Positions 1 to 64,000 are shown, counted from the first letter of the stretch. The stretch: DNA of 64,000 bases from Candidatus Altiarchaeota archaeon (GCA_043800255.1 JAZDNF010000006.1:54730-118729), one strand, 5' to 3'. Notes: generated from the letters alone by a model not told the origin. Numbers and translations: made by a program.

Positions 1-346
1 GCTCGAATGGCGTTCCGAAAGGCGTTGAATTGCTGCCGCCGAGCCCTATGAACCTTATTCCGTCAATCGTGACCGCCTTCTCGTGGAAGTTCACCCCGTT
101 TTTTTCGAAGATGTCTATCACAAACTTTTGGTCGCAGTTTCCTGGGAGAGCGTAGACTTTCGCATCCTCTTTCAGCAGGTCGATGGCGTATTCGACGTCT
201 ATCTTGTTCTCTTTGGGGTCCTTGAAGCCGACGCTGTAGTCGCCCAGAAGGAAAACACATCCTATGCCGTCGTCTACGACGTAGTCTCTGACTTTTATGA
301 GAGTCTTCTGGTCACCGTGAATGTCCGACACGCATATGATTTTCAT
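1..346 (-). CDS. Calcineurin-like metallophosphoesterase (runs off the window start)
   Basis: Manual translation from ATG at 346 gives MKIICVSDIHG...LGDYS...ALPGNCD...IGLGGSNSTPFGTPFE, with the DxH, GD and GNxD motifs. Absent from the ORF track because it is truncated. Confidence 0.85.
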   Translation of the reverse strand, partial: MKIICVSDIHGDQKTLIKVRDYVVDDGIGCVFLLGDYSVGFKDPKENKIDVEYAIDLLKEDAKVYALPGNCDQKFVIDIFEKNGVNFHEKAVTIDGIRFIGLGGSNSTPFGTPFE

Positions 347-380
347 CGTATTTTACTATTTGATGGAAAATTAATAAACC

Positions 381-1154
381 ATGGCATCGCTGACTTTCCT
401 CGGGACCGGCGGCGGAAGGTATGTGATACTCTCCCAAAGGAGGCACTCCGGCGGAATCTGGCTCGACCTTGGTAAAAGAATCATAGTGGACCCAGGGCCC
501 GGGGCCCTAGTGAGGGCTATAGAGGGGGGGAAGGATCCCATGAAACTGGATGCTGTCCTCGTCTCCCACAACCACCTAGACCACTACAATGACGCTGAGG
601 TCATGATAGAGGCGATGACGCACGGCCTCAAGAGGAGGAGAGGCTTCTTCGCAGCCCCTGAGAGCGCGCTAGCGTATATTTCAGAATATCATAGGGAGTC
701 CGCGGACGTGAGAAGCGTCAGAGCCGGCGATGTTTTCGCAGTTGGCGATATTACAGCCGAGGCTCTGCCGACGGCAGGCCACGCCGACGGCATCGGCTTC
801 AGGTTCAAGACAGGAGACGTCGACATCGTCTACTCCTCAGACACCGGATTCTCGCAGGAGCTTGCCAGCTCTTACAGAGGAGCGAAGACCCTGATACTGA
901 ACGTCATCTTCCCCTCGGGGAAGCCGATAAAATCCCACCTCAACACCGACTCAGCCATAGAGGTTGTGAAGACAGCAAAACCAGAACTGTGCGTCATCAC
1001 CCACTTCGGCATCACCATGCTCAACGCAGACCCGGAAAAACAGGCAGCCAGGATACAGGCTGAAACAGGCATAAAGACCATAGCAGCAACAGACGGGATG
1101 ACAATAGACTTAGAACACCCCACAGAGGAACAGCACAAACTGGAAGGCTTTTAG
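381..1154 (+). CDS. MBL-fold metallo-hydrolase
   Basis: FLGTGGG, DPGPG, SHNHLDH (HxHxDH), YSSDT and THFG motifs. Confidence 0.9.
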   Translation: MASLTFLGTGGGRYVILSQRRHSGGIWLDLGKRIIVDPGPGALVRAIEGGKDPMKLDAVLVSHNHLDHYNDAEVMIEAMTHGLKRRRGFFAAPESALAYISEYHRESADVRSVRAGDVFAVGDITAEALPTAGHADGIGFRFKTGDVDIVYSSDTGFSQELASSYRGAKTLILNVIFPSGKPIKSHLNTDSAIEVVKTAKPELCVITHFGITMLNADPEKQAARIQAETGIKTIAATDGMTIDLEHPTEEQHKLEGF

Positions 1155-1179
1155 ACTTCCTCCTTCCTAATAGTAACTG

Positions 1180-2196
1180 ATGGTTGAGACCAAGACTTCT
1201 GGAAAGTATGAAAGCCTTCGAGATATAAGAGATAGGTTCAGGAATCTGCCAGAACCTAAGACTACCGATCAGAGGATAAGCAAAGTAGCAGCTGATATCT
1301 CTGAGACGTTAGTAAGGGGCCTGGAGGGGAAATCCGGTGAGGAAATCGCCAGAATCCTGAAAGTCTGGGAGCAGCCGGGGTTCAAGAACTGGATTGGAAC
1401 CAACCCTGAACTTCTCTTAACCCGTTACCTGGTCGGGGAAAACTGGGAGAAATACTCGCATAATCTGAAGAATATTATGACAGGAGTCCAAGGCGGCGTA
1501 TGGATGATACAAGAGCTTTCAAGTCCGGGCTCAAAGTATGCGGAAAAACAGACTCCAGAGGAGAGGCTGAGGAGGGTGAACGATACTGCAAACGATGTGA
1601 TGCAGTTTGTCGGCGATGTTTGGACCGTAGTCCAGTCGATGAACATTGCGATGGCCGCGGGAAAGACAACGCGCAAAGAGGACGTCAACGTCAATGAGCT
1701 CCTGAAGAGGCCTTACAAAGCGTCCATACACTCTGCCCTCATACAGGAGGACCGGCTGGAACCTAGATGGAAGCTGGATAAGGAACTGCCAAAAATCAGA
1801 ACAGACCCGACACTCTTAGAGGCTGTGCTGATTAACGTCTTCATGAACTCAGCGCATGCTATGGAGAACACGAAAGAGAAGAAGCTTCATATGAAAACCT
1901 CCAGGGAGGGAAATTTCGCGAAGATTGAGATCAAAGACTCAGGGTACGGGTTCAACCCTGAAGAGAAGGTCAACCAAGAGGGCGAACCAGACCCCAGAGG
2001 CAAACAGACGAAAAAAGAGTGGATTATGGGACTCTTTAACACCACCAAAGGGCCCAGAGGCACCGGCATGGGACTGTTTATTTCCAACAGCGTGATAACA
2101 ACCCTCGGCGGCACATTCGACATAAACAGCGAAGGCAAAGGAAAAGGCGCGACAGTAACGATAAAACTGCCAGTAACACAGACTACTCGACAGTAA
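1180..2196 (+). CDS. Soluble histidine kinase (HisKA-like H box plus HATPase_c)
   Basis: H box YSHNLKNIMT, N box NVFMNSAHA, G1 DSGYG, F/G2 FNTTKGPRGTGMGLF; no TM helix. Confidence 0.8.
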   Translation: MVETKTSGKYESLRDIRDRFRNLPEPKTTDQRISKVAADISETLVRGLEGKSGEEIARILKVWEQPGFKNWIGTNPELLLTRYLVGENWEKYSHNLKNIMTGVQGGVWMIQELSSPGSKYAEKQTPEERLRRVNDTANDVMQFVGDVWTVVQSMNIAMAAGKTTRKEDVNVNELLKRPYKASIHSALIQEDRLEPRWKLDKELPKIRTDPTLLEAVLINVFMNSAHAMENTKEKKLHMKTSREGNFAKIEIKDSGYGFNPEEKVNQEGEPDPRGKQTKKEWIMGLFNTTKGPRGTGMGLFISNSVITTLGGTFDINSEGKGKGATVTIKLPVTQTTRQ

Positions 2197-2212
2197 CGCT
2201 CTTCGCTAGGTT
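2183..2212 (-). repeat. Relic copy of the glmS 3' end (encodes NLAKSVTVE*); direct repeat of 3511-3540
   Basis: ctactcgacagtaacgctcttcgctaggtt vs ctattctactgtaacgctcttcgccaggtt: 26/30 identical, all four differences synonymous. Confidence 0.9.
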
Positions 2213-3471
2213 CTTTTCTCGAACTCTTTGTTTACTAGGTCAACCATCTTGTCTGGATTGAAATCTCCTTTGTACCAGGAGCCTGATATGAGGCCTGCGT
2301 TTTCCAGTTCTTTTATCTGATTTTTGTATCTATTGTAGTCGCTTGAGTATATCATACATATTACCGTGTTTGGCCAGCGTTTGTGTATCTCCCTTATCAA
2401 GTCAATTCCCGTCTTCTTTCCTGCGAGCTCCACATCCGCAAGCAGTAAGTCCGGGGCTTTTCCACTTTGTTCTATAAGATCTAGCGCACGCTCCGCGCTC
2501 CGATAGCAACCTATATCCTCCTGTTCCCTCTGGCTCTTGTCTTGTGCTTCATTCCCCTTCTGAGGCCGATACATCGTTAGATTTTTGATTTTTTCTTCAG
2601 CATTGAAAAAGAATAGCTGATGCAAAGGATTGTCTTCTACCACCATCAGAGTCGCAGATTTTATGAGAGGTTTGGTTGGCTTTAGACTGTCCTTGATGCT
2701 GGATGTTGCGTGATATTTGATTACGTTTATGTCTCCTGGCTGACCGAATGCATGCTCGATGTCACATGGCACTGGCTCCCCCATCTTTCTCGAGTATTCA
2801 TCCTCATCTGATATGCTCATCAGCGGAGTATGTTTTTTACGGAATCTCCAAGCTATCTCATCCATTCCCCAAATTATGTCCGCAAAGTCGACTCTTGACT
2901 TACTTAATGCATCCTGCGATACTTTCTTTATGTTCTTCCAGAAGTCAACGTATATCTCCTCGTTTGGGTATTTTGTCTTTATCTCTTCAAGAACGTCTGG
3001 TTTCTCTATGAATCGCGACCACGCTTGCCCCCGGATAAGCGGCATTACAGTGTGCATTATCTCTTTGGCATCCCCAGTTTTGGGCTTGACTTCGTCCTCT
3101 ATCTGCTGTGCGAAGCATGTGTGCAGTATCGGTCTCCTGATGAGGTTGCCCAAATCGGTTGTTAGAAGAAACAAGACATCGTCGCGGGTGAATTCCATGT
3201 CAGGGAATCTCTTGTCTCTGAGGAAATCGTATATCATCTCGAATGTTTTGAAACTCTCGGTCTGCTCTTCCTTCGGGAGGGCGTTCAACTTCTTAAAAAG
3301 CGGCTGAAAGAACGCGCCGAACTTCGTACCTCCATGGAAGACCTTTCTAGCCTCAGAAGCGAAAGGATGACTGCCGGGCACAATATCATGCGGGAAATCG
3401 TGAATTGGGACCTTCTCGTGAATGCTGGGAGTCTCAGGAGCACGAGACTTTTTCTGCTTCTCCTCGACCAT
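2206..3471 (-). CDS. Response regulator: C-terminal receiver domain with an unknown ~270-aa N-terminal region
   Basis: LMVVEDN, DLLLADVEL (phospho-Asp), GIDLIREI, IYSS, conserved Lys in WYKG. Confidence 0.7.
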   Translation of the reverse strand: MVEEKQKKSRAPETPSIHEKVPIHDFPHDIVPGSHPFASEARKVFHGGTKFGAFFQPLFKKLNALPKEEQTESFKTFEMIYDFLRDKRFPDMEFTRDDVLFLLTTDLGNLIRRPILHTCFAQQIEDEVKPKTGDAKEIMHTVMPLIRGQAWSRFIEKPDVLEEIKTKYPNEEIYVDFWKNIKKVSQDALSKSRVDFADIIWGMDEIAWRFRKKHTPLMSISDEDEYSRKMGEPVPCDIEHAFGQPGDINVIKYHATSSIKDSLKPTKPLIKSATLMVVEDNPLHQLFFFNAEEKIKNLTMYRPQKGNEAQDKSQREQEDIGCYRSAERALDLIEQSGKAPDLLLADVELAGKKTGIDLIREIHKRWPNTVICMIYSSDYNRYKNQIKELENAGLISGSWYKGDFNPDKMVDLVNKEFEKRT

Positions 3472-3510
3472 AGATTATAATAGACTACAGAAGATTAAGT
3501 ATTGTTCAAC

Positions 3511-5280
3511 CTATTCTACTGTAACGCTCTTCGCCAGGTTGCGTGGTTTGTCCGGGTCTATTCCTTTCAGGACTGAGATGTAGTATGCGAACAGGTGCAG
3601 GGGGACGATGTTGAGTATTGGCGTGAGGAGGGGATCTGTTTTTGGTATTTTGAAGTCGCCGTTCTCGCCGACTGTTATGACAGACGCGCCCCGCGCTTTA
3701 ACCTCCTGGATGTTGGAAGCCATCTTGTCCTTCAGGTCATCTGAGGAGAGGATGGAAACGACGACAACACCCTCCTCCAAAAGTGCTAGTGGGCCGTGCT
3801 TGAGCTCGCCTGCAGGATAGCCTTCAGCATGAACGTAGGATATCTCCTTCAGCTTCAGAGCACCCTCCAACGCGGTCGGAAAGTTCTGCCTTCTGCCGAT
3901 GAAAAAGAAGGTGTTGGTGTTAGCGTACTTCTCAGCCAGCCTGCGGATGCTGTTCTCGTCAAGAATCCTCTGAATCTTGTCAGGCAGAGACTTAAGCTCC
4001 TCGAAAGGAAGATCAAAACCCTCCCTGTCGATTCTGCCACTCTGGACCGCCAACAGGAAGCCCAACAGGGTTGCAGCGATCGCCTGCCCGACATAAGCCT
4101 TGGTGGATGCGACAGCAATCTCCGGGCCGGAGTAAATGTATGCGACATCGTCAGAAACTCTCGCTATCGTGGAGCCGACCACGTTCACTATGGATGCGAC
4201 ATAAGCGCCCCTCTTTTTAGACTCCTTGAGAGCTGCGAGTGTGTCAGCCGTCTCCCCCGACTGGGAGATGCCGACAACCGCGGTCCTTTTGTCGACGGTC
4301 TTGATAGTGGAATACCTGAACTCCGAAGCCACCACAGCCTCAGCCCTGATGCCAAGATTCTCGAGGACGTATTTTCCAACAAGGCCAGCATGATATGCCG
4401 TGCCGCACGCTATCAAATATATCCGATCATAATCCTTAAGCCGCATGGCAATCGCCATAAGCTCCTTCTCGCCCTTGAGGGCGTTTCTCGCAGCCTGCGG
4501 CTCCTCGAAGATCTCCTTGAGCATGAAATGATGGTAGCCTGCCTTCTCGGCTTCAGAGACGTCCCAGCTGATTTTCTCAACCTTCTTCTTAATCCTTTTG
4601 CCGGACTCCAGAGAATAGAACTCAGCCTTGTCCCTAGTCACGACACCATACTCGAAATCGTCCAAGATTATGGACTTCTTGGTCTCGGACATGAACGCTG
4701 GAGCGTCCGAGGCGATGAAATTCTCCTTCTGGCCGAGGCCTATCAGGAGAGGAGAATCCTTCCTGGCAACAAGAATCCTGTCAGGCTCCTCGCTCGAAAT
4801 CGCCGTGATGGCATAGCTCCCGTTGAGGCGCCTTACTGCACTGGCAAACGCCGTCAGGAAGTCGCCCTCATAGTATTCCTCAATCAGGTGGGCTATCACC
4901 TCAGTATCGGTCTCGGACTTCAGCTTATGCCCCCGCTCGCTGAGCTCCCGGGTCAGCTCCTGATAGTTTTCGATGATGCCGTTGTGGGCGACGGCGAATT
5001 TCCCGGAACAGTCAGAGTGCGGGTGAGCGTTCACCTGCGACGGAATGCCATGCGTGGCCCAACGGGTGTGAGCGACGCCGATGTTAGACTTAAGCTGCTC
5101 AGGCTTCAGCTTCCTCCTGACGTCATCGACCTTACCCTTGTCCTTCGGGATTTCAATCTTCCCACCAGAGACATAGGCAAGGCCTGCACTGTCATAACCG
5201 CGATACTCCAGCCTCTTCAGCATGTCAAACAACAGCTCAGGCGCGTTCCGCCCCCCGATATAACCCGCAATACCGCACAT
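3511..5280 (-). CDS. glmS: Glutamine--fructose-6-phosphate aminotransferase
   Basis: MCGI N-terminus, LEYRGYDSAG, HTRWATHG, SQSGETADT, ELKHGP, PRNLAKSVTVE. Confidence 0.98.
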   Translation of the reverse strand: MCGIAGYIGGRNAPELLFDMLKRLEYRGYDSAGLAYVSGGKIEIPKDKGKVDDVRRKLKPEQLKSNIGVAHTRWATHGIPSQVNAHPHSDCSGKFAVAHNGIIENYQELTRELSERGHKLKSETDTEVIAHLIEEYYEGDFLTAFASAVRRLNGSYAITAISSEEPDRILVARKDSPLLIGLGQKENFIASDAPAFMSETKKSIILDDFEYGVVTRDKAEFYSLESGKRIKKKVEKISWDVSEAEKAGYHHFMLKEIFEEPQAARNALKGEKELMAIAMRLKDYDRIYLIACGTAYHAGLVGKYVLENLGIRAEAVVASEFRYSTIKTVDKRTAVVGISQSGETADTLAALKESKKRGAYVASIVNVVGSTIARVSDDVAYIYSGPEIAVASTKAYVGQAIAATLLGFLLAVQSGRIDREGFDLPFEELKSLPDKIQRILDENSIRRLAEKYANTNTFFFIGRRQNFPTALEGALKLKEISYVHAEGYPAGELKHGPLALLEEGVVVVSILSSDDLKDKMASNIQEVKARGASVITVGENGDFKIPKTDPLLTPILNIVPLHLFAYYISVLKGIDPDKPRNLAKSVTVE

Positions 5281-5317
5281 TCTGGATATAACTAATAATG
5301 GAGTATATTAATATACT

Positions 5318-7036
5318 ATGACCATCAAGAGGAGGGGCAGAGGAGTTGACGACCCCGACCAGATGCAGATGTTCAAGAAGGATGAACTGTTGCCGCCGCC
5401 GTTCGACAAAAGCCATGTGGACAGCGCCAGCCTCGCCAAGCTGGGGCTGACTGCGAAGGACGCTGGAGACAGCAAGCTCATAACGCATCCTCTCTTCTCC
5501 AAGAACATGGAGCACTGGCATTTTCAGGTTGACATGGCAGCCAAAGCCGTTGACGAGAATTCTCTGATAATACTGCCGACAGGCCTCGGAAAGACCAACA
5601 TCGCCGCCTTGGTAGCTGCAAAGAGAATGCAGGAAAAGCCTCACAAGAAGGTCCTGATGCTCGCCCCAACCACTGCACTGGTAAACCAGCATGCAGAAAC
5701 GTTCGGACAGCTCTTCAGCGGCAAAAAGGTTGCGAAAATCATGGGCGGCGTGGAAAACAGGGAAAAAATATGGGAGAACAGTGACATCGTCATTGCCACA
5801 CCCCAGACGATAGAGAACGACCTCGCGGGAGGCAGAATCAAGCTGGATGATGTTTCACTTCTGATCGTGGACGAGGCGCATAAGACGAGAGGAGATTACT
5901 CATATGTGAACGTCGGAAGACAATACCAGAAAGTCGAAGGCAGCAGGGTGCTGGGCCTGACAGCCTCTCCCGGAAGCAGCGCCCAGAAGATAAAGGAGAT
6001 ATGCTCCGACCTGGGAATACCGCCAGGCAGCATACAAATCCGCACGGACGAGGACAGGGACGTGAAACCCTACATCCAGTTCGTGAACAGACGGGAGATT
6101 AAGGTGCCTCTGCCAGACGTCAAAGACATCAGGGAACAGCTGGGCAGCCTCTACGAGGACAGCCTCGACGCCCTGCAGAAGCAGGTCAAAAAGAGAGGGT
6201 ACTTGAGCGAATACCTGAAGGGCACGAGGTTCACCGAGAAGGCCGTTGACGAGATTCGGACTGAGGAGATAACAAAACTGTTCGAGCAGATTAGCGATAG
6301 AAAGGACCGCCTGAAGAGCAGGGGGCTGGACTACACGACCGATGCGAAACAGTCCAACGCAGACCTGACAGCATGCGCCAAAGTGCTGAAGCTGTCACAC
6401 GCTCTCAGGACATTGGACACTCACACGCTTTACACAACATACGAGTACCTGAAGCGGATGAAAGGGGATGGCACGAAAGCCTCGGAGGAGCTGTTCGAAG
6501 ACAACAGGATGGATGAATCATATACGGCCATCGGCAGCATGGACGCCACCCATCCAAAAGTTCTAGCACTGCAGGACATTGTCCTGAAGAACAAAGGCAA
6601 GAACATACTCGTCTTCACAGAGTACACTGACACCGCGGAGGACATCACAAGAGAGCTGAACGAGTGGAACAAGGACGTCAAAGCCAGAAAGTTCATAGGA
6701 CAGCGGGGGATGACGAAAAAAGAGCAGAGGGAAACGCTCGAAGCGTTCAAGAACCGCGAGTTTAATGTCATGGTCGCAACCTCTGTCGCGGAGGAAGGCC
6801 TCGACATAAGCGCGGTAGACGCTGTCGTGTTCTTCGAGCCTGTCCCTGACGAGAAGAGGACGGTCCAGCGGGCGGGCAGGACAGGGAGGAGAGCGCCTGG
6901 CGAAGTCTACGTCCTCATCACCGAAGGCAGCAGGGACGAGCTCAACTACTGGGACTCGCAGAGGAAGTGGGATCGTATGAGGAAGAACGTCGAAATGCTG
7001 CAGAAGAAGAGACAGTGGGAGAGCGGCGGACAGTAA
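5318..7036 (+). CDS. Hef/Mph1/FANCM-type SF2 helicase lacking the C-terminal ERCC4 nuclease domain
   Basis: LPTGLGKT, ATPQT, DEAH, GLTASPG, ATSVAEEGLDI, QRAGRTGR; ends shortly after motif VI. Confidence 0.85.
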   Translation: MTIKRRGRGVDDPDQMQMFKKDELLPPPFDKSHVDSASLAKLGLTAKDAGDSKLITHPLFSKNMEHWHFQVDMAAKAVDENSLIILPTGLGKTNIAALVAAKRMQEKPHKKVLMLAPTTALVNQHAETFGQLFSGKKVAKIMGGVENREKIWENSDIVIATPQTIENDLAGGRIKLDDVSLLIVDEAHKTRGDYSYVNVGRQYQKVEGSRVLGLTASPGSSAQKIKEICSDLGIPPGSIQIRTDEDRDVKPYIQFVNRREIKVPLPDVKDIREQLGSLYEDSLDALQKQVKKRGYLSEYLKGTRFTEKAVDEIRTEEITKLFEQISDRKDRLKSRGLDYTTDAKQSNADLTACAKVLKLSHALRTLDTHTLYTTYEYLKRMKGDGTKASEELFEDNRMDESYTAIGSMDATHPKVLALQDIVLKNKGKNILVFTEYTDTAEDITRELNEWNKDVKARKFIGQRGMTKKEQRETLEAFKNREFNVMVATSVAEEGLDISAVDAVVFFEPVPDEKRTVQRAGRTGRRAPGEVYVLITEGSRDELNYWDSQRKWDRMRKNVEMLQKKRQWESGGQ

Positions 7037-7085
7037 ATCTGTCCCTGCTGCTTTTATAAGAAAATTCGAATAGTATTAGCACACA

Positions 7086-8138
7086 ATGAATGACAAGTTC
7101 ACGGGGTGTTGGACTGCGCTGGTCACTCCTTTTAAGGACGACATCGGGGTTGACTGGGAGCAACTTGAAAAGAACGTTGAATTCCAGGTAGAGCAGGGCC
7201 TGACCGGGCTGCTGCCGATGGGCACCACAGGAGAGTCTGCCACCATAACCCACGAGGAGCATGCGAAGGTAATCGGGAAGGTCACCGACTGGGCCCATGG
7301 AAGGGCCAAGGTTCTGGCAGGCACAGGCTCAAACAGCACGGAGGAGGCAGTCCATGAGACGCGCCTCGCCCATGAGATTGGAGTTGACGGAGTTCTCCTG
7401 GTAGACTGCTACTATAATAAGCCCTCCTCGATAGAGCTGAGAAAAGAGTACTACAGCATAATAGCCGAAAAGTTCCCTGAGCTTGACATCGTGCCCTATG
7501 TGATACCGGGGAGGAGCGTCACGGCGCTGCTGCCGGAGGACCTTGCGATACTGAGGAGCGAATACAACAATATCGTCGCCGTAAAGGAGGCTACAGGCGA
7601 CTTCCAAAGGATGCAAAGGACAAGGGAACTGTTGGACGACGACTTCAACATACTGTCAGGAGACGACCCGAACACGTACAAGATGATGACAGACCCGAAG
7701 ATACGGGCTGCGGGAGTGGTATCTGTGATATCCAACATAACGCCAGGCCCGATAGAAAAGTACACCAGACTCATACTGGACGGGAAAACGGAGGATGCGA
7801 AGGCCATAGACGACGCCTTAACGCCATTATTCAACGTCGTGGGCGTCAAGACCGAGGAGGAGATAAAACTCCCGAACGGCAGGAAGGCGAAAGTGGTTTA
7901 CAAGTTCCCAAACCCTGTCCCAGTGAAGACGATGATGAACGGCCTGGGCATGCAGGACAGCCCCTGCAAGAGGCCGATGGGCAGGCTCACGAAGGCAGGC
8001 GTCAATATCGTGAGAAACGCGCTGAAGACCGTGTGGGCCAACAACCCGGAGATGCTTGAACCCATAGAGGAGTTCTACCATGCGAACATCTCCAGGAGAC
8101 TGGATGATGACGGCGTCTGGAACTCGCTCAGCTACTAG
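7086..8138 (+). CDS. dapA: 4-hydroxy-tetrahydrodipicolinate synthase
   Basis: TALVTPF, GTTGES, GTGSNST, YYNKP, Schiff-base Lys in VAVKEA, NPVPVK. Confidence 0.92.
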   Translation: MNDKFTGCWTALVTPFKDDIGVDWEQLEKNVEFQVEQGLTGLLPMGTTGESATITHEEHAKVIGKVTDWAHGRAKVLAGTGSNSTEEAVHETRLAHEIGVDGVLLVDCYYNKPSSIELRKEYYSIIAEKFPELDIVPYVIPGRSVTALLPEDLAILRSEYNNIVAVKEATGDFQRMQRTRELLDDDFNILSGDDPNTYKMMTDPKIRAAGVVSVISNITPGPIEKYTRLILDGKTEDAKAIDDALTPLFNVVGVKTEEEIKLPNGRKAKVVYKFPNPVPVKTMMNGLGMQDSPCKRPMGRLTKAGVNIVRNALKTVWANNPEMLEPIEEFYHANISRRLDDDGVWNSLSY

Positions 8139-8503
8139 TCCTTCGAGATTATGACCTCAAGCAGGACTTCATAGTTCTTAGGCTTCAGATTCGGATTGGC
8201 TGCCACATGCCAGTCGAAGGGATGGTGATGCTTCTTGAAGAGCACTTTCAGCTCCTCGCCGATTTCGTCGGCATCCAACAGCTCGCCCGGACAGTAGAAT
8301 ATGACAGAATGCCCTTCGAGGATCGGATGGGAGCCGGCCTCCTTGAGTATGTCATCCCTGACCTCGGAGAAATGACTGTGGTGGACTGCAACGTTCCCAA
8401 CCTTCGAGAACCATCTCCGTACTTCCTCAACGTCCTTGTGAGACTTCAGGTCAGGCATGCCGTCCTTTCTCGTGGTCAGATACAAGTGAATGTCCATCGC
8501 CAT
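8135..8503 (-). CDS. Hypothetical protein, possible stand-alone FtsZ/tubulin C-terminal-like domain
   Basis: By-eye alignment to the FtsZ T7 loop/H8 through the last beta strands (see findings). Confidence 0.5.
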   Translation of the reverse strand: MAMDIHLYLTTRKDGMPDLKSHKDVEEVRRWFSKVGNVAVHHSHFSEVRDDILKEAGSHPILEGHSVIFYCPGELLDADEIGEELKVLFKKHHHPFDWHVAANPNLKPKNYEVLLEVIISKD

Positions 8504-8507
8504 ATTA

Positions 8508-8774
8508 TCACCTTACGAATTTTATGAGGTATTCCTCGTGAGAGAGGGGCACTATGTCCATGACGTCAACGCCGTAGTATTCTTTCAACACTTTCCCGAG
8601 ATCCTGCGTGTCCAGTATCACGGCATTTATGTCCTCCGACTGGTCGAAGCACGCCTTGAACTCGTCATGGTACGTCTCAATCCTGAGAACCTTCTTCCTG
8701 TACTTCCGGGTCAGGATGTCAGTGAGCTCATCCTCTCCCAGCAGGATGCCCCGGATTTTTCCCTCGATGTTCAT
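8508..8774 (-). CDS. Hypothetical protein with a two-fold internal repeat
   Basis: LTDILTRKYRKKVLRI vs LGKVLKEYYGVDVMDI; 1-4 nt spacing to neighbours. Confidence 0.6.
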   Translation of the reverse strand: MNIEGKIRGILLGEDELTDILTRKYRKKVLRIETYHDEFKACFDQSEDINAVILDTQDLGKVLKEYYGVDVMDIVPLSHEEYLIKFVR

Positions 8775-8775
8775 C

Positions 8776-8916
8776 CTACTTTATAACCTTGTGCTCGATC
8801 TTCTTAACGCGGTCATCGAGCTTTTTCATATGCAACATGAACCTCTTCTCCATCTTCTCGATGTGAAGATGGAGGCGGTCGACTTCTTCCTTGAACTTTT
8901 CAGCATTGACGGTCAA
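8776..8916 (-). CDS. Small coiled-coil protein (46 aa, probable TTG start)
   Basis: SD GAGGTGA just before TTG at 8916; heptad-like FKEEVDRLHLHIEKMEKRF. Confidence 0.55.
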   Translation of the reverse strand: MTVNAEKFKEEVDRLHLHIEKMEKRFMLHMKKLDDRVKKIEHKVIK

Positions 8917-8967
8917 CTTTATCACCTCATGGTTATTGATAAGTATTAGATTAAAAGAATAATTACT

Positions 8968-9822
8968 ATGGCAGAGGATATTAACCCGAATTTGATTGTC
9001 CAGCTGATACGGAGGGCTGAGACCAGGCTCCCGGAGGACGTCACAGGAGCCCTTAAAGCGGCCTTTAGGCGCGAGAGAGGCGTCGCGAGGCTGCAAATCA
9101 GGAACATCCTGGAGAACGTCAAAGTCGCGGAATCTGAGGGCATACCCATGTGCCAGGACACGGGGGCGCCGGTGTTCTACGTCAGGATAGGCAGAGGCTC
9201 CGACTATAGAAAAATCAGGGAGGCCATAGCTGAGGGCACCAGAAAGGCTACCAGGGTCATACCATTGCGGCAGAACATCGTAGACCCTCTAACAAGGAGG
9301 AACACAGGCGACAACACCGGAGAGGGGATGCCTGCAGTGCATGCTGAATTCCACGATGGAGATTACACTGAAATCGCCGTCCTGATGAAGGGCGCAGGCT
9401 CTGAGAACATGAGCAGGCTGGGAATGCTGAACCCCGCGGACGGCATTACGGGGATTGTAGAGTTTGTCGTCAAAGCTGTTTATGAGGCTGGAGCCAGACC
9501 GTGCCCGCCCACCATACTCGGGATTGGGCTGGGCGGGACAGCGGACGATGCCATGCAACTCGCCAAGAAGGCGCTGCTCGGCAGGATAGACATCAGGAAT
9601 GAAGACCCTGGGCTTGCGAAGCTTGAGCAGGACATACTGAAGAGGGTGAACAGGCTCGGCATCGGGCCGATGGGTCTGGGGGGGAAGACAACAGCATTGG
9701 GAGTGAACATTCTGAAGGCAGGCTGCCATACGGCAAGCCTCCCCGTTGGAGTGAACATACAATGCTGGGCCAACAGGAGGGCTGCTGTGAGAATCCGAAG
9801 AGGGAAGGTCAGATGGCTATAG
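8968..9822 (+). CDS. fumA: Fe-S fumarate hydratase/tartrate dehydratase, alpha subunit
   Basis: PMCQDTG, KGAGSEN, PCPP, GIGPMGLGG, HTASLPV, QCWANR. Confidence 0.92.
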   Translation: MAEDINPNLIVQLIRRAETRLPEDVTGALKAAFRRERGVARLQIRNILENVKVAESEGIPMCQDTGAPVFYVRIGRGSDYRKIREAIAEGTRKATRVIPLRQNIVDPLTRRNTGDNTGEGMPAVHAEFHDGDYTEIAVLMKGAGSENMSRLGMLNPADGITGIVEFVVKAVYEAGARPCPPTILGIGLGGTADDAMQLAKKALLGRIDIRNEDPGLAKLEQDILKRVNRLGIGPMGLGGKTTALGVNILKAGCHTASLPVGVNIQCWANRRAAVRIRRGKVRWL

Positions 9823-10364
9823 TAAGGTTGAAGACGCCAATCAGCGAGAAGGAGGTCCGAATGCTGAGAGCAGGCGACACAGTTTACCTGAGCGGCATCG
9901 TCCATACTGCAAGGGACAAAGCCAATAAGAGGATGCTCGAAGAGGGGAAAACGCCAGTCCATCTTGGAGATGGCGTGCTCTTCCACTGCGGTCCCCTCGT
10001 CAGGAGAAACGGCAGGAGATGGGAGGTTGTAGGTTTAGGCCCGACCACAAGCTCGAGGATGGACAAGTACACGCCGCAGCTGATCGTTAGATTCAAGCCC
10101 AGGATTATAATAGGGAAGGGAGGCGTGGACGAGAAGTCAGCCTCGGCCTTTAGAAAACACGGCATCGCATACCTTTCGATGACAGGCGGCTGCGCAGCCT
10201 CGTCGGCGAAGTCGGTAAGGAAGGTGCTGGATGTTAGATGGAAGGAGTTGGGCCTTGCTGAGGCTATGTGGACGCTGGAAGTCGAAGAGCTGGGACCTCT
10301 GACGGTTGCCATAGACACCAGCGGAGGGAACTTCTACAGGAGACTCAGTAGGCGGCGAGCATAG
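9813..10364 (+). CDS. fumB: Fe-S fumarate hydratase, beta subunit
   Basis: TARD, HCGP, GPTTSSRM, IIGKGG, GGCAA, EAMW; ATG at 9813 overlaps the alpha gene. Confidence 0.9.
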   Translation: MAIVRLKTPISEKEVRMLRAGDTVYLSGIVHTARDKANKRMLEEGKTPVHLGDGVLFHCGPLVRRNGRRWEVVGLGPTTSSRMDKYTPQLIVRFKPRIIIGKGGVDEKSASAFRKHGIAYLSMTGGCAASSAKSVRKVLDVRWKELGLAEAMWTLEVEELGPLTVAIDTSGGNFYRRLSRRRA

Positions 10365-10575
10365 GATTCAGGAAGTGCTTCCAGAGAGTGTAGAGTGAGA
10401 GCATCACAATAAAAGCTGCCATCCAGTGGCTTCTGATGCTGTCAGGCAGTATGCCGATATACGTCAAGACTATCATCAGGAGAAATACTTTTATGACAGG
10501 CCACACCACCTCGAAGAAATAACGCTCAGCCTTAGTCTCATCTGCATCCTGCATTGGCTTGACAATGTCAACCAT
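10345..10575 (-). CDS. Small two-TM membrane protein
   Basis: Two hydrophobic segments; AT-rich promoter-like region upstream. Confidence 0.55.
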   Translation of the reverse strand: MVDIVKPMQDADETKAERYFFEVVWPVIKVFLLMIVLTYIGILPDSIRSHWMAAFIVMLSLYTLWKHFLNPMLAAY

Positions 10576-10642
10576 ACTGTTGACTTATGGAATTCTGAAA
10601 GTATAAAAACGAGCATTTATTGCAGAAAGCCCCTAATGATAA

Positions 10643-11869
10643 ATGATGGCTGGAGGAGACCAGACTAGGCAGAAAACACCAGGGAAGGGTGAAATCCCAA
10701 AAGATAAAGTGCCTCACATAAAGGAGGACGCTCCGAAAGTAGACCTAAAGGTCGTGCTGGAGACGATAGACAGGGTAATGGGAGGGGTGAGCGGCGGCCT
10801 CAGCATGGACGAGACTCTTAAGGACATCACAAGCGGGATAAGAAAGGCCACAGGCTCGGAGAGGGCTCAGGTCAGGTTCATAGACCCTGAATCCGGGAAG
10901 GTAACTGAGACGTATTTTGAGGGCATGACGCCGGAACAACAGGCCATATACCGGGAGAGGCACGGCGTAAAATCAGAGCTCATGAAAATCCTCGAAAAGG
11001 ACGGCACAGTCAGCATCAACAACATAGATGAGGCTGTAGAGAGGGGATGGATTGACGGCGAGAGGGAGACGAGACTTGGAGTGTTCAACGTCGTGAAAGC
11101 GAGGGTGGACTACGAGCGGGACGGCAGGAAGATGATAATCGAACTTTCAGGATACAACGCCCCGGGAGGCTATCTCCCGGAGCATGAGGCTATCATGAAG
11201 GCGCTTGGGAAAGTCGCCGCGATGTCCATAGACAAGGCTGAGACTATTGAGAAGACAATACAGGCCTTGGCACGCGCTGTCGACGCAAAAGACAAGTACA
11301 CCATAGGACACTCGTCAAGGGTCGCGGACTACGCTCTCGCGCTTGGCCAGAGGCTCGGTTGGGATAACGATAAACTATCGCTCCTGAAAAAGTCAGCGCT
11401 CCTCCACGACATAGGGAAGATTTCAGTCCCGGAAGCCATACTGCACAAGAAAGGCCAGCTTGACGAGAAAGAGCGGAAGCTGATAACAAGCCACTCCACG
11501 GAAGGGGCTAACATACTTAGGGACTTGTACCCTGAGATAGCTGAGGATATAGAACACCACCATGAGTGGTACAATGGCGGAGGGTATCCCGGGGGGCTTA
11601 AGGGCGGGAGGATCCCGCTCATGTCCAGGATCATATCGGTCGCGGACGCATTCGACGCCCTCGTCTCAGGCAGACCTTACAGGAATAAAGTGGACCACGA
11701 GGAGGCTATGAGCATAATATGGAAAAACGCTGGCACACAATTCGACCCCGGACTCGTTGAGAAGTTCGAGGATGCTCTGAAGGACGGGATCAATCTCACA
11801 GGATGGAAAGAGTACAGTTACCCTGGCACTGTCAGGATTGACAGAAACTACGTCCGCCCGAAAATTTAA
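10643..11869 (+). CDS. GAF-like plus HD-GYP cyclic-dinucleotide phosphodiesterase-like protein
   Basis: DAKDKYTIGHSSRV, LLHDIGK, HHHEWYNGGGYPGGLKG, SRIISVADAFDAL, RPYR, GTQFDP. Confidence 0.9.
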   Translation: MMAGGDQTRQKTPGKGEIPKDKVPHIKEDAPKVDLKVVLETIDRVMGGVSGGLSMDETLKDITSGIRKATGSERAQVRFIDPESGKVTETYFEGMTPEQQAIYRERHGVKSELMKILEKDGTVSINNIDEAVERGWIDGERETRLGVFNVVKARVDYERDGRKMIIELSGYNAPGGYLPEHEAIMKALGKVAAMSIDKAETIEKTIQALARAVDAKDKYTIGHSSRVADYALALGQRLGWDNDKLSLLKKSALLHDIGKISVPEAILHKKGQLDEKERKLITSHSTEGANILRDLYPEIAEDIEHHHEWYNGGGYPGGLKGGRIPLMSRIISVADAFDALVSGRPYRNKVDHEEAMSIIWKNAGTQFDPGLVEKFEDALKDGINLTGWKEYSYPGTVRIDRNYVRPKI

Positions 11870-11907
11870 GCCCTGCGCATCGGGTTTAGTTTATCTAATA
11901 CAATAGT

Positions 11908-12474
11908 ATGTTTATGTCAGGCTCATTTAACAGGGAGTTCCTCAGTCCAGGCTTCCTGTTGGAGAACACAAGGCGGAAGTGGCTGATTCCGAGATTGGAT
12001 GTTGATGATATCACGAAAATTGACATCGACGCCCTGAAGTCCAATGGGATTAAGGCGATAATATTCGATGTTGACAACACCCTGTGCCCTCATATGGGAG
12101 CAGCTGTTGACCTGAAGCTGAAGGCTTCGTTCGACAGGATTGCTGGGAATTTCAGGTGCTGCCTTCTGACGAACGCGATGAGGCAGGACAGGAGAGACCA
12201 GCTTGAGAGCCTCTTCGGCCTGCCGTCGGCCAACAACAGCAGGAAGAAGCCGCACGTTGAGGCTGTTGAGGAAGCACTCCGCCTTCTGGGGACGAAACCT
12301 GAGGAGACTGCCTTGGTGGGTGACAGACTCATCACAGACATCGTTGGAGCCAACAAGGCCGGGGTCTATTCTATAAAGGTCAGGCCTGTCAGCTTCTTGA
12401 GCGAGCCGCTGCTTCTGAAGCTGGCAAGAGTGTTCGAGGAGATGCTGCTGATAGCATACAAGGCAGCCGGCTAG
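11908..12474 (+). CDS. YqeG-family HAD IIIA phosphatase
   Basis: IFDVDNTL, KKP, VGDRLITDIVGAN. Confidence 0.9.
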   Translation: MFMSGSFNREFLSPGFLLENTRRKWLIPRLDVDDITKIDIDALKSNGIKAIIFDVDNTLCPHMGAAVDLKLKASFDRIAGNFRCCLLTNAMRQDRRDQLESLFGLPSANNSRKKPHVEAVEEALRLLGTKPEETALVGDRLITDIVGANKAGVYSIKVRPVSFLSEPLLLKLARVFEEMLLIAYKAAG

Positions 12475-12475
12475 G

Positions 12476-13237
12476 ATGGGATTCTACGACATGGGCAGAA
12501 GGGAACGGGCGGATTACGTTCACAATATGAGGGAGGCCCTTCTCGATGACTTCAGGAGGGGGGATGAGTCTAACATAAGAAGGTATTTCTCAGACGATGA
12601 CGGCCATGTCAGGCAGAAGGCGTATCTGGCTGCCGGCAGGCTTTATAAGGAGAAGAGGGAACTCAGGGAGAACATCCTGAAGACCCTGCATGAGCTTTCC
12701 AGCTCGAAAGACGAGAAGGTCAGGCAGACTGTAGTCCACTGTTACAGTGAGATAGGCATGATAACCCCCGATGAGGCTGTCAAAGTCTTTGAGACGGCCC
12801 TGGCAGACGGAAGCTGGAAGGTCAGGAACTCTGTAGTTGGAAGCCTGAAGGTGATAGGCGAGAAGAACCCTGATGCTGCCATAGGGTTCGCGAACAGTTT
12901 TCTCAGGAACCCTGACCCTAGGATCAGGAAGGCTGTCCTGCACGGCCTCGAGCTTAGGGGGAGAACCCACCCGCAGGACATCCTGCCAGTGCTTGAGAAG
13001 GCGCAGTTCGACAGTGACAGGGAAGTCAGGGAGACTCTGGTTCATGTCCTCTCGCAGATAAGCTACAAGAAGGGATGCCTTGAGAAGGTTGTCAATGCTT
13101 TGAACGGCTGGGAGAACAAGGACATGGTCAAGAAGGCTGTGAAAGAGATTTTAGAAGTCCATAGGAGGTATGCTAGATTCTCTCACATGACTGCTGATAA
13201 GGCTGAAGAGTACATGAGGGAGAACCTTGACGTCTAG
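12476..13237 (+). CDS. HEAT-repeat protein
   Basis: Repeated DxDxxVR-type units (DDDGHVRQ, KDEKVRQ, GSWKVRN, PDPRIRK, SDREVRE). Confidence 0.8.
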   Translation: MGFYDMGRRERADYVHNMREALLDDFRRGDESNIRRYFSDDDGHVRQKAYLAAGRLYKEKRELRENILKTLHELSSSKDEKVRQTVVHCYSEIGMITPDEAVKVFETALADGSWKVRNSVVGSLKVIGEKNPDAAIGFANSFLRNPDPRIRKAVLHGLELRGRTHPQDILPVLEKAQFDSDREVRETLVHVLSQISYKKGCLEKVVNALNGWENKDMVKKAVKEILEVHRRYARFSHMTADKAEEYMRENLDV

Positions 13238-13641
13238 GCTCTCCTCTTGAACCCGAGCTGCTCGTCTATCTCCAATGCTATCGCTCCAAGGTCTTCGAAC
13301 ACGCGCATGATGTCGCGTTCGACCTCCTTTATAGTCCGATAGACGCTGCCTCCTCTGAGGACGTAGGTTCTGCCCTCCTTCCTGATGAGGCCTGCCTGGG
13401 CGAGCCTGTTCAGCTGGTGTATTACAGCGCCCCTGGACATGCCAACCTCGGAGGACAGTTCCGTGCTGCTCGGCTTCCTGCCGTTGGATATCTCCCCTAT
13501 CAGCTCTTTGAAGACCTGGGAGGCGGTCTTCTGCTGGGTTTCGCTGCAGAATCCTAGGCACGAGCACAGCCAGTCTAGGTCATTTTGTATGTCCTTTTCG
13601 AATGGTTTTTCTACGCCTCTTATAGTAACCCTGATCGTCAT
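13234..13641 (-). CDS. Winged-helix transcription regulator, divergent from hsp20
   Basis: HTH SSTELSSEVGMSRGAVIHQLNRLAQAGLI plus wing and a C-terminal helix. Confidence 0.85.
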   Translation of the reverse strand: MTIRVTIRGVEKPFEKDIQNDLDWLCSCLGFCSETQQKTASQVFKELIGEISNGRKPSSTELSSEVGMSRGAVIHQLNRLAQAGLIRKEGRTYVLRGGSVYRTIKEVERDIMRVFEDLGAIALEIDEQLGFKRRA

Positions 13642-13691
13642 ATTGTTTAATATATGTTAGTCTAGTATATAAAAATATGAACCGATAAGTA

Positions 13692-13723
13692 TTTATATAA
13701 CTTTGTCTAAAATATTTAGACAA
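13692..13723 (+). promoter_or_regulatory. hsp20 TATA box followed by a 9-3-9 inverted-repeat operator
   Basis: TTTATATA (13692-13699), then TTGTCTAAA-ATA-TTTAGACAA (13703-13723). Confidence 0.7.
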
Positions 13724-13759
13724 TAATAAAGAAATTTTGACAAAAAGAGGTGGCAACAA

Positions 13760-14218
13760 ATGGAACCATGGGAAAAAGGAAGGGAAAGATTCCCCCCAAA
13801 GCCGACAAGGCTTGAAGAGGAAATCAGAAAACTTGAGGAGGAATTCAGCAGAGCGCTGACCGAAGGCGGAAGCTTCGGATACGGGTTCACGATAGTCTCG
13901 GTGAACGGAACGCCTATAGAGCAGAAAGTGTTCAGAAGCCAGCAGCCGCAGATAGAGGAGAGAGAGCCCCTCGTGGACATCATAGACGAAAAAGAGACGA
14001 CCAAAATCCTCGTGGACCTGCCAGGGATTGAGAAGAAGGACATACTGCTGACATCAGACGATAACACGCTCGAAATCTCAGTAGACACCGAACAGAGAAA
14101 ATACCACAAGAGACTGGAACTGCCGCACACAGTCAAAAACCCGAAAGCAGAGTACAGGAACGGCGTGCTCGAAGTCAGCATCAGAAAGGAAAAGGCAAAA
14201 GACGTAAAAATAGGATGA
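13760..14218 (+). CDS. hsp20: Small heat-shock protein (Hsp20/alpha-crystallin)
   Basis: REPLVDI, VDLPGIEKKDI, AEYRNGVLEV, C-terminal VKI motif. Confidence 0.93.
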   Translation: MEPWEKGRERFPPKPTRLEEEIRKLEEEFSRALTEGGSFGYGFTIVSVNGTPIEQKVFRSQQPQIEEREPLVDIIDEKETTKILVDLPGIEKKDILLTSDDNTLEISVDTEQRKYHKRLELPHTVKNPKAEYRNGVLEVSIRKEKAKDVKIG

Positions 14219-14261
14219 GGTGATACGATGGGCCCAGGATGCTGTTAGACCAGGACAACCG

Positions 14262-14298
14262 GGGGATGTGTTGTTAAAACCTCCGCAACACAATCCCC
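14262..14298 (+). other. Stem-loop downstream of hsp20
   Basis: GGGGATGTGTTG ... CAACACAATCCCC, 12 bp with one bulge. Confidence 0.5.
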
Positions 14299-14366
14299 AT
14301 ATTTTAATCCAAGAATTTTAGAGGGTACAACCTAGAAAAACTGCACGAACCAGCGCCGAATTCTCA

Positions 14367-14513
14367 CTACATGAGGAAATTCAGGACAGCCCACAACCCC
14401 ACTATGACGATGAGGGTGCAGATAATGCAATACTTCTTCTTTCCCATCGAGGAGCCGCATGTCTTGCAGACGTTCTCCGACGATGATGCCTTAGGCTTCG
14501 CAGCTAATGCCAT
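14367..14513 (-). CDS. 48-aa protein with two CxxC pairs and a C-terminal TM helix (not in ORF track)
   Basis: MALAAKPKASSSENVCKTCGSSMGKKKYCIICTLIVIVGLWAVLNFLM*. Confidence 0.6.
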   Translation of the reverse strand: MALAAKPKASSSENVCKTCGSSMGKKKYCIICTLIVIVGLWAVLNFLM

Positions 14514-14542
14514 ATATAGGTATGCTACGGGATTATTAAAAT

Positions 14543-14788
14543 ATGCTAGTGAGAGCCGCCATCATAGTCCTGGTGCTGTTAACGGCAGGATGCGTCAGAG
14601 AATGCCCACCATCATGCTTTGACGACAACCCCTGCACGGCAGAATACTGCTCGAAGGACACAGGCTACAAGTGCGCTTACAACAACCTGAGCGGACCCCA
14701 ATACGGATGCAACACAACAGTCGACAATCTCAGATACCTGTGCGAAACAGGTAAGTGCGTTGTCAGTCAACCTGAAGAGAGAACCTAA
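14543..14788 (+). CDS. Small Cys-rich lipoprotein
   Basis: Signal plus lipobox LTAGC; CFDDNPCTAEYC motif. Confidence 0.65.
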   Translation: MLVRAAIIVLVLLTAGCVRECPPSCFDDNPCTAEYCSKDTGYKCAYNNLSGPQYGCNTTVDNLRYLCETGKCVVSQPEERT

Positions 14789-16584
14789 CCGCAGCCGCCT
14801 GTAACAGGCGCGGCCGGAACGCTGGATTCGACAACCGAATCGCACTCGGACGGCTTCTCATCGAACTCCTGGCACAATGCTGCCTGGTAGCCTGCAGAGG
14901 TCCTGGGCCCGTTATATGATTCGCCCTCGATGAAAACCGTCGGAGAACCTCTGACACCGAGAAGCTTGTTCAACTCCAACTCCGCCTTCAACAAGTCAAG
15001 AGCCTCATTCTTCTCGCAATCTTTTATGACATTGCTGTCAAAGCCCAGCGATTTTGCGACAGGCTCCCAGCACGTGTCAGCGTTGGCTGAAGTGCACTCC
15101 TCGTTCATTCTCAACACGAACTTGAAGAACGAGTCAGTGCCCAGGTGCTTGTTAACGCACAATTCCCTCACATCCTGGTTCAGCTCCTGTATGCCGTGCA
15201 TCGAACAGTACAGTGACTCATTGTCAAGGCAGTACTGCGGCCCCCCTCCGCCGTAGTTGCTGTATATGACATAACGGGGGTTGAATATCGCCTTGTCCTT
15301 GATGATCTGATAGACCGGTTCGACAGCCTCCTCGCACTGGTTGCCGTAGGGGCAGTAGCTCATCACGAAAAAGTCTATCTGAGGCTTGTTGTCGCCTTCA
15401 ACTATCTTCAAAGCGTCAAGCAGTCCCTTCTTAGCCTCCTTGTCGACATAGTATGAGGCGCCGGACGCGGAGTCCGACAGCTTATAGTAAGAACCGACCT
15501 TCTCGAATGCCGGCGGAATCCGTGAGTTGGTCTTCCAAGTGTTAGTCTCAACAATGTTCTCCTCGAATATGAACGCCGGGGCGAACACTATGCCAAGCTC
15601 CTTTATCAGCTTCTGGCCCTCCTCAGTCGAAGCATCAACCTGCCTCGTCTGAAGGCCGGGGAACAGCCCCATGAGAGTGCTCATCAGCTGCTGGGGATTG
15701 CATGTCGAGCACTCCTTGTCATTCAATAGTATCATGTTCACCTTCACAGGCTCCAAGTAGACGCATTTAGCGTTACTCTGGCCCGGGTTCTCGCACTTCC
15801 CGATCTTGTTAGGCTGGGCTGTGCAGTCCGCATCAGACCCGCATGCTGGCATGTTCTGGCACTCAGGATGGTTGCTGAGCTTCTGGCAGACGGCTCTCAT
15901 AAAGGAGAGCGTGTCCCTGCCACCGTTGTACTGTTGACCGTTCAAGTAAATTGTCGGACTTCCGCTTGCCCCCACCTTAGACGTCTCTTTGATTGACTGG
16001 GAAAGCAGGCTCTTGCCCTCGCTGCCCGTATAGCAGACTCTGATCTTTTCGACATCAAGGCTGAACTTTATCGCGCACGCCTCCCAGTTGTCAGGTATCG
16101 CGCGGGCGTTCTCGTTCTGGCAGACTACCATGTCCATGTACTTGTCAGGGTTGTATTTTGCGGCGCAGAGCTGGACTATGTCGCCTTCGACCTCAGGCTG
16201 CCCGTGAAGCGATGCGAAGGCACCGCCAGCTCCCTCGTTGGCAATGAAATTCAATGAGAAGTCGACGCTTGCGCCGAGTTTCTTCAGAACGGGGAGGATG
16301 GCATCCTCAACCTGCGTGCCGTAGGGGCACTGGCTCATGACATAGAAGTCAAGCTTAGCGACGCCGTAGTCGGTTGCTGGAAGGGTTGATGTGGTCGTGG
16401 GCTGGTCGCTCCCAGACGGGTAAAAGTTCCTGAAAAGGACGAAGATTATGACAACTCCAAGCGCCAGCGAGAGGAGCTTCCATATTGCGTCCTTATTCAC
16501 AGTAATCGTGAGATCCTTCTTGGCCTTTTTCGAACTGCTAGCTGGCTTCCGACCGGTTCGCTTGGTTTTCTTCTCCTCAACCAT
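14785..16584 (-). CDS. Membrane-anchored protein with tandem GILT/DsbA-like thioredoxin-fold domains
   Basis: N-terminal TM; DFYVMSQCPYG...HGQPEVEGDIVQLC and FFVMSYCPYG...HGIQELNQDVRELC; cis-Pro GSPT motif twice. Confidence 0.75.
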   Translation of the reverse strand: MVEEKKTKRTGRKPASSSKKAKKDLTITVNKDAIWKLLSLALGVVIIFVLFRNFYPSGSDQPTTTSTLPATDYGVAKLDFYVMSQCPYGTQVEDAILPVLKKLGASVDFSLNFIANEGAGGAFASLHGQPEVEGDIVQLCAAKYNPDKYMDMVVCQNENARAIPDNWEACAIKFSLDVEKIRVCYTGSEGKSLLSQSIKETSKVGASGSPTIYLNGQQYNGGRDTLSFMRAVCQKLSNHPECQNMPACGSDADCTAQPNKIGKCENPGQSNAKCVYLEPVKVNMILLNDKECSTCNPQQLMSTLMGLFPGLQTRQVDASTEEGQKLIKELGIVFAPAFIFEENIVETNTWKTNSRIPPAFEKVGSYYKLSDSASGASYYVDKEAKKGLLDALKIVEGDNKPQIDFFVMSYCPYGNQCEEAVEPVYQIIKDKAIFNPRYVIYSNYGGGGPQYCLDNESLYCSMHGIQELNQDVRELCVNKHLGTDSFFKFVLRMNEECTSANADTCWEPVAKSLGFDSNVIKDCEKNEALDLLKAELELNKLLGVRGSPTVFIEGESYNGPRTSAGYQAALCQEFDEKPSECDSVVESSVPAAPVTGGCG

Positions 16585-16633
16585 CTCAAAAAAAAGTATT
16601 GAAGATATACATTGGTAATCAGAGTATAAAAAA

Positions 16634-16867
16634 TCAACGTCTTATCAGGAGGTAGTAGAGTATCATCAGAAGCAATGTCAGGATTGCGACAGCATACGCC
16701 GACTGCCTGTCAGTCCCAAACACTAAGGGAACCGGCCCCAAAAAGATCACGCCCCCGCCCCTGACGTTAGAAGCTCCCTTGGAGGCGAATAGTATGCCGC
16801 CAACCAAGGCTAAAACGCCTAACAGGATGAGTATGATGCCCACAGGGATGAGAATGCCTGCATCCAT
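16634..16867 (-). CDS. DUF131/TIGR00304-type small membrane protein
   Basis: GGGVIFLGPVPLVFGTD between TM helices. Confidence 0.85.
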   Translation of the reverse strand: MDAGILIPVGIILILLGVLALVGGILFASKGASNVRGGGVIFLGPVPLVFGTDRQSAYAVAILTLLLMILYYLLIRR

Positions 16868-16921
16868 AGGTTATAATGTTGCTAAACGACAATATTATAG
16901 ATTCAACCGTATAAGATAAAG

Positions 16922-19018
16922 ATGAAACGCGCTCTCGCGACGCTTTTGATAGTATGCGCAATAGCGAACGCCTCAGCCACAGACTATCTGACGCAACTGT
17001 GGCAGTTCGACACCAGAGCCCCAAGCGAGAAAGTCTACCTGCTGAACTCGGACTCAGGCCCCGAGAAGGAGATACTGGTAGGGTCCTATGAGAGCGGCGT
17101 AGTGTTCGCCCTCGCGGCCAACGGCAGCAAGCTCTGGGAGTTCCACATCAAGGGCAGGATGTTCGGATTCCACGCGGCCGAGGTTCCGCTGAACACAGGA
17201 GAGGTTGCGATGGGCACTTGGAGCAGGGCAGTCTCCCTCAACGCTGACGGCAACAAAAGCTGGCAGTACTTCATCTCAAGGTATGAGATAAGGTCAGTCT
17301 ACGTCGACGACCTGAACAACGACGGCAGGGCAGAGACGGCGCTAGGCATTCTCGGAGGATGGAGAGGCAACACCGTCACGCTTGCAGACAGCATCGGCGA
17401 AGTAATCTGCAAGGCAACCATCCCAAAGACAGGATACCCCTACAGCATAACCTCGCTCGACATCAACTCTGACGGCAAGAAGGAGATGATAGTCGGGCTG
17501 GCAGCCTACACCGTCAACACCGTGGCAGAAAGCTACTCTCTGGGATTCACCAGACCGTCAACGCTTACAGCATACAACATCAACTGCGAGCAGCTGTGGG
17601 AGGCTCCAACGCCAGGCGGTGTCAAGTCGCTGGCGGTGGGGGACATCAACAACGACGGAGCCAGCGAACTCCTTGCAGGGGCTAACAGCTACCTGATAGC
17701 CTACCTCGGCAATGGGAAGCAGCTTTGGGATTACTCAGCAGACGGCGAAATCAATGACATCGCAGTAGGCGACCTCAACGGGGACGGCCTCAACGACATT
17801 GTGGTTGGGGCAGGAAGCCTGCACGTGCTGAACAGCTCCGGCAGCCTCCTCTGGAGGTCAGGCAAGCTCAGCTCGGCGAACTCCATAGTCATAAGGGACC
17901 TGGACTTCGACGACAAGCCGGAGATAATAGTCGGGGCCTCCAAACTGTACATCTTCGACTGGATGGGGAACATAATCTACACTTCGACGGTGCCGAGCGA
18001 AGTCTACTCCGTGAAGGCTGAGGACGTGACAGGAGACGATTACGTCGAGATTGCGGCAAGCTCAAAAGACGACCAGCTCAGGCTCTACGCCACAAAACCT
18101 TACGTGGAAGAACACAGGGCCGAAACCCTCTACAAGAAGGCTGAGAGCGTATACGAAAACAGGAACTACTCCCAGGTTGGGGAATACGCCGAACAGGCCA
18201 GGAAAGTCTATGACGAACTGGGAGACGCGGACGGCTCCACCAAGGCCAAACTGCTGGCTGAGAAGGCATTAGACCACATGGACGCCGACAATTACACAAT
18301 GATTGCAAGAGGATACTATGATATGGGAGACTACGAGAACGCATCAGGATACTCCCAGAAGGCTCTTGAGATATACAAGCAGCTCGACGACATAAGGGCG
18401 ATAAACGAGATGACCAGGCTGTCGAAGGCGTCTGACGTTACACCAGACGCGGAAGGAAACCTCAGCATGGCGCGCCAGTACTATGACAGCAGAGACTTCG
18501 AGAACGCGAAAACATACGCTAGGACGGCATTCTCGCTCTACACCATGATAAACGACGCCAACATGTCAAACACGTCCAAGAAACTGATAGACGACATCGA
18601 ACTCCAAAGCGAGGCCAAGAAGAACTACGATGAGGCCATGTTCTACTACGACGAGAAAGCCTACGACACCACGAGAGAATACCTGAACACGGCTGGCGAA
18701 ATCTACGAGAGCCTTGGAGACGCCTACGGTATGAAGCTTGTCGAAGACGCCAGCAAGAAGTTGAGCAGGACAAAAACGCTGGGAGCGGTGATGTTCTACG
18801 GCAGCATAATCGCTGGACTTGTCATAATCCTTCTGCTGATAGCGGCAGTCTTCCTCGTCGGGATGATGCTCGGCGGAGGAAGCAAGCGCCCAGAATTGAA
18901 GAAGATAGAGGCCTACGCAACCAAACTGAACCTCATGGGGAGGTTGGACAATATTAGAGGCAGGAAGGAAGTCAGAAAGAGGGAGAAAGGGCGGAAAAAG
19001 AATCTGAGCGGAATTTAA
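16922..19018 (+). CDS. Surface protein: FG-GAP/PQQ-like beta-propeller, TPR-like helices and C-terminal TM
   Basis: Signal peptide; repeated DLNNDG/DINSDG/DLNGDG; AxxYY helical repeats; TM near the C-terminus. Confidence 0.75.
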   Translation: MKRALATLLIVCAIANASATDYLTQLWQFDTRAPSEKVYLLNSDSGPEKEILVGSYESGVVFALAANGSKLWEFHIKGRMFGFHAAEVPLNTGEVAMGTWSRAVSLNADGNKSWQYFISRYEIRSVYVDDLNNDGRAETALGILGGWRGNTVTLADSIGEVICKATIPKTGYPYSITSLDINSDGKKEMIVGLAAYTVNTVAESYSLGFTRPSTLTAYNINCEQLWEAPTPGGVKSLAVGDINNDGASELLAGANSYLIAYLGNGKQLWDYSADGEINDIAVGDLNGDGLNDIVVGAGSLHVLNSSGSLLWRSGKLSSANSIVIRDLDFDDKPEIIVGASKLYIFDWMGNIIYTSTVPSEVYSVKAEDVTGDDYVEIAASSKDDQLRLYATKPYVEEHRAETLYKKAESVYENRNYSQVGEYAEQARKVYDELGDADGSTKAKLLAEKALDHMDADNYTMIARGYYDMGDYENASGYSQKALEIYKQLDDIRAINEMTRLSKASDVTPDAEGNLSMARQYYDSRDFENAKTYARTAFSLYTMINDANMSNTSKKLIDDIELQSEAKKNYDEAMFYYDEKAYDTTREYLNTAGEIYESLGDAYGMKLVEDASKKLSRTKTLGAVMFYGSIIAGLVIILLLIAAVFLVGMMLGGGSKRPELKKIEAYATKLNLMGRLDNIRGRKEVRKREKGRKKNLSGI

Positions 19019-19044
19019 TAAACGACCAATACCATAGTAATCTC

Positions 19045-19464
19045 ATGGCAGGCAAGAAGAAATCGTCATCGGCTGAGGCCGGCTCCAGGAGGAAGAGGCT
19101 GAAGGATCTGGAGCAGAGGCTGAAGAAGCTGGACATGGAGCTGTCAAGCATAGAGGAGGACCTGAGCAAGCCGCTGCATTCTGAAGTCCTGGGAGAGGAA
19201 TTGCACAGGAGAGAGCTCATCAGCATGAACGTGAAAGAGGATGAGCTGAAGAGAAAACAGATGTTAAAAGGCTTCTACAAGAAGTTCGTCTTCAGGTGCC
19301 TCAAGTGCAGGGAGGACTTCAAGGGAGAAATAACCGTCGAGCCTGTCATAAAGAGCCTCAGGTGCCCATCATGCGGAAAAGTCCACGGCATAGGCCTGAC
19401 ACCAAGCTCAAGATACCACAACCTCAGCATCCCCAAGTCGCTTGAACTGGTAAAGCATGAGTGA
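19045..19464 (+). CDS. Coiled-coil plus zinc-ribbon protein
   Basis: CLKC and CPSC pairs. Confidence 0.6.
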   Translation: MAGKKKSSSAEAGSRRKRLKDLEQRLKKLDMELSSIEEDLSKPLHSEVLGEELHRRELISMNVKEDELKRKQMLKGFYKKFVFRCLKCREDFKGEITVEPVIKSLRCPSCGKVHGIGLTPSSRYHNLSIPKSLELVKHE

Positions 19465-19738
19465 TTTGACATCAGACGATGTTAAGCTGCTTCTTATGAG
19501 GGATGCCCTTGAGAGGGACGCCCTGAACAGGATACGATGGGACAGCAGACTGAGGACTGACAGTTTTGATATAGCCTATTATGACAGGATAACCGGGAGA
19601 CTCACGGCCATACCCTACACTGAAATCGAAGTCGAGGGAGACTTCCTCAGGCACGGAGACAGCATGATACCGTTGCACAGGATAAGGGAGATAAGATACT
19701 GTGGAGAGATAGTCTGGGCTAAACGCAGGAGCCCATGA
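19457..19738 (+). CDS. DUF504/MJ1316 (UPF0248) family protein
   Basis: LNRIRWD, YYDR, IPLHRIREI, GEIVW. Confidence 0.85.
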   Translation: MSDLTSDDVKLLLMRDALERDALNRIRWDSRLRTDSFDIAYYDRITGRLTAIPYTEIEVEGDFLRHGDSMIPLHRIREIRYCGEIVWAKRRSP

Positions 19739-20387
19739 AAGCGCACATGCTCCCGATGGGGCATCCTCCGCATATTGGCCTCTTCCTGCAGCATTCCTTC
19801 GCAAGCCTGACTATGAGCGCATGATATTCGTCATACAGTCTCACACTCCTCGCCAGATTGTCCTCGAAGAATGATTTCACGGCATCATAGCTTTCCCCTC
19901 CCCCCAGGAACCCAACCCTCTCGAAGACTCTTCTCGTGTAGGCGTCGACGACAAATGACGGCTTACGGGCGGCATACAATATTATGCTGTCCGCGGTCTC
20001 AGGGCCGATGCCCCATATGCCAAGCAGCTCAGCTCTCAGCTTCCCGGCAGGCTGGGCTAGCATCGAACTGAGGCTCCCACCGTGCTCTTCTAGGATGTGG
20101 CCTGCGAAACTTTTCAGCTTCCCGGCCTTTACATTGTGGTAGAGTGTGGGCCGTATCAGCCTCGAGAGCCTCCTGCCATCGCAACCGCCCATAGCTTTCA
20201 CTGACAGCAGCCCCTCCTCCTTGAGTCTTGCAACCGCTTTCTCGACGTTCGCCCACGAGGTGGACTGCGTGAGTATGGCTCCAACGCACATCTCAAACTC
20301 TGATTCCGCAGGCCACCAGCCCTGCGGGCCGAAACGGTCGAACAGCCTCCCGTATATCAGAACAAGCCTACTTCCTGCGCCTTCCAT
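19719..20387 (-). CDS. HhH-GPD endonuclease III-related DNA glycosylase
   Basis: GPQGWWP, GAILTQ, GIGPETADSI, VDAYTRR, C-terminal FeS Cys cluster. Confidence 0.9.
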   Translation of the reverse strand: MEGAGSRLVLIYGRLFDRFGPQGWWPAESEFEMCVGAILTQSTSWANVEKAVARLKEEGLLSVKAMGGCDGRRLSRLIRPTLYHNVKAGKLKSFAGHILEEHGGSLSSMLAQPAGKLRAELLGIWGIGPETADSIILYAARKPSFVVDAYTRRVFERVGFLGGGESYDAVKSFFEDNLARSVRLYDEYHALIVRLAKECCRKRPICGGCPIGSMCAFMGSCV

Positions 20388-22128
20388 CGAATTTCTTCTC
20401 TATTGACTTCAAAAATGACGGGCTGTATTTTTCCAGAAGCTCCTCCTCGAACAGGGACTCAAGGTTCTTTATGTGCTCCAGTTTCGTCTTGCTGAGATGC
20501 TCAGGACTCCGGGCAACATCGTCTATTATGTCAGACACCTTCTCGCCAGCTACCATCCTCGGGAATATCACATAGTCTGCTCCGATGTTGTACAACTCCA
20601 GAGCGTGGTTCAATGTTTCTGCGTTGACGAAGACGAGCGCGTCGGGGTTCCTGCTCTTAGCCTCCTTCACCAGCAGTAGGTTATCCTCCTGGTCGGGTAT
20701 GGTGGAGATTATCATCTCAGCATCTGGCAGCCCCATCCTATTGATTATCTCCATGTCCCCGATGTCCCCGTATATCGTATGATAGCCCTCGTCTATCAGC
20801 TTCCTGACGATGTCAGGGTTGAAGTCTATCACAAGAGTGGGCTTCTTCTCTTTCCTCAGCATCTTCACTATGGAGTAGCCCATGCGATGGCAGCCGCACA
20901 CGACAGCATGCTTTGTATGCTTTATGGGAACATCCTCAAGCACCAGTTCCCTCATGGAAAGCCTCTCAAACGGCACCAGAGCCTTCGAGACCAGTTTATA
21001 GATGCTATTGTCGAACTCTATCATGTATGATGTGAGCGTGAAGGTGATGACAGCCATCAACGCTATCAGGGAGAATATCTCAGGGCTGATGTGGCCCAAC
21101 GCCACGCCCTGGATGGCGATTATGAGGGAGAACTCGCTGATCTGCGTCAGCGATATGGAAGTGAGGAAAGACGTCCTCCTCCCGTAGCCGTACAGCGAGG
21201 TTATGGCCATTATTATGATAGGCTTCAGAGCGATTATTATGGCAACGAAGACCACCAGCGGCAGGATAATTCTCGAAATATCGGAGACCCATATTTCCAT
21301 GCCAAGGGAGACGAAGAATATTGTCACGAAGAAGTCCCTGAGAGAGCGCAGCCTGCTGACGATTTCAATGTTATAGGGGAAGGTGGCCACGCTTATGCCA
21401 GCTATGAAGGAGCCTATCGCTATGGAGAACCCGCTCATGTCAGCGAGGAATGAGAATAGGAAACACAGTGACAGCGCCGTGAGGAACAGCATCTCAGTCG
21501 ACTTGGCGACGAACCGCAGTATTGACGGGAGCACGAACCTGCTGAGGAAGAAGGCTATGAAGAACAAACCCAGCCCCTTCAGTATCGAGGCAGCTATCAT
21601 CGAGCCTGTGAAACCGTCCTGCCCCGACAGGATGGACAATGCCATTATAGCTATCACGTCCTCAGTCAGCAGGATTCCCAGAACAACCCTGCCATGGAGG
21701 GTGTCCAGTTCGCCCTTGTCCGAGAGGAGCTTGATGACTATCATGGTGCTGCTGAGCGCCAGCGTCAGTCCGATGTATATGGCCTCCATGTTAGAGTAGC
21801 CGATGTTCTGGGCCACGAGGAAGCCGACAGCGAACAACAGTATGCTTTTCGCGAAGGCTGTCGAGGTCGCAGCCAGCCCCAAATCCTTAAGCCTTCTCAG
21901 GTCCAATTCCAAGCCGACTATGAAGAGCAGAAACGCTATCCCGAACTCTGACAGTATCTTGATGGTCTCAGGTTCGGATATCAGGCCGTAACCCATTGGG
22001 CCGATCAGGATGCCAGCTATCATATAGGCCATCAGGATAGGCTGCCTCAGAAGCCGGGCGACGTAGGCCAGCACAGTCGCAGTCACTATGACCAATCCCA
22101 CATCCCAGAACAACGAGATATCGGCCAT
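20368..22128 (-). CDS. Kef-type cation:proton antiporter with TrkA-N domain
   Basis: Multiple TMs, LSSTMIVIK, ILLTEDV, FFVSLG, SEFSL, C-terminal RCK domain. Confidence 0.9.
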   Translation of the reverse strand: MADISLFWDVGLVIVTATVLAYVARLLRQPILMAYMIAGILIGPMGYGLISEPETIKILSEFGIAFLLFIVGLELDLRRLKDLGLAATSTAFAKSILLFAVGFLVAQNIGYSNMEAIYIGLTLALSSTMIVIKLLSDKGELDTLHGRVVLGILLTEDVIAIMALSILSGQDGFTGSMIAASILKGLGLFFIAFFLSRFVLPSILRFVAKSTEMLFLTALSLCFLFSFLADMSGFSIAIGSFIAGISVATFPYNIEIVSRLRSLRDFFVTIFFVSLGMEIWVSDISRIILPLVVFVAIIIALKPIIIMAITSLYGYGRRTSFLTSISLTQISEFSLIIAIQGVALGHISPEIFSLIALMAVITFTLTSYMIEFDNSIYKLVSKALVPFERLSMRELVLEDVPIKHTKHAVVCGCHRMGYSIVKMLRKEKKPTLVIDFNPDIVRKLIDEGYHTIYGDIGDMEIINRMGLPDAEMIISTIPDQEDNLLLVKEAKSRNPDALVFVNAETLNHALELYNIGADYVIFPRMVAGEKVSDIIDDVARSPEHLSKTKLEHIKNLESLFEEELLEKYSPSFLKSIEKKFDGRRRK

Positions 22129-22205
22129 GTTAAATTATCTCTGCGACTTAAAATAAGAGGATATGCCGGAGGTTTTTATAGCTCATGCACGAATAATCTA
22201 CTCTC

Positions 22206-22670
22206 ATGAACGACTGGGCTTACATTTTTTTGATAAGCATGCTGCCTTGGATAGAGCTGAGGGGCGGCATACCCTACGGCATACTCAAGGCAGGCTTCGA
22301 CCCTCTGTTAGTTGCGGTCATCGCAATTTTAGCAAACGCTGCCATAATATATCCTGCGTTCGTCTTCCTCGACTGGTTCTTTGACATGATGAAAACCATA
22401 CCCCTCATGTCCAACATGATCAGGAAGACGCAGGACAAAGCCAAACCCTACGTGGACAGGTACGGCCTGGTCGGCCTCGGCGCTTTCGTTGCCGTGCCCC
22501 TGCCAGGAACCGGCGCATACGCTGGAGCCCTGGCAGCACACATTCTTGGGATGAAAAACAAAAAAGCGCTTGTCTCGATAGCGGCAGGAGTTGCCACCGC
22601 CGGCGTGGTGGTTACGGTAATAACCGTCTTCTTCAGGGAAAGCCTTGATTTCTTCATAAAGATAATATGA
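22206..22670 (+). CDS. Small multidrug export family membrane protein (COG2426-type)
   Basis: SMLPWIELRGGIP, FVAVPLPGTGAY. Confidence 0.88.
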   Translation: MNDWAYIFLISMLPWIELRGGIPYGILKAGFDPLLVAVIAILANAAIIYPAFVFLDWFFDMMKTIPLMSNMIRKTQDKAKPYVDRYGLVGLGAFVAVPLPGTGAYAGALAAHILGMKNKKALVSIAAGVATAGVVVTVITVFFRESLDFFIKII

Positions 22671-22683
22671 CAAGATTCAAATT

Positions 22684-23433
22684 TCAGCTCTGGGCGTGTT
22701 CTCTGAAGTAGCTCCCCGTTTTCAGCGTTATCTGGTCGTATCTTATGTCATCTAGGAGCTCGTACCAGTATACGGCGCAGCCTGGGCCGAACATCTCCAC
22801 ATAGTATTTCAGCTGCTTCCCATAGTCTCTTTTCACTTCGAAGTCGTCTCCGAATGTGGCTTTGCATTCCACCCAGTTCGCAATCGCGCCATCAACCGTT
22901 ATCGGGCTCTTCAGCAGGAAATCGGGAGTCTTCTTGTGCAGTCTCCTCGCCTCCTCCTCGGTGATGTACTGGACTCCTCTGGCGTCAAGCCAGCGGCCTA
23001 CCTTCGACTCCACGTTCCTGCCGCGCTCGACCTGCACTTGGGTGTTCTTCGGGCTGTACACGTACTCCTTGGCCAGCACATCCCTCAGCTCCTCCCGCAG
23101 CCTGGGTGGTGCCGAATCAGGGTTCCTGAACAGTGAGAGCACTCCCTTCCTGCCCGCCCCATTATCCTGCAGTATCAATGACGCGGTCATGTACGGCGAA
23201 TACTCTATCTCCTGCGCCAGCTTCAGCAGGGTCTCGCCCCTGCTCCACCTTCTCAGGAACTGCGGCGCCATCTTCTTGACCTTATAGTACCTTCGGGTGG
23301 TGTCCCTGACAATCTTCTGCCCCAACAAGATGGAAAGGACCTCGCTTGGCACGGAGAACTGCTCAGAAAGGTTTTTGAAATCTGAGGGCGACTTCAGCAG
23401 AGAATAAATTTGATCATAAGTCTGTCTGTCCAT
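22684..23433 (-). CDS. C15orf41/CDIN1-like TPD-domain PD-(D/E)xK protein
   Basis: KTPDFLL, NWVECKATFGD, QLKYY, FGPGCAVYW. Confidence 0.8.
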   Translation of the reverse strand: MDRQTYDQIYSLLKSPSDFKNLSEQFSVPSEVLSILLGQKIVRDTTRRYYKVKKMAPQFLRRWSRGETLLKLAQEIEYSPYMTASLILQDNGAGRKGVLSLFRNPDSAPPRLREELRDVLAKEYVYSPKNTQVQVERGRNVESKVGRWLDARGVQYITEEEARRLHKKTPDFLLKSPITVDGAIANWVECKATFGDDFEVKRDYGKQLKYYVEMFGPGCAVYWYELLDDIRYDQITLKTGSYFREHAQS

Positions 23434-23541
23434 AAAGTTAAGTATATAAGCTTTGGGGCTTATATTTTAGAAGTCCGGCGGCTGGAAACCGGCCCAGATG
23501 ATATTTAAACTAGCATGCCAGTATGATATGGAGGTTTTAAG

Positions 23542-24087
23542 ATGAAAATCAAGGCAAAGGTTGAGAACATAGTATCTTCCATTACGATTGACAGGCACAT
23601 TGACCTGCCCAAATTCGCCAGAACCGTTAAGGGAATCGAGAACCCCAGCAGGTTCCCGGGGGTCATCTACAGGGTTAAGGAGCCTAAGCTGGCGATGCTC
23701 ATATTCAGGACTGGAAAAGTAATATGCTCCGGCGCGCGCTCGAAGAAGGAGATAGACCAGGCTGTCGAAAAGCTTATCAAAAAGCTGAGGGAGGGCAGCA
23801 TCAGACTGAAATCGAAGCCGATTGTGGAGATACAGAACATCGTAGCCTCCGCGTCGCTGGGATTCCAGGTGAACCTTGACACGCTGGCTATAGAGTGCAT
23901 GAACACGGAATACGAGCCTGAGCAGTTCCCAGGCCTCGTCTTCAGGCTTGACAAGCCTAAAACTGTTATGCTCATCTTCAGGAGCGGGAAGATAATAATA
24001 ACAGGCGCCAAAACTCCAGGCGATGCTAACAAGGCAGCTGAGAGAACGAGGGAAATGGTCAAAAGCTACAACGCAATCATAGGATAG
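23542..24087 (+). CDS. tbp: TATA-box-binding protein
   Basis: Two repeats: ENIVSS..FPGVIYR..LIFRTGK and QNIVAS..YEPEQFPGLVFR..LIFRSGK. Confidence 0.97.
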   Translation: MKIKAKVENIVSSITIDRHIDLPKFARTVKGIENPSRFPGVIYRVKEPKLAMLIFRTGKVICSGARSKKEIDQAVEKLIKKLREGSIRLKSKPIVEIQNIVASASLGFQVNLDTLAIECMNTEYEPEQFPGLVFRLDKPKTVMLIFRSGKIIITGAKTPGDANKAAERTREMVKSYNAIIG

Positions 24088-24101
24088 ACTGGAAGTCCAG
24101 C

Positions 24102-24353
24102 CTATTTCTCCTTTTCTTCTTTCCTCTCAAGTGATTTTTCAAATTCTTCTGAGAAGGTTTCAGGGTCCTTGGCTCTTAGACGTCCAATAATCTCCTTGAA
24201 TCTCTCAGGATCTTTTTCCCTTAATTCTCGGAGACTTTTCACCCCCTCAGGATTCATCAGGTCTATGGTCTCGATTTCACGCTTACCGATGATTTTAAAG
24301 CGGTCGAGACTTTGAGCGTGCTGATTTAATTTCTTCTCCCTTGTCTGTTCCAT
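24102..24353 (-). CDS. Small charged hypothetical protein
   Basis: Internal repeat LREKDPERFKE/LRAKDPETFSE; TATA-like TTTTTATA about 25 nt upstream. Confidence 0.6.
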   Translation of the reverse strand: MEQTREKKLNQHAQSLDRFKIIGKREIETIDLMNPEGVKSLRELREKDPERFKEIIGRLRAKDPETFSEEFEKSLERKEEKEK

Positions 24354-24401
24354 ATTTAGTATAACACACTCGGGATATAAAAATGTCTTTCAGAGGAGAA
24401 C

Positions 24402-24551
24402 CTACTTCTCCTTTGTCTCCTTTTTCTCAGGCTTCTTAGTCTGATCAAGCTTCATCCACAGTTCAGCCTCCGCTTCGGTGAAGTCAGGCATCGGCTGGCC
24501 AGGCTTCAACGTAGGCAGCTGCTTGACAGGGGGCTTCTCCTTCTGCACCAT
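24402..24551 (-). CDS. 49-aa hypothetical protein (not in ORF track)
   Basis: MVQKEKPPVKQLPTLKPGQPMPDFTEAEAELWMKLDQTKKPEKKETKEK*; TATAAAA upstream. Confidence 0.55.
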   Translation of the reverse strand: MVQKEKPPVKQLPTLKPGQPMPDFTEAEAELWMKLDQTKKPEKKETKEK

Positions 24552-24618
24552 ATAAATTAGTGCTGCATCTCGGCTTTTATATCCTCATTCTTAATGTTCT
24601 TTTGGGTGATAGGGGGCG

Positions 24619-25029
24619 GTGGCTACTATTCTGATTGTTGAAGACCATCCTGAGATGCAGAAACTCTATTATAACATGCTCAGCTACGACTACAGCATAC
24701 TCCAGGCTTACAATGTGAGAGAAGCTGAGGAGGCTCTCGAGAAGCATGATGTTGACCTGATAATATTGGACATGGTGCTGCCCGAGCAGGACGGGCACAC
24801 GTTCCTCCTGGACATCAGGAAGAACGAAAAATACAGGAGAACGCCTGTGATAGTCTCAACCGTGCTGTCGAGGAAGAACCAGAGCGTCAGGATGTCCGAA
24901 AAAATCGGGAGAGCCATCTACTTCAAGAAGCCGTTCCACCCGTTCGAGTTCAAAACAGCAGTGGACTCTCATCTTCAGCAGTCCACTAACAAGAAAGAGA
25001 ACTTACTGAAGTACATCAACTCAGACTAG
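24619..25029 (+). CDS. Single-domain response regulator (CheY-like)
   Basis: ILIVEDH, DLIILDMVLP, VIVST, KPF. Confidence 0.9.
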   Translation: MATILIVEDHPEMQKLYYNMLSYDYSILQAYNVREAEEALEKHDVDLIILDMVLPEQDGHTFLLDIRKNEKYRRTPVIVSTVLSRKNQSVRMSEKIGRAIYFKKPFHPFEFKTAVDSHLQQSTNKKENLLKYINSD

Positions 25030-26282
25030 GTTTTACGTTCCAGTGGTCTAAGGGCTTCCAATTCTTTTCTCAGGAAGAGCTGATAGGATTGAGCGCCACC
25101 TGTGGAAATCCACAGTCGGGACGTGTCCGGCGGAGTTTCACCTGTCATTTCAGTCTCAAGGAACTCTTTGAATTTTTTTGTGGCCGTCGCCCCCAGTATA
25201 ATCTTTTCTGCGTCAGTGTTTTCCGCTATCGCCTGCATTATGTGACGTGAACCGTGGCCGTATTCCTCATTCTCGATTATGCCTGGAATCCCGTACATGA
25301 CAACCGTGCCGCTTTCTGCCAGAACCTTTGAGAACTCGGCCCTAGTCTTGTGGCCTATGTCCATTATTGCGCCGCCTTCCTCTATGGCGTCTGTCATAGT
25401 TACGAGCATGTTCTGTTTCTCCAGCTCGCTGAAAAATTTTTTCAGCTTTTGACTGCATTCTATCGGATATTCTATGCCATGGTGTTCGTTCAGATATTTT
25501 TGGCCGCCTAGCGTTCCCGCCACCAGTATTTTGTCCCCTCGTTCGGGTTTAAGCAACCCTCGGCCGAGGAGCAGGTTCACCATATTGATTTTTGAGTCGA
25601 ACTCGTCACCGCCTAACAGTAAAGTCGCTGGTTTTTTTGCATCCTTTAGTTTTTCCATCTTACCCACCAGATGGTCTATCTCACTTCTCAATAGAGTGCC
25701 AGCGACTGCTTTTTTTCCGGCCGCTTTCATAGTCTCTGCCAGCCCCTTCGTCAGGCCGTCGTCTCGGTTAGCCAAAAGCAGCGAATCCATGACGTAGACG
25801 TCTCCTATTTCCGGTAGAGTTGAAACTCCAAGTTCTACCTCCTGCCCTTTGCCTATTAGATTCAACATCAGAATCCCCTCACCCCCATCCATTAGCTCGC
25901 GTCTGACATTCGCCAGGGTTGTTTCATGGACTTTCACTCCAACAGCGTTTTCTAAACCAACTATAGCCTTCTCATGGTCTTCGCTGAGGATCGATTCCAT
26001 ATCACCTGTTCTCCTGTAGACTGACGTCAATGCTATGGCTTTCCCTCCGTTTTTGAGTATATGCTTGAAGGTCTCCGCAGTCCGCGGAAGCTTGTCTGAT
26101 TGATGGTCAACTCTGACAATGACGATCCTTCCATCTAGCTCGTCTCTGCTCACATCCATTATGCTCTTCAGACCCGAGTAATCGTGTTCCTCTCTCGCAC
26201 GCCCCCCGCTACCCTTGATGTCAGGGAAAGGCCCGGAAAGCTTTGGATGAGGGCTGACCCGCCTCGTGAACGGTTCCACCAA
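25026..26282 (-). CDS. Degenerate phosphoglycerate kinase homologue (probable pseudoenzyme)
   Basis: PGK scaffold (VRVD, LLLGG, DIG, ISTGG) with most catalytic motifs substituted. Confidence 0.75.
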   Translation of the reverse strand: MVEPFTRRVSPHPKLSGPFPDIKGSGGRAREEHDYSGLKSIMDVSRDELDGRIVIVRVDHQSDKLPRTAETFKHILKNGGKAIALTSVYRRTGDMESILSEDHEKAIVGLENAVGVKVHETTLANVRRELMDGGEGILMLNLIGKGQEVELGVSTLPEIGDVYVMDSLLLANRDDGLTKGLAETMKAAGKKAVAGTLLRSEIDHLVGKMEKLKDAKKPATLLLGGDEFDSKINMVNLLLGRGLLKPERGDKILVAGTLGGQKYLNEHHGIEYPIECSQKLKKFFSELEKQNMLVTMTDAIEEGGAIMDIGHKTRAEFSKVLAESGTVVMYGIPGIIENEEYGHGSRHIMQAIAENTDAEKIILGATATKKFKEFLETEMTGETPPDTSRLWISTGGAQSYQLFLRKELEALRPLERKT

Positions 26283-26311
26283 TTATCATTAGGAGATTCA
26301 GCGGAGAAAAA

Positions 26312-26947
26312 TCAGAGAATAGCCTGTTTTTTCTTCTTTTTGACAGTCTTCAGCCTGAAGAAGTTCTCCCGTTCCATCTCCTGCAGGCGCATTTCGATGT
26401 ACTTTTTGGTGTTCCCCAGGCGGGGGAGCAGGATATACTCCAATGCGTTTACCCTCCGCTTGGTCTTCCTTATCTCGCTGGACAACCGTCTCACGGTCTC
26501 CTCCTTCTCAACGAGGGATGTTATCTGCCTCAGGGACTGGTTGAAGTCATCATATGCTTCATCAAGTTTTGGGGATGTCATGACTTGGTCGTAAGATCTG
26601 AGCCGCTCCCTCTCCTCAAAATTAACCTTAGGAATCTGGACTCCCATGATGTTCTCCATGGTGATCCTGATGGGTGGCATCTCGGGAGAGGCTGCCGCAG
26701 CCTCCCCGACGTTGGACAGGCCTGAGAGCGCCTCAGCCCTGACAAGGTTGGGGTAGGCGTCTCCCATCGTCTTCACCAGGCCGCTTCTGGCATCTCTGGC
26801 GCTGGAGACTATCTCAAAGAACCTGAGGATGATGGCGTCCCGCTTTTCCTTCAGGAGCCGGTGGCCCTTCTCAGCCAGCTTTATCCTCTTCTTTATCCCC
26901 AACAGCTCCATCCGCGTCGGATGCACGCCCTCGATAATCTGCGACAT
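26312..26947 (-). CDS. atpD: A/V-type ATP synthase subunit D
   Basis: PTRMEL, GHRLLKEKRDA, NIMGV, KTKRRVNALE, ERENFFRLK. Confidence 0.95.
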   Translation of the reverse strand: MSQIIEGVHPTRMELLGIKKRIKLAEKGHRLLKEKRDAIILRFFEIVSSARDARSGLVKTMGDAYPNLVRAEALSGLSNVGEAAAASPEMPPIRITMENIMGVQIPKVNFEERERLRSYDQVMTSPKLDEAYDDFNQSLRQITSLVEKEETVRRLSSEIRKTKRRVNALEYILLPRLGNTKKYIEMRLQEMERENFFRLKTVKKKKKQAIL

Positions 26948-26996
26948 CTTGGATGTTATTTAATTTGCCGGGATATTATTAATATCCGGTCTGAAA

Positions 26997-28088
26997 ATGT
27001 TTTCACGGTTGGGAGGATTCTCACAAATCAGGAGAAATCTAAGGCCCTCAAAACACCTGCAGAACAGCGTCCTAGAGTACGCCTACGTTAACGCGAGGGT
27101 TGGTGCGTTGAGAGGCTACCTCCTGAAGGCTGACGAACTATCGGCCCTGGAGGGCAGCAAGAGTCTAAGGGACTATATAGCGCTGCTGGAGCACACCAGT
27201 TATAGGAGCGTCTTCAGCGAGCTGGCGTATGCAGACGTCAGGAGCGTTGACAACGCGCTTGTCAGGCATTTCCTGGAATTCACAGAACACCTTACCATGC
27301 TGTCGCCTGATCGTGTCAGACCCATCATAGCCTCGGCCTCGAAGAAGTATGAGATGGGCAACATCAAGGCTGTCTTGGCTTCGAAGGCCGCCGGTGAAAT
27401 GCCGGAATCTGTGAGAGAGAGGCTCTATCCTGCCAATGAGAAGCTGACTATACGGCTTTTGGGGGCGAAAGACGTTGACGAGGCTGCAATGCTCCTGGCA
27501 TCGGAAGGTTTCTTCCTGGTTAGGGACAGGTTAGAGGCTTATAGGGATGATGGGAACATCCAGCCGCTGCTGGCTGCAGTGGACATCCACCACTTTATCA
27601 GACTATGGTCTGAAACTGAGAGACTCTCAGGGAAGGATGAGAGGATTGCGAAGGATATTATTGGAACCGACATTGACACCCTCAACCTGCTGAGCATCCT
27701 GAGGGCGAAACGCGGAGGATACGACGCCAAAGACTACATCATCCCGGTCGCGCACAGGATAAATCCGGTGCTCGCCCTGAAGATGACGGCAGAGTGTAAA
27801 ACAGTGGGGGAAACCATCCAGGCTCTCGAGAAGAGCAGCTACCATAAGGTGCTGGAGAAGGGCCTCAGATACTTTGAGGACAAGGATTCGCTGCAGCAGT
27901 TTGAAGTAGAGCTGAGAAGGCATTTGCTCAGACGATGCAGGGATGCTATGAGAGGCAGCCCCTCCAACATAGGCACGGTTTTAGGGTTCCACCGGGTCAA
28001 GGAGGCTGAGGTCGAGAACCTCCGGAGGATTGCCGTATGCGTTAGCGAGGAGCTTCCGAGGCACGAGCTGGCGCAGCTTCTCACCTGA
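26997..28088 (+). CDS. atpC: A/V-type ATP synthase subunit C
   Basis: YAYVNARV, DIDTLNL, KEAEVENLRRI. Confidence 0.88.
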   Translation: MFSRLGGFSQIRRNLRPSKHLQNSVLEYAYVNARVGALRGYLLKADELSALEGSKSLRDYIALLEHTSYRSVFSELAYADVRSVDNALVRHFLEFTEHLTMLSPDRVRPIIASASKKYEMGNIKAVLASKAAGEMPESVRERLYPANEKLTIRLLGAKDVDEAAMLLASEGFFLVRDRLEAYRDDGNIQPLLAAVDIHHFIRLWSETERLSGKDERIAKDIIGTDIDTLNLLSILRAKRGGYDAKDYIIPVAHRINPVLALKMTAECKTVGETIQALEKSSYHKVLEKGLRYFEDKDSLQQFEVELRRHLLRRCRDAMRGSPSNIGTVLGFHRVKEAEVENLRRIAVCVSEELPRHELAQLLT

Positions 28089-28118
28089 CTTTTTATAATA
28101 GAAGATTAATTCCTTAAG

Positions 28119-28577
28119 ATGACAACCGCAAAGGACATAATGCACCATCCTGTAGTGTTCATAGAAGGCAACAAGAGCGTGAGCGAGGCTGCGAAGCTGA
28201 TGGCGGAGAAGGCCATAGGCTGCCTCATCGTGACAGGGGAGAGGGGCGTCTTTTTGCCTGTGAAGGAGCTGGGCATGGTAACCGAGAGGGACGTGCTGAA
28301 GAGGGTCGTCGCAAAGTCCATCCCCCCAGACAAGACGACTGTCAGCCAGATAACGTCGAAGCCGCTCATAGCGGTCGAGGCGGAGACCAACGTCGAGGAC
28401 GTGTCAGAAATATTCGAGAAGAGGGATATCAGGCGGATTGCCGTGACCGAGGGTGAGATGGTGGTCGGCATAGTGACGGTGAGGGACGTGGCGAACTCGC
28501 TGCGCTACTCGTTCATAAAAAGCCGCAAAGAGAAGGAGTACATCAGGCCTGGCTACGGAAGGCCGCCGATAAAGTAG
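28119..28577 (+). CDS. CBS-pair protein
   Basis: GMVTERDV, IRRIAV, VGIVTVRDV. Confidence 0.92.
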   Translation: MTTAKDIMHHPVVFIEGNKSVSEAAKLMAEKAIGCLIVTGERGVFLPVKELGMVTERDVLKRVVAKSIPPDKTTVSQITSKPLIAVEAETNVEDVSEIFEKRDIRRIAVTEGEMVVGIVTVRDVANSLRYSFIKSRKEKEYIRPGYGRPPIK

Positions 28578-28579
28578 GA

Positions 28580-29575
28580 TCAGACAACCTCCCTTCTCCT
28601 GAAATTGCCAGACAACATCGCTCTCCTACTAAGTCTAAAATCCTCTCTTATGCTGTCCTCTGAGAGGCGCTCAGGCTTCACGAGCTCTGGGACCCTGACG
28701 CGGAAGACTTCAGGCTGCCAGCCTTCTCCAGTATTATGCCATCGTGTGACCAGGTCAAACCAGTCGCGCTGCAGATACTTGCCTATCCTGCCACTCCAGC
28801 CTTCCGCTGCGTTAACAAGTCTTTTCTCATCAGCCAGATAGTCCAATATGCCGGTATGGGTTGCGCCGTATGCTATGTAGAGGGTCGGCTTCCGGCCCAA
28901 TTCCGCGGCCAGCGGACCGACCAGCCGCCGTATTTTGAGTGCGTCGACAGCGTCCCTGCCGTCGCAGAATGGGCTGTTGCGGAGTATCCTGTCCTCCGCG
29001 ACAGAGATACGGTTGGCGTCGTCGAAAGGAATCTCATGAGGGTCCACAAGCTTGGCTGTCTTTTCCTTCAGCTCCGACCTTGACATCACAGTGACTGCCG
29101 GAGCAGACGCCATATATGTGCCGTAGCCCAGGAGGCTTACTCCGGCGGCGAGGCCTGCAGACGATAATAGGAAGATTCTCCGGCTGTGCCTTCTCCTGCT
29201 TGCCTCCAACCCGGCCGCACCCAGGAGCGACACGCCTATCCCGCCGAGGATGTGCGAGCTTCCCTCCTCCCCGAACAGCGGGACGTTGCCCTCGAACTCG
29301 TCCCACATGCGCTGGTCATCGTAATCTCGAGTGGAAGGCGCGCCCACGAGCCAGACGTCCTTGCCATGCTTCTCAGCCACTTTAAAGAGCTGGTGGATTG
29401 TCCTGTTCTCAGGGTCTGAAGTCTGGCGGACATCATTCTGCTTCAGGTTGAGATAAGGCTCTGCGACAAAGACGTCGAATCTCTCAGGGCCAGCCTCCAA
29501 CGTGAAGTCACTGTCATGCTTCTCATGGTCGAGCAGGTAGACCGCCCTATCAGTCTCCAGCCGGGTGACTCCCAT
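28580..29575 (-). CDS. Hypothetical protein with internal and C-terminal twin-arginine-like motifs
   Basis: SRRIFLLSSAGLAAG internally, LSRRAML at the C-terminus, YGATH motif. Confidence 0.55.
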   Translation of the reverse strand: MGVTRLETDRAVYLLDHEKHDSDFTLEAGPERFDVFVAEPYLNLKQNDVRQTSDPENRTIHQLFKVAEKHGKDVWLVGAPSTRDYDDQRMWDEFEGNVPLFGEEGSSHILGGIGVSLLGAAGLEASRRRHSRRIFLLSSAGLAAGVSLLGYGTYMASAPAVTVMSRSELKEKTAKLVDPHEIPFDDANRISVAEDRILRNSPFCDGRDAVDALKIRRLVGPLAAELGRKPTLYIAYGATHTGILDYLADEKRLVNAAEGWSGRIGKYLQRDWFDLVTRWHNTGEGWQPEVFRVRVPELVKPERLSEDSIREDFRLSRRAMLSGNFRRREVV

Positions 29576-29605
29576 GATACTATTAGGGAAGTCCTAGGTG
29601 AAAAA

Positions 29606-29812
29606 TCAGGTTTCCGCGATTTTTTTAATCCTGAAAACGACCAGAAGAAACCCGACGGTCGCGCCAGCCACCATGCCGATTGCGCCCCACATGCGGCCCA
29701 CAAGGCTGCCAACAGCATACCCGAGAAAGAGGAAGAAGAGGACATAGAAGGAGAACTCCAGCCCCGACCCCAGTGTGCTGGTTAGCTGCCTCCTCACATC
29801 CTTCCTGGCCAT
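29606..29812 (-). CDS. AtpZ/AtpI (ATPase gene 1)-like two-TM protein
   Basis: GLEF..V...LFLGY.VG....W...G...G...GF pattern; directly follows the c-subunit gene. Confidence 0.55.
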   Translation of the reverse strand: MARKDVRRQLTSTLGSGLEFSFYVLFFLFLGYAVGSLVGRMWGAIGMVAGATVGFLLVVFRIKKIAET

Positions 29813-29819
29813 GTCAGAA

Positions 29820-30038
29820 TCACTGGAACAGTATCAGCAATGCGACCACAAGCCCGTAGATTGCGATAGCCTCTGCCAAAGCTACGAACAACAGGACTTT
29901 GCCGCTTACTTCAGGCTTCTCGGCCACTGCTGCTGCGGCTGCAGAGCCTGTCGTCGCGATAGCGTGCGCAGCGGCGAGTGCTGGTATGCTAATCGCTATT
30001 GCCGCCGAGATTTCCTTTCCAATAATCCACTCCACCAT
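29820..30038 (-). CDS. atpK: A/V-type ATP synthase proteolipid subunit K/c (single hairpin)
   Basis: AEKPE loop; VALAEAIAIYG with the ion-binding Glu. Confidence 0.92.
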   Translation of the reverse strand: MVEWIIGKEISAAIAISIPALAAAHAIATTGSAAAAAVAEKPEVSGKVLLFVALAEAIAIYGLVVALLILFQ

Positions 30039-30050
30039 GCTATTATCACC

Positions 30051-32033
30051 TCAATCTTTGACAAAAGTGTACTCCCGATTTATTCTAAATGGGTTGTACT
30101 CAAGCCCGCCGGCTTTATAGAACTTGGTAAACCACTCATAAAAATGCAACCTGAGGGTGTGGATGTAGACGACAAGCCCCTCAAGCGCCAGTATGAGTAA
30201 GACTGTGCCTCCGATTAGGACAAGATAATACAATAGGAAGCCGACGTAGGCTATCTCATGCACCAAGTTTGATATGACGAAAATTACTTCAGAGACCATC
30301 GCATGGATCAGCGCAAGGATGAGAATCCTGCTGTAGGATATCGTATTGGAGAGGAACATTATGATGGAATCCAGCGCCTCGAACATGCCGTTGCCTACCG
30401 CCCCAAGGGAGCTCCGGAAGGATGAGGTGTGCCTGAACTCGTGCAAGACCTCCTCAAAGACTATGAGGCCCATTGGCAGGAGTATGCCGAACAAGCCTAT
30501 GAGCGATGGTGACGTCCCGGCAGCCTTTTCGAAAACGGGTATCGGAAACCCGAAGAATTTCGTTATGAGAAGGCCTACCGTAAGGAACAGCATGAGCCGC
30601 CCTATTGAACCAAGAAGCGTGTTGCCCAATCCCCCAGCCCTCGCCCTGTTGGCTGCGTTAATCAGTAGGCCGAGTCCCATGTGGAGCACGCCTATGAAGA
30701 GCGCGAACCCGAAGAGTTCTAGGGTATGCCCCTCCTTCACATCATGGAAGGGGCTGAGCCAGTAGGCGTGCAGTATGTCCTCCCTTCCGAAGAGGCTGCC
30801 GTACATGAAGCCGAACAGTATGCTCGTCATCCCGCACGCCATCAGTATACGCCCGAAAGCCGGGTCGTCCTTTTTCTTCTTCAACAGGAAGAAACCTGCA
30901 AGCGCAATAATCGCGCCGTGGCCGATGTCGCCGAACATCATGCCAAAAATCAGAGGGAACGAGAATGCCATGAACAGTGTCGGGTCTATCTCATTGTACA
31001 TGGGCAGCCCGTAGGATTTGGTTATCGACTCGAAACTTTTAACAAGGGAGGGGTTGTCGAGCAGGACAGGGACGTTCTCGTCCTTCTCAGGGTCGAACAC
31101 TCTGACGCAGACGCTGCCTTTAGCAGCCCCCTCGATTGCTCCAAGGGTCGCCTTGAGCTTCTTCTCAGGCACCCAGCCTTCGAAGGCGTGCACTCTCCCG
31201 CTTCCAGCCAACTTTGAGAAGCCGCGCGCCATCTCGCCCTCGACTTCTGCGATTTCCCTGTAGGCCAGCAATCTTTTGCCGTGCCTCGCCCTGATTCCCG
31301 CAAGTTTTTTCTCACTCTCCTCCAGACTGCCTTCGACCTCCTCCAGCCGCTCTCTGACTTCGGCTGCTGAGGCACCTTCTGCTTGAAAGGCCTCGAAGCG
31401 CATGCTGCCCAGCAGGGCTTCGAGATCCTCTCCCCGTTCAGGCAGGACTGCAACAGCCATCGGTTTCCTCTTGCCAGCCTCTGATGAAAGTTCAAGAACA
31501 TGCTCCGCGCCTAACCTTATACTCAGCTGGCGCTCCAGCTCAGGCACGTCTTCGGAGTCTATGAAACCTGAGACTGTATGCAGGAAATCCGACCTGCCGA
31601 GCCACGACTGCTGAATGCCAAGCGACTGAAGAGCCTCCAACCCTGCCTCCCTCCGCCTCAGGCTGACCCTCTCCTCCTGCAGGAGCTCTGTCTGCTCAGA
31701 GGCTGCGGAGACTTCAGACTCTATGCCCCCCAAGTTAGACTCTATGTCGTCTAAGTACTGTCTGGACTGTTTCCTCACGAGGCTTAGCTTCTCCGCCGAT
31801 TCTGTTCCAGCAAGCTCGAGAACGTCCACAAGGTAGGTTATCCTCCTGAGAAGCTCACTGCATTTCTCCTGAAGACGCTCACCCCGGCCGTCGGAAAGCC
31901 CCAGCTCCTGAAGCAGTTCCCTGGCATTTACCAGATGAACTGTGCCGTAGGCGCTGAGTTCTCTGAGCACGTCCTCCGCGCAGTCGCTTAAAACGACACC
32001 CCTGATCTTTTTCATCCTGGCTGGAAGGAACAT
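30051..32033 (-). CDS. atpI: A/V-type ATP synthase subunit I/a
   Basis: MFLPARMKK, YGLPMYNEIDPT, FGDIGHG, SNTISYSRI, IHTLRLHFYEWF. Confidence 0.95.
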   Translation of the reverse strand: MFLPARMKKIRGVVLSDCAEDVLRELSAYGTVHLVNARELLQELGLSDGRGERLQEKCSELLRRITYLVDVLELAGTESAEKLSLVRKQSRQYLDDIESNLGGIESEVSAASEQTELLQEERVSLRRREAGLEALQSLGIQQSWLGRSDFLHTVSGFIDSEDVPELERQLSIRLGAEHVLELSSEAGKRKPMAVAVLPERGEDLEALLGSMRFEAFQAEGASAAEVRERLEEVEGSLEESEKKLAGIRARHGKRLLAYREIAEVEGEMARGFSKLAGSGRVHAFEGWVPEKKLKATLGAIEGAAKGSVCVRVFDPEKDENVPVLLDNPSLVKSFESITKSYGLPMYNEIDPTLFMAFSFPLIFGMMFGDIGHGAIIALAGFFLLKKKKDDPAFGRILMACGMTSILFGFMYGSLFGREDILHAYWLSPFHDVKEGHTLELFGFALFIGVLHMGLGLLINAANRARAGGLGNTLLGSIGRLMLFLTVGLLITKFFGFPIPVFEKAAGTSPSLIGLFGILLPMGLIVFEEVLHEFRHTSSFRSSLGAVGNGMFEALDSIIMFLSNTISYSRILILALIHAMVSEVIFVISNLVHEIAYVGFLLYYLVLIGGTVLLILALEGLVVYIHTLRLHFYEWFTKFYKAGGLEYNPFRINREYTFVKD

Positions 32034-32034
32034 C

Positions 32035-32322
32035 TTACTTCTTAAGGTCGAAACCTATCGCCTCCTTTATCATCCTGTCCATGACAGCCTCGCCTCCCCC
32101 AAACCTGTCGGGAATCTCTATCACGATTCCGCCATCGGCCCTGATCTTGTCAACCTCCTTCTGCACGTGCCTAGCGAGGTTCTGCGTCAGCAGTATAACC
32201 CTGGCCTTGTCCTTAACGTCATTCAGTATTCTGGCGACGCTCTCCCCGTCAGCCTCGTACGCCTTCTTGAGGCCTGCCAGCCTCAGACCGGTTACCGTCA
32301 GCCGGTCGCCGATGAGGTGCAT
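32035..32322 (-). CDS. atpF: A/V-type ATP synthase subunit F
   Basis: IGDRLTVTGLRLAG, IEIPD, IKEAIG; ATG at 32322. Confidence 0.9.
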   Translation of the reverse strand: MHLIGDRLTVTGLRLAGLKKAYEADGESVARILNDVKDKARVILLTQNLARHVQKEVDKIRADGGIVIEIPDRFGGGEAVMDRMIKEAIGFDLKK

Positions 32323-32323
32323 G

Positions 32324-32614
32324 TTATCTCCCCCGTTGGGAGTCCCCCAGATGCCTTCTGTCTTTGAACGGCAGCTGTGTGCCGCCTGAGCCTTCAAGCT
32401 GCCTTGAGTTTCTCAGCTCCTTCAGCCTCTCTTTAACGGCTTCAGTCTTATTAGAGTCCTTCTCTTTCAAAGCCTCGTTGAACTTCTCGCAGGCTGAGAG
32501 GAACTCAGTGTCTTTTCCATATCTCTCCGAGAACTTCTTCATCTGCTTCCTGACCCTGTCAGGGTCATCCCACTCCTCAAGTATGGAGTCTATTATGTAA
32601 TGGCTTACCAGCAT
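32324..32614 (-). CDS. Unknown helical protein between atpB and atpF
   Basis: 96-aa ORF with 1-nt spacing to both neighbours; SD GGAGG upstream. Confidence 0.65.
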   Translation of the reverse strand: MLVSHYIIDSILEEWDDPDRVRKQMKKFSERYGKDTEFLSACEKFNEALKEKDSNKTEAVKERLKELRNSRQLEGSGGTQLPFKDRRHLGDSQRGR

Positions 32615-32615
32615 G

Positions 32616-33998
32616 CTAACCTCCTCTCTTCGGACGATACTTTTCTATCCACTTCGGGTTTATCCTCTTAAGCTCCCTCTCGGGGAGTATTGACAGCAGG
32701 TCCCAGCTTATATCAAGCGTCTCCTCTATCGTCCTGTTCTGCTCCCTCCCCTGGGCTATGAACTCCGCCTCATACCTGTCAGAGAACTGCAGGTACTTTT
32801 TGTCCTTCTCTGTGAGCGCCTCCTCGCCGACGACGGCGACCAGGTCTCTGAGGTCGCGGCCTTCGGCGTATGCCGCGTACAGCTGGTTGGAGACGTCCCG
32901 ATGGTCTTCTCTCGTCCTGTCCTTCCCTATGCCCTGGTTCATCAGCCTTGAGAGCGACGGCAGGACGTCCACTGGAGGATAGATTCCCTTCCTGTGCAAT
33001 GCCCTGGAGAGCACGAACTGCCCCTCCGTGATGTAACCTGTGAGGTCTGGGATGGGATGCGTGATGTCGTCGTCAGGCATGGTGAGTATGGGAATCTGGG
33101 TGACGGTCCCCTTTCTGCCGCGGATTCTACCAGCCCTCTCGTAGCTCATCGCAAGGTCGGTGTACATGTAACCTGGGTATCCTCTCCTCCCGGGAACCTC
33201 CTCCCTTGCTGCTGACATCTGCCTCAGCGCCTCACAGTAGTTTGTCATGTCGGTCAGTATCACCAGGACGTGCATGTTCTGCTCGTATGCCAGATATTCT
33301 GCTGTTGTCAGCGCCATCCTCGGCGTGATGATCCTCTCTATGGCAGGGTCGTCAGCGAGGTTCAAAAAGGAGACTATCCTCTCCAGCGCCCCCGTCCTCT
33401 CGAAGTCCCGCCTGAAGAACATGGCCTCGTTCTGAGTGATGCCCATGGCGGCGAAAACAACGGCGAACTCCTCCTCCTTGCCCAAAACCCTTGCCTGCCT
33501 TGCTATCTGGGCTGCGAGCTCGTTGTGCGGCAGACCTGCTCCGGAGAAGATGGGGAGCTTCTGCCCTCTTACGAGAGTGTTCATGCAGTCTATCGACGAT
33601 ATGCCGGTCTGTATGAAATCCCTGGGGAACTCCCTGGCTGAGGGATTTATAGGGTACCCGTTGACGTCAAGCCTGTCCTCGGCCAACACCTCTCCAGCAT
33701 GGTCTATGGGGCGGCCCGCCCCGTCGAAGACCCTGCCAAGAACCTCAGATGATACGGGAATTTTGAGTGTCTCGCCGAGGAACCTTACCTTGGTGTTCTT
33801 GGTGTCCAACCCTGACGTGCCCTCGAACACCTGGACTACGACAGCGTCTTCCATGGCGTCAAGCACCTGCCCCGTCTTCCTGTTGCCGAGGCTGTCCTCT
33901 ATTTCAACCACTTCGCCGTATCTGATGCTCCTCGTCTTCTCGACGACGAGAAGAGGCCCTGATATTCCGGATATCGTGCTGTATTCTATCCTGCTCAT
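32616..33998 (-). CDS. atpB: A/V-type ATP synthase subunit B
   Basis: [46 protein letters not shown]. Confidence 0.98.
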
Positions 33999-35731
33999 CC
34001 CAGCTTCCCCTCTATCGTCTTGTCCATCCTTTCGAGCGACTTCCTGAACTCCTCCTCGGGGAGGGTCTTCATCCTCGCGATGTCGTCCAACACTTCCATC
34101 TCCCTTATGGCTGAAAGCTCGACGCCGCGCTCCAGCGCGCCCATCGACTTCTTGTAGAACTTGAGTATGATGTCCAGCATCCTGTACTGCTTGTCCAGGC
34201 TGCAGTAGGTGTCAACCTCGTGGTAGGCGTTCTGCTGCAGGAAGTCCTCCCTCAGCATCTTGGCAGCCTCAAGTATCAGCCTGTCCTTGTCCGGCAGCGC
34301 GTCAGGCCCGACCAGCTGGACTATCTCCATCAGCTCCGACTCCTTCTGGAGTATGGCCATCGCCTCACTCCTCAGCAGAGAATATTCCTCGTAGACGTTC
34401 TTCCTGTACCACTGACTGAGGTTGTCATGGTACAGCGAGTAGGATGTCAGCCAGTTAATGGCTGGGAAGTGCCGCCTGTCAGCCAGTGAGGCGTCCAACG
34501 CCCAGAAGACTCTCGCAATCCTCAATGTGTTCTGAGTCACGGGCTCGGAGAAGTCCCCCCCGGGAGGCGAGACCGCGCCTATCACAGAGGCTGAGCCTAT
34601 CTTCTCCTTGCTGCCTAATGTGATGACCCTGCCGGCGCGCTCGTAGAATTCGGCCAGCCGCGCCGCAAGGTATGCTGGATACCCTTCCTCGCCAGGCATC
34701 TCCTCCAGCCTCCCTGAGATTTCCCTCATAGCCTCAGCCCACCTTGAGGTTGAATCAGCCATCAAAGCTGCGTCATAGCCCATGTCCCGGTAGTATTCTG
34801 CCAACGTTATTCCAGTGTAGACTGAGGCGTCCCTTGCAGCCACAGGCATGTTGGATGTGTTAGCTATCAGGACTGTGCGCTCCATCAGCGGTCTGCCGGA
34901 CTTAGGGTCCTCGAGCACTGGGAACTCCTTCAGCACTTCAGCCATCTCGTTGCCTCTTTCGCCGCAGCCCACGTATACTATCACGTTGGCGTCGCACCAT
35001 TTGGCAAGCGACTGCTGGGTCACGGTCTTCCCGGCGCCGAACGGCCCGGGTATTGCCGCGGTGCCGCCCTTCGCCATCGGGAAGAACGTGTCTATTATCC
35101 TCATCCCGGTTATAAGCGGAGTGTTTGACTCTATCTTGCTCTTGCAGGGTCTGGCCTTCTTCACAGGCCACCGTTGCATCATGGTGAGGTCAACGCTTTT
35201 CCTGTCCTTGAGGGTGCAGATAGTATCCAGCACGGTGTGCTTGCCCTCCGAGATGCTGTCAACGACGCCCGAAACCCCGACGGGCACAAGAATCCTGTGC
35301 TCTATGACGTTTGTCTCCTGCACTGTCCCGATTATGTCGCCTGACTCTACCCGGTCTCCTTTCTTCACGACAGGCTTGAAGTCCCACTTCCTCTTCCGGT
35401 CTATGGCAGGCGCGGTCGTGCCTCTCACGATGAAGTCCCCAGTAGCCTCCCGTATAACCTCAAGAGGCCTCTGTATTCCGTCGTAGATTGATCTGAGTAT
35501 GCCAGGGCCGAGCTCGACCGAGAGGGGCTGGCCGGTTCCCTTGACAGGTTCGCCCGGAATCAGGCCGGTAGTCTCCTCGTAAACTTGTATGGATGCGACG
35601 TCAGCGTCCAGTTTTATGATCTCCCCTATGAGGTTCTCCTCGCCCACGTGCACGAGCTCGTACATGGAGCTGCCGCGCATTCCGGAGGCTTCAATCAGCG
35701 GCCCCACAATCCTCCTGATTTTTCCGCTCAT
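33995..35731 (-). CDS. atpA: A/V-type ATP synthase subunit A (no intein)
   Basis: P-loop [40 protein letters not shown]. Confidence 0.98.
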
Positions 35732-35734
35732 CTG

Positions 35735-36316
35735 TCACATCACCTTATCGAACAGTATCTTATTGACCTGAGGTCTTAAATCTTTTTTAAGCGACTCGAA
35801 GACCGGCTCCAGCGTGTTGTCGACTCTCACAGTCTTGTCGCTGTTTTCAACTATCACTCCGAAGCCTATCTGCCGTTCAACAATCTTCGCATTCTTGAAC
35901 CAGGCTTCCAGCTTCTTCCTGTCAATGAGCTTTGAGTATTTTTTGTCAACGTAGACTGTAACGTCATCGCCGACTTTGCGGCCGCCCTCCGCCAGCCGGT
36001 TCAACACCTTAGACTGGGTCTGCCTGTCAGAGGCCAGTATCCTCTTCCCAGCCTCCTCGAAGACCGATTCCATTATCTCAGCCTTCCTGTTGGCTTCGAC
36101 GCCCTTCGCATCGACCTTTGCCTTGCTGACGGTCTGCTTGAGTATAATGTCAGACTCCTGCCCAGCCTTCTCCAGAATCCTATCGTATGTCGCATCAGCA
36201 GCCTCCTCCCAGTTTCTGAGGATTCCGGCAGCCTCCAGCCGGGCTTTCTCCCTGATATCAGCCGCCTCCCTCTCACCCTGCCGTCTGATGCTCTCAGAAA
36301 GCTCCTCGTAGCCCAT
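35735..36316 (-). CDS. atpE: A/V-type ATP synthase subunit E
   Basis: N-terminal coiled coil, C-terminal VRVDNTLE...LF; operon position. Confidence 0.85.
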   Translation of the reverse strand: MGYEELSESIRRQGEREAADIREKARLEAAGILRNWEEAADATYDRILEKAGQESDIILKQTVSKAKVDAKGVEANRKAEIMESVFEEAGKRILASDRQTQSKVLNRLAEGGRKVGDDVTVYVDKKYSKLIDRKKLEAWFKNAKIVERQIGFGVIVENSDKTVRVDNTLEPVFESLKKDLRPQVNKILFDKVM

Positions 36317-36318
36317 AA

Positions 36319-36624
36319 TTATCCTATAAGCTCGTCCAAAACCAGTCTGACCGCCTTGTCGAAGTTCTTCTTTGACATCAGCTCCAGCTCTTTCGCCCTT
36401 ATACCGGCTTGGGAGATTATCCGCTCAGACTCGGCCTGTGCCTTTTTACTGGCAGCCTCAATCTGAGAGCTGGCCTTAGCCTCTGCGTCAGCCTTCTTCC
36501 TGCCGACTATTTCATCCCTGGAGGCTCTGGCCTTTTTCACGTCTTTTCCGCCATCTGCCTTAGCTGTCTCCACATCCCTGGCAATCCCAGCCTCAATCCC
36601 CTTCAGCCGTTTAAGCTCTTCCAT
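36319..36624 (-). CDS. atpH: A/V-type ATP synthase peripheral-stalk subunit H/G
   Basis: Ala/Lys/Glu-rich helix ending KNFDKAVRLVL; first gene of the operon. Confidence 0.75.
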   Translation of the reverse strand: MEELKRLKGIEAGIARDVETAKADGGKDVKKARASRDEIVGRKKADAEAKASSQIEAASKKAQAESERIISQAGIRAKELELMSKKNFDKAVRLVLDELIG

Positions 36625-36726
36625 GTCAGAACAGGCTATGAAGTTGATTATGTGATTTGAAAGTAAAAAAATACGGTGGAATGCTATTTTAGTGTTTCAG
36701 ACAATAGTTAAACTTCATAGGACAGA

Positions 36727-39186
36727 ATGACGTCAGCTCATAAACGCGAATATGCGGGCCTTTTTGTGGTATCGCTCGCCACTCTCATGTACGAGATACT
36801 CCTCACGAGGATTTTCAGCGTCGTAACCTGGTATCATTTCGCGTTCATGGCCGTGTCGATCGCATTGTTTGGACTTACTGTCGGGGCGATAATAGTCTAC
36901 CTGTTCCGGAAGAAGTTCACAGAAAAGCTGGCAGTGCAGCGCATGACGCAGGCTTCGCTCCTCTTTTCCATAACAGTTGCGGGAACGTTCATAGTATACC
37001 TGCTGATGCCGTCCATCTTCCACGAGGCTGACAGGCTATTATACACTCCAACCCTCTTGTGGGCAGGCCAGCGCCTGCCGGCAGACGTCCTCGAGTTGGC
37101 TTACGGCTTCCTGACGGGAGTGCTCCCCAGGATTGTAGAGTACTCCATAATATCAGTGCCGTTCATATTCAGCGGCATATGCATAACAGTCGCGCTGACA
37201 AAGTTCCCGAGGGATATCAGCAGGATGTACGCTTTCAACCTAACTGGGTCAGCTCTGGGATGCATTCTCGTGATACAGGCTCTCGACCTTTTCGGCGGCC
37301 CGACTGCTGTGATAGTGGTCGCAGGGGTTGCTGCAATCGGTTCCGCCTTGTTCTCACCTGAACGCAGAACACAGGGAATCCGCCAGACTGCAGTCATCAT
37401 CGGCATAAGCTTTCTAGCGGTTGCAGGCATGAACGCCCTCTTCATGGAGAGCGGCAAAACTCTTTTCCCGATAGTATACGCTAAGGGAGCATACCAGGCT
37501 ACGCCGTTGTACGAGAAGTGGAACTCGTATTCGAGGATTGCAGTCTACGGAGACCCTGAGAAGCTGACCGTGCCTTCAGGGTGGGGGCTATCGAGTACTT
37601 ACAGCCTGAAGGGAAATATAAGACAGCTCGCCCTCAACATTGACGCCTCAGCTCTCACGCCTCTGACAGAGTTCAACGGCAGCTTTGATAGGCTGGATTA
37701 TCTGGCCTATGATGTGACTAACATAGCTCACCATATAAGGCGGGACTCTGACGTGCTGGTCATCGGCTCGGGAGGGGGCCGCGATATTCTCTCGGCGCTC
37801 TACTTCAACCAGACGTCTGTGGTGGGCGTGGAAGTCAACGGGGACATAAACGACGTCGTCAACAAAGTCTTCGGAGACTTCACCGGGCATCTTGACAGGA
37901 ACCCGAAAGTCTCGTTTGTCGCTGACGAGGCGAGAAGTTACATCACAAGGCAGGACAGCAGGTTCGACATGATACAGATATCGTTGATTGATACATGGGC
38001 TGCGACCGCTGCCGGAGCCTACGTCCTCGCCGAGAACTCGCTCTACACTGTCGAGGCCTGGACCGTGTTCTTAGATCATCTCACGGACGGGGGCGTCCTC
38101 AGCGTCTCAAGATGGCATATGACAGGCTCTCCGGGCGAGATTTACAGGCTGACGTCGCTTGCGACTAAAACGCTGCTGGAGGCTGGCGTCGACAATCCTA
38201 GAGCCCACATATTCATCGTTAGGGGAGGCTCTGTCGGCACGATGCTTATGAGCAGGGAGCCGTTCACCCAGCAGGATATCAATACGTTGGAGGAGACTGC
38301 AAAGCGCATGAACTTCGAGGTGCTGTTAAGCCCGAGGCACAGTTCTGACGGCAACTATGCTGCCATCTCATCAGGCCGGAATTTCGAACAGTTCGTATCA
38401 GACTTTCCCCTGAGGATAGAGGCGCCCACAGACGACAGCCCGTTCTTCTTCAACATGCTCAGGCTGAAGGACATCTTCAACAAGCGCCTGCAGGATGAGC
38501 AGGGCATCGTCAGCTTCAATATGAAGGCTATATCGATGCTCGGGGCGCTCCTTTTCACAGTGGTCTTCCTGACGCTGCTCTGCGTTGTCGTTCCATTATT
38601 TGTTTCGAAAGGCAGGAAGCCGGAACGTAATTCTCTGCCATTCTTCATGTTCTTCGCCTTCATAGGTTTGGGCTACATGCTGGTCGAGATCTCGCAGATG
38701 CACAGGCTCATCGTATTCCTCGGGCATCCCACGTACAGCCTCTCGGTGGTGTTGTTCTCTCTTCTTCTTTCGAGCGGCGCAGGCAGCTACTCGACTGAAT
38801 GGATTGCAACCAAGAATCGGCGCTCAGCCCTGATGAGGCTGTCTCTGCTGATGTCAGCTCTCATCCTGTTCGGCCTCCTGACACCGTATGCGATAGGCAG
38901 CTTCAGAGCCTCAACCAATCTGGTCAGAATCTCTGTCGCATTGTTGATACTTCTCCCGTTGGGCTTCTTCATGGGCATGGCTTTTCCCCTCGGGATGAAG
39001 GCAGCATCCTCCAAAGCAGCTCATCTAACCCCCTGGCTGTGGGGCATCAACGGCGCAACCTCAGTCTGCGCTTCAGTCATCGCCTTCGTCATAGCCTTCG
39101 CCTACGGCATATCAACCGCATTCTGGACCGGCCTAGGATGCTACCTCATAGCATTCGCCTCCTATGTTTGGTTAAACAGGGATTGA
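36727..39186 (+). CDS. Multi-TM protein with a central spermidine-synthase-like SAM-binding domain
   Basis: VLVIGSGGGRD, GVEVN, DEARSY, ENSLYTVEA, PTDDSPFF; TM bundles on both sides. Confidence 0.85.
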   Translation: MTSAHKREYAGLFVVSLATLMYEILLTRIFSVVTWYHFAFMAVSIALFGLTVGAIIVYLFRKKFTEKLAVQRMTQASLLFSITVAGTFIVYLLMPSIFHEADRLLYTPTLLWAGQRLPADVLELAYGFLTGVLPRIVEYSIISVPFIFSGICITVALTKFPRDISRMYAFNLTGSALGCILVIQALDLFGGPTAVIVVAGVAAIGSALFSPERRTQGIRQTAVIIGISFLAVAGMNALFMESGKTLFPIVYAKGAYQATPLYEKWNSYSRIAVYGDPEKLTVPSGWGLSSTYSLKGNIRQLALNIDASALTPLTEFNGSFDRLDYLAYDVTNIAHHIRRDSDVLVIGSGGGRDILSALYFNQTSVVGVEVNGDINDVVNKVFGDFTGHLDRNPKVSFVADEARSYITRQDSRFDMIQISLIDTWAATAAGAYVLAENSLYTVEAWTVFLDHLTDGGVLSVSRWHMTGSPGEIYRLTSLATKTLLEAGVDNPRAHIFIVRGGSVGTMLMSREPFTQQDINTLEETAKRMNFEVLLSPRHSSDGNYAAISSGRNFEQFVSDFPLRIEAPTDDSPFFFNMLRLKDIFNKRLQDEQGIVSFNMKAISMLGALLFTVVFLTLLCVVVPLFVSKGRKPERNSLPFFMFFAFIGLGYMLVEISQMHRLIVFLGHPTYSLSVVLFSLLLSSGAGSYSTEWIATKNRRSALMRLSLLMSALILFGLLTPYAIGSFRASTNLVRISVALLILLPLGFFMGMAFPLGMKAASSKAAHLTPWLWGINGATSVCASVIAFVIAFAYGISTAFWTGLGCYLIAFASYVWLNRD

Positions 39187-39189
39187 GAG

Positions 39190-39303
39190 ATGGAAGTTCA
39201 TGTCGACATTAGCGGACAGATTGAACAGATGAGTAAAGACTCTTGTGTTGGTTTCAGACGCAGTGACGGTAAAACTCATAGAGAAGAAGATGTTAGAGTT
39301 TAA
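39190..39303 (+). pseudogene. Internally deleted remnant of an RNase H-fold/DUF3800-like gene
   Basis: MEVHVDISGQIEQ resembles the hydrophobic-strand DxSG start; another frame carries a plausible original C-terminus VKLIEKKMLEFK*. Confidence 0.45.
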
Positions 39304-39387
39304 GTAGGGATAGTCCTCATATGAGGCAGACCCGATTACGCTCTGGGGGTAAAAACCTTGTCCACAGCTCCTCCAGGCTACCCCTAC
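39304..39387 (-). ncRNA. Candidate ~84-nt structured ncRNA
   Basis: 10-bp closing stem GUAGGGGUAG/CUAUCCCUAC whose G-U pair forms only on the minus strand; inner stems CUGGAGG/CCCCCAG and CCUC-AUAU-GAGG; TATA-like ATTAAATA about 25-30 nt upstream. Confidence 0.6.
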
Positions 39388-39502
39388 ATAATACTAAGGG
39401 GGAGTAGATTATTTAATAATTTCGCTAGTATAGTATAAGACTTCGTTGTAATACTTCTGCCCCCCGCACCGCCGATTCCTCAATCCCTTACATAGCCCAA
39501 TC

Positions 39503-39524
39503 CCGCAAAATATATTTTTTGCGG
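39503..39524. terminator. Inverted repeat downstream of the thioester-protein gene
   Basis: CCGCAAAA-TATATT-TTTTGCGG. Confidence 0.4.
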
Positions 39525-39582
39525 ACAGATGCCGGAGGCGTTAAATAATATTTGATTAGTGAAGAAAGACCTCTGACGTCAA

Positions 39583-42500
39583 TTATTTAGCTGTTATCCT
39601 TCCCCCTTCAATCTCTGTCTTTGTTTCGGGTCTGTAGTAGGAGTATGCCTTACTTGCGGGGATTATCGCTTTAACAGGGAATCTCGCTTTGACCTGTAAA
39701 TCAAATTCCAGTTCTTGATCTCGGACTAAGTCATCTACGTAGACTATGATTTTCCGCCCACCGACCTCAATTTTTGGTATCAAATCTTCTTCCTCTATGA
39801 GTTTGTCTAAACTATCTTGAACGTGGACGAATCCAGTAGGTACTGCAACGTCAACTATCATCATTCCTGAGGAATTACCTCTTCCAACATATTTCACTTT
39901 CACATGGACATTGACTATATCATTAACAATGACATTTTTAGAGTCGTAGTCTACTTCTAGTTCAATCTCTTTCCTCTCTGTTATGTTAGGCGGAGCTATG
40001 TTAAATTTCGTAACCAATTGGTAATTCACATCTCCCTTCCCCTTAAGATATACTCTGATATTTTCTGTAGTACTAGGCAGTTCCTGTATCTGGAGGACGT
40101 CAAAGTTCTCAGGATTGAGTTCGAAATCGTTAACCTTTTTGCCGTCAGCTGTTAGGGTGACGGTAGCGTCAATATTTTTTCTTTGGCCTGACGCTGCTGC
40201 CACAAGAGCCTTGAATGCGATGACCGTGTCCTGGGTTGACCTGAATCCGCCCTTCGAATTTCTCTGCGAAACAATCCATTTCATGACTTTGTTGGCTTCG
40301 GCCCTGTTAGCTTCTATAAGTGATAATGCCGCGTATGCTGTTGTCTCAACACTCTTCCCCGGCGGCGTTGGAGGTGGGAGCATTATACGTCCATATTGTT
40401 GTCTTAGGATTATAGGATCCTCACCCCAGTACATTCCATTGTCGTCTTCTTTGGCCAAATCGAGAAGGGCTACTATCGCCTCATCTGCCTTATCACTTTC
40501 AAGCTTCTGAAGTGTTAGAGAACCTATAGCCAGCGAGTAGGCGTCATCTTCCACTGAATCGAGATTGTCTTCGAGATATTTTTTGGCTTTATTCATCACA
40601 TCAGCATTAGCGTTTCCATACTCGTCCAAACCCAATACGATGTAAGCTGTGAGCGAGTAGGTTCCACTTAAACTGCCTGACATCTCCTTGTGGACGAGGA
40701 AACCAACATGATCCCATGAACCATCCTTCTTTTGGTGACCCTGTATCCAAGCTGCGGCAGTGGACAAAATGTTATCGTCGATTTCTATCAGGTCTCTCGC
40801 GCTTGCAAACTCCCATAAAACAAAGTTCGTAAGCCACAGACTTCCTGATTCGTCTCTCTCTCCGAACGCAGAGTATGAGCCATCACCATGCCTATAAGTT
40901 AATTCTCTCTGATAACCCGTCTGCATGAACACTTCTACCTTAGCCTGCACTTCAGGATTAACCTGTTTTGTTGCCTCAAGGTATCTCATAACCTCAACAT
41001 CAGGGGCGAACAACATCATATTCTGCTCTCCACATCCCATAGGCATCGCAAGTAAATCATCAACACCATTGATTGACTGAGCGACGATACTCGGCGTGAG
41101 ACTGAAAAGTAATTTACCAGAGTCTTGGATAATAGCATCCGGTAGCTGAGCGTCAATAGTGACATCTTTATCTGCCTTGAGTATGCCGTTCTCAACAAAT
41201 TCCCTCTGAACCCCCTCAGGCTCTACAATAATCTCTCTCTTTACTGCGTCAGCACGTTTGGTAGTCCTCGCGGTAACGTCAACGGTTTTCACGCCTAATT
41301 TCTTGGGTCTGATGGTAAAGCTAACGGAACTGACGCTGTTTCCTTCAACTTCGACATCGGTTTTACTTTCACCTAACAAGTCAAACCAGTCTTCCTTGTC
41401 AAGCTCTAGATAAACATTCTGTGGAGTGTCAAGATAGTTGTACACTAACACGCTTACTGGGAACTCTTCCCCCCGGGTTACAGCATACGGTAGGTCAGAT
41501 TCTACGAAGAAATCCTGGAATACTGTGAGATCAGTTTCAACCAACCCTAAACCCTTCACAGAAGAGGATATGGCATGAAGCTTCCAAGTTGTTATAGAAT
41601 CAGGCACAGTCAATGTTAGCTCTGCCTTTCCACTGTTATCAGTCAGTAATTCAGGATTCCACAACCAGGTTTCTGGGAAAAACTGCCTAACTCGTGAGAC
41701 CTCAGCAAGAGGCTCCCCTTCTTGTTCCACTCTTGGCTCAGACACCGAAGCCGTTACACCAGCCCCTACTGCAAGCCCTTCAAACCAAACCCCTCTCCCT
41801 CTTCGTATTAGCGAAACTCTATCTGGCTTTTTCGGCTCTGGGAACTTAAGAGTTTTTGAGCCAAGAGCTTGCATTCCTGTCTCTTTTAACATATCAATTG
41901 GTGTTACTGTCTGGCTGAAATCGTATATTGACGTGTAAACTGGGTGAGCTTCAGCCTGTGGTTCCATAAATCGTTTCTCCAATTCATCAAATACCTGCCT
42001 TATATTAAGCCTTCCTTCACTGAGAGCGTAAACTGACTCATCAACAATCGAAACACCGATCATAGACTTCCCTTCTGCATCGAAGTTAATGTTTATACTG
42101 TCACCAGGAGAGGCTTCATCTTCGCTGAATTCTGCTTCCAACTCAACGGGAAAACTCGGTCCAACATCGAAAGGAAGAGTATCAACCGATACCTCGCTGT
42201 TCGGGTTTATCTTATATGCCACAAGCTTGGATTCAGGGCTCATCTGAAATGTGATTGGAATCTCTATTGTCATTTCTGAATTATTCCTGAAGAATTGAGT
42301 GGAACTCGAGTAAACAGTTCTACCAGAGGATACGACATCATAGTATATCCGCCCTCCTTGGGTTGCATATACTTTGAAGGTGATAACATCCCCTACTTTA
42401 GGTGTTCCCTTTGTCTGCTGTATTAGGTGTATGAAATTGGAGGTTGGTGAGTACACGGATTGCAACGCTAATTCGACTTTAGTATCCTTGTCTTTGGATA

Positions 42501-43959
42501 ATCTCGCATTTACTTCAACAGCATACGTGTCCTCTGGAGGCGTGAAAGAGGCGACAGCTAAACCATTCCTTGTTTGTAAAGTAAGTTTCTCACTTTCAAT
42601 GGAATCAAAGTCTATGTCTTTATAGTTCACATCCACTATAACCTTTTCAGATAACGGCTCTCCATCAGGTGTTTCAGTGACCACAAGTATTTCGAAGGGG
42701 ATGGTAGGTTTCACTGCACGGCTTTCTAGAATCAACTGAAGTACAGTCGACGACTGAGTAATCTTAAGAAGCTTGGATGTCTCCTCAGTATGTCCTCCAG
42801 TATCAGTTACAGATATATTCAATAACAGACTACCCTGCCCACCCGCTCCTACGGTTCCAGCCACGTATTCGGCAGGCGGTAATGTGAATTCAGTCGATCC
42901 ATTCTCAAGGTCAGCAGTATAAGTCGTATACTTAATCCATTCTCCAACGTATTTATAGGTATCAATTTTAACTTCCCCTTCCACATTCTTACCGAAGAAA
43001 TAATCAGCACTAACCTTTCCGGTTATCTTCTCGCCTACCAAAAACCATTCTCTTGGAAGGTCAATAGTAACCTTGAATTTAGGTAGGACGTACTTTTCAA
43101 CCAGAATGTCTATGTTTGTTTTGGAAGAACCAGACTCAGAGTAAATCTTCCATGTTCCAAAGTTTAGGTCGATTGCTAGAGGCAATTCGAAAGTGGCAAC
43201 GCCGAAATCGTTGCTGGTGATATTCTTTTTGAAGATTTTTATGCCCTTAGCATCCAATATTTCAACTATAAGGTTCAGACTCATCGGTTTTAGATTATTG
43301 TCCAATGTTAGAACTCGTCCCTGAATCAGCTGACCTGGCTTGTATATTGGCTTATCGGTTTCAACGAACAACGCAGGATTCTGCTTTATTGTAACACTGC
43401 CGTTGAAGGTTTGGCTTGTTCCAATAACATTTGCAATAATTTTATAGACTCCGCTCTCGACGTTAGGTACTATAAATGACGCAACAGAATGCCCCTCATC
43501 GCCGGTTGAAGCCTCAACAAGTTTAACATCTCTGTTATTGCGTTCATCTTTTAAGGAATACTCTATACATGCTTTCGCGGGAGCTTGAGAGTCCTTATCT
43601 GTTGAGGCCATGGTAACAGAGGACTCAGCCCCTGCAAACATCATCTTGGGGACGAGAATAAGATAATCTAGATCATTTTTCACTGACCGGCTTTTGGAAT
43701 CACAATCTAACGGCGGGTTCGTTAACCTGAAGGCAGGTTTTACTTCAACAGGTTCGTCTATTTTAGATGGCAATGTTATGCTAGGTTTTATCTGTTGGTC
43801 ATCGCACACTCCATCCGCATTCTCATCCAAACAGCAGTCACTACCGTCTCTAATATACGGCTCATTACATTCAGGAAGAGACGCTGGAGGCTGTTCTTCA
43901 ACACAGCCACTAAAAAATAAGACCCCTACCAGGACCACGACGAAAAGATTACTTTTCAC
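39583..43959 (-). CDS. Lipoprotein alpha-2-macroglobulin/thioester-containing protein (TEP)
   Basis: Lipobox FSGC; ETDKPIYKPG, YVLPKF, RQFFPETW, VPDSITTW, GCGEQNM, YQREL, GGFRSTQDT, GMMIVDVAVPTGF, YSYYRPE. Confidence 0.95.
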   Translation of the reverse strand: MKSNLFVVVLVGVLFFSGCVEEQPPASLPECNEPYIRDGSDCCLDENADGVCDDQQIKPSITLPSKIDEPVEVKPAFRLTNPPLDCDSKSRSVKNDLDYLILVPKMMFAGAESSVTMASTDKDSQAPAKACIEYSLKDERNNRDVKLVEASTGDEGHSVASFIVPNVESGVYKIIANVIGTSQTFNGSVTIKQNPALFVETDKPIYKPGQLIQGRVLTLDNNLKPMSLNLIVEILDAKGIKIFKKNITSNDFGVATFELPLAIDLNFGTWKIYSESGSSKTNIDILVEKYVLPKFKVTIDLPREWFLVGEKITGKVSADYFFGKNVEGEVKIDTYKYVGEWIKYTTYTADLENGSTEFTLPPAEYVAGTVGAGGQGSLLLNISVTDTGGHTEETSKLLKITQSSTVLQLILESRAVKPTIPFEILVVTETPDGEPLSEKVIVDVNYKDIDFDSIESEKLTLQTRNGLAVASFTPPEDTYAVEVNARLSKDKDTKVELALQSVYSPTSNFIHLIQQTKGTPKVGDVITFKVYATQGGRIYYDVVSSGRTVYSSSTQFFRNNSEMTIEIPITFQMSPESKLVAYKINPNSEVSVDTLPFDVGPSFPVELEAEFSEDEASPGDSININFDAEGKSMIGVSIVDESVYALSEGRLNIRQVFDELEKRFMEPQAEAHPVYTSIYDFSQTVTPIDMLKETGMQALGSKTLKFPEPKKPDRVSLIRRGRGVWFEGLAVGAGVTASVSEPRVEQEGEPLAEVSRVRQFFPETWLWNPELLTDNSGKAELTLTVPDSITTWKLHAISSSVKGLGLVETDLTVFQDFFVESDLPYAVTRGEEFPVSVLVYNYLDTPQNVYLELDKEDWFDLLGESKTDVEVEGNSVSSVSFTIRPKKLGVKTVDVTARTTKRADAVKREIIVEPEGVQREFVENGILKADKDVTIDAQLPDAIIQDSGKLLFSLTPSIVAQSINGVDDLLAMPMGCGEQNMMLFAPDVEVMRYLEATKQVNPEVQAKVEVFMQTGYQRELTYRHGDGSYSAFGERDESGSLWLTNFVLWEFASARDLIEIDDNILSTAAAWIQGHQKKDGSWDHVGFLVHKEMSGSLSGTYSLTAYIVLGLDEYGNANADVMNKAKKYLEDNLDSVEDDAYSLAIGSLTLQKLESDKADEAIVALLDLAKEDDNGMYWGEDPIILRQQYGRIMLPPPTPPGKSVETTAYAALSLIEANRAEANKVMKWIVSQRNSKGGFRSTQDTVIAFKALVAAASGQRKNIDATVTLTADGKKVNDFELNPENFDVLQIQELPSTTENIRVYLKGKGDVNYQLVTKFNIAPPNITERKEIELEVDYDSKNVIVNDIVNVHVKVKYVGRGNSSGMMIVDVAVPTGFVHVQDSLDKLIEEEDLIPKIEVGGRKIIVYVDDLVRDQELEFDLQVKARFPVKAIIPASKAYSYYRPETKTEIEGGRITAK

Positions 43960-44037
43960 CTTGATAATCTATTCTAACCCTTCTTTAAAAGAAAGGACGT
44001 TTTTGTTAGGTTGAAACCGAAACTTAGCACTAAGACT

Positions 44038-44223
44038 TCAACCCCCAGGTTTCACCGAGCGTTGAGATTTTGTAACCTTGGGTAGATAGGATACCATAAC
44101 CAATACTCCACCAATGCCTCCATAGTAAGTATCTATTCTAAGATAGTAGCAAATCATCATACCGACAAATGTAGCGATGAAAACCTTGATTGCCAGTATA
44201 AGGTAAAACTTAACTTTACTCAT
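44038..44223 (-). CDS. Small two-TM hypothetical protein
   Basis: Hydrophobic, AT-rich; 4-nt overlap with the upstream ORF. Confidence 0.5.
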   Translation of the reverse strand: MSKVKFYLILAIKVFIATFVGMMICYYLRIDTYYGGIGGVLVMVSYLPKVTKSQRSVKPGG

Positions 44224-44606
44224 TCCTTCAATCCCTCCAATACGCTGGCGGTTATGGTTATGAAACCTATTAGGAATATTATGACTTCTTTAGTAGGGGT
44301 TCTTTTTGAAAGGCGAGAAATAAGACTGAGATTACAATAACGAAGGGAACTACTACTTGGGCAATATCTATTGTTTTTTCTTGAATTTTTCCGTTTCAAA
44401 TACAAATTAATCCATAAGTGACCCATCAAAACAAAGGGAACTGCCAGTATACCCGCTATAACAAAACTCAAAGAGTTTATTATTCCAAATTTAGGAGTAA
44501 ACTGAACTCCTATTATCAGAAAAACAATACCTAAGCGTAATGCTAACTTTAAACTGCCTTTGCATGCATCATGAATATCCTTAGGGTATCTGAATAGGAT
44601 TATCAT
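44220..44606 (-). CDS. Hypothetical membrane protein
   Basis: About three hydrophobic segments; AT-rich. Confidence 0.5.
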   Translation of the reverse strand: MIILFRYPKDIHDACKGSLKLALRLGIVFLIIGVQFTPKFGIINSLSFVIAGILAVPFVLMGHLWINLYLKRKNSRKNNRYCPSSSSLRYCNLSLISRLSKRTPTKEVIIFLIGFITITASVLEGLKE

Positions 44607-44741
44607 ATTCCCTTTTCTCCTTTAATACCAAACTCCCCACGTACATATTGCGAACCTGATAAAAACTATCGTGAAAATCACAATACCTGTGAGACTTTTG
44701 TGCAAATGCGACTTTTGGGCAAGCCTGCCTGAATCGTAAGC

Positions 44742-44783
44742 TTTTTATATGATTAGATACAATATTTAGTATTTGTTAAATAT
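44742..44783 (+). promoter_or_regulatory. TATA box and putative operator of the ABC exporter operon
   Basis: TTTTTATA, then inverted repeat ATATTTA-N8-TAAATAT (44762-44783). Confidence 0.5.
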
Positions 44784-44807
44784 CCTGTATTTGCAGTATT
44801 TCGTAAA

Positions 44808-45305
44808 ATGACAGACCCAGTGGAACAATCGAAGAAGAACATCTCAGGAGCCTACAACACGGTCCTCAGAAGGCTCGGCCTGAACCCAGCCTACAGTGAC
44901 ATCTACTTCACGCTCTTCTTCGCAAATAAACCGCAAGGCATAAAGGAGCTCTCCAAGGCGACAGGCTATAGCGTCTCGACCATATCCAACTCGATGAAGT
45001 TCCTTGAGAGCTTCTTCGACATCGAGCGCTCCAAGCAGCCTGGAAGCAAGAGAGTATACTTCAGATGCAGGCACCAGTTCTATCAGCCGGTTGAGAGGAT
45101 ACTGCTGGTGAGGGCAGATATCATAAAGATGATGCTAGAAGTCCTGAGAGAGGAGGATGAGAGGCTCAAGAACGTGAAAACCGAGGATGGGAGACAGGTG
45201 CTGGAGAACATACGAAACCTGAAGAAAGACTGCGAAAGCATGGACATGATAATGAACAAGGTCCTTGAGATGCAAAAAGAACTTTTTAAGGATAAAAACA
45301 GATAA
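44808..45305 (+). CDS. GbsR/MarR-type wHTH transcription regulator
   Basis: LGLNP, IKELSKATGYSVSTISNSMKFL, PGSKRVYF. Confidence 0.85.
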   Translation: MTDPVEQSKKNISGAYNTVLRRLGLNPAYSDIYFTLFFANKPQGIKELSKATGYSVSTISNSMKFLESFFDIERSKQPGSKRVYFRCRHQFYQPVERILLVRADIIKMMLEVLREEDERLKNVKTEDGRQVLENIRNLKKDCESMDMIMNKVLEMQKELFKDKNR

Positions 45306-45317
45306 GAGGAAGGCAAG

Positions 45318-45632
45318 ATGATAATCGTGAACACTGAGGGAATAGCGGGGAGGGAAATCGCCGAAACACTTGGTTTAGTGAGAGGCTCCACTATCAGGGC
45401 GAAGTGGTTCGGCAAGGACATCATGGCAGGCATCAGGAACATCCTCGGCGGGGAGCTGAAAGAGTACACTGAGATGATGACAGAGGCGAGAGAGCAGGCC
45501 CTGCGCAGGATGGAGGATAACGCGAAAAAGCTGGGAGCCGACGCTGTGGTGAACGTCAGATTCTCGACTTCGATGGTGATCGGAGGCTCAGCGGAGATGC
45601 TCGCCTACGGGACGGCAGTAAAATTAAAATGA
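45318..45632 (+). CDS. YbjQ/UPF0145 family protein
   Basis: GKDIMAG..NILGGELKEYT, GADAVVNVRF, AYGTAVK. Confidence 0.93.
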   Translation: MIIVNTEGIAGREIAETLGLVRGSTIRAKWFGKDIMAGIRNILGGELKEYTEMMTEAREQALRRMEDNAKKLGADAVVNVRFSTSMVIGGSAEMLAYGTAVKLK

Positions 45633-46333
45633 CCAAAAAGCACGAGAAACATCTCATAGAACTGAAGGAAGTGTGGAAGACGTACCATATGGGACAGGTG
45701 CAGGTTCACGCCCTCAGAGGCATGACGTTGAACGTGCACGCCAAGGAGTTCCTGGCAGTGATGGGCCCCTCGGGAAGCGGGAAGAGCACAGCCTTGAACA
45801 TGGTAGGATGCCTGGACGTCCCAACCAAAGGCACCATCCTGCTGGACGGGATAGACATCTCAAAGCTCCATGAATCAGACCTCGCGCAAATTAGAGGTAG
45901 GAAGATAGGATTCGTGTTCCAGCAGTTCAACCTCATGCCATCCCTCACGGCGCTTGAGAACGTAACCCTGCCAATGGTGTTCCAGGACATCTCAGAGGCC
46001 GAGAGGGAGAGGAGAGGCAGGCACTGGCTTGAGAGGATGGACCTGGGAGACAGGATGCACCACAGGCCGACCGAACTGTCAGGGGGGCAGCAGCAGAGGG
46101 TAGCGATAGCGAGGGCGCTCGCAAACGATCCACAAGTCATACTGGCAGACGAGCCCACAGGGAACCTGGACACGAAATCGGGAGAGGACGTGATGCAGCT
46201 CCTCAAGGACCTGCACAAGGACGGCAAGACCATAGTCATGGTCACCCACGATCCTGACATGGCAGAACACGCGGAAAGAATCGCGCATCTTAGGGATGGA
46301 AAAATATTGGAAAATGGAGGTAAGAAAAAATGA
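45629..46333 (+). CDS. LolD/MacB-type ABC transporter ATP-binding protein
   Basis: GPSGSGKS, LSGGQQQRV, ADEPTGNLD, VTHD. Confidence 0.95.
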   Translation: MTKKHEKHLIELKEVWKTYHMGQVQVHALRGMTLNVHAKEFLAVMGPSGSGKSTALNMVGCLDVPTKGTILLDGIDISKLHESDLAQIRGRKIGFVFQQFNLMPSLTALENVTLPMVFQDISEAERERRGRHWLERMDLGDRMHHRPTELSGGQQQRVAIARALANDPQVILADEPTGNLDTKSGEDVMQLLKDLHKDGKTIVMVTHDPDMAEHAERIAHLRDGKILENGGKKK

Positions 46334-47622
46334 GAAGAATGTTTTTTGTATTGTTAATGGGGATTTTGATGACGTCAATGGTTTCAGCCGAGATCAGGAT
46401 AGACTCTGTCAGCTTCGACCCAGCGCAGATACAGTCCGGCGACGAGGCCACAATATACGTCAAGATGCACGACAGCCTGATAGGGAGGGACCTATGGAGC
46501 GGCCAGACAACAGGCTACTCTGACAAGGGAGTCGTCCAGGAGAACCCGGATCTCTTCTATTATGCGAAACTGATCCCCAAGGACGACATCGCAAAAGAGT
46601 ACATAACGATAATAGACGGGGAGAAGAGGATAGGTCACCTCTCGCCTGGCGAGAGCTGGACCACACCCCTGAGGGTTAAGGTTGACGGCAACGCGCCTGC
46701 CGCAGACTACAAGATGGATTTTCAGGTTATACAGAGGAACGCCAAAACCCTCGCTGACGAAATAGCAAGGAGCTACCAGTTCAACATCACCGTGAAGGGG
46801 ATCATAAAACTGAACCTCCAGTCAGGCGACACACTGGATCTGGGGGCGGTGAACGATCTCTGGGTGAGCATAACAAACGAGGGCGGCGGAACCGCAAGGC
46901 ATGTCAGCATGAAGCTTGACGTGAACAACTCCTTCACAACATTGCAGTCATCTGAAGCCTACGTTGGAAGCATCTCAGGAGGGGTGCAGAGGAATGTGAC
47001 CTTCAAGATAGCGGTCGACAACGACGCAACTCCTGGAGCCTACAACATACCAGTCACCCTAGAGTATGTGAACGAGTCAGGCTCTGCGCAGAAGCTCAAC
47101 AAGACCATCGGAGTCAGAGTCGAGGGCGAACCGACCATCAGGGTCAGCCTGGACGGCGACGAGAAGTACACGGAGGGAGGCGCCAATACGGTGACGATAA
47201 ACGTGATAAACGAGGGTTTCGTTGACGTGAAGTTCCTTGACGTGCGGATTCTAGCTTCAGAGGATTATATTGTCGAATCAGCAGACAGCTCCTACATAGG
47301 AACCCTGTCCAGTGACGACTTCGACAGCGAAGACTTCACACTACGCTTCACAAAGGAGGGTATAGTGCCAGTGAACATTAGGATAATGTTCAAGGACCAG
47401 TACTCTGACAAATCCTATGAGAGGACTGAGCAGGTGAACGTCCACGTACTCAGCAAGAGCGAATACGCAGCCCTCCAGCAGGAGAACGGAGGAAGCAGCG
47501 TGCTCGGGAAGCTCCTCATACTCCCAGGTCTGTTCGTAGCCTACCTGGTCTTGTGGTTCCTCTACAAGATAATGGGTAGGATAACCGAGTGGCTGAACAG
47601 GAGATTCTTCAAGAAGGCTTAA
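46330..47622 (+). CDS. COG1361-type S-layer-domain protein
   Basis: Signal peptide, Ig-like repeats (NEGGGTA, PGAYNIPV), C-terminal TM. Confidence 0.8.
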   Translation: MRRMFFVLLMGILMTSMVSAEIRIDSVSFDPAQIQSGDEATIYVKMHDSLIGRDLWSGQTTGYSDKGVVQENPDLFYYAKLIPKDDIAKEYITIIDGEKRIGHLSPGESWTTPLRVKVDGNAPAADYKMDFQVIQRNAKTLADEIARSYQFNITVKGIIKLNLQSGDTLDLGAVNDLWVSITNEGGGTARHVSMKLDVNNSFTTLQSSEAYVGSISGGVQRNVTFKIAVDNDATPGAYNIPVTLEYVNESGSAQKLNKTIGVRVEGEPTIRVSLDGDEKYTEGGANTVTINVINEGFVDVKFLDVRILASEDYIVESADSSYIGTLSSDDFDSEDFTLRFTKEGIVPVNIRIMFKDQYSDKSYERTEQVNVHVLSKSEYAALQQENGGSSVLGKLLILPGLFVAYLVLWFLYKIMGRITEWLNRRFFKKA

Positions 47623-47648
47623 GCCTTACGCGCCCCTCTGAGGGGCGC
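47614..47648. other. Two adjacent palindromes/hairpins inside the ABC operon
   Basis: AAGGCTTAAGCCTT and GCGCCCCT-CTG-AGGGGCGC. Confidence 0.5.
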
Positions 47649-47659
47649 ACCCTCTTACC

Positions 47660-48889
47660 ATGTTCTATGACTACCTGAAGCTCGGGATAGGGAATATCAC
47701 CCACAGGAAGCTGAGGTCATGGCTGACCATGATCGGCATATTCGTGGGGATAATGACTGTGGTAGCCCTCATCTCGCTGGGCCAGGGCCTCCAGAACAGC
47801 ATAGACCGTGAATTTGAAAAGGTCGGCGGCGACAGGATAATGGTGACGCCAGGCGGCGGGGGACTGGGCATGACATCCAACCCGGGCATGTCCGACTTCA
47901 CGGCGGCGAAGCTGCGCGAAAGCGACCTAGACGTCATAAGGAACGTGAGAGGAGTCGACCAGGCGATAGGCATCCTCGTACAGTCAGGCCAGGTGAAGCT
48001 GCGGCGTGAGACAAAATATGCCCAAGTATACGGCATCGACACAGACGTAGAGACTCTCGGCTTCCTGAAGCAGTTCGACTACTTCATCGTAGACCAGGGC
48101 AGATACTTCAGGGATTCCGACAGATACAAAGCCATCGTAGGCGTTGACACCGGAGACTCGCTGTTCGACAGGGACCTCAATGTTGGCGACAAAATCTGGA
48201 TAGAAGACATAGAGTTTGACATAGTCGGCATCAACAAGAAGGCAGGCAACCCAGCCCACGACCAGAAGATAGTCATACCCCTGGAAACCGCCAAGGAAGT
48301 TTTCGGCAAGACTGATGAATTCGCGATGATAAGCGTGAAGACCGCCAAAGGCTTCGAACCTGCCAACGTCGCCGAGGAGATAAAGAAAAAACTGAGAAGG
48401 CACAGGGACGTGAAAGAGGATGAGGAGGACTTCTCAGTTGAGACCGCTGAGGCTGCGATAGAGGCCTTCAAGACCGTGCTCAACATCGTGCAGTCCTTTC
48501 TGGTGGGAATAGCAGCAATCTCCCTCATAGTGGGAGGCATAGGCATCATGACCACAATGTACACTTCGGTCACGGAGAGGACCAAACAGATTGGGATCAT
48601 GAAAGCCATCGGCGCCAGAAACTCCGACATAATGAGGATATTCCTGATAGAGTCAGGCCTGCTGGGAATGGTCGGCGGGATCATAGGAGTCGTCTTCGGT
48701 CTCATGCTCAGCAAGGGAGTCGAACAGCTGGCGCACTACTACGACATAGAACTTTTCACGGCGTGGATTTCGTGGGAGCTTATAGTTGGGGCTTTGACAT
48801 TCTCGTTCATAATAGGCTGCGTATCGGGAGTCTTCCCTGCCAGGAAAGCAGCCAGGATGAATCCCGTGGACGCATTGAGGTTCAGGTAG
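47660..48889 (+). CDS. MacB/FtsX-type ABC permease
   Basis: RSWLTMIGI, GGIGIM..M.TSVTERTKQIGIMKAIGA, PARKAARMNPVDALR. Confidence 0.95.
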   Translation: MFYDYLKLGIGNITHRKLRSWLTMIGIFVGIMTVVALISLGQGLQNSIDREFEKVGGDRIMVTPGGGGLGMTSNPGMSDFTAAKLRESDLDVIRNVRGVDQAIGILVQSGQVKLRRETKYAQVYGIDTDVETLGFLKQFDYFIVDQGRYFRDSDRYKAIVGVDTGDSLFDRDLNVGDKIWIEDIEFDIVGINKKAGNPAHDQKIVIPLETAKEVFGKTDEFAMISVKTAKGFEPANVAEEIKKKLRRHRDVKEDEEDFSVETAEAAIEAFKTVLNIVQSFLVGIAAISLIVGGIGIMTTMYTSVTERTKQIGIMKAIGARNSDIMRIFLIESGLLGMVGGIIGVVFGLMLSKGVEQLAHYYDIELFTAWISWELIVGALTFSFIIGCVSGVFPARKAARMNPVDALRFR

Positions 48890-48890
48890 G

Positions 48891-50105
48891 ATGATAGGAG
48901 ACTATTTCAGGCTTGCGATAGGGAACATAAGGCACAAGGGCATAAGAAGCGTGCTGACGATGATAGGCATCTTCATCGGAATAGCTGCGGTAGTCTCCCT
49001 GATATCTCTTGGAGAGGGCCTGCAGAACGCCATAAACGAGCAGTTCGAGATGCTGGGCAGCAACTATGTCATGATAATGCCCGGCGGAAACTGGGGCATG
49101 ACCAGCGGCTCGTCAAAGCTGATGGAGAAAGACCTGAAGCTGATAAGGAACGTGAGGGGAGTCAGCATGGCTGCAGGCAGCATGGCCAAGACCGCAAAGC
49201 TGAAGTACAAGGACGAGATAAAGTACTATTTTGTCATCGGGTTTCCCACAGACGACAGCCAGGACATCTGGCTTAAGGGCTCCGGCATAAAGGTCATCGA
49301 AGGACAGAAGGAATTTAAACCGTCTGACAGGTACAAGGCAGCTCTGGGATACCTCTACGCCAAGGGAGATGTGTTCGACCGCCCTGTGAACGTCGGGGAC
49401 ACCCTCTACATACAGGACCAGAAGTTCGACGTCGTCGGAAGGATAAGCGAGATAGGGAACCCAAGCGATGATTCCCAAATTTACATACCAACTCAGACGT
49501 TCAAGGACATGTTCGGCATCAAAGAGGACGAGTATATGGTCATCATGGCCAGGACTAAGGAGAACTTCGACCCGGCTGACGTCGCGGAGGACATCGAGAA
49601 AACCCTCAGGAGGAGCAGAGGCCTCAAGGAGGGTGAGGAGGACTTTCAAGTGCTGACGACGGAGCAGATGAAGGAGAGCGTCGGAACAGTGCTTGACACC
49701 GTGAATGCGATACTGTTGGGCATCGCCGCAATCTCACTCATAGTGGGAGGCATAGGCATCATGAACAGCATGTACACTTCCGTCCTTGAGAGGACGCAGG
49801 AGATAGGCGTCATGAAGGCAATCGGGGCGAAAAACTCAGACGTACTTAAGCTGTTCCTCATAGAGTCAGGCATCATGGGCATGGTCGGGGGGGCGGTAGG
49901 CATCATAATAGGCGTCGGACTCGGCAAGAGCGTGGAATATGCCACATCCCAGACGTCCTCGGGAGCCCTGCTGAAGGCCGACATAAGCTGGCAGCTCATA
50001 GTCGGGGCCCTCGCATTCTCGTTCATAGTGGGCTGCGTCTCCGGCGTGATGCCCGCAAGGCAGGCCTCCAGACTGAAACCGGTGGACGCGCTAAGGTACG
50101 AGTGA
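48891..50105 (+). CDS. MacB/FtsX-type ABC permease (second paralogue)
   Basis: Same motifs: ERTQEIGVMKAIGA, PVDALRYE. Confidence 0.95.
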   Translation: MIGDYFRLAIGNIRHKGIRSVLTMIGIFIGIAAVVSLISLGEGLQNAINEQFEMLGSNYVMIMPGGNWGMTSGSSKLMEKDLKLIRNVRGVSMAAGSMAKTAKLKYKDEIKYYFVIGFPTDDSQDIWLKGSGIKVIEGQKEFKPSDRYKAALGYLYAKGDVFDRPVNVGDTLYIQDQKFDVVGRISEIGNPSDDSQIYIPTQTFKDMFGIKEDEYMVIMARTKENFDPADVAEDIEKTLRRSRGLKEGEEDFQVLTTEQMKESVGTVLDTVNAILLGIAAISLIVGGIGIMNSMYTSVLERTQEIGVMKAIGAKNSDVLKLFLIESGIMGMVGGAVGIIIGVGLGKSVEYATSQTSSGALLKADISWQLIVGALAFSFIVGCVSGVMPARQASRLKPVDALRYE

Positions 50106-50121
50106 GGGCTTCCTATGTGTA

Positions 50122-50628
50122 TTATCTGACGCCTGAGAAAAAAATCTGCGCCAGCATTCCCGCAATGGGCGGGAAGAAGAACGTGCACGCCAAACGGATT
50201 AATGTGAACTTCCACCCCATTATCCCAACCTCCATCGGCAGCCTGCTGAACGCCCACAGCGACCAGGCTGTGATGAACGCGACCATAGTCCCGACGCTGG
50301 CGCCCGCACGAAAAAGCCCGGCGGCAATCGGAAGGCTTACGTAGGGGCCTCCAGGCGCGAAAGCTCCGGCAACCGTGCCTGTCATTATCCCGCGGAATCC
50401 TGACTCTGAGCCAACCCACCGGGATATGGTCTCCTGCGGGATTAGCGCCTGCACCATCCCAGCCACAACGAAGGCGAACAGCAGCATTGGGAGTATTTCA
50501 ACAGTCATTGCGAACGCCATCTTCAGCCCGCTGACATGCTGTCCTCCGCCCCTAGAATATCCTATGAACACCAGTAATGCAGCGAGGGCACCGGTAACCG
50601 CAGTCGCAGCCAGCATCTGGGAGTTCAT
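50122..50628 (-). CDS. DUF318/ArsP-type permease
   Basis: ILPMLLFAF, PGGPYVSLPIAA, GASVG; ATG at 50628 is the likely start. Confidence 0.8.
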   Translation of the reverse strand: MNSQMLAATAVTGALAALLVFIGYSRGGGQHVSGLKMAFAMTVEILPMLLFAFVVAGMVQALIPQETISRWVGSESGFRGIMTGTVAGAFAPGGPYVSLPIAAGLFRAGASVGTMVAFITAWSLWAFSRLPMEVGIMGWKFTLIRLACTFFFPPIAGMLAQIFFSGVR

Positions 50629-50788
50629 ACTCAAAGTCAGAGTAATATATGTCAGACCCAGTATATATGACAAAACCTGCGACAATGCTGACTTGCCATC
50701 CAATAAGGTCCGAGGATATATGCTGCGGCAGCCTCTGCAGTAAGGCGACTGACCTTTTTTATTCTTTCGAGGGTATCAATAACATGTC

Positions 50789-51838
50789 ATGAAAATCCGT
50801 GAGCCCCATTGGATAGTCTTCGGGCTGGTTCTTACAGTCCTCCTGTGGAAGATGATCGCGCAGTTCATCGGAGTCCTGGTGTATGGTCTGTTCATCTATT
50901 ACATATCACGGAGGGCCTACAGCTGGCTTCTCCTAAGGCTTGAGTCCGCGTGGGCCGCGGCCTTCGTCTCGCTCATAATCATAATACTCCCGCTGATGAT
51001 AATCATAACCTACACCATCGGCGTCGCAGCCGTCGAGCTAAAGCAGCTTCTGGTTGTGCTTAACCTATCCTCCACGCAGATCATAAAGCGGCTTGTAGGG
51101 ACCAGCACAGCAGCCTTCGAGACGATAGCCCCGCAGGACATATTCAACGTCGCGAGAGAGAACGCCGAAGCAGGGAAGACACTGTATAAGCTGGGAATAG
51201 CGGCCTTGGGCGTGATCTTCAAGCTGCTGCTGGCTTTCATCGTCGCATTCTACATACTCTTGGACGGCTCAAGGCTCAGGAACTGGTTTGTGGGCACCTT
51301 CTTCAAGGACGAGAGGAAGCTGGTATCACAGTACTTTGACGACATAGACCACTCCTTCTACAGGGTTTTCTTCGGCAACATCCTCACCGCAGGTTTCACC
51401 GCAGTCGTCGGAGCGATAACCTTCAGCTTCCTGAACATCATAGCCCCGCATCCGGCGCTGAAGCTGCCATATCCCGTGCTCTTGGGCATACTGTGCGGCA
51501 TCGCCAACCTGATTCCGATGATAGGGATGAAGCTCGTCTGGGTTCCAGTCGGCCTTTACGTTCTCTTCCAGATGTATGTCCTAAACCTCTTCCCGGTGAT
51601 ATGGTTCCTGCTGCTTTTCCTGATACTCGTGAACATACTCGTCGACATCTTCCCGGACCTGATACTCAGGCCTTACATCGCCGGCGACGGGATGCACAAG
51701 GGGATAATGTTCTTCTCGTTCATACTGGGCACTTGGACGTTCGGGTTCGTGGGCATATTCATAGGCCCCATAATAGTGATAGTCAGCTCGAACTTCGTCA
51801 AGACCATACTCCCCGAGATCAGGGGCGTGAAATCTTAG
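50789..51838 (+). CDS. AI-2E (PerM) family transporter
   Basis: FYILLDG, NLIPMIG, DLILRP, FGFVGIFIGP. Confidence 0.9.
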   Translation: MKIREPHWIVFGLVLTVLLWKMIAQFIGVLVYGLFIYYISRRAYSWLLLRLESAWAAAFVSLIIIILPLMIIITYTIGVAAVELKQLLVVLNLSSTQIIKRLVGTSTAAFETIAPQDIFNVARENAEAGKTLYKLGIAALGVIFKLLLAFIVAFYILLDGSRLRNWFVGTFFKDERKLVSQYFDDIDHSFYRVFFGNILTAGFTAVVGAITFSFLNIIAPHPALKLPYPVLLGILCGIANLIPMIGMKLVWVPVGLYVLFQMYVLNLFPVIWFLLLFLILVNILVDIFPDLILRPYIAGDGMHKGIMFFSFILGTWTFGFVGIFIGPIIVIVSSNFVKTILPEIRGVKS

Positions 51839-51870
51839 GCTATTTTTTACAGTCTTCATAATAGGTTACC

Positions 51871-53259
51871 ATGGGAGCTGACGACTTCTCGGACTGGTAC
51901 CATAAGATCCTCGAGGACGCTGAGATAATCGACATAAGGTTCAGCATAAAGGGGATGCCAGTGTACAGGAGGTGGGGCATCACCATGGTGAGGGAGATGC
52001 AGCGGTTCCTTGAAATTCTCCTGGAGGATGACGGCCACGAGCCCGTCCTATTCCCAGTCCTGATCCCGGAGGACGTGATGGGCAAGGAATCAGAGCATAT
52101 TGCAGGCTTCGAGGAGCAGGTCTTCTGGGTCACACACGCAGGCGGAACGCCTCTGGAAAGGAGGATGGCGTTGCGGCCGACCTCTGAGACGTCGATGTAT
52201 GACATGTTCTCCCTTTGGATAAGAAGCCATACAGATTTACCGTTGAAGATACACCAGAGCGTCGCAGTCTACAGGTACGAGACGAAACACACGAGGCCTC
52301 TCATACGGGGGAGGGAGTTCCTCTGGAACGAGGGCCACACAGCCTTCGCTTCCGAGGAGGACGCCGAAGAGAATATCAAAACGATAATCAAAATCTATGG
52401 GAAACTCATCAACGAGCTCCTCTGCCTGCCGTTCCAGGTGAACAGGAGGCCTGACTGGGACAAGTTCCCGGGAGCAGTGTACACTCTCGCCTTTGAGACT
52501 CTGATGCCGGACGGCAGGACACTGCAGCTGGCGACAGCCCACAACCTCGGGCAGAACTTCTCGAAACCGTTTAACATAGCATACGAGGACGCTGGCGGAG
52601 AGCACAGGCTCGTATACCAGACATCCTATGGGCCTGGCTTCGGGAGGCTTCTTGCCGCGGTAATCTCAGTCCACGGCGACGGGAAGGGCATGGTACTGCC
52701 CCCGAAAATCGCGCCGGTGCAGGTTGTCATCGTCCCCGTACTCTTCAAGGACAAGGACAGGAAGGAGGTGGAAGAGTACAGCAGAAGCCTTGTAGACAGC
52801 CTGAAAAAGCAGGGCTTCAGGGTCAAGTTGGACGACTCTGACAGCAGGCCTGGCGTCAAATACTACCACTGGGAGATGAAGGGCGTCCCCGTAAGGCTGG
52901 AAGCTGGGCCGAGGGAGGTCAAGGCCGGGAAGGTTGTGGCTGTGAGGAGGGACACCGGCAAGAAGGAGCTAGTTGCATTGGACGGACTGGACATCACTTC
53001 CATCTTCAAAGAGATAGAGGACAACCTCAGGAAGAAGGCGCAGAAGAGGTTCGACGAGCGCATGTTCAAGGCCGAAACACTTGATGACCTGAAGAAGCAC
53101 GTCGGCGTCGGCATAGCGACTGCAGGCTGGTGCCAGACCGACGACTGCGCTAAGTCTATAGACGAGTTGGGCACGATACTGATGATGGAGGACAAACCCC
53201 ACACGTGCGCCGTGTGCGGCGGACCGGGAAAACTGATCAGGGTTGCGAGGACATACTAG
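51871..53259 (+). CDS. proS: Proline--tRNA ligase, archaeal/eukaryotic type
   Basis: LRPTSET, YRYETKHTRPLIRGREF, HNLGQNF, WEMKGVP, C-terminal ARTY. Confidence 0.97.
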   Translation: MGADDFSDWYHKILEDAEIIDIRFSIKGMPVYRRWGITMVREMQRFLEILLEDDGHEPVLFPVLIPEDVMGKESEHIAGFEEQVFWVTHAGGTPLERRMALRPTSETSMYDMFSLWIRSHTDLPLKIHQSVAVYRYETKHTRPLIRGREFLWNEGHTAFASEEDAEENIKTIIKIYGKLINELLCLPFQVNRRPDWDKFPGAVYTLAFETLMPDGRTLQLATAHNLGQNFSKPFNIAYEDAGGEHRLVYQTSYGPGFGRLLAAVISVHGDGKGMVLPPKIAPVQVVIVPVLFKDKDRKEVEEYSRSLVDSLKKQGFRVKLDDSDSRPGVKYYHWEMKGVPVRLEAGPREVKAGKVVAVRRDTGKKELVALDGLDITSIFKEIEDNLRKKAQKRFDERMFKAETLDDLKKHVGVGIATAGWCQTDDCAKSIDELGTILMMEDKPHTCAVCGGPGKLIRVARTY

Positions 53260-53260
53260 G

Positions 53261-54658
53261 ATGGACTCTAAGACGAAGATTATATGCACCATAGGGCCTG
53301 CCTCAGAGAGGAGGAACACGCTAAGAGAGATGCTCAGGGCAGGTATGGACGCCATCAGGATAAACGCCTCCCACGGGACCATGGACGAGTACAGGCAGAT
53401 AATCTCAAACGTCAGGTCACTTTCAGACATTCCGATAATATTGGACATCATAGGCCCCGAGATCAGGATAAAGTCGAAGGAGGAGCTGATGCTGAGGAAG
53501 GGCCTGGAGTTCGAAGTCGGCTTCGACAAATCACATGACAGGTACATAACCTTCGACTTCTACGACCATGTCAAGCGGGGAGACCATATTCTGCTGGCCG
53601 ACGGCCTGCTGTATACCAGAGTCGTCGGCAAGAAGAACCACACCCTCACCCTGAAGTCAACGTCAGAGGGCCTGCTTAAGGTGAACAAGAGCGCGTCAGT
53701 GCCTGGCAGAAGATTCGATGTGAAATTGTTCTCAAAGTATGATCTCAAGCTTATCGAATTCGCCAAACGCCTTAAGCTGGATTTCATCTCGATGTCCTTC
53801 GTGAGGGGCAGCGATGACGTCCTGAAGCTGAGGAAGATTCTCGGAAACTCGGGAATCGGGATAATCTCCAAGATAGAGAACGTCGACGGCGTCAGGAACA
53901 TAGACTCCATCATAGGCGTCTCAGACGGTATCATGGTCGCCAGAGGCGATTTGGGAGTTGACCTGCCGCCTCAGAAGCTTCCCATGGTGCAGAAGGACAT
54001 CATCAGAAGGTGCAACATCGTTGGCATGCCCGTCACAGTTGCCACGGAGATGCTGGCTTCGATGGTTGAGAAGCCCAGACCCAGTAGAGCCGAGGCCAGC
54101 GACGTCGCCAACGCCGTCTTAGACGGGGCGGACTCTGTGATGCTCTCTGATGAGACAACAGTAGGAGCCTACCCTGTCGAGGCTGTCTCGATGATGAGCA
54201 GAATACTTTTGGAGGTGGAGCCGCACGTCAGAACGACGCTGCCGATGGAGGAGACTAGGAGCGTGTCAGAGTCAATCGCGAGGGCTGTCTCCAACACATG
54301 CTCCCACTTGAAGATAGACGTCATAGTCACATTCACCCGCTCAGGCCACACTTCAAAGCTCGTGTCAAGGTACAGGCCGCGGCAGGACATCATAGCAGTC
54401 ACCAGCGACCCGAAACTGAAGAGGATGCTGGACTTGGTCTACGGGGTGAGGCCTGTGGTCTACGAGGACATGCGCCTCAGGGACAGAACTTATAATTGCG
54501 CGCGGTTCCTGCACAAGACAGGGAGGATAAACAAGTCTGATAGGGTGTTATTCACAGCCGGCGCCTACAGCATGAAACAGCACCGCACCAACCTCCTCGA
54601 AATCCACAGAATAGACGACCTCTTCGACTACTACAGGCGAAACTCGCTCATACGATAG
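53261..54658 (+). CDS. pyk: Pyruvate kinase
   Basis: TKIICTIGP, RINASHG, SKIEN, IMVARGDLG, RAEASDVANAVLDGAD; ATG at 53261. Confidence 0.96.
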   Translation: MDSKTKIICTIGPASERRNTLREMLRAGMDAIRINASHGTMDEYRQIISNVRSLSDIPIILDIIGPEIRIKSKEELMLRKGLEFEVGFDKSHDRYITFDFYDHVKRGDHILLADGLLYTRVVGKKNHTLTLKSTSEGLLKVNKSASVPGRRFDVKLFSKYDLKLIEFAKRLKLDFISMSFVRGSDDVLKLRKILGNSGIGIISKIENVDGVRNIDSIIGVSDGIMVARGDLGVDLPPQKLPMVQKDIIRRCNIVGMPVTVATEMLASMVEKPRPSRAEASDVANAVLDGADSVMLSDETTVGAYPVEAVSMMSRILLEVEPHVRTTLPMEETRSVSESIARAVSNTCSHLKIDVIVTFTRSGHTSKLVSRYRPRQDIIAVTSDPKLKRMLDLVYGVRPVVYEDMRLRDRTYNCARFLHKTGRINKSDRVLFTAGAYSMKQHRTNLLEIHRIDDLFDYYRRNSLIR

Positions 54659-54681
54659 ACCAGCCTATAGCCTGGTTTTTT
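54658..54681 (+). terminator. Hairpin plus T-tract after pyk
   Basis: accag-cctatagc-ctggt followed by a T run. Confidence 0.4.
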
Positions 54682-54757
54682 CTGTGAACTCTCGGGGCTT
54701 CATGACCTGCCCGCGGAGTTTTACATGGAATAGGTGCTAGAAAAGCTGCATGAACAG

Positions 54758-54955
54758 TCATTTGCCCATGTTCTTGAATTTCACAGAGTGCTGTTCTCCT
54801 GCTGTGCCCCAATTCTCCTTGGGAATCTCTTCAATGATTACGGTGACAGCCTGCGCCGGGATGTTCATATCTGTGAAAACAGCGGTGATCCCTTCAATCA
54901 CCTGCTTCTTCATGTCATCGTCCAAGGGCCACGTCCTAACACTAACAACTGGCAT
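54758..54955 (-). CDS. 4-oxalocrotonate tautomerase family protein
   Basis: Start MPVV (catalytic Pro1), VIIEEIPKENWGTAG; SD GGAGGT upstream. Confidence 0.9.
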   Translation of the reverse strand: MPVVSVRTWPLDDDMKKQVIEGITAVFTDMNIPAQAVTVIIEEIPKENWGTAGEQHSVKFKNMGK

Positions 54956-55143
54956 GATGATACCACCTCCGAGATAGGATAGGATGGAAAAAATAAAAAT
55001 GGCATTTTGAGGGGATGGAAATTCATGAGAGTACATGCCATTGCAGCTTGCCGCGAACTCGTCCATTACGCTTATGCCACAGCTGAAGAACATGTGACCA
55101 AACATCAATTCGCCACTCAAACCTGTTATCTGGTCAGAGCTGA

Positions 55144-58100
55144 TTATTTCTTCAATCTTACGGTCACTGTGTAACTCTTCCCGTCGTCAAGCGTTACCCG
55201 TATGTCCAGTTCGCCTGCTGCAAGGCCCTTGGTCTCCAGGTTGAATATGTACTGCTGGTCTACAGGATCGTATCTGAAGATATTGCCCGACGCTGCCTTG
55301 CCTGCCGGAGTCGCATCCTCCCACGGCCCGCCATTGCTGCTCACCTCTAAACCCGCGACCGCTGTTGGAACATACGCTCCGTAGGCGTCTTTTAACTGGA
55401 ATTTGACAGGTATTTTGCTCCCAAGCTTGAAGTCTGCCTTCAGCAGGCCGAACAGTCTTTTGGCCACGGGCGGTAAGATACCTCCAAAGTCATAGGCCAC
55501 ACTGTAGGTGACCGTCTCTGTCACTGTGTTCCCAGCCGCGTCTGTTGCGCTGACAGTGTACACTTTGATTCCAACGACTGCAGTGTCTATTGGAATCCCA
55601 TTTTCGGTTGTGCCGCTCTGTGCTACAACACCAGACAGTAGATCAGAGACGCTCCACCCAGCCAACACATTCTGACTGAGAGCATATTCTCCGCCGTCGG
55701 CTGGAGAGGTTAATGTTATGACAGGCGCTGTCTTGTCGATGCTGATCCCGGACACGGTTGCCGACGCACTGTTCCCAGCCAAATCAACACAGGTTCCCGA
55801 TGTGGACTGGCCAGCAGCTTCGGCGCTCAACGTCTGATCTTCAGACAACGCCCCTACACCAGACAACGCATCTGCGCAGACATAATGTACTGTCACGTCG
55901 GTGTTATACCAGCCTGCGCCGTTAGGATCGGACGACGGCGCACCGCCTATGACAGGCGCTGTCTTGTCGATGCTGATCCCAGACACGGTTGCAGACGCAC
56001 TGTTCCCAGCCAAATCAACACAATTCCCGAGAACCGACCGGTTGGCGCCTTCAACAGTAAGAATCTGGTCACCGGTAACAGTATAAACGCCAGAGCCGCT
56101 GTCAACACAATCAAAGTGGACTGTCACATCACTATTGTACCAGCCTGCGCCATTAGGATTGGACATCGGTCCGCCACCTATTACAGGCGGCAGGGTATCC
56201 TGGACTTTTACCGTGAAAGTTACGGGTGTCGCGCTGTTGCCAGCAGCGTCTTCCGCTGTGCAGGTGACAATCGTCTCCCCAAGCGCGAAAACTGAGCCAG
56301 AAGTCGGGGCACATGTTGCAACTCCCGCCCCGTCAACAATATCGTTTGTTGCAGTAGAGTCGTATGTTACAACCGCGCCGGCAGGAGAAGTTGCTTCTGC
56401 AACAATATCATCGTGGGCTTCTATCACCGGCGGCGTGGTGTCAACCACGGTAACCGTTGCCGTGCATGATGCAGTGTTCTCGTTGTCATCCTCTGCCGTG
56501 AAGGTCACAGTCGTGTCGCCCAGAGGGTAGACGTCCAACTTAGTGTCGGTTAAAACCAGGTCAGAATCACACGCATCGGCGGCGGTGGCCGACAAAGGCA
56601 CGACCGCGCCAGAGCTGGATTCTGCCTCAACCGTCACATCTTCTGGGCACTCTATTTTCGGAGGTGTTGTATCCTCTACAGTTACCAGCATCGAACAACC
56701 GGCGCTGTTATTCTCATCATCCTCTGCCGTGAAGGTCACAGTCGTGTCGCCCAGAGGATAAACATCTAACTCGGTGTCAGTTAACACGGGGGTTGAATCG
56801 CACACGTCAGCGGCTGTGGCTGTTAGAGGCACATCTACACCAACATAAGACGCACACTCTGCAGTCACATCACCAGGACACACAACCTCAGGCACACCCG
56901 TATCAGTCACGGTAACCCTTACATTACATGATGCCGTGTTCCCGGCATCGTCTTTCGCTGTGAAGGTCACAGTAGTTTCGCCCATTGGGTAAACATCCAG
57001 TGCAGTGTCAGACAACACCGGCGTTGGATCGCACACATCCGCAGCACTGGATGCTAAAGGCACAGCCGCGCCAGCATAAGACGCACACTCTGCAGTCACA
57101 TCACCAGGACACACAACCTCAGGCGCAACCGTGTCAGTCACGGTAACGGATACGCTGCAGGTGGCGTTATTGCCGTAACCATCAGTCGCAGTGTATAGTA
57201 CGGGAGTTATGCCGAGAGGATAGCTTGAAGCACCGGGGTTTGTAACAGTGTAGGACGAGCAAGCGTCCCAGACAGTCGCATCGCCAGGGTCGACCATAGC
57301 CTGCAGGTTCTGCGCGCATTCAGCAGTGGCTGCTGTCGGGCAGGTTATTGAAGGCGAATTGCAGTCTCTCACCGTCACGACAGCGCTGCAGCTGTCACTG
57401 GCTCCGGAATCATCGCTAACTTCCAGGGATACTGTGCGGCTTCCCACGCCAAATGGTCCTGCAGGATCCTGTGTGACAGTTATGGGGTCAGCATCTGGAT
57501 CATATGAGCCTCCGTTTACGCTAACAGCAACTGTGCATGTGGCTGAGCTGACGCATTTGGCCATATTGCTGCAGACTGCGACAGGCGGCTCATTTTCTTC
57601 AGTGACTGGCGAGTCAATGACAGTTCTCAATATCGTATTGCATGTGTAGTAGCCGACGCTAAGCGGCGGCGCAAGGCCGATGCCAAAGCCAAAACTGTCT
57701 TGTGTCCCCATAAGCTCCCCATCCTGGTTGAAAGCCTGTGCGGTAGAGATTGAAACAAAATCGCCTACGCCCGCCGACTGGACGAAGTTTACGGACGCGT
57801 CCTCAAAGTCGTCGTATGAGTTGTAAAATCCGACTGTGGCGAAGTCTGATATCCCTATGCTTGCCTCTCCGCCTGTGCAGTAGGACAGGTAGCAGCCATA
57901 TCTGCCGTCCTGCCCGTATACGGTACCCACCTCATCGGTGGCGCCCACTCCGACGGTTGCGGCGCTGCCTCCGCCGAAATTCATCGTGACAGCCCCGTCT
58001 TTAGCGCTCTTGTGCGTTTTTGAGCTGTACATTGCGAGGCACGAGTCTTCGTCGATGCTATCATGGCTTGGCTCTGGGAAACACTGGGATGGGTAATCGC

Positions 58101-59379
58101 AGCCTTCCACAAAGCATGCCCTGCACTCAAGTCCGCTGGCGCAGTCCCCCGAGGCGTAACACTCTTCTCCTGCTTTTCTGCGTTCTTCGCAGCGCAGTAT
58201 GTTGCAGAAGAGACCGCTCGCGCAGGTGGGGACAAGCGGGTTCGTCTTATCGCACAATTCCCCTTCATGGGAAGGGTCGTGGCGGCATTCCCCATAGAAG
58301 TCGCAAACGAGTCCTGACTTGCATGTGCCCTGCCCGATGCCGATGCAGCTGTCACCAGCACTTCCGCGCTCTTGACAGTAGAAATCCTTGCACACCAGAC
58401 CGGACTGGCATTCGTAGTCGGCAATCCCACAGTATCCTCCTACTCCCTTCTTCTTCTGGCATGTGAACAACTCGCAGTACAGCCCCGAGTTGCAGTCGGA
58501 ATTTGTACCGCAGCTGCTGCCCTCAACACCAGGAACCTGGCACGTGAAAGCCAAACACTTCAGACCGGACTTGCAGACCCAGTCTGCGGAACAAACCCCC
58601 CCTTCATCCTTTTTGTTTTTGCATGTGAACAGGTCACAATAGAGTCCAGAATTACAATCGTCATTTGTCCCGCAGCTGCTGCCCTCAACACCCGGGACCC
58701 GGCATGTGAAAGCCTGGCATAAACCGGACTTGCAAACCCAATTAGCAGAGCAGCTTTCTCCGGTGCCTTTCTTGGTTACACATGAGAAGAGGTCACAGTA
58801 TTGATCTGAATCGCAGTTATCATTGGTAACGCAACCCCCCGATGTTGGTACACATGTTCCCCAACTACATATCAAGTTTGATTGGCAGTTTCCCTGACCG
58901 ATTCCAGTGCATGATTGTCCTTTGCTTTTTCGTGCCTTGCATGTGCTGTCGCAATAAAGATTGCTATTACACTCAGAATCGAAGGTGCAGGGATCATTTG
59001 CACTCCCGTCGTAGCACTCTCCTGCTACAGTATTCAACGGAGTTGAGTCATAACAATAAAGTCCTGAATCACAGTCACCGCCACCCAATATGCAATAACT
59101 GCCTTCTGACCCGGTCCGGCATTTTGCCGATGTAGTTGTTGTCCAATCATAGTCAACGCAGTAGAGTCCTGAATCACAATCCCCATCCGTGAAACACTTC
59201 GCTCCTGAACTGCCGCTGACGCACTCTGACCAGCAGACTCCGGCAATGCAGTACACAGAGTTTAACCCATAACATTTCACGCCGCTACCGCAGCCGCATT
59301 CCGCGCTCACTTCCCCAGACAGTATTGTAAGGAGGGATAGGCTTATTAGCAGGGCTCCTATTCGCAGAATTTTTTTCAT
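55144..59379 (-). CDS. Large secreted protein: Cys-rich repeats, Gly-rich beta domain, HYR/Ig repeats, C-terminal PxKF domain
   Basis: Signal MKKILRIGALL...SA; many CxSGLxC units; DTTPP/PLGDTTVTFTA HYR repeats; IPVKFQL. Confidence 0.8.
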   Translation of the reverse strand: MKKILRIGALLISLSLLTILSGEVSAECGCGSGVKCYGLNSVYCIAGVCWSECVSGSSGAKCFTDGDCDSGLYCVDYDWTTTTSAKCRTGSEGSYCILGGGDCDSGLYCYDSTPLNTVAGECYDGSANDPCTFDSECNSNLYCDSTCKARKSKGQSCTGIGQGNCQSNLICSWGTCVPTSGGCVTNDNCDSDQYCDLFSCVTKKGTGESCSANWVCKSGLCQAFTCRVPGVEGSSCGTNDDCNSGLYCDLFTCKNKKDEGGVCSADWVCKSGLKCLAFTCQVPGVEGSSCGTNSDCNSGLYCELFTCQKKKGVGGYCGIADYECQSGLVCKDFYCQERGSAGDSCIGIGQGTCKSGLVCDFYGECRHDPSHEGELCDKTNPLVPTCASGLFCNILRCEERRKAGEECYASGDCASGLECRACFVEGCDYPSQCFPEPSHDSIDEDSCLAMYSSKTHKSAKDGAVTMNFGGGSAATVGVGATDEVGTVYGQDGRYGCYLSYCTGGEASIGISDFATVGFYNSYDDFEDASVNFVQSAGVGDFVSISTAQAFNQDGELMGTQDSFGFGIGLAPPLSVGYYTCNTILRTVIDSPVTEENEPPVAVCSNMAKCVSSATCTVAVSVNGGSYDPDADPITVTQDPAGPFGVGSRTVSLEVSDDSGASDSCSAVVTVRDCNSPSITCPTAATAECAQNLQAMVDPGDATVWDACSSYTVTNPGASSYPLGITPVLYTATDGYGNNATCSVSVTVTDTVAPEVVCPGDVTAECASYAGAAVPLASSAADVCDPTPVLSDTALDVYPMGETTVTFTAKDDAGNTASCNVRVTVTDTGVPEVVCPGDVTAECASYVGVDVPLTATAADVCDSTPVLTDTELDVYPLGDTTVTFTAEDDENNSAGCSMLVTVEDTTPPKIECPEDVTVEAESSSGAVVPLSATAADACDSDLVLTDTKLDVYPLGDTTVTFTAEDDNENTASCTATVTVVDTTPPVIEAHDDIVAEATSPAGAVVTYDSTATNDIVDGAGVATCAPTSGSVFALGETIVTCTAEDAAGNSATPVTFTVKVQDTLPPVIGGGPMSNPNGAGWYNSDVTVHFDCVDSGSGVYTVTGDQILTVEGANRSVLGNCVDLAGNSASATVSGISIDKTAPVIGGAPSSDPNGAGWYNTDVTVHYVCADALSGVGALSEDQTLSAEAAGQSTSGTCVDLAGNSASATVSGISIDKTAPVITLTSPADGGEYALSQNVLAGWSVSDLLSGVVAQSGTTENGIPIDTAVVGIKVYTVSATDAAGNTVTETVTYSVAYDFGGILPPVAKRLFGLLKADFKLGSKIPVKFQLKDAYGAYVPTAVAGLEVSSNGGPWEDATPAGKAASGNIFRYDPVDQQYIFNLETKGLAAGELDIRVTLDDGKSYTVTVRLKK

Positions 59380-59582
59380 ATTGTTTTTTGTTCGAAAATC
59401 AACCAACTCCCTCGAACATCGTTCAGATGGGTTATAGTATAGGCAGTAAGCGAATAAAAGAGGAAGATGAGGTTCCCAAAAAAAAAGGAACCCCGTGCAT
59501 TATTTACTGCTTGTGCTTGCGCTTATGTTATTGGATAATTTATGCATATTATTCCTAATAGACACTATAATTATGTGGTCTT

Positions 59583-60182
59583 TTGATGAGAGATAAGAGT
59601 GTATTTATCCATCCATCGGCAGAAGTGTCAGAGGACGCCCAGATAGGGGAGGGTACGAAGATCTGGCATCAGGCGCAGGTCAGGGAGGGCGCGAAGATCG
59701 GCAGGAATTGTAATATCGGCAAGTGCGTTTACATAGACTTTGACGTCTCTGTCGGCGATAATGTGAAAATTCAGAATTTTGTTTCCGTCTATCATGGTGT
59801 TACGCTGGAGGATGACGTGTTTGTCGGCCCTTCTGCGACATTCACGAACGACTTGTATCCGAGGGCTCCCGTCTGGAACAACGAGAGAATAATCAGGACC
59901 TACGTGAAGAGGGGCGCGTCTATCGGCGCTAATTCCACAGTCCTTGGCGTAGTAGTCGGCGAGAATGCTATGATCGGCGCCGGGGCTGTTGTGACAAAGG
60001 ATGTGCCAGACTATGCGCTAGTCTACGGCAATCCTGCGAGGATTAGGGGTTTCGTGTGCGACTGCGGCGTTAAGCTGAAACATACTGGCAGCGAGGAGGG
60101 TGAGGCGCTCATGGTCTGCCCGAAGTGCGGCATTACGAAGACGATACCGTCAAAAACATACAGTTTGTTAGAGGAAAAATGA
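59583..60182 (+). CDS. Hexapeptide-repeat N-acetyltransferase (WbpD-like) with C-terminal Zn ribbon
   Basis: [30 protein letters not shown]. Confidence 0.9.
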
Positions 60183-61261
60183 TATCGATGGTTAAGCCCC
60201 TGATAGGGGATGAGGAGAAGAAGGCTGTGATGGAAGTCATGGATTCGGGGGTCATAGCCCAGGGCCCGAAGGTGAAGGAGTTCGAGGACAGGTTCGCAGA
60301 GTATGTTGGCACAAAGTACGCTATTGCGACTACCTCTGGAACCACCGCGCTGCACATTGCATTACTTGCAGCCGGGATCAAGCCGGGCGACGAGGTTATT
60401 ACCACGCCTTTCACGTTCATAGCATCGTCGAATTCCGTCCTATTTTGCGGGGCGAAGCCGGTGTTCGCTGACGTCGGCGAGGACTATAACATTGATCCGG
60501 GGTTGATTGCTGAGAAGATCACGAAAAAGACGAAGGCTCTGCTGCCTGTGCATTTGTACGGTCAGCCGGCTGACATGAAGCCGATAATGGAGTTGGCAGA
60601 GGACCGTGACCTGGTCGTCGTCGAGGACGCCTGTCAGGCGCATGGGGCGGAGTATGACGGCAAAAGGGTCGGCTCGTTCTCGAACGGCTGCTTCAGCTTT
60701 TATCCTACGAAGAACATGACCTCAGGCGAGGGTGGGATGATAACCACAGACGATAAGGGCGTGTATGAGCAGTGCCTACTCCTCAGAGCCCATGGCATGA
60801 AGGTGAGGTACCATCATGATATCTTGGGTTACAATTTCAGGCTGACGGACATCGGCGCGGCCATAGGCTTGGAGCAGCTTAAGAAGCTTGAAGGCTTCAA
60901 CAGGGTTAGGATACGCAACGCCCGCCTTCTGTCAAAGGGGCTGTCCAAAATCGGGGGAATCATAACCCCGAAAGAATACGACAACAGAAGGCACGTATTC
61001 CACCAGTATACCATCCGCTTGTCCGATTTCCCGCTGACCAGGGACGAGGTTATGAAGGCTCTCAGCGATAACGAGATTGGTTCGATGATATACTATCCGA
61101 TACCATCCCACAAGCAGAAGTTGTATGTGGAGCTGGGATACAAAGACAAACTCCCGGTCTGCGAAAAGTATTGTGAGGAAGTCCTAAGCCTCCCAGTGCA
61201 CCCAGCGGTAACGGAAGAGGATGTCAGACAGATAACAACAACATTCAAGAATATGGTCTGA
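60179..61261 (+). CDS. DegT/DnrJ/EryC1/StrS aminotransferase (WbpE-like)
   Basis: [36 protein letters not shown]; ATG at 60179. Confidence 0.93.
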
Positions 61262-61265
61262 GAGA

Positions 61266-62639
61266 CTATTTCCGGTATATCAGCCCTCTCCCAACTCCCC
61301 GGTATGTGAAGCCGGCTTTTGCGGCAGCCTCAGGGTCGAAGACGTTTCTGCCGTCTACTATAATCTTGGTCCTTAGGAGTTTCTTCAGTCCGTCCAATCC
61401 CAAAATAGAGTATTCCTTGTGGCTTGTTACTATGACTGCAGCGTCCTTACCGTCCAAAGCAGCTTTTAGGTCTGATGTCAGGGGGATTCCCTCCTCGTCG
61501 GTCACGTAGGGGTCGTGGACTGCAACCTCCCTGCACTTGCCCTTCAGGATGTTATAGAGCGGCTTGCATGGCGTGTTCCTGGTGTCATCGCTCTCTTCCA
61601 GGAAGGCGTAACCTAGGATGCAAACTCGCGCATCCTTCATCTTGATGCCCTTTTCCTTAAGCGCTTCATCCAGCAGCTCTTCCATGTGCTGGGGCATATG
61701 ATCGTTCAGGTTCCTGGAGTCTACCAGTATTTTAGGTTCGAATTTGAATCTTCCGTATTTGTCCAGCCCGTATTTCAGCAGCCATGTGTCCTTTGGCAGG
61801 CAGTGTCCTCCGACTCCCGCCCCGGGAAAGTGCATGTTCCTCACAGGGTTCGCTGAGGGATTGGAGGGGTCGTTTGGGAGGCTGTTTACGAATTCTCTGA
61901 CATCGTATGCGTCCACCCCCAGTGATTCGCAGATTATCGCAACCTCGTTGGAGAATGCTATGTTCACGTCCCTGTAGGCGTTTTCGACTGTTTTCGCAAC
62001 CTCTGCAGTAAGCGGGTCTGTCGGGTAAAGTGGGGCTTTCACGATGTGCTTGTACAGCCATATTCCCTTCTCAGTGCATTTGGGAGTCAGTCCGCCGACT
62101 ATTCTGGCGTAGTTTGTGATATTATGCAATAGGCGGCCTACCATAACCCTCTCGTATGAGAATGCCAGGTGGAAGTCCGTCCCAGCTTTCATGCCGGAAT
62201 TCTCCTCGAGTATGGGTTTGATTATGTAATTTGTGGTTCCCGGCGCACAGGTGGATTCTATGATGACGGTCACGCCCTTCTTCATCAGCTTTCCTACCGT
62301 GGCCGCTACCTCCTTCAGGGACACGTATTGCGGCACATGCTTCTCGTCTGTGGGAGTTTGTACGTCTACTAGTATGTAATCTGCATCCTTTACCGCGTCA
62401 TATGAGTCGGTCGCCTTGAAGCTCTTCTTTTCCAGCACAACCCTGTGTATGAGCTCCTCTAAACCAGGTTCGTTGCCTTTTATCGGGTTTTTTCCCTCGT
62501 TGAGGTAGTCTATCTTCCAGCCTGACCTCTTAGAACGCCTTTGGACGCCAGTAACCTGGAATCCCTTAACATCAGCCAGCAAGGCTGCAGCAGGTATCCC
62601 GACATAGCCCATCCCGAAAACGACAATCTTTGTGACCAT
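61266..62639 (-). CDS. UDP-N-acetylhexosamine 6-dehydrogenase (WbpA/WecC family)
   Basis: GMGYVG, IIEST..PGTT, KTVENAYRDVNIAF, GVGGHCLPKD, DGRN. Confidence 0.93.
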   Translation of the reverse strand: MVTKIVVFGMGYVGIPAAALLADVKGFQVTGVQRRSKRSGWKIDYLNEGKNPIKGNEPGLEELIHRVVLEKKSFKATDSYDAVKDADYILVDVQTPTDEKHVPQYVSLKEVAATVGKLMKKGVTVIIESTCAPGTTNYIIKPILEENSGMKAGTDFHLAFSYERVMVGRLLHNITNYARIVGGLTPKCTEKGIWLYKHIVKAPLYPTDPLTAEVAKTVENAYRDVNIAFSNEVAIICESLGVDAYDVREFVNSLPNDPSNPSANPVRNMHFPGAGVGGHCLPKDTWLLKYGLDKYGRFKFEPKILVDSRNLNDHMPQHMEELLDEALKEKGIKMKDARVCILGYAFLEESDDTRNTPCKPLYNILKGKCREVAVHDPYVTDEEGIPLTSDLKAALDGKDAAVIVTSHKEYSILGLDGLKKLLRTKIIVDGRNVFDPEAAAKAGFTYRGVGRGLIYRK

Positions 62640-62723
62640 GTTATCAATAAGGTTAGTTTAATCTTAGGGGATTAATAATAAAAAATGTTGAGGAAAACAG
62701 ATCTGTTCACCTTTCGCATGACC

Positions 62724-63443
62724 TTACTTTGTGCCAACTTTTAAGTACAGTATAGTAGGCACTGTCAGCAGAATCATCAACGGCACAAGCACTGAAAAGA
62801 ACTCTGGGACTGGGAAGTCAAATGAGTAATGATCTATCTCTATTACATCGTTTCCGCATGTCACTGTGCTGTGCAGGTCTCCGATGTCTCCCTGGACTGG
62901 CGAGCCGATTAGATTTTTCGGGACCTTTATCTCTATTATGTAGTTGGAGACTCCGTTGTCTGATGAGCCTGCGTTAGCGTATACTGTCTCGGCTGAACCT
63001 TTGACTACGGATTCTGATCCTGTGCAACTCATAGTCGACGGCGCGCTTGCGGGGAAGCCGTCACCGGAATTCGGAAGACTCCAGTCCGGGAGATAGCATA
63101 TCTGTCCCTTGCTTGAACCGTGTGTTTTTATACCATATTCGTAGCCGTATTCGCCGGTGCCTGAGTTCCTGTCGAGGTCCAGTGCCAAGTCGCCTGTGTC
63201 GGCGTGTCTGCCCCATGCATCAGTGTACCCCAACTCTGGCATTGAGGTCACAATCGCGAAATACACATAGCCTGTGGCATCGTCAAAGTATATCGCCTCG
63301 ATGTCATAGTGCTCTCCTCCAGCTGGGCCGTCATATTTTCTACCGCGTGAGTCGACTAGAGCTGGCTCGTCATAGTCGGACGAGCTTGCGCCCTGGCCCT
63401 GGATGTGTGTGCCCTTAGCCTGATAGCCTGTCCAGCAGCGCCG
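62724..63443 (-). pseudogene. 5'-truncated PEF-CTERM (archaeosortase-type) surface protein
   Basis: C-terminal VPEF plus TM and Lys; frame open to 63443 with no start codon upstream of GTG 63266 and no signal peptide; overlaps the dys 3' end. Confidence 0.6.
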
Positions 63444-64000
63444 TTACCATGAGGGGGAGGTTTATTGTGGCGTCTCCTTCTACTGTGACGTGCTTTGATT
63501 TTTCCTTTGCCTTGCCCCAGCTCACCATCTCTCTGACTCTTGCCCCGCTCAGTGAGCCGTCCCATTCTGGGGCGCTCGTCAGATAGACGATTCTGTCGAG
63601 GCCGCCCTTGTACTGGTTCCACCAGATGGTATGGTGCTTGCTTATGCCGCCGCCTATCATCAGCGCCCCGGTTTTCTTGCTGGTGAGCACTTTCTCCTCC
63701 ATCAGCTTCTCATCTTCTATGAGGTTGACTTTCAGCTTCTTTTTCCTCTCAGCTTGGTAGATTATGCTCCCGACCGCGCCGTCATAGTAGCCTGGCACTA
63801 TCACGGGAATTTTATTCTTATTAGCCCAGTAGAGTATGCTCTCCTTCTTGGCTTTTTCTCCCAGACGCCATATGAGCTCATAGCCTGCGATTTCCTCCCC
63901 TATCTTTTCGATTACCGGCTTGATCTTCTTTTCCAGTATGATGCCATAACTTTTGTTCGGTATAAGAATGTTCCCCAGCCGGTTGATTCCCTTCTTGTGC
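63415..64000 (-). CDS. dys: Deoxyhypusine synthase (3' part; start lies outside the window)
   Basis: GGGISKHH, WDGSLSGA, EMVSWGK (catalytic Lys), GDATINLP. Confidence 0.95.
   Translation of the reverse strand, partial: HKKGINRLGNILIPNKSYGIILEKKIKPVIEKIGEEIAGYELIWRLGEKAKKESILYWANKNKIPVIVPGYYDGAVGSIIYQAERKKKLKVNLIEDEKLMEEKVLTSKKTGALMIGGGISKHHTIWWNQYKGGLDRIVYLTSAPEWDGSLSGARVREMVSWGKAKEKSKHVTVEGDATINLPLMVTALLDRLSG

Follow-up and report, generated by a model that had tools for sequence, protein, structure and literature searches.

The window is a stretch of 64,000 nucleotides, and positions are counted from its first letter. On its minus strand lies a gene of the A2M/TEP family, which was identified from the ORF list, its translation and Pfam. 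The features of the locus are as follows.

39583..43959, minus strand: gene for a predicted A2M/TEP-family lipoprotein, 1458 aa, GTG start, stop included
43903..43959, minus strand: signal peptide and lipobox, residues 1-19 (FFSG-C19), read from the sequence, with Cys19 as the putative lipidation site
43798..43869, minus strand: Cys-rich head (residues 31-54, CNEPYIRDGSDCCLDENADGVCDD), with a Pro-rich linker after it
43132..43371, minus strand: MG2, residues 197-276 (PF01835, 1.4e-15)
residues 289-360, minus strand: MG3 (PF17791, 6e-12)
residues 414-489, minus strand: MG4 (PF17789, 5e-6)
residues 513-646, minus strand: A2M_BRD (Pfam)
41704..41934, minus strand: bait region, about residues 676-752, hypervariable, with low conservation and length variation
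41794-41805, minus strand: RRGR in the bait, residues 719-722
41665..41688, minus strand: RQFFPETW, residues 758-765, conserved segment 3' of the bait
residues 764-852, minus strand: A2M domain (Pfam)
40201..41088, minus strand: thioester domain TED_complement, residues 958-1253 (PF07678, 2.1e-80)
41023..41037, minus strand: thioester motif GCGEQ, residues 975-979 (Cys976, Gln979)
40690..40692, minus strand: His1090, 114 residues after Cys976, aligned with the CD109 His and A2M Asn-1088
39613..39876, minus strand: MG8 / A2M_recep, residues 1362-1449 (PF07677, 1.5e-17)
39187..44807, no strand: low-GC island of 5.6 kb that carries the A2M gene plus a 128-aa ORF; the genes on either side have native composition
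44220-44606, minus strand: the 128-aa ORF in the island, GC3 0.31

ORF analysis found just three open codons upstream of the GTG start; after it, no Met occurs before residue 106. The first-pass annotation had described a 1458-aa lipoprotein, and everything it listed in this ORF was present in the sequence: signal peptide, lipobox, GCGEQ, a bait with RRGR, and the His. This is the one TED-bearing gene in the 1.75-Mb host genome. The best named matches of the host's ATPase subunit A were from Ca. Altiarchaeota/Altiarchaeales (68-71% identity), in agreement with the archaeal origin that had been proposed. The host, which is uncultured, is by this marker Altiarchaeota-like rather than a methanogen.

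Seven A2M-type domains were matched by Pfam, every one above its cut-off, and the whole A2M/complement architecture claimed earlier was recovered (MG2, MG3, MG4, bait-region domain, A2M domain, TED and MG8). In this superfamily, an MG1-MG6 ring with the bait-region domain inserted in it precedes MG7, CUB, TED, CUB and MG8. ANATO and C345C/NTR domains gave no Pfam match at E-values up to 0.01. The C-terminus had been read as being of a receptor-binding type. The A2M_recep domain is indeed there, but it is MG8, which is structural in every family member, and the special reading falls away. An AF2 model of residues 740-1458 (pLDDT 81, pTM 0.72) showed TED as a helical toroid and MG8 as a beta-sandwich. 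The model resembled the native states of CD109 (TMq 0.79), A2ML1 (0.80), the A2M monomer (0.80), C3 (0.74) and TEP1 (0.74-0.76), and fitted the activated forms poorly (C3b, 0.33-0.36; induced A2M, 0.45; active CD109, 0.39). Apart from the thioester Cys, two Cys are read from the translation in the body of the protein. The gene apparently encodes a complete, functional member of the A2M/TEP superfamily, of the animal-like GCGEQ (PF07678) class.

The intact thioester motif lies exactly where it had been placed, and GCGEQN was invariant in 120/120 close homologues, which come from Methanosarcinales, Altiarchaeota, Planctomycetota and others. The bait-like region with RRGR ahead of RQFFPETW was found as well, and it is hypervariable although its flanks are invariant. 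Inside the protein, conservation is lowest at residues 691-750, with 13-23% identity to the query compared to 50-80% in the flanks, and the length of the 640-758 segment ranged from 98 to 173 residues across 115 full-length homologues. R, Q, F, P, E, T and W of RQFFPETW were invariant in a 40-sequence alignment. A basic cluster of the RRGR type was seen in only 3 of the 120 homologue baits.

About 110 residues past the thioester, a His had been proposed at the C3-type catalytic position. Residues 1080-1096, GSWDHVGFLVHKEMSGS, contain this residue, His1090. In HMMER alignments, it stands opposite the CD109 His in 'grvihselqg' and opposite residue 1088, numbered from the row start, of human A2M 6tav_A ('sllnnaikg'). 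Asn-1088 of human A2M thus pairs with His1090, as had been stated. A passage of Harwood et al. (PMC7864068) gives the Asn-1088 position of A2M as that of the His in C3, C4B and A2ML1. By way of the A2M alignment and this paper, rather than a direct C3 alignment, His1090 is assigned to the catalytic position of C3/C4B/A2ML1. In the hydroxyl-reactive proteins (C3, C4B, A2ML1, CD109 type), the His that forms the acyl-imidazole comes about 114-116 residues after the thioester Cys, and the spacing in the query fits. Having this His does not set the 39583..43959 protein apart, since the residue was invariant in 120/120 close homologues and a His at the catalytic position was present in 58 of 69 GCGEQ-type proteins from the 150 best database representatives. 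It also fails as a pointer to an opsonin because protease inhibitors such as A2ML1 and CD109 carry the same His. In human A2ML1, a monomeric protease inhibitor, His-1084 lets proteases be conjugated via Ser hydroxyls, as described in passages of PMC7864068 and PMC9156758. A2M N1088H showed little hydroxyl conjugation in Harwood et al. (PMC7864068), and therefore the His alone is no guarantee of hydroxyl chemistry.

Sequence matches in the PDB included human A2M (E 3.3e-132), A2ML1 (4.6e-124) and CD109 (1.1e-118), then C4-B and TEP1 (1e-84) and C3 (2.7e-77); no bacterial A2M was among the 60 listed of 74 matches. When TED alone was compared to the PDB, CD109 was best (3.4e-59) and bacterial A2Ms accounted for 0 of 51 matches. 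E. coli YfhM gave a BLASTP E-value of 0.004 at best, and its TED half had 19% identity and an E-value of 0.4. By sequence, animal A2M, A2ML1 and CD109 are far closer than E. coli ECAM. In E. coli K-12, YfhM adjoins pbpC, and its thioester reads GCLEQ in the BLAST alignment. The archaeal copy has GCGEQ and no PBP gene nearby, which upholds the claim that the proteobacterial-type CLEQ and pbpC setting is absent here. The possibility that the protein nests within ordinary bacterial A2Ms, with its His misaligned, came out negative: it is not among the ECAM-type proteins and its His aligns.

The protein is not unusual. NCBI annotates archaeal 'alpha-2-macroglobulin family proteins' in dozens of genomes, and a Methanolobus psychrophilus A2M homologue is mentioned in a passage of Makarova et al. 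2021 (PMC8416519), so archaeal proteins of the query's type are already known, annotated and in print. In that passage, archaeal A2Ms are described as close to the bacterial kind of Garcia-Ferrer 2015 (ECAM), whereas our query matches ECAM marginally and the animal proteins strongly.

The N-terminus, MKSNLFVVVLVGVLFFSGC, read by eye, has a basic n-region, then a hydrophobic core, then the lipobox FSGC with Cys19. At the Cys19 alignment column, 80 of the 120 homologues have Cys and 12 have a gap. The short Cys-rich lipoprotein head noted previously is present, but it belongs outside the A2M family. Only the 39583..43959 copy has it among the A2M homologues (1/120), and Pfam gives no match to it. 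Five ORFs in the host genome carry this head, as do 36 of 48 other same-order genomes; it was found in 0/12 genomes from two other families of the class and in 0/4 Methanosarcinales genomes. By this distribution, the head is an N-terminal module characteristic of the order to which the host belongs.

The gene had been called AT-richer than its flanks, and the GC content agreed. Its GC is 0.434, below the 0.502 of the whole genome and the 0.51-0.57 of the flanks, and its GC3 is 0.414, compared to 0.68-0.75 in the flanking genes, with sharp boundaries. This GC3 is at the 5.8th percentile among the 821 ORFs of 300 aa or longer. Intergenic GC within the island is 0.34-0.43. The genes that flank the island are one encoding 819 aa and a TrmB-like one. 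About 35 other islands in the host genome share low GC. A match above 50% identity was found in 0/20 other same-family genomes searched and in 2 of 20 searched same-order genomes from other families. The low-GC island and the lack of an orthologue in the 20 same-family genomes therefore suggest acquisition, as had been proposed from composition, and the gene probably arrived horizontally in the Altiarchaeota-like genome on the 5.6-kb AT-rich island.

FastTree put the trio of the query, P0003 and P0004 in a weakly supported group (86) with Altiarchaeota sequences, with the Methanosarcinales clade as sister; IQ-TREE did not recover this placement. In trees rooted on the bacterial GCFEQ group, made by a quick search with no C3/C4 rows, the animal clade fell inside the prokaryotic GCGEQ diversity. 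As judged from sequence, the A2M gene is part of a clade of animal-like GCGEQ/His proteins that spans prokaryotes. It is unlikely, though worth some weight, that this is instead an old Altiarchaeota gene lost by most lineages, with its AT-richness due to local composition or expression constraints; the function would be unchanged. Vertical origin would fit the orthologues in Altiarchaeota-labelled or same-order genomes (L035, G021, G025, P0243), the FastTree grouping, and the order-typical head on the gene. It sits poorly with the empty same-family genomes, with the sharp GC3 step on both sides, with the loss of the grouping in IQ-TREE and with nearest homologues that are just 62-66% identical. 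A further point against it is the head, which has a GC3 of 0.40 in the A2M gene, whereas three of the other four genes that carry a head have native values of 0.61-0.68.

The work shows the domain architecture and the motifs, how the His aligns, and a predicted fold of the native type. We consider it probable that the protein is a monomer of the A2M/TEP family that traps proteases by its thioester at the outer surface of the cytoplasmic membrane, its gene probably horizontally acquired. Most likely, it is a tethered surface trap that binds attacking proteases covalently. From the sequence of the archaeal protein, we infer that it is lipidated, forms a thioester, captures proteases and reacts with hydroxyls, and its resemblance to CD109 and A2ML1 and the lack of extra Cys suggest a monomer. 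The signal peptide would direct export, and Cys19 would carry the lipid anchor. The small Cys-rich head and the Pro-rich linker would hold the trap off the membrane, while the MG ring would offer the hypervariable bait with its RRGR to foreign endopeptidases. Cleavage of the bait would release the compact CUB-TED-MG8 body and expose the Cys976-Gln979 thioester. His1090 would then attack the thioester to form an acyl-imidazole, which would acylate the protease at its hydroxyl or amino groups and fix it covalently at the cell surface, as in A2ML1 and CD109. No partner genes conserved with the A2M gene that would point to its target were found.

The first-pass annotation had proposed a membrane-tethered covalent trap or opsonin. 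The trap is favored, with the inhibitors A2M, A2ML1 and CD109 closest and the bait hypervariable; the opsonin is not indicated by the His. We give little credence to complement-like tagging or adhesion, in which the activated thioester would bond the cell to hydroxyl-rich surfaces (glycans of cells, viruses, predators, biofilm matrix) and the protein would be an opsonin or adhesin, not an inhibitor. This reading could draw on the His at the C3/C4B position, which in complement gives hydroxyl and glycan reactivity (PMC7864068), and on the predicted tether at the cell surface. In passages of their papers, Harwood et al. allow a complement-like deposition role for A2ML1 (PMC7864068), and Makarova et al. 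treat archaeal A2M homologues under inter-microbial conflict (PMC8416519). However, the protein is without ANATO or C345C, and its neighborhood has no genes for partners of a convertase type or for receptors. An exposed hypervariable bait is a hallmark of broad protease sensing, the nearest solved relatives by both sequence and fold are inhibitors, and an anchor in its own membrane would chiefly tag its own cell.

More doubtful still is a wider idea: that the His-bearing prokaryotic GCGEQ proteins are the stock of animal TEPs (CD109, A2M, complement), not copies from animals, and that archaeal members were already a hydroxyl-reactive, surface-tethered 'proto-complement' covalently tagging invading cells, viruses and proteases. 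Least credible of all is that assembly or binning joined foreign (e.g. Methanosarcinales) DNA into an Altiarchaeota contig: the assembly is of a metagenome type (17 contigs) and the island's composition differs, but the gene is in the middle of a 118.7-kb contig with housekeeping genes on either side, its head is found in most same-order genomes and none of the four Methanosarcinales ones, and its 51-66% identity to any database protein means that it is no copy of a known Methanosarcinales gene.

The covalent protease trap, the reading we prefer, has several counterparts. Human CD109 (PDB 8s3o, native, and 9fx3, active) is a GPI-anchored monomeric thioester protease inhibitor. It is the best match to TED by sequence and among the best in fold (TMq 0.79, rmsd 4.4). 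It has GCGEQ, the aligned His and a membrane tether, as predicted for the query, without ANATO or C345C. Identity is only about 30%, the CD109 anchor is a C-terminal GPI whereas the putative archaeal anchor is an N-terminal lipobox, and the archaeal body differs in having two Cys besides the thioester Cys. Human A2ML1 (PDB 7q1y, 7q5z) is as near in its native fold and has its His at the position of His1090, but it is secreted, glycosylated and disulfide-rich. C3/C4B and insect TEP1 share the MG-CUB-TED-MG8 core with the query, as well as GCGEQ and the position of the catalytic His. Unlike them, the query has no ANATO or C345C/NTR, and a bait region replaces the convertase site; their E-values are 40-50 orders weaker than those of A2M and CD109. 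The type I bacterial A2Ms, E. coli ECAM/YfhM and Salmonella A2M, are lipoproteins with an intact thioester, as the query is predicted to be. Presumably, type I bacterial A2M protects the envelope from proteases as a monomeric 'snap-trap'. ECAM/YfhM differs in its GCLEQ and pbpC neighbor, and is absent from the PDB matches listed for the query, both by sequence and by fold. The literature searched gave no biochemical evidence on archaeal A2M members. Among these, the Methanosarcinales proteins (Methanolobus, Methanococcoides, ANME-2, Ca. Methanogaster) have 51-60% full-length identity to the query and share its domain order, invariant GCGEQN and His, hypervariable bait, and a putative lipobox or membrane-anchor N-terminus. 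The query differs from them in its Cys-rich head, its RRGR-type basic bait cluster and its Altiarchaeota-like host.

The A2M gene lies on the minus strand of the window at 39583-43959 and encodes 1458 amino acids from a GTG start. Only three open codons lie upstream of the GTG, and a start at the next methionine, residue 106, would remove the leader. A signal peptide can be read at the N-terminus, and it ends in a predicted lipobox, FFSG-C19. In the Pfam scan, every domain match was above its cut-off, and neither an anaphylatoxin nor a C345C domain was found in the protein. An NCBIfam search gave only sub-threshold squalene-cyclase matches, as expected of the toroid of the thioester domain (TED). 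All the details in the first-pass annotation concerning the ORF, its domains and its motif positions were borne out, and the features are as follows:

Residues 31-54 (window 43798-43869, minus strand): Cys-rich head module with four Cys, C-x2-P-Y-I-x2-G-x2-C-C-L-D-x-N-x-[DN]-x2-C-D
Residues 197-276: MG2 (Pfam)
Residues 289-360: MG3 (Pfam)
Residues 414-489: MG4 (Pfam)
Residues 513-646: A2M_BRD (Pfam)
Residues 719-722: RRGR
Residues 758-765: RQFFPETW
Residues 764-852: A2M domain (Pfam)
Residues 958-1253: TED_complement (Pfam, 2e-80)
Residues 975-979 (window 41023-41037, minus strand): GCGEQ thioester motif, with Cys976 114 residues before His1090
Residues 1080-1096: GSWDHVGFLVHKEMSGS, which contains His1090
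Residues 1362-1449: A2M_recep (Pfam)

The gene had been described as AT-richer than its flanks, and its composition agrees with this. The GC content is 0.434 compared to 0.502 for the genome, and the GC3 is 0.414 compared to 0.68-0.75 for the genes on both sides. The low-GC island spans about 5.6 kb (39187-44807). Ranked by GC3 among the 821 ORFs of at least 300 aa, the gene stands at percentile 5.8, and the host genome has about 35 comparable low-GC patches. Housekeeping genes (an A-type ATPase operon, ProRS and pyruvate kinase) surround the A2M gene. The ATPase A subunit is encoded 4 kb away, and its best named hits are from Ca. Altiarchaeota/Altiarchaeales at 68-71% identity. None of the 20 other same-family genomes has a match to the A2M above 50% identity; one same-family genome has a relative at 33%. 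Two genomes from other families of the order have matches at 52% (G021, full length) and 56% (G025, interrupted by a contig end). The composition and the patchy distribution together favour horizontal acquisition, which had been suggested from the AT-richness, over a gene that was long resident in the lineage and then lost elsewhere.

Among the sequencing runs listed for the stretch there was no RNA run; three groundwater-metagenome DNA runs from one study covered small shares of it (0.06-0.09). Their contigs were on the flanks (approximately 36348-39436 and 44713-47000) at 85-97% identity. Between approximately 39670 and 44440, most bins had no coverage and the others did not exceed a depth of 0.83, and no contig in these three runs bridged this interval.

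The short Cys-rich head that had been pointed out on the lipoprotein is present, and among 120 A2M homologues only the query carries it. The head has no Pfam match. It heads four other ORFs of the host genome (C5:1281-1835, C7:60114-60656, C9:10214-11185 and C11:36906-38315, by contig); in each of them it follows a leader or anchor helix and precedes a Thr/Ser-rich linker. More generally, many secreted proteins carry the module behind their leader, and a Thr/Ser-rich linker usually comes next. A search with 41 aa (residues 20-60) matched in 36 of 48 other genomes of the same order, with up to 14 matches per genome, and at four places in the Altiarchaeota-labelled genome reached through L035, a homologous locus. 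There was no match in 12 genomes from two other families of the class or in four Methanosarcinales genomes with the A2M. The head may be an as yet undescribed domain, an anchor or a stalk, that characterises the host's order, and, judging by these matches, the probably imported A2M bears a leader module typical of that order. This argues against chimeric assembly. The GC3 of the head (0.40) is in line with the rest of the A2M gene, whereas in three of the other four genes with the module it is 0.61-0.68, which would make a lower-GC member of the same order a plausible donor.

Within the island, two small hydrophobic candidate ORFs (44037-44606, minus strand) immediately precede the A2M gene on its own strand. 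One encodes 128 aa (44220-44606, minus strand; GC3 0.31) and the other, read by eye, about 61 aa; neither has a family match. On the other side, 36727-39186 (plus strand) encodes a polytopic membrane protein of 819 aa in which a spermine-synthase-like domain scores below threshold (E 0.0018); the protein is found in only four of 20 same-family genomes, at 32-38% identity. A gene run of native composition adjoins the island at 44808-50105 (plus strand). It comprises a TrmB-like regulator (weak match), a YbjQ-family protein, an ABC ATPase, a CARDB/NEW3-domain secreted protein and two MacB/FtsX-type permeases. A 1420-aa ORF 11 kb from the A2M gene (55144-59406, minus strand) encodes another very large surface protein, which has four HYR domains (PF02494, 2.8e-42) alongside further Ig-like matches. 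The Rfam and tRNA scans of the window gave no matches.

The ORFs of 27 other A2M loci were compared with those of the window, and no conserved partner gene was found across them. Besides the A2M, the window and the other loci had only two things in common: a generic ABC ATPase, at six loci of Methanolobus, and, at a single Pirellulales locus, a V/A-ATPase operon. At the latter, in a Pirellulales MAG (L033:439-13933), an A2M homologue 45% identical to the query adjoins the operon, and the operon's A and B subunits share 55-57% identity with their counterparts in the window. Since the gene arrangement differs, the shared adjacency is probably a coincidence. Makarova et al. (2021, PMC8416519) note genes for peptide transporters in the vicinity of some archaeal A2Ms; no conserved link of this kind was seen in the 27 loci.

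A2Ms of this class are already widely annotated and have been noted in print. A search with residues 740-1458 over 5.8 billion proteins gave 3691 hits, with 7999 candidates scored. The best 119 non-self hits are 51-66% identical to the query and are usually annotated as "alpha-2-macroglobulin family protein" or "CD109 antigen". Their named sources are Methanolobus, Methanococcoides, Methanomethylovorans, ANME-2, Ca. Methanogaster and Planctomycetota. When 1.84 billion cluster representatives were scanned exhaustively with HMMER, 12,461 proteins reached E ≤1e-3 and 2,682 reached E ≤1e-30. Among the best 150 representatives, 69 have GCGEQ, 58 of them with His at the aligned column, and 77, a longer group, have GCFEQ, 33 of them with His. 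The GCGEQ representatives that were looked up include CD109-like, A2M and TEP1 proteins of animals and proteins of Altiarchaeales (or an Atribacteria bin), Undinarchaeales, Planctomycetota and Acidobacteriota. Makarova et al. (2021) also report archaeal A2M homologues with CxEQ and describe several from Methanomicrobia, e.g. Methanolobus psychrophilus, as close to bacterial A2Ms and probably of bacterial origin. In the open-access literature we found no bench study of any archaeal thioester macroglobulin and no published remark on the His in archaeal members; the word "archaea" does not occur in a 2026 review of A2M evolution (PMC12939704). What is new here is modest: the host phylum, the AT-rich island with its signs of horizontal acquisition, and the order-specific Cys-rich head grafted onto a probably imported protein.

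His1090 was placed by searching TED residues 946-1270 against PDB sequences. It aligned to the His of "grvihselqg" in CD109; in human A2M its partner is residue 1088 (6tav_A, counted from the start of the row), the first Asn of "sllnnaikg". The claim of a C3-type position thus holds by way of the A2M and CD109 alignments and Harwood et al. (PMC7864068), rather than by direct alignment to C3. The His, to which the first-pass annotation had drawn attention, is not special to this protein but the default state of a large class. In an alignment of the query with the 119 best hits (P0002, identical to the query, was omitted), both GCGEQN and His1090, in the motif GF[VIL]xH[QEK][DE]Mx-GG, are unchanged in all 120 rows. 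The lipobox column has Cys in 80 of the 120 and a gap in 12, and in the ANME-2 group an uncleaved anchor helix takes the place of the lipobox Cys.

Conservation inside the protein is lowest in the bait (residues 691-750), with 13-23% identity to the query compared to 50-80% in its flanks. Segment 640-758 varies from 98 to 173 residues across 115 full-length homologues, between the invariant QVFDELE.RFMEPQ and RVRQFFPETW. A basic cluster like RRGR occurs in only three of 120 baits, which rules it out as a conserved processing site. P0086, a homologue from the group of L035, has a 131-residue bait with a Cys-rich insert of C-x2-C-type repeats. The sequences show baits of this family accepting quite different inserts.

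A FastTree phylogeny of close homologues (138 rows, rooted on Planctomycetota; rows below 1200 aa and P0002 were omitted, and row L029_x, a wrong ORF with a branch length of 5.17, was disregarded) groups the query with the homologues P0003 and P0004 at support 100. This trio joins, with weak support (86), a group that contains L035, labelled Ca. Altiarchaeota, and the same-order genome G021. Their sister, at support 98, is a clade of 114 rows whose named members are Methanosarcinales, except for one row labelled Nanoarchaeia.

Two wider trees were built without C3/C4 rows and with an assumed GCFEQ root: a FastTree of 75 rows and a quick IQ-TREE (LG+C20) of 48 hand-chosen rows and 683 columns. 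In both, the GCGEQ clade has support 100, and the animal sequences form a single clade, also at support 100, which lies together with a metagenomic group inside or beside the prokaryotic diversity. In both trees, the animal TEP clade has that group (P0248, P0250, P0254, P0255, P0266 and P0268; GCGEQ/His proteins on contigs of up to 60 kb) as its nearest sister, and the identity of the group's organisms would bear on the source of animal TEPs. The archaeal sequences form an unresolved base in the IQ-TREE tree. Under the assumed root, these topologies place the query neither among animal proteins nor among ECAM-type proteins. Nesting within ordinary bacterial A2Ms with a non-aligning His, an outcome that would have counted against the first-pass annotation, was not seen. 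The position of the archaeal members bears on whether TEPs passed from prokaryotes to animals or the reverse. Archaeal thioester macroglobulins contain almost no Cys. As prokaryotic proteins they may also be free of the N-glycans found on their animal counterparts; if so, they would be easy recombinant models for thioester/His chemistry and the bait-triggered conformational switch.

The query belongs to the animal-like class of A2Ms, as had been proposed. A whole-protein phmmer search against the PDB matched 74 sequences, led by human A2M (E 3.3e-132), A2ML1 (4.6e-124) and CD109 (1.1e-118), followed by C4-B and TEP1 (both 1e-84) and C3 (2.7e-77). No bacterial A2M was among the best 60 of the 74, or among the 51 matches obtained with the TED alone. 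Animal TEPs are 30-38% identical to archaeal thioester macroglobulins over 700 residues. The similarity of E. coli K-12 YfhM to the query is weak, with a BLASTP E of 0.004 at best and 19% identity (E 0.4) in the TED half. An AF2 model of residues 740-1458, from a 40-sequence alignment (pLDDT 81, pTM 0.72), fits the native states of A2ML1 and the A2M monomer (both TMq 0.80), CD109 (0.79), TEP1 (0.74-0.76) and C3 (0.74), compared to 0.45 for induced A2M, 0.39 for active CD109 and 0.33-0.36 for C3b. The protein is thus predicted by the model to be in the closed, thioester-protecting conformation.

The first-pass annotation had left a choice between a covalent trap and an opsonin. The His does not discriminate between them, since its acyl-imidazole role has been demonstrated in a protease inhibitor and the N1088H variant of A2M indicates that the His by itself is insufficient (Harwood et al., PMC7864068). 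A trap is favoured over an opsonin: complement-specific domains are absent, no conserved partner gene emerged from the loci compared, the bait is hypervariable, and the closest relatives in sequence and fold are on the A2M/A2ML1/CD109 side. The evidence best supports reading the protein as a monomeric thioester trap that is lipid-anchored and triggered through its bait, for which we infer lipidation, thioester formation and capture of the protease. The exposed thioester would form an acyl-imidazole through His1090, which could then acylate not only amino but also hydroxyl groups of the protease that cuts the bait. Such a trap would be of the A2ML1/CD109 kind. The query has GCGEQ, whereas E. 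coli K-12 YfhM has GCLEQ and adjoins pbpC.
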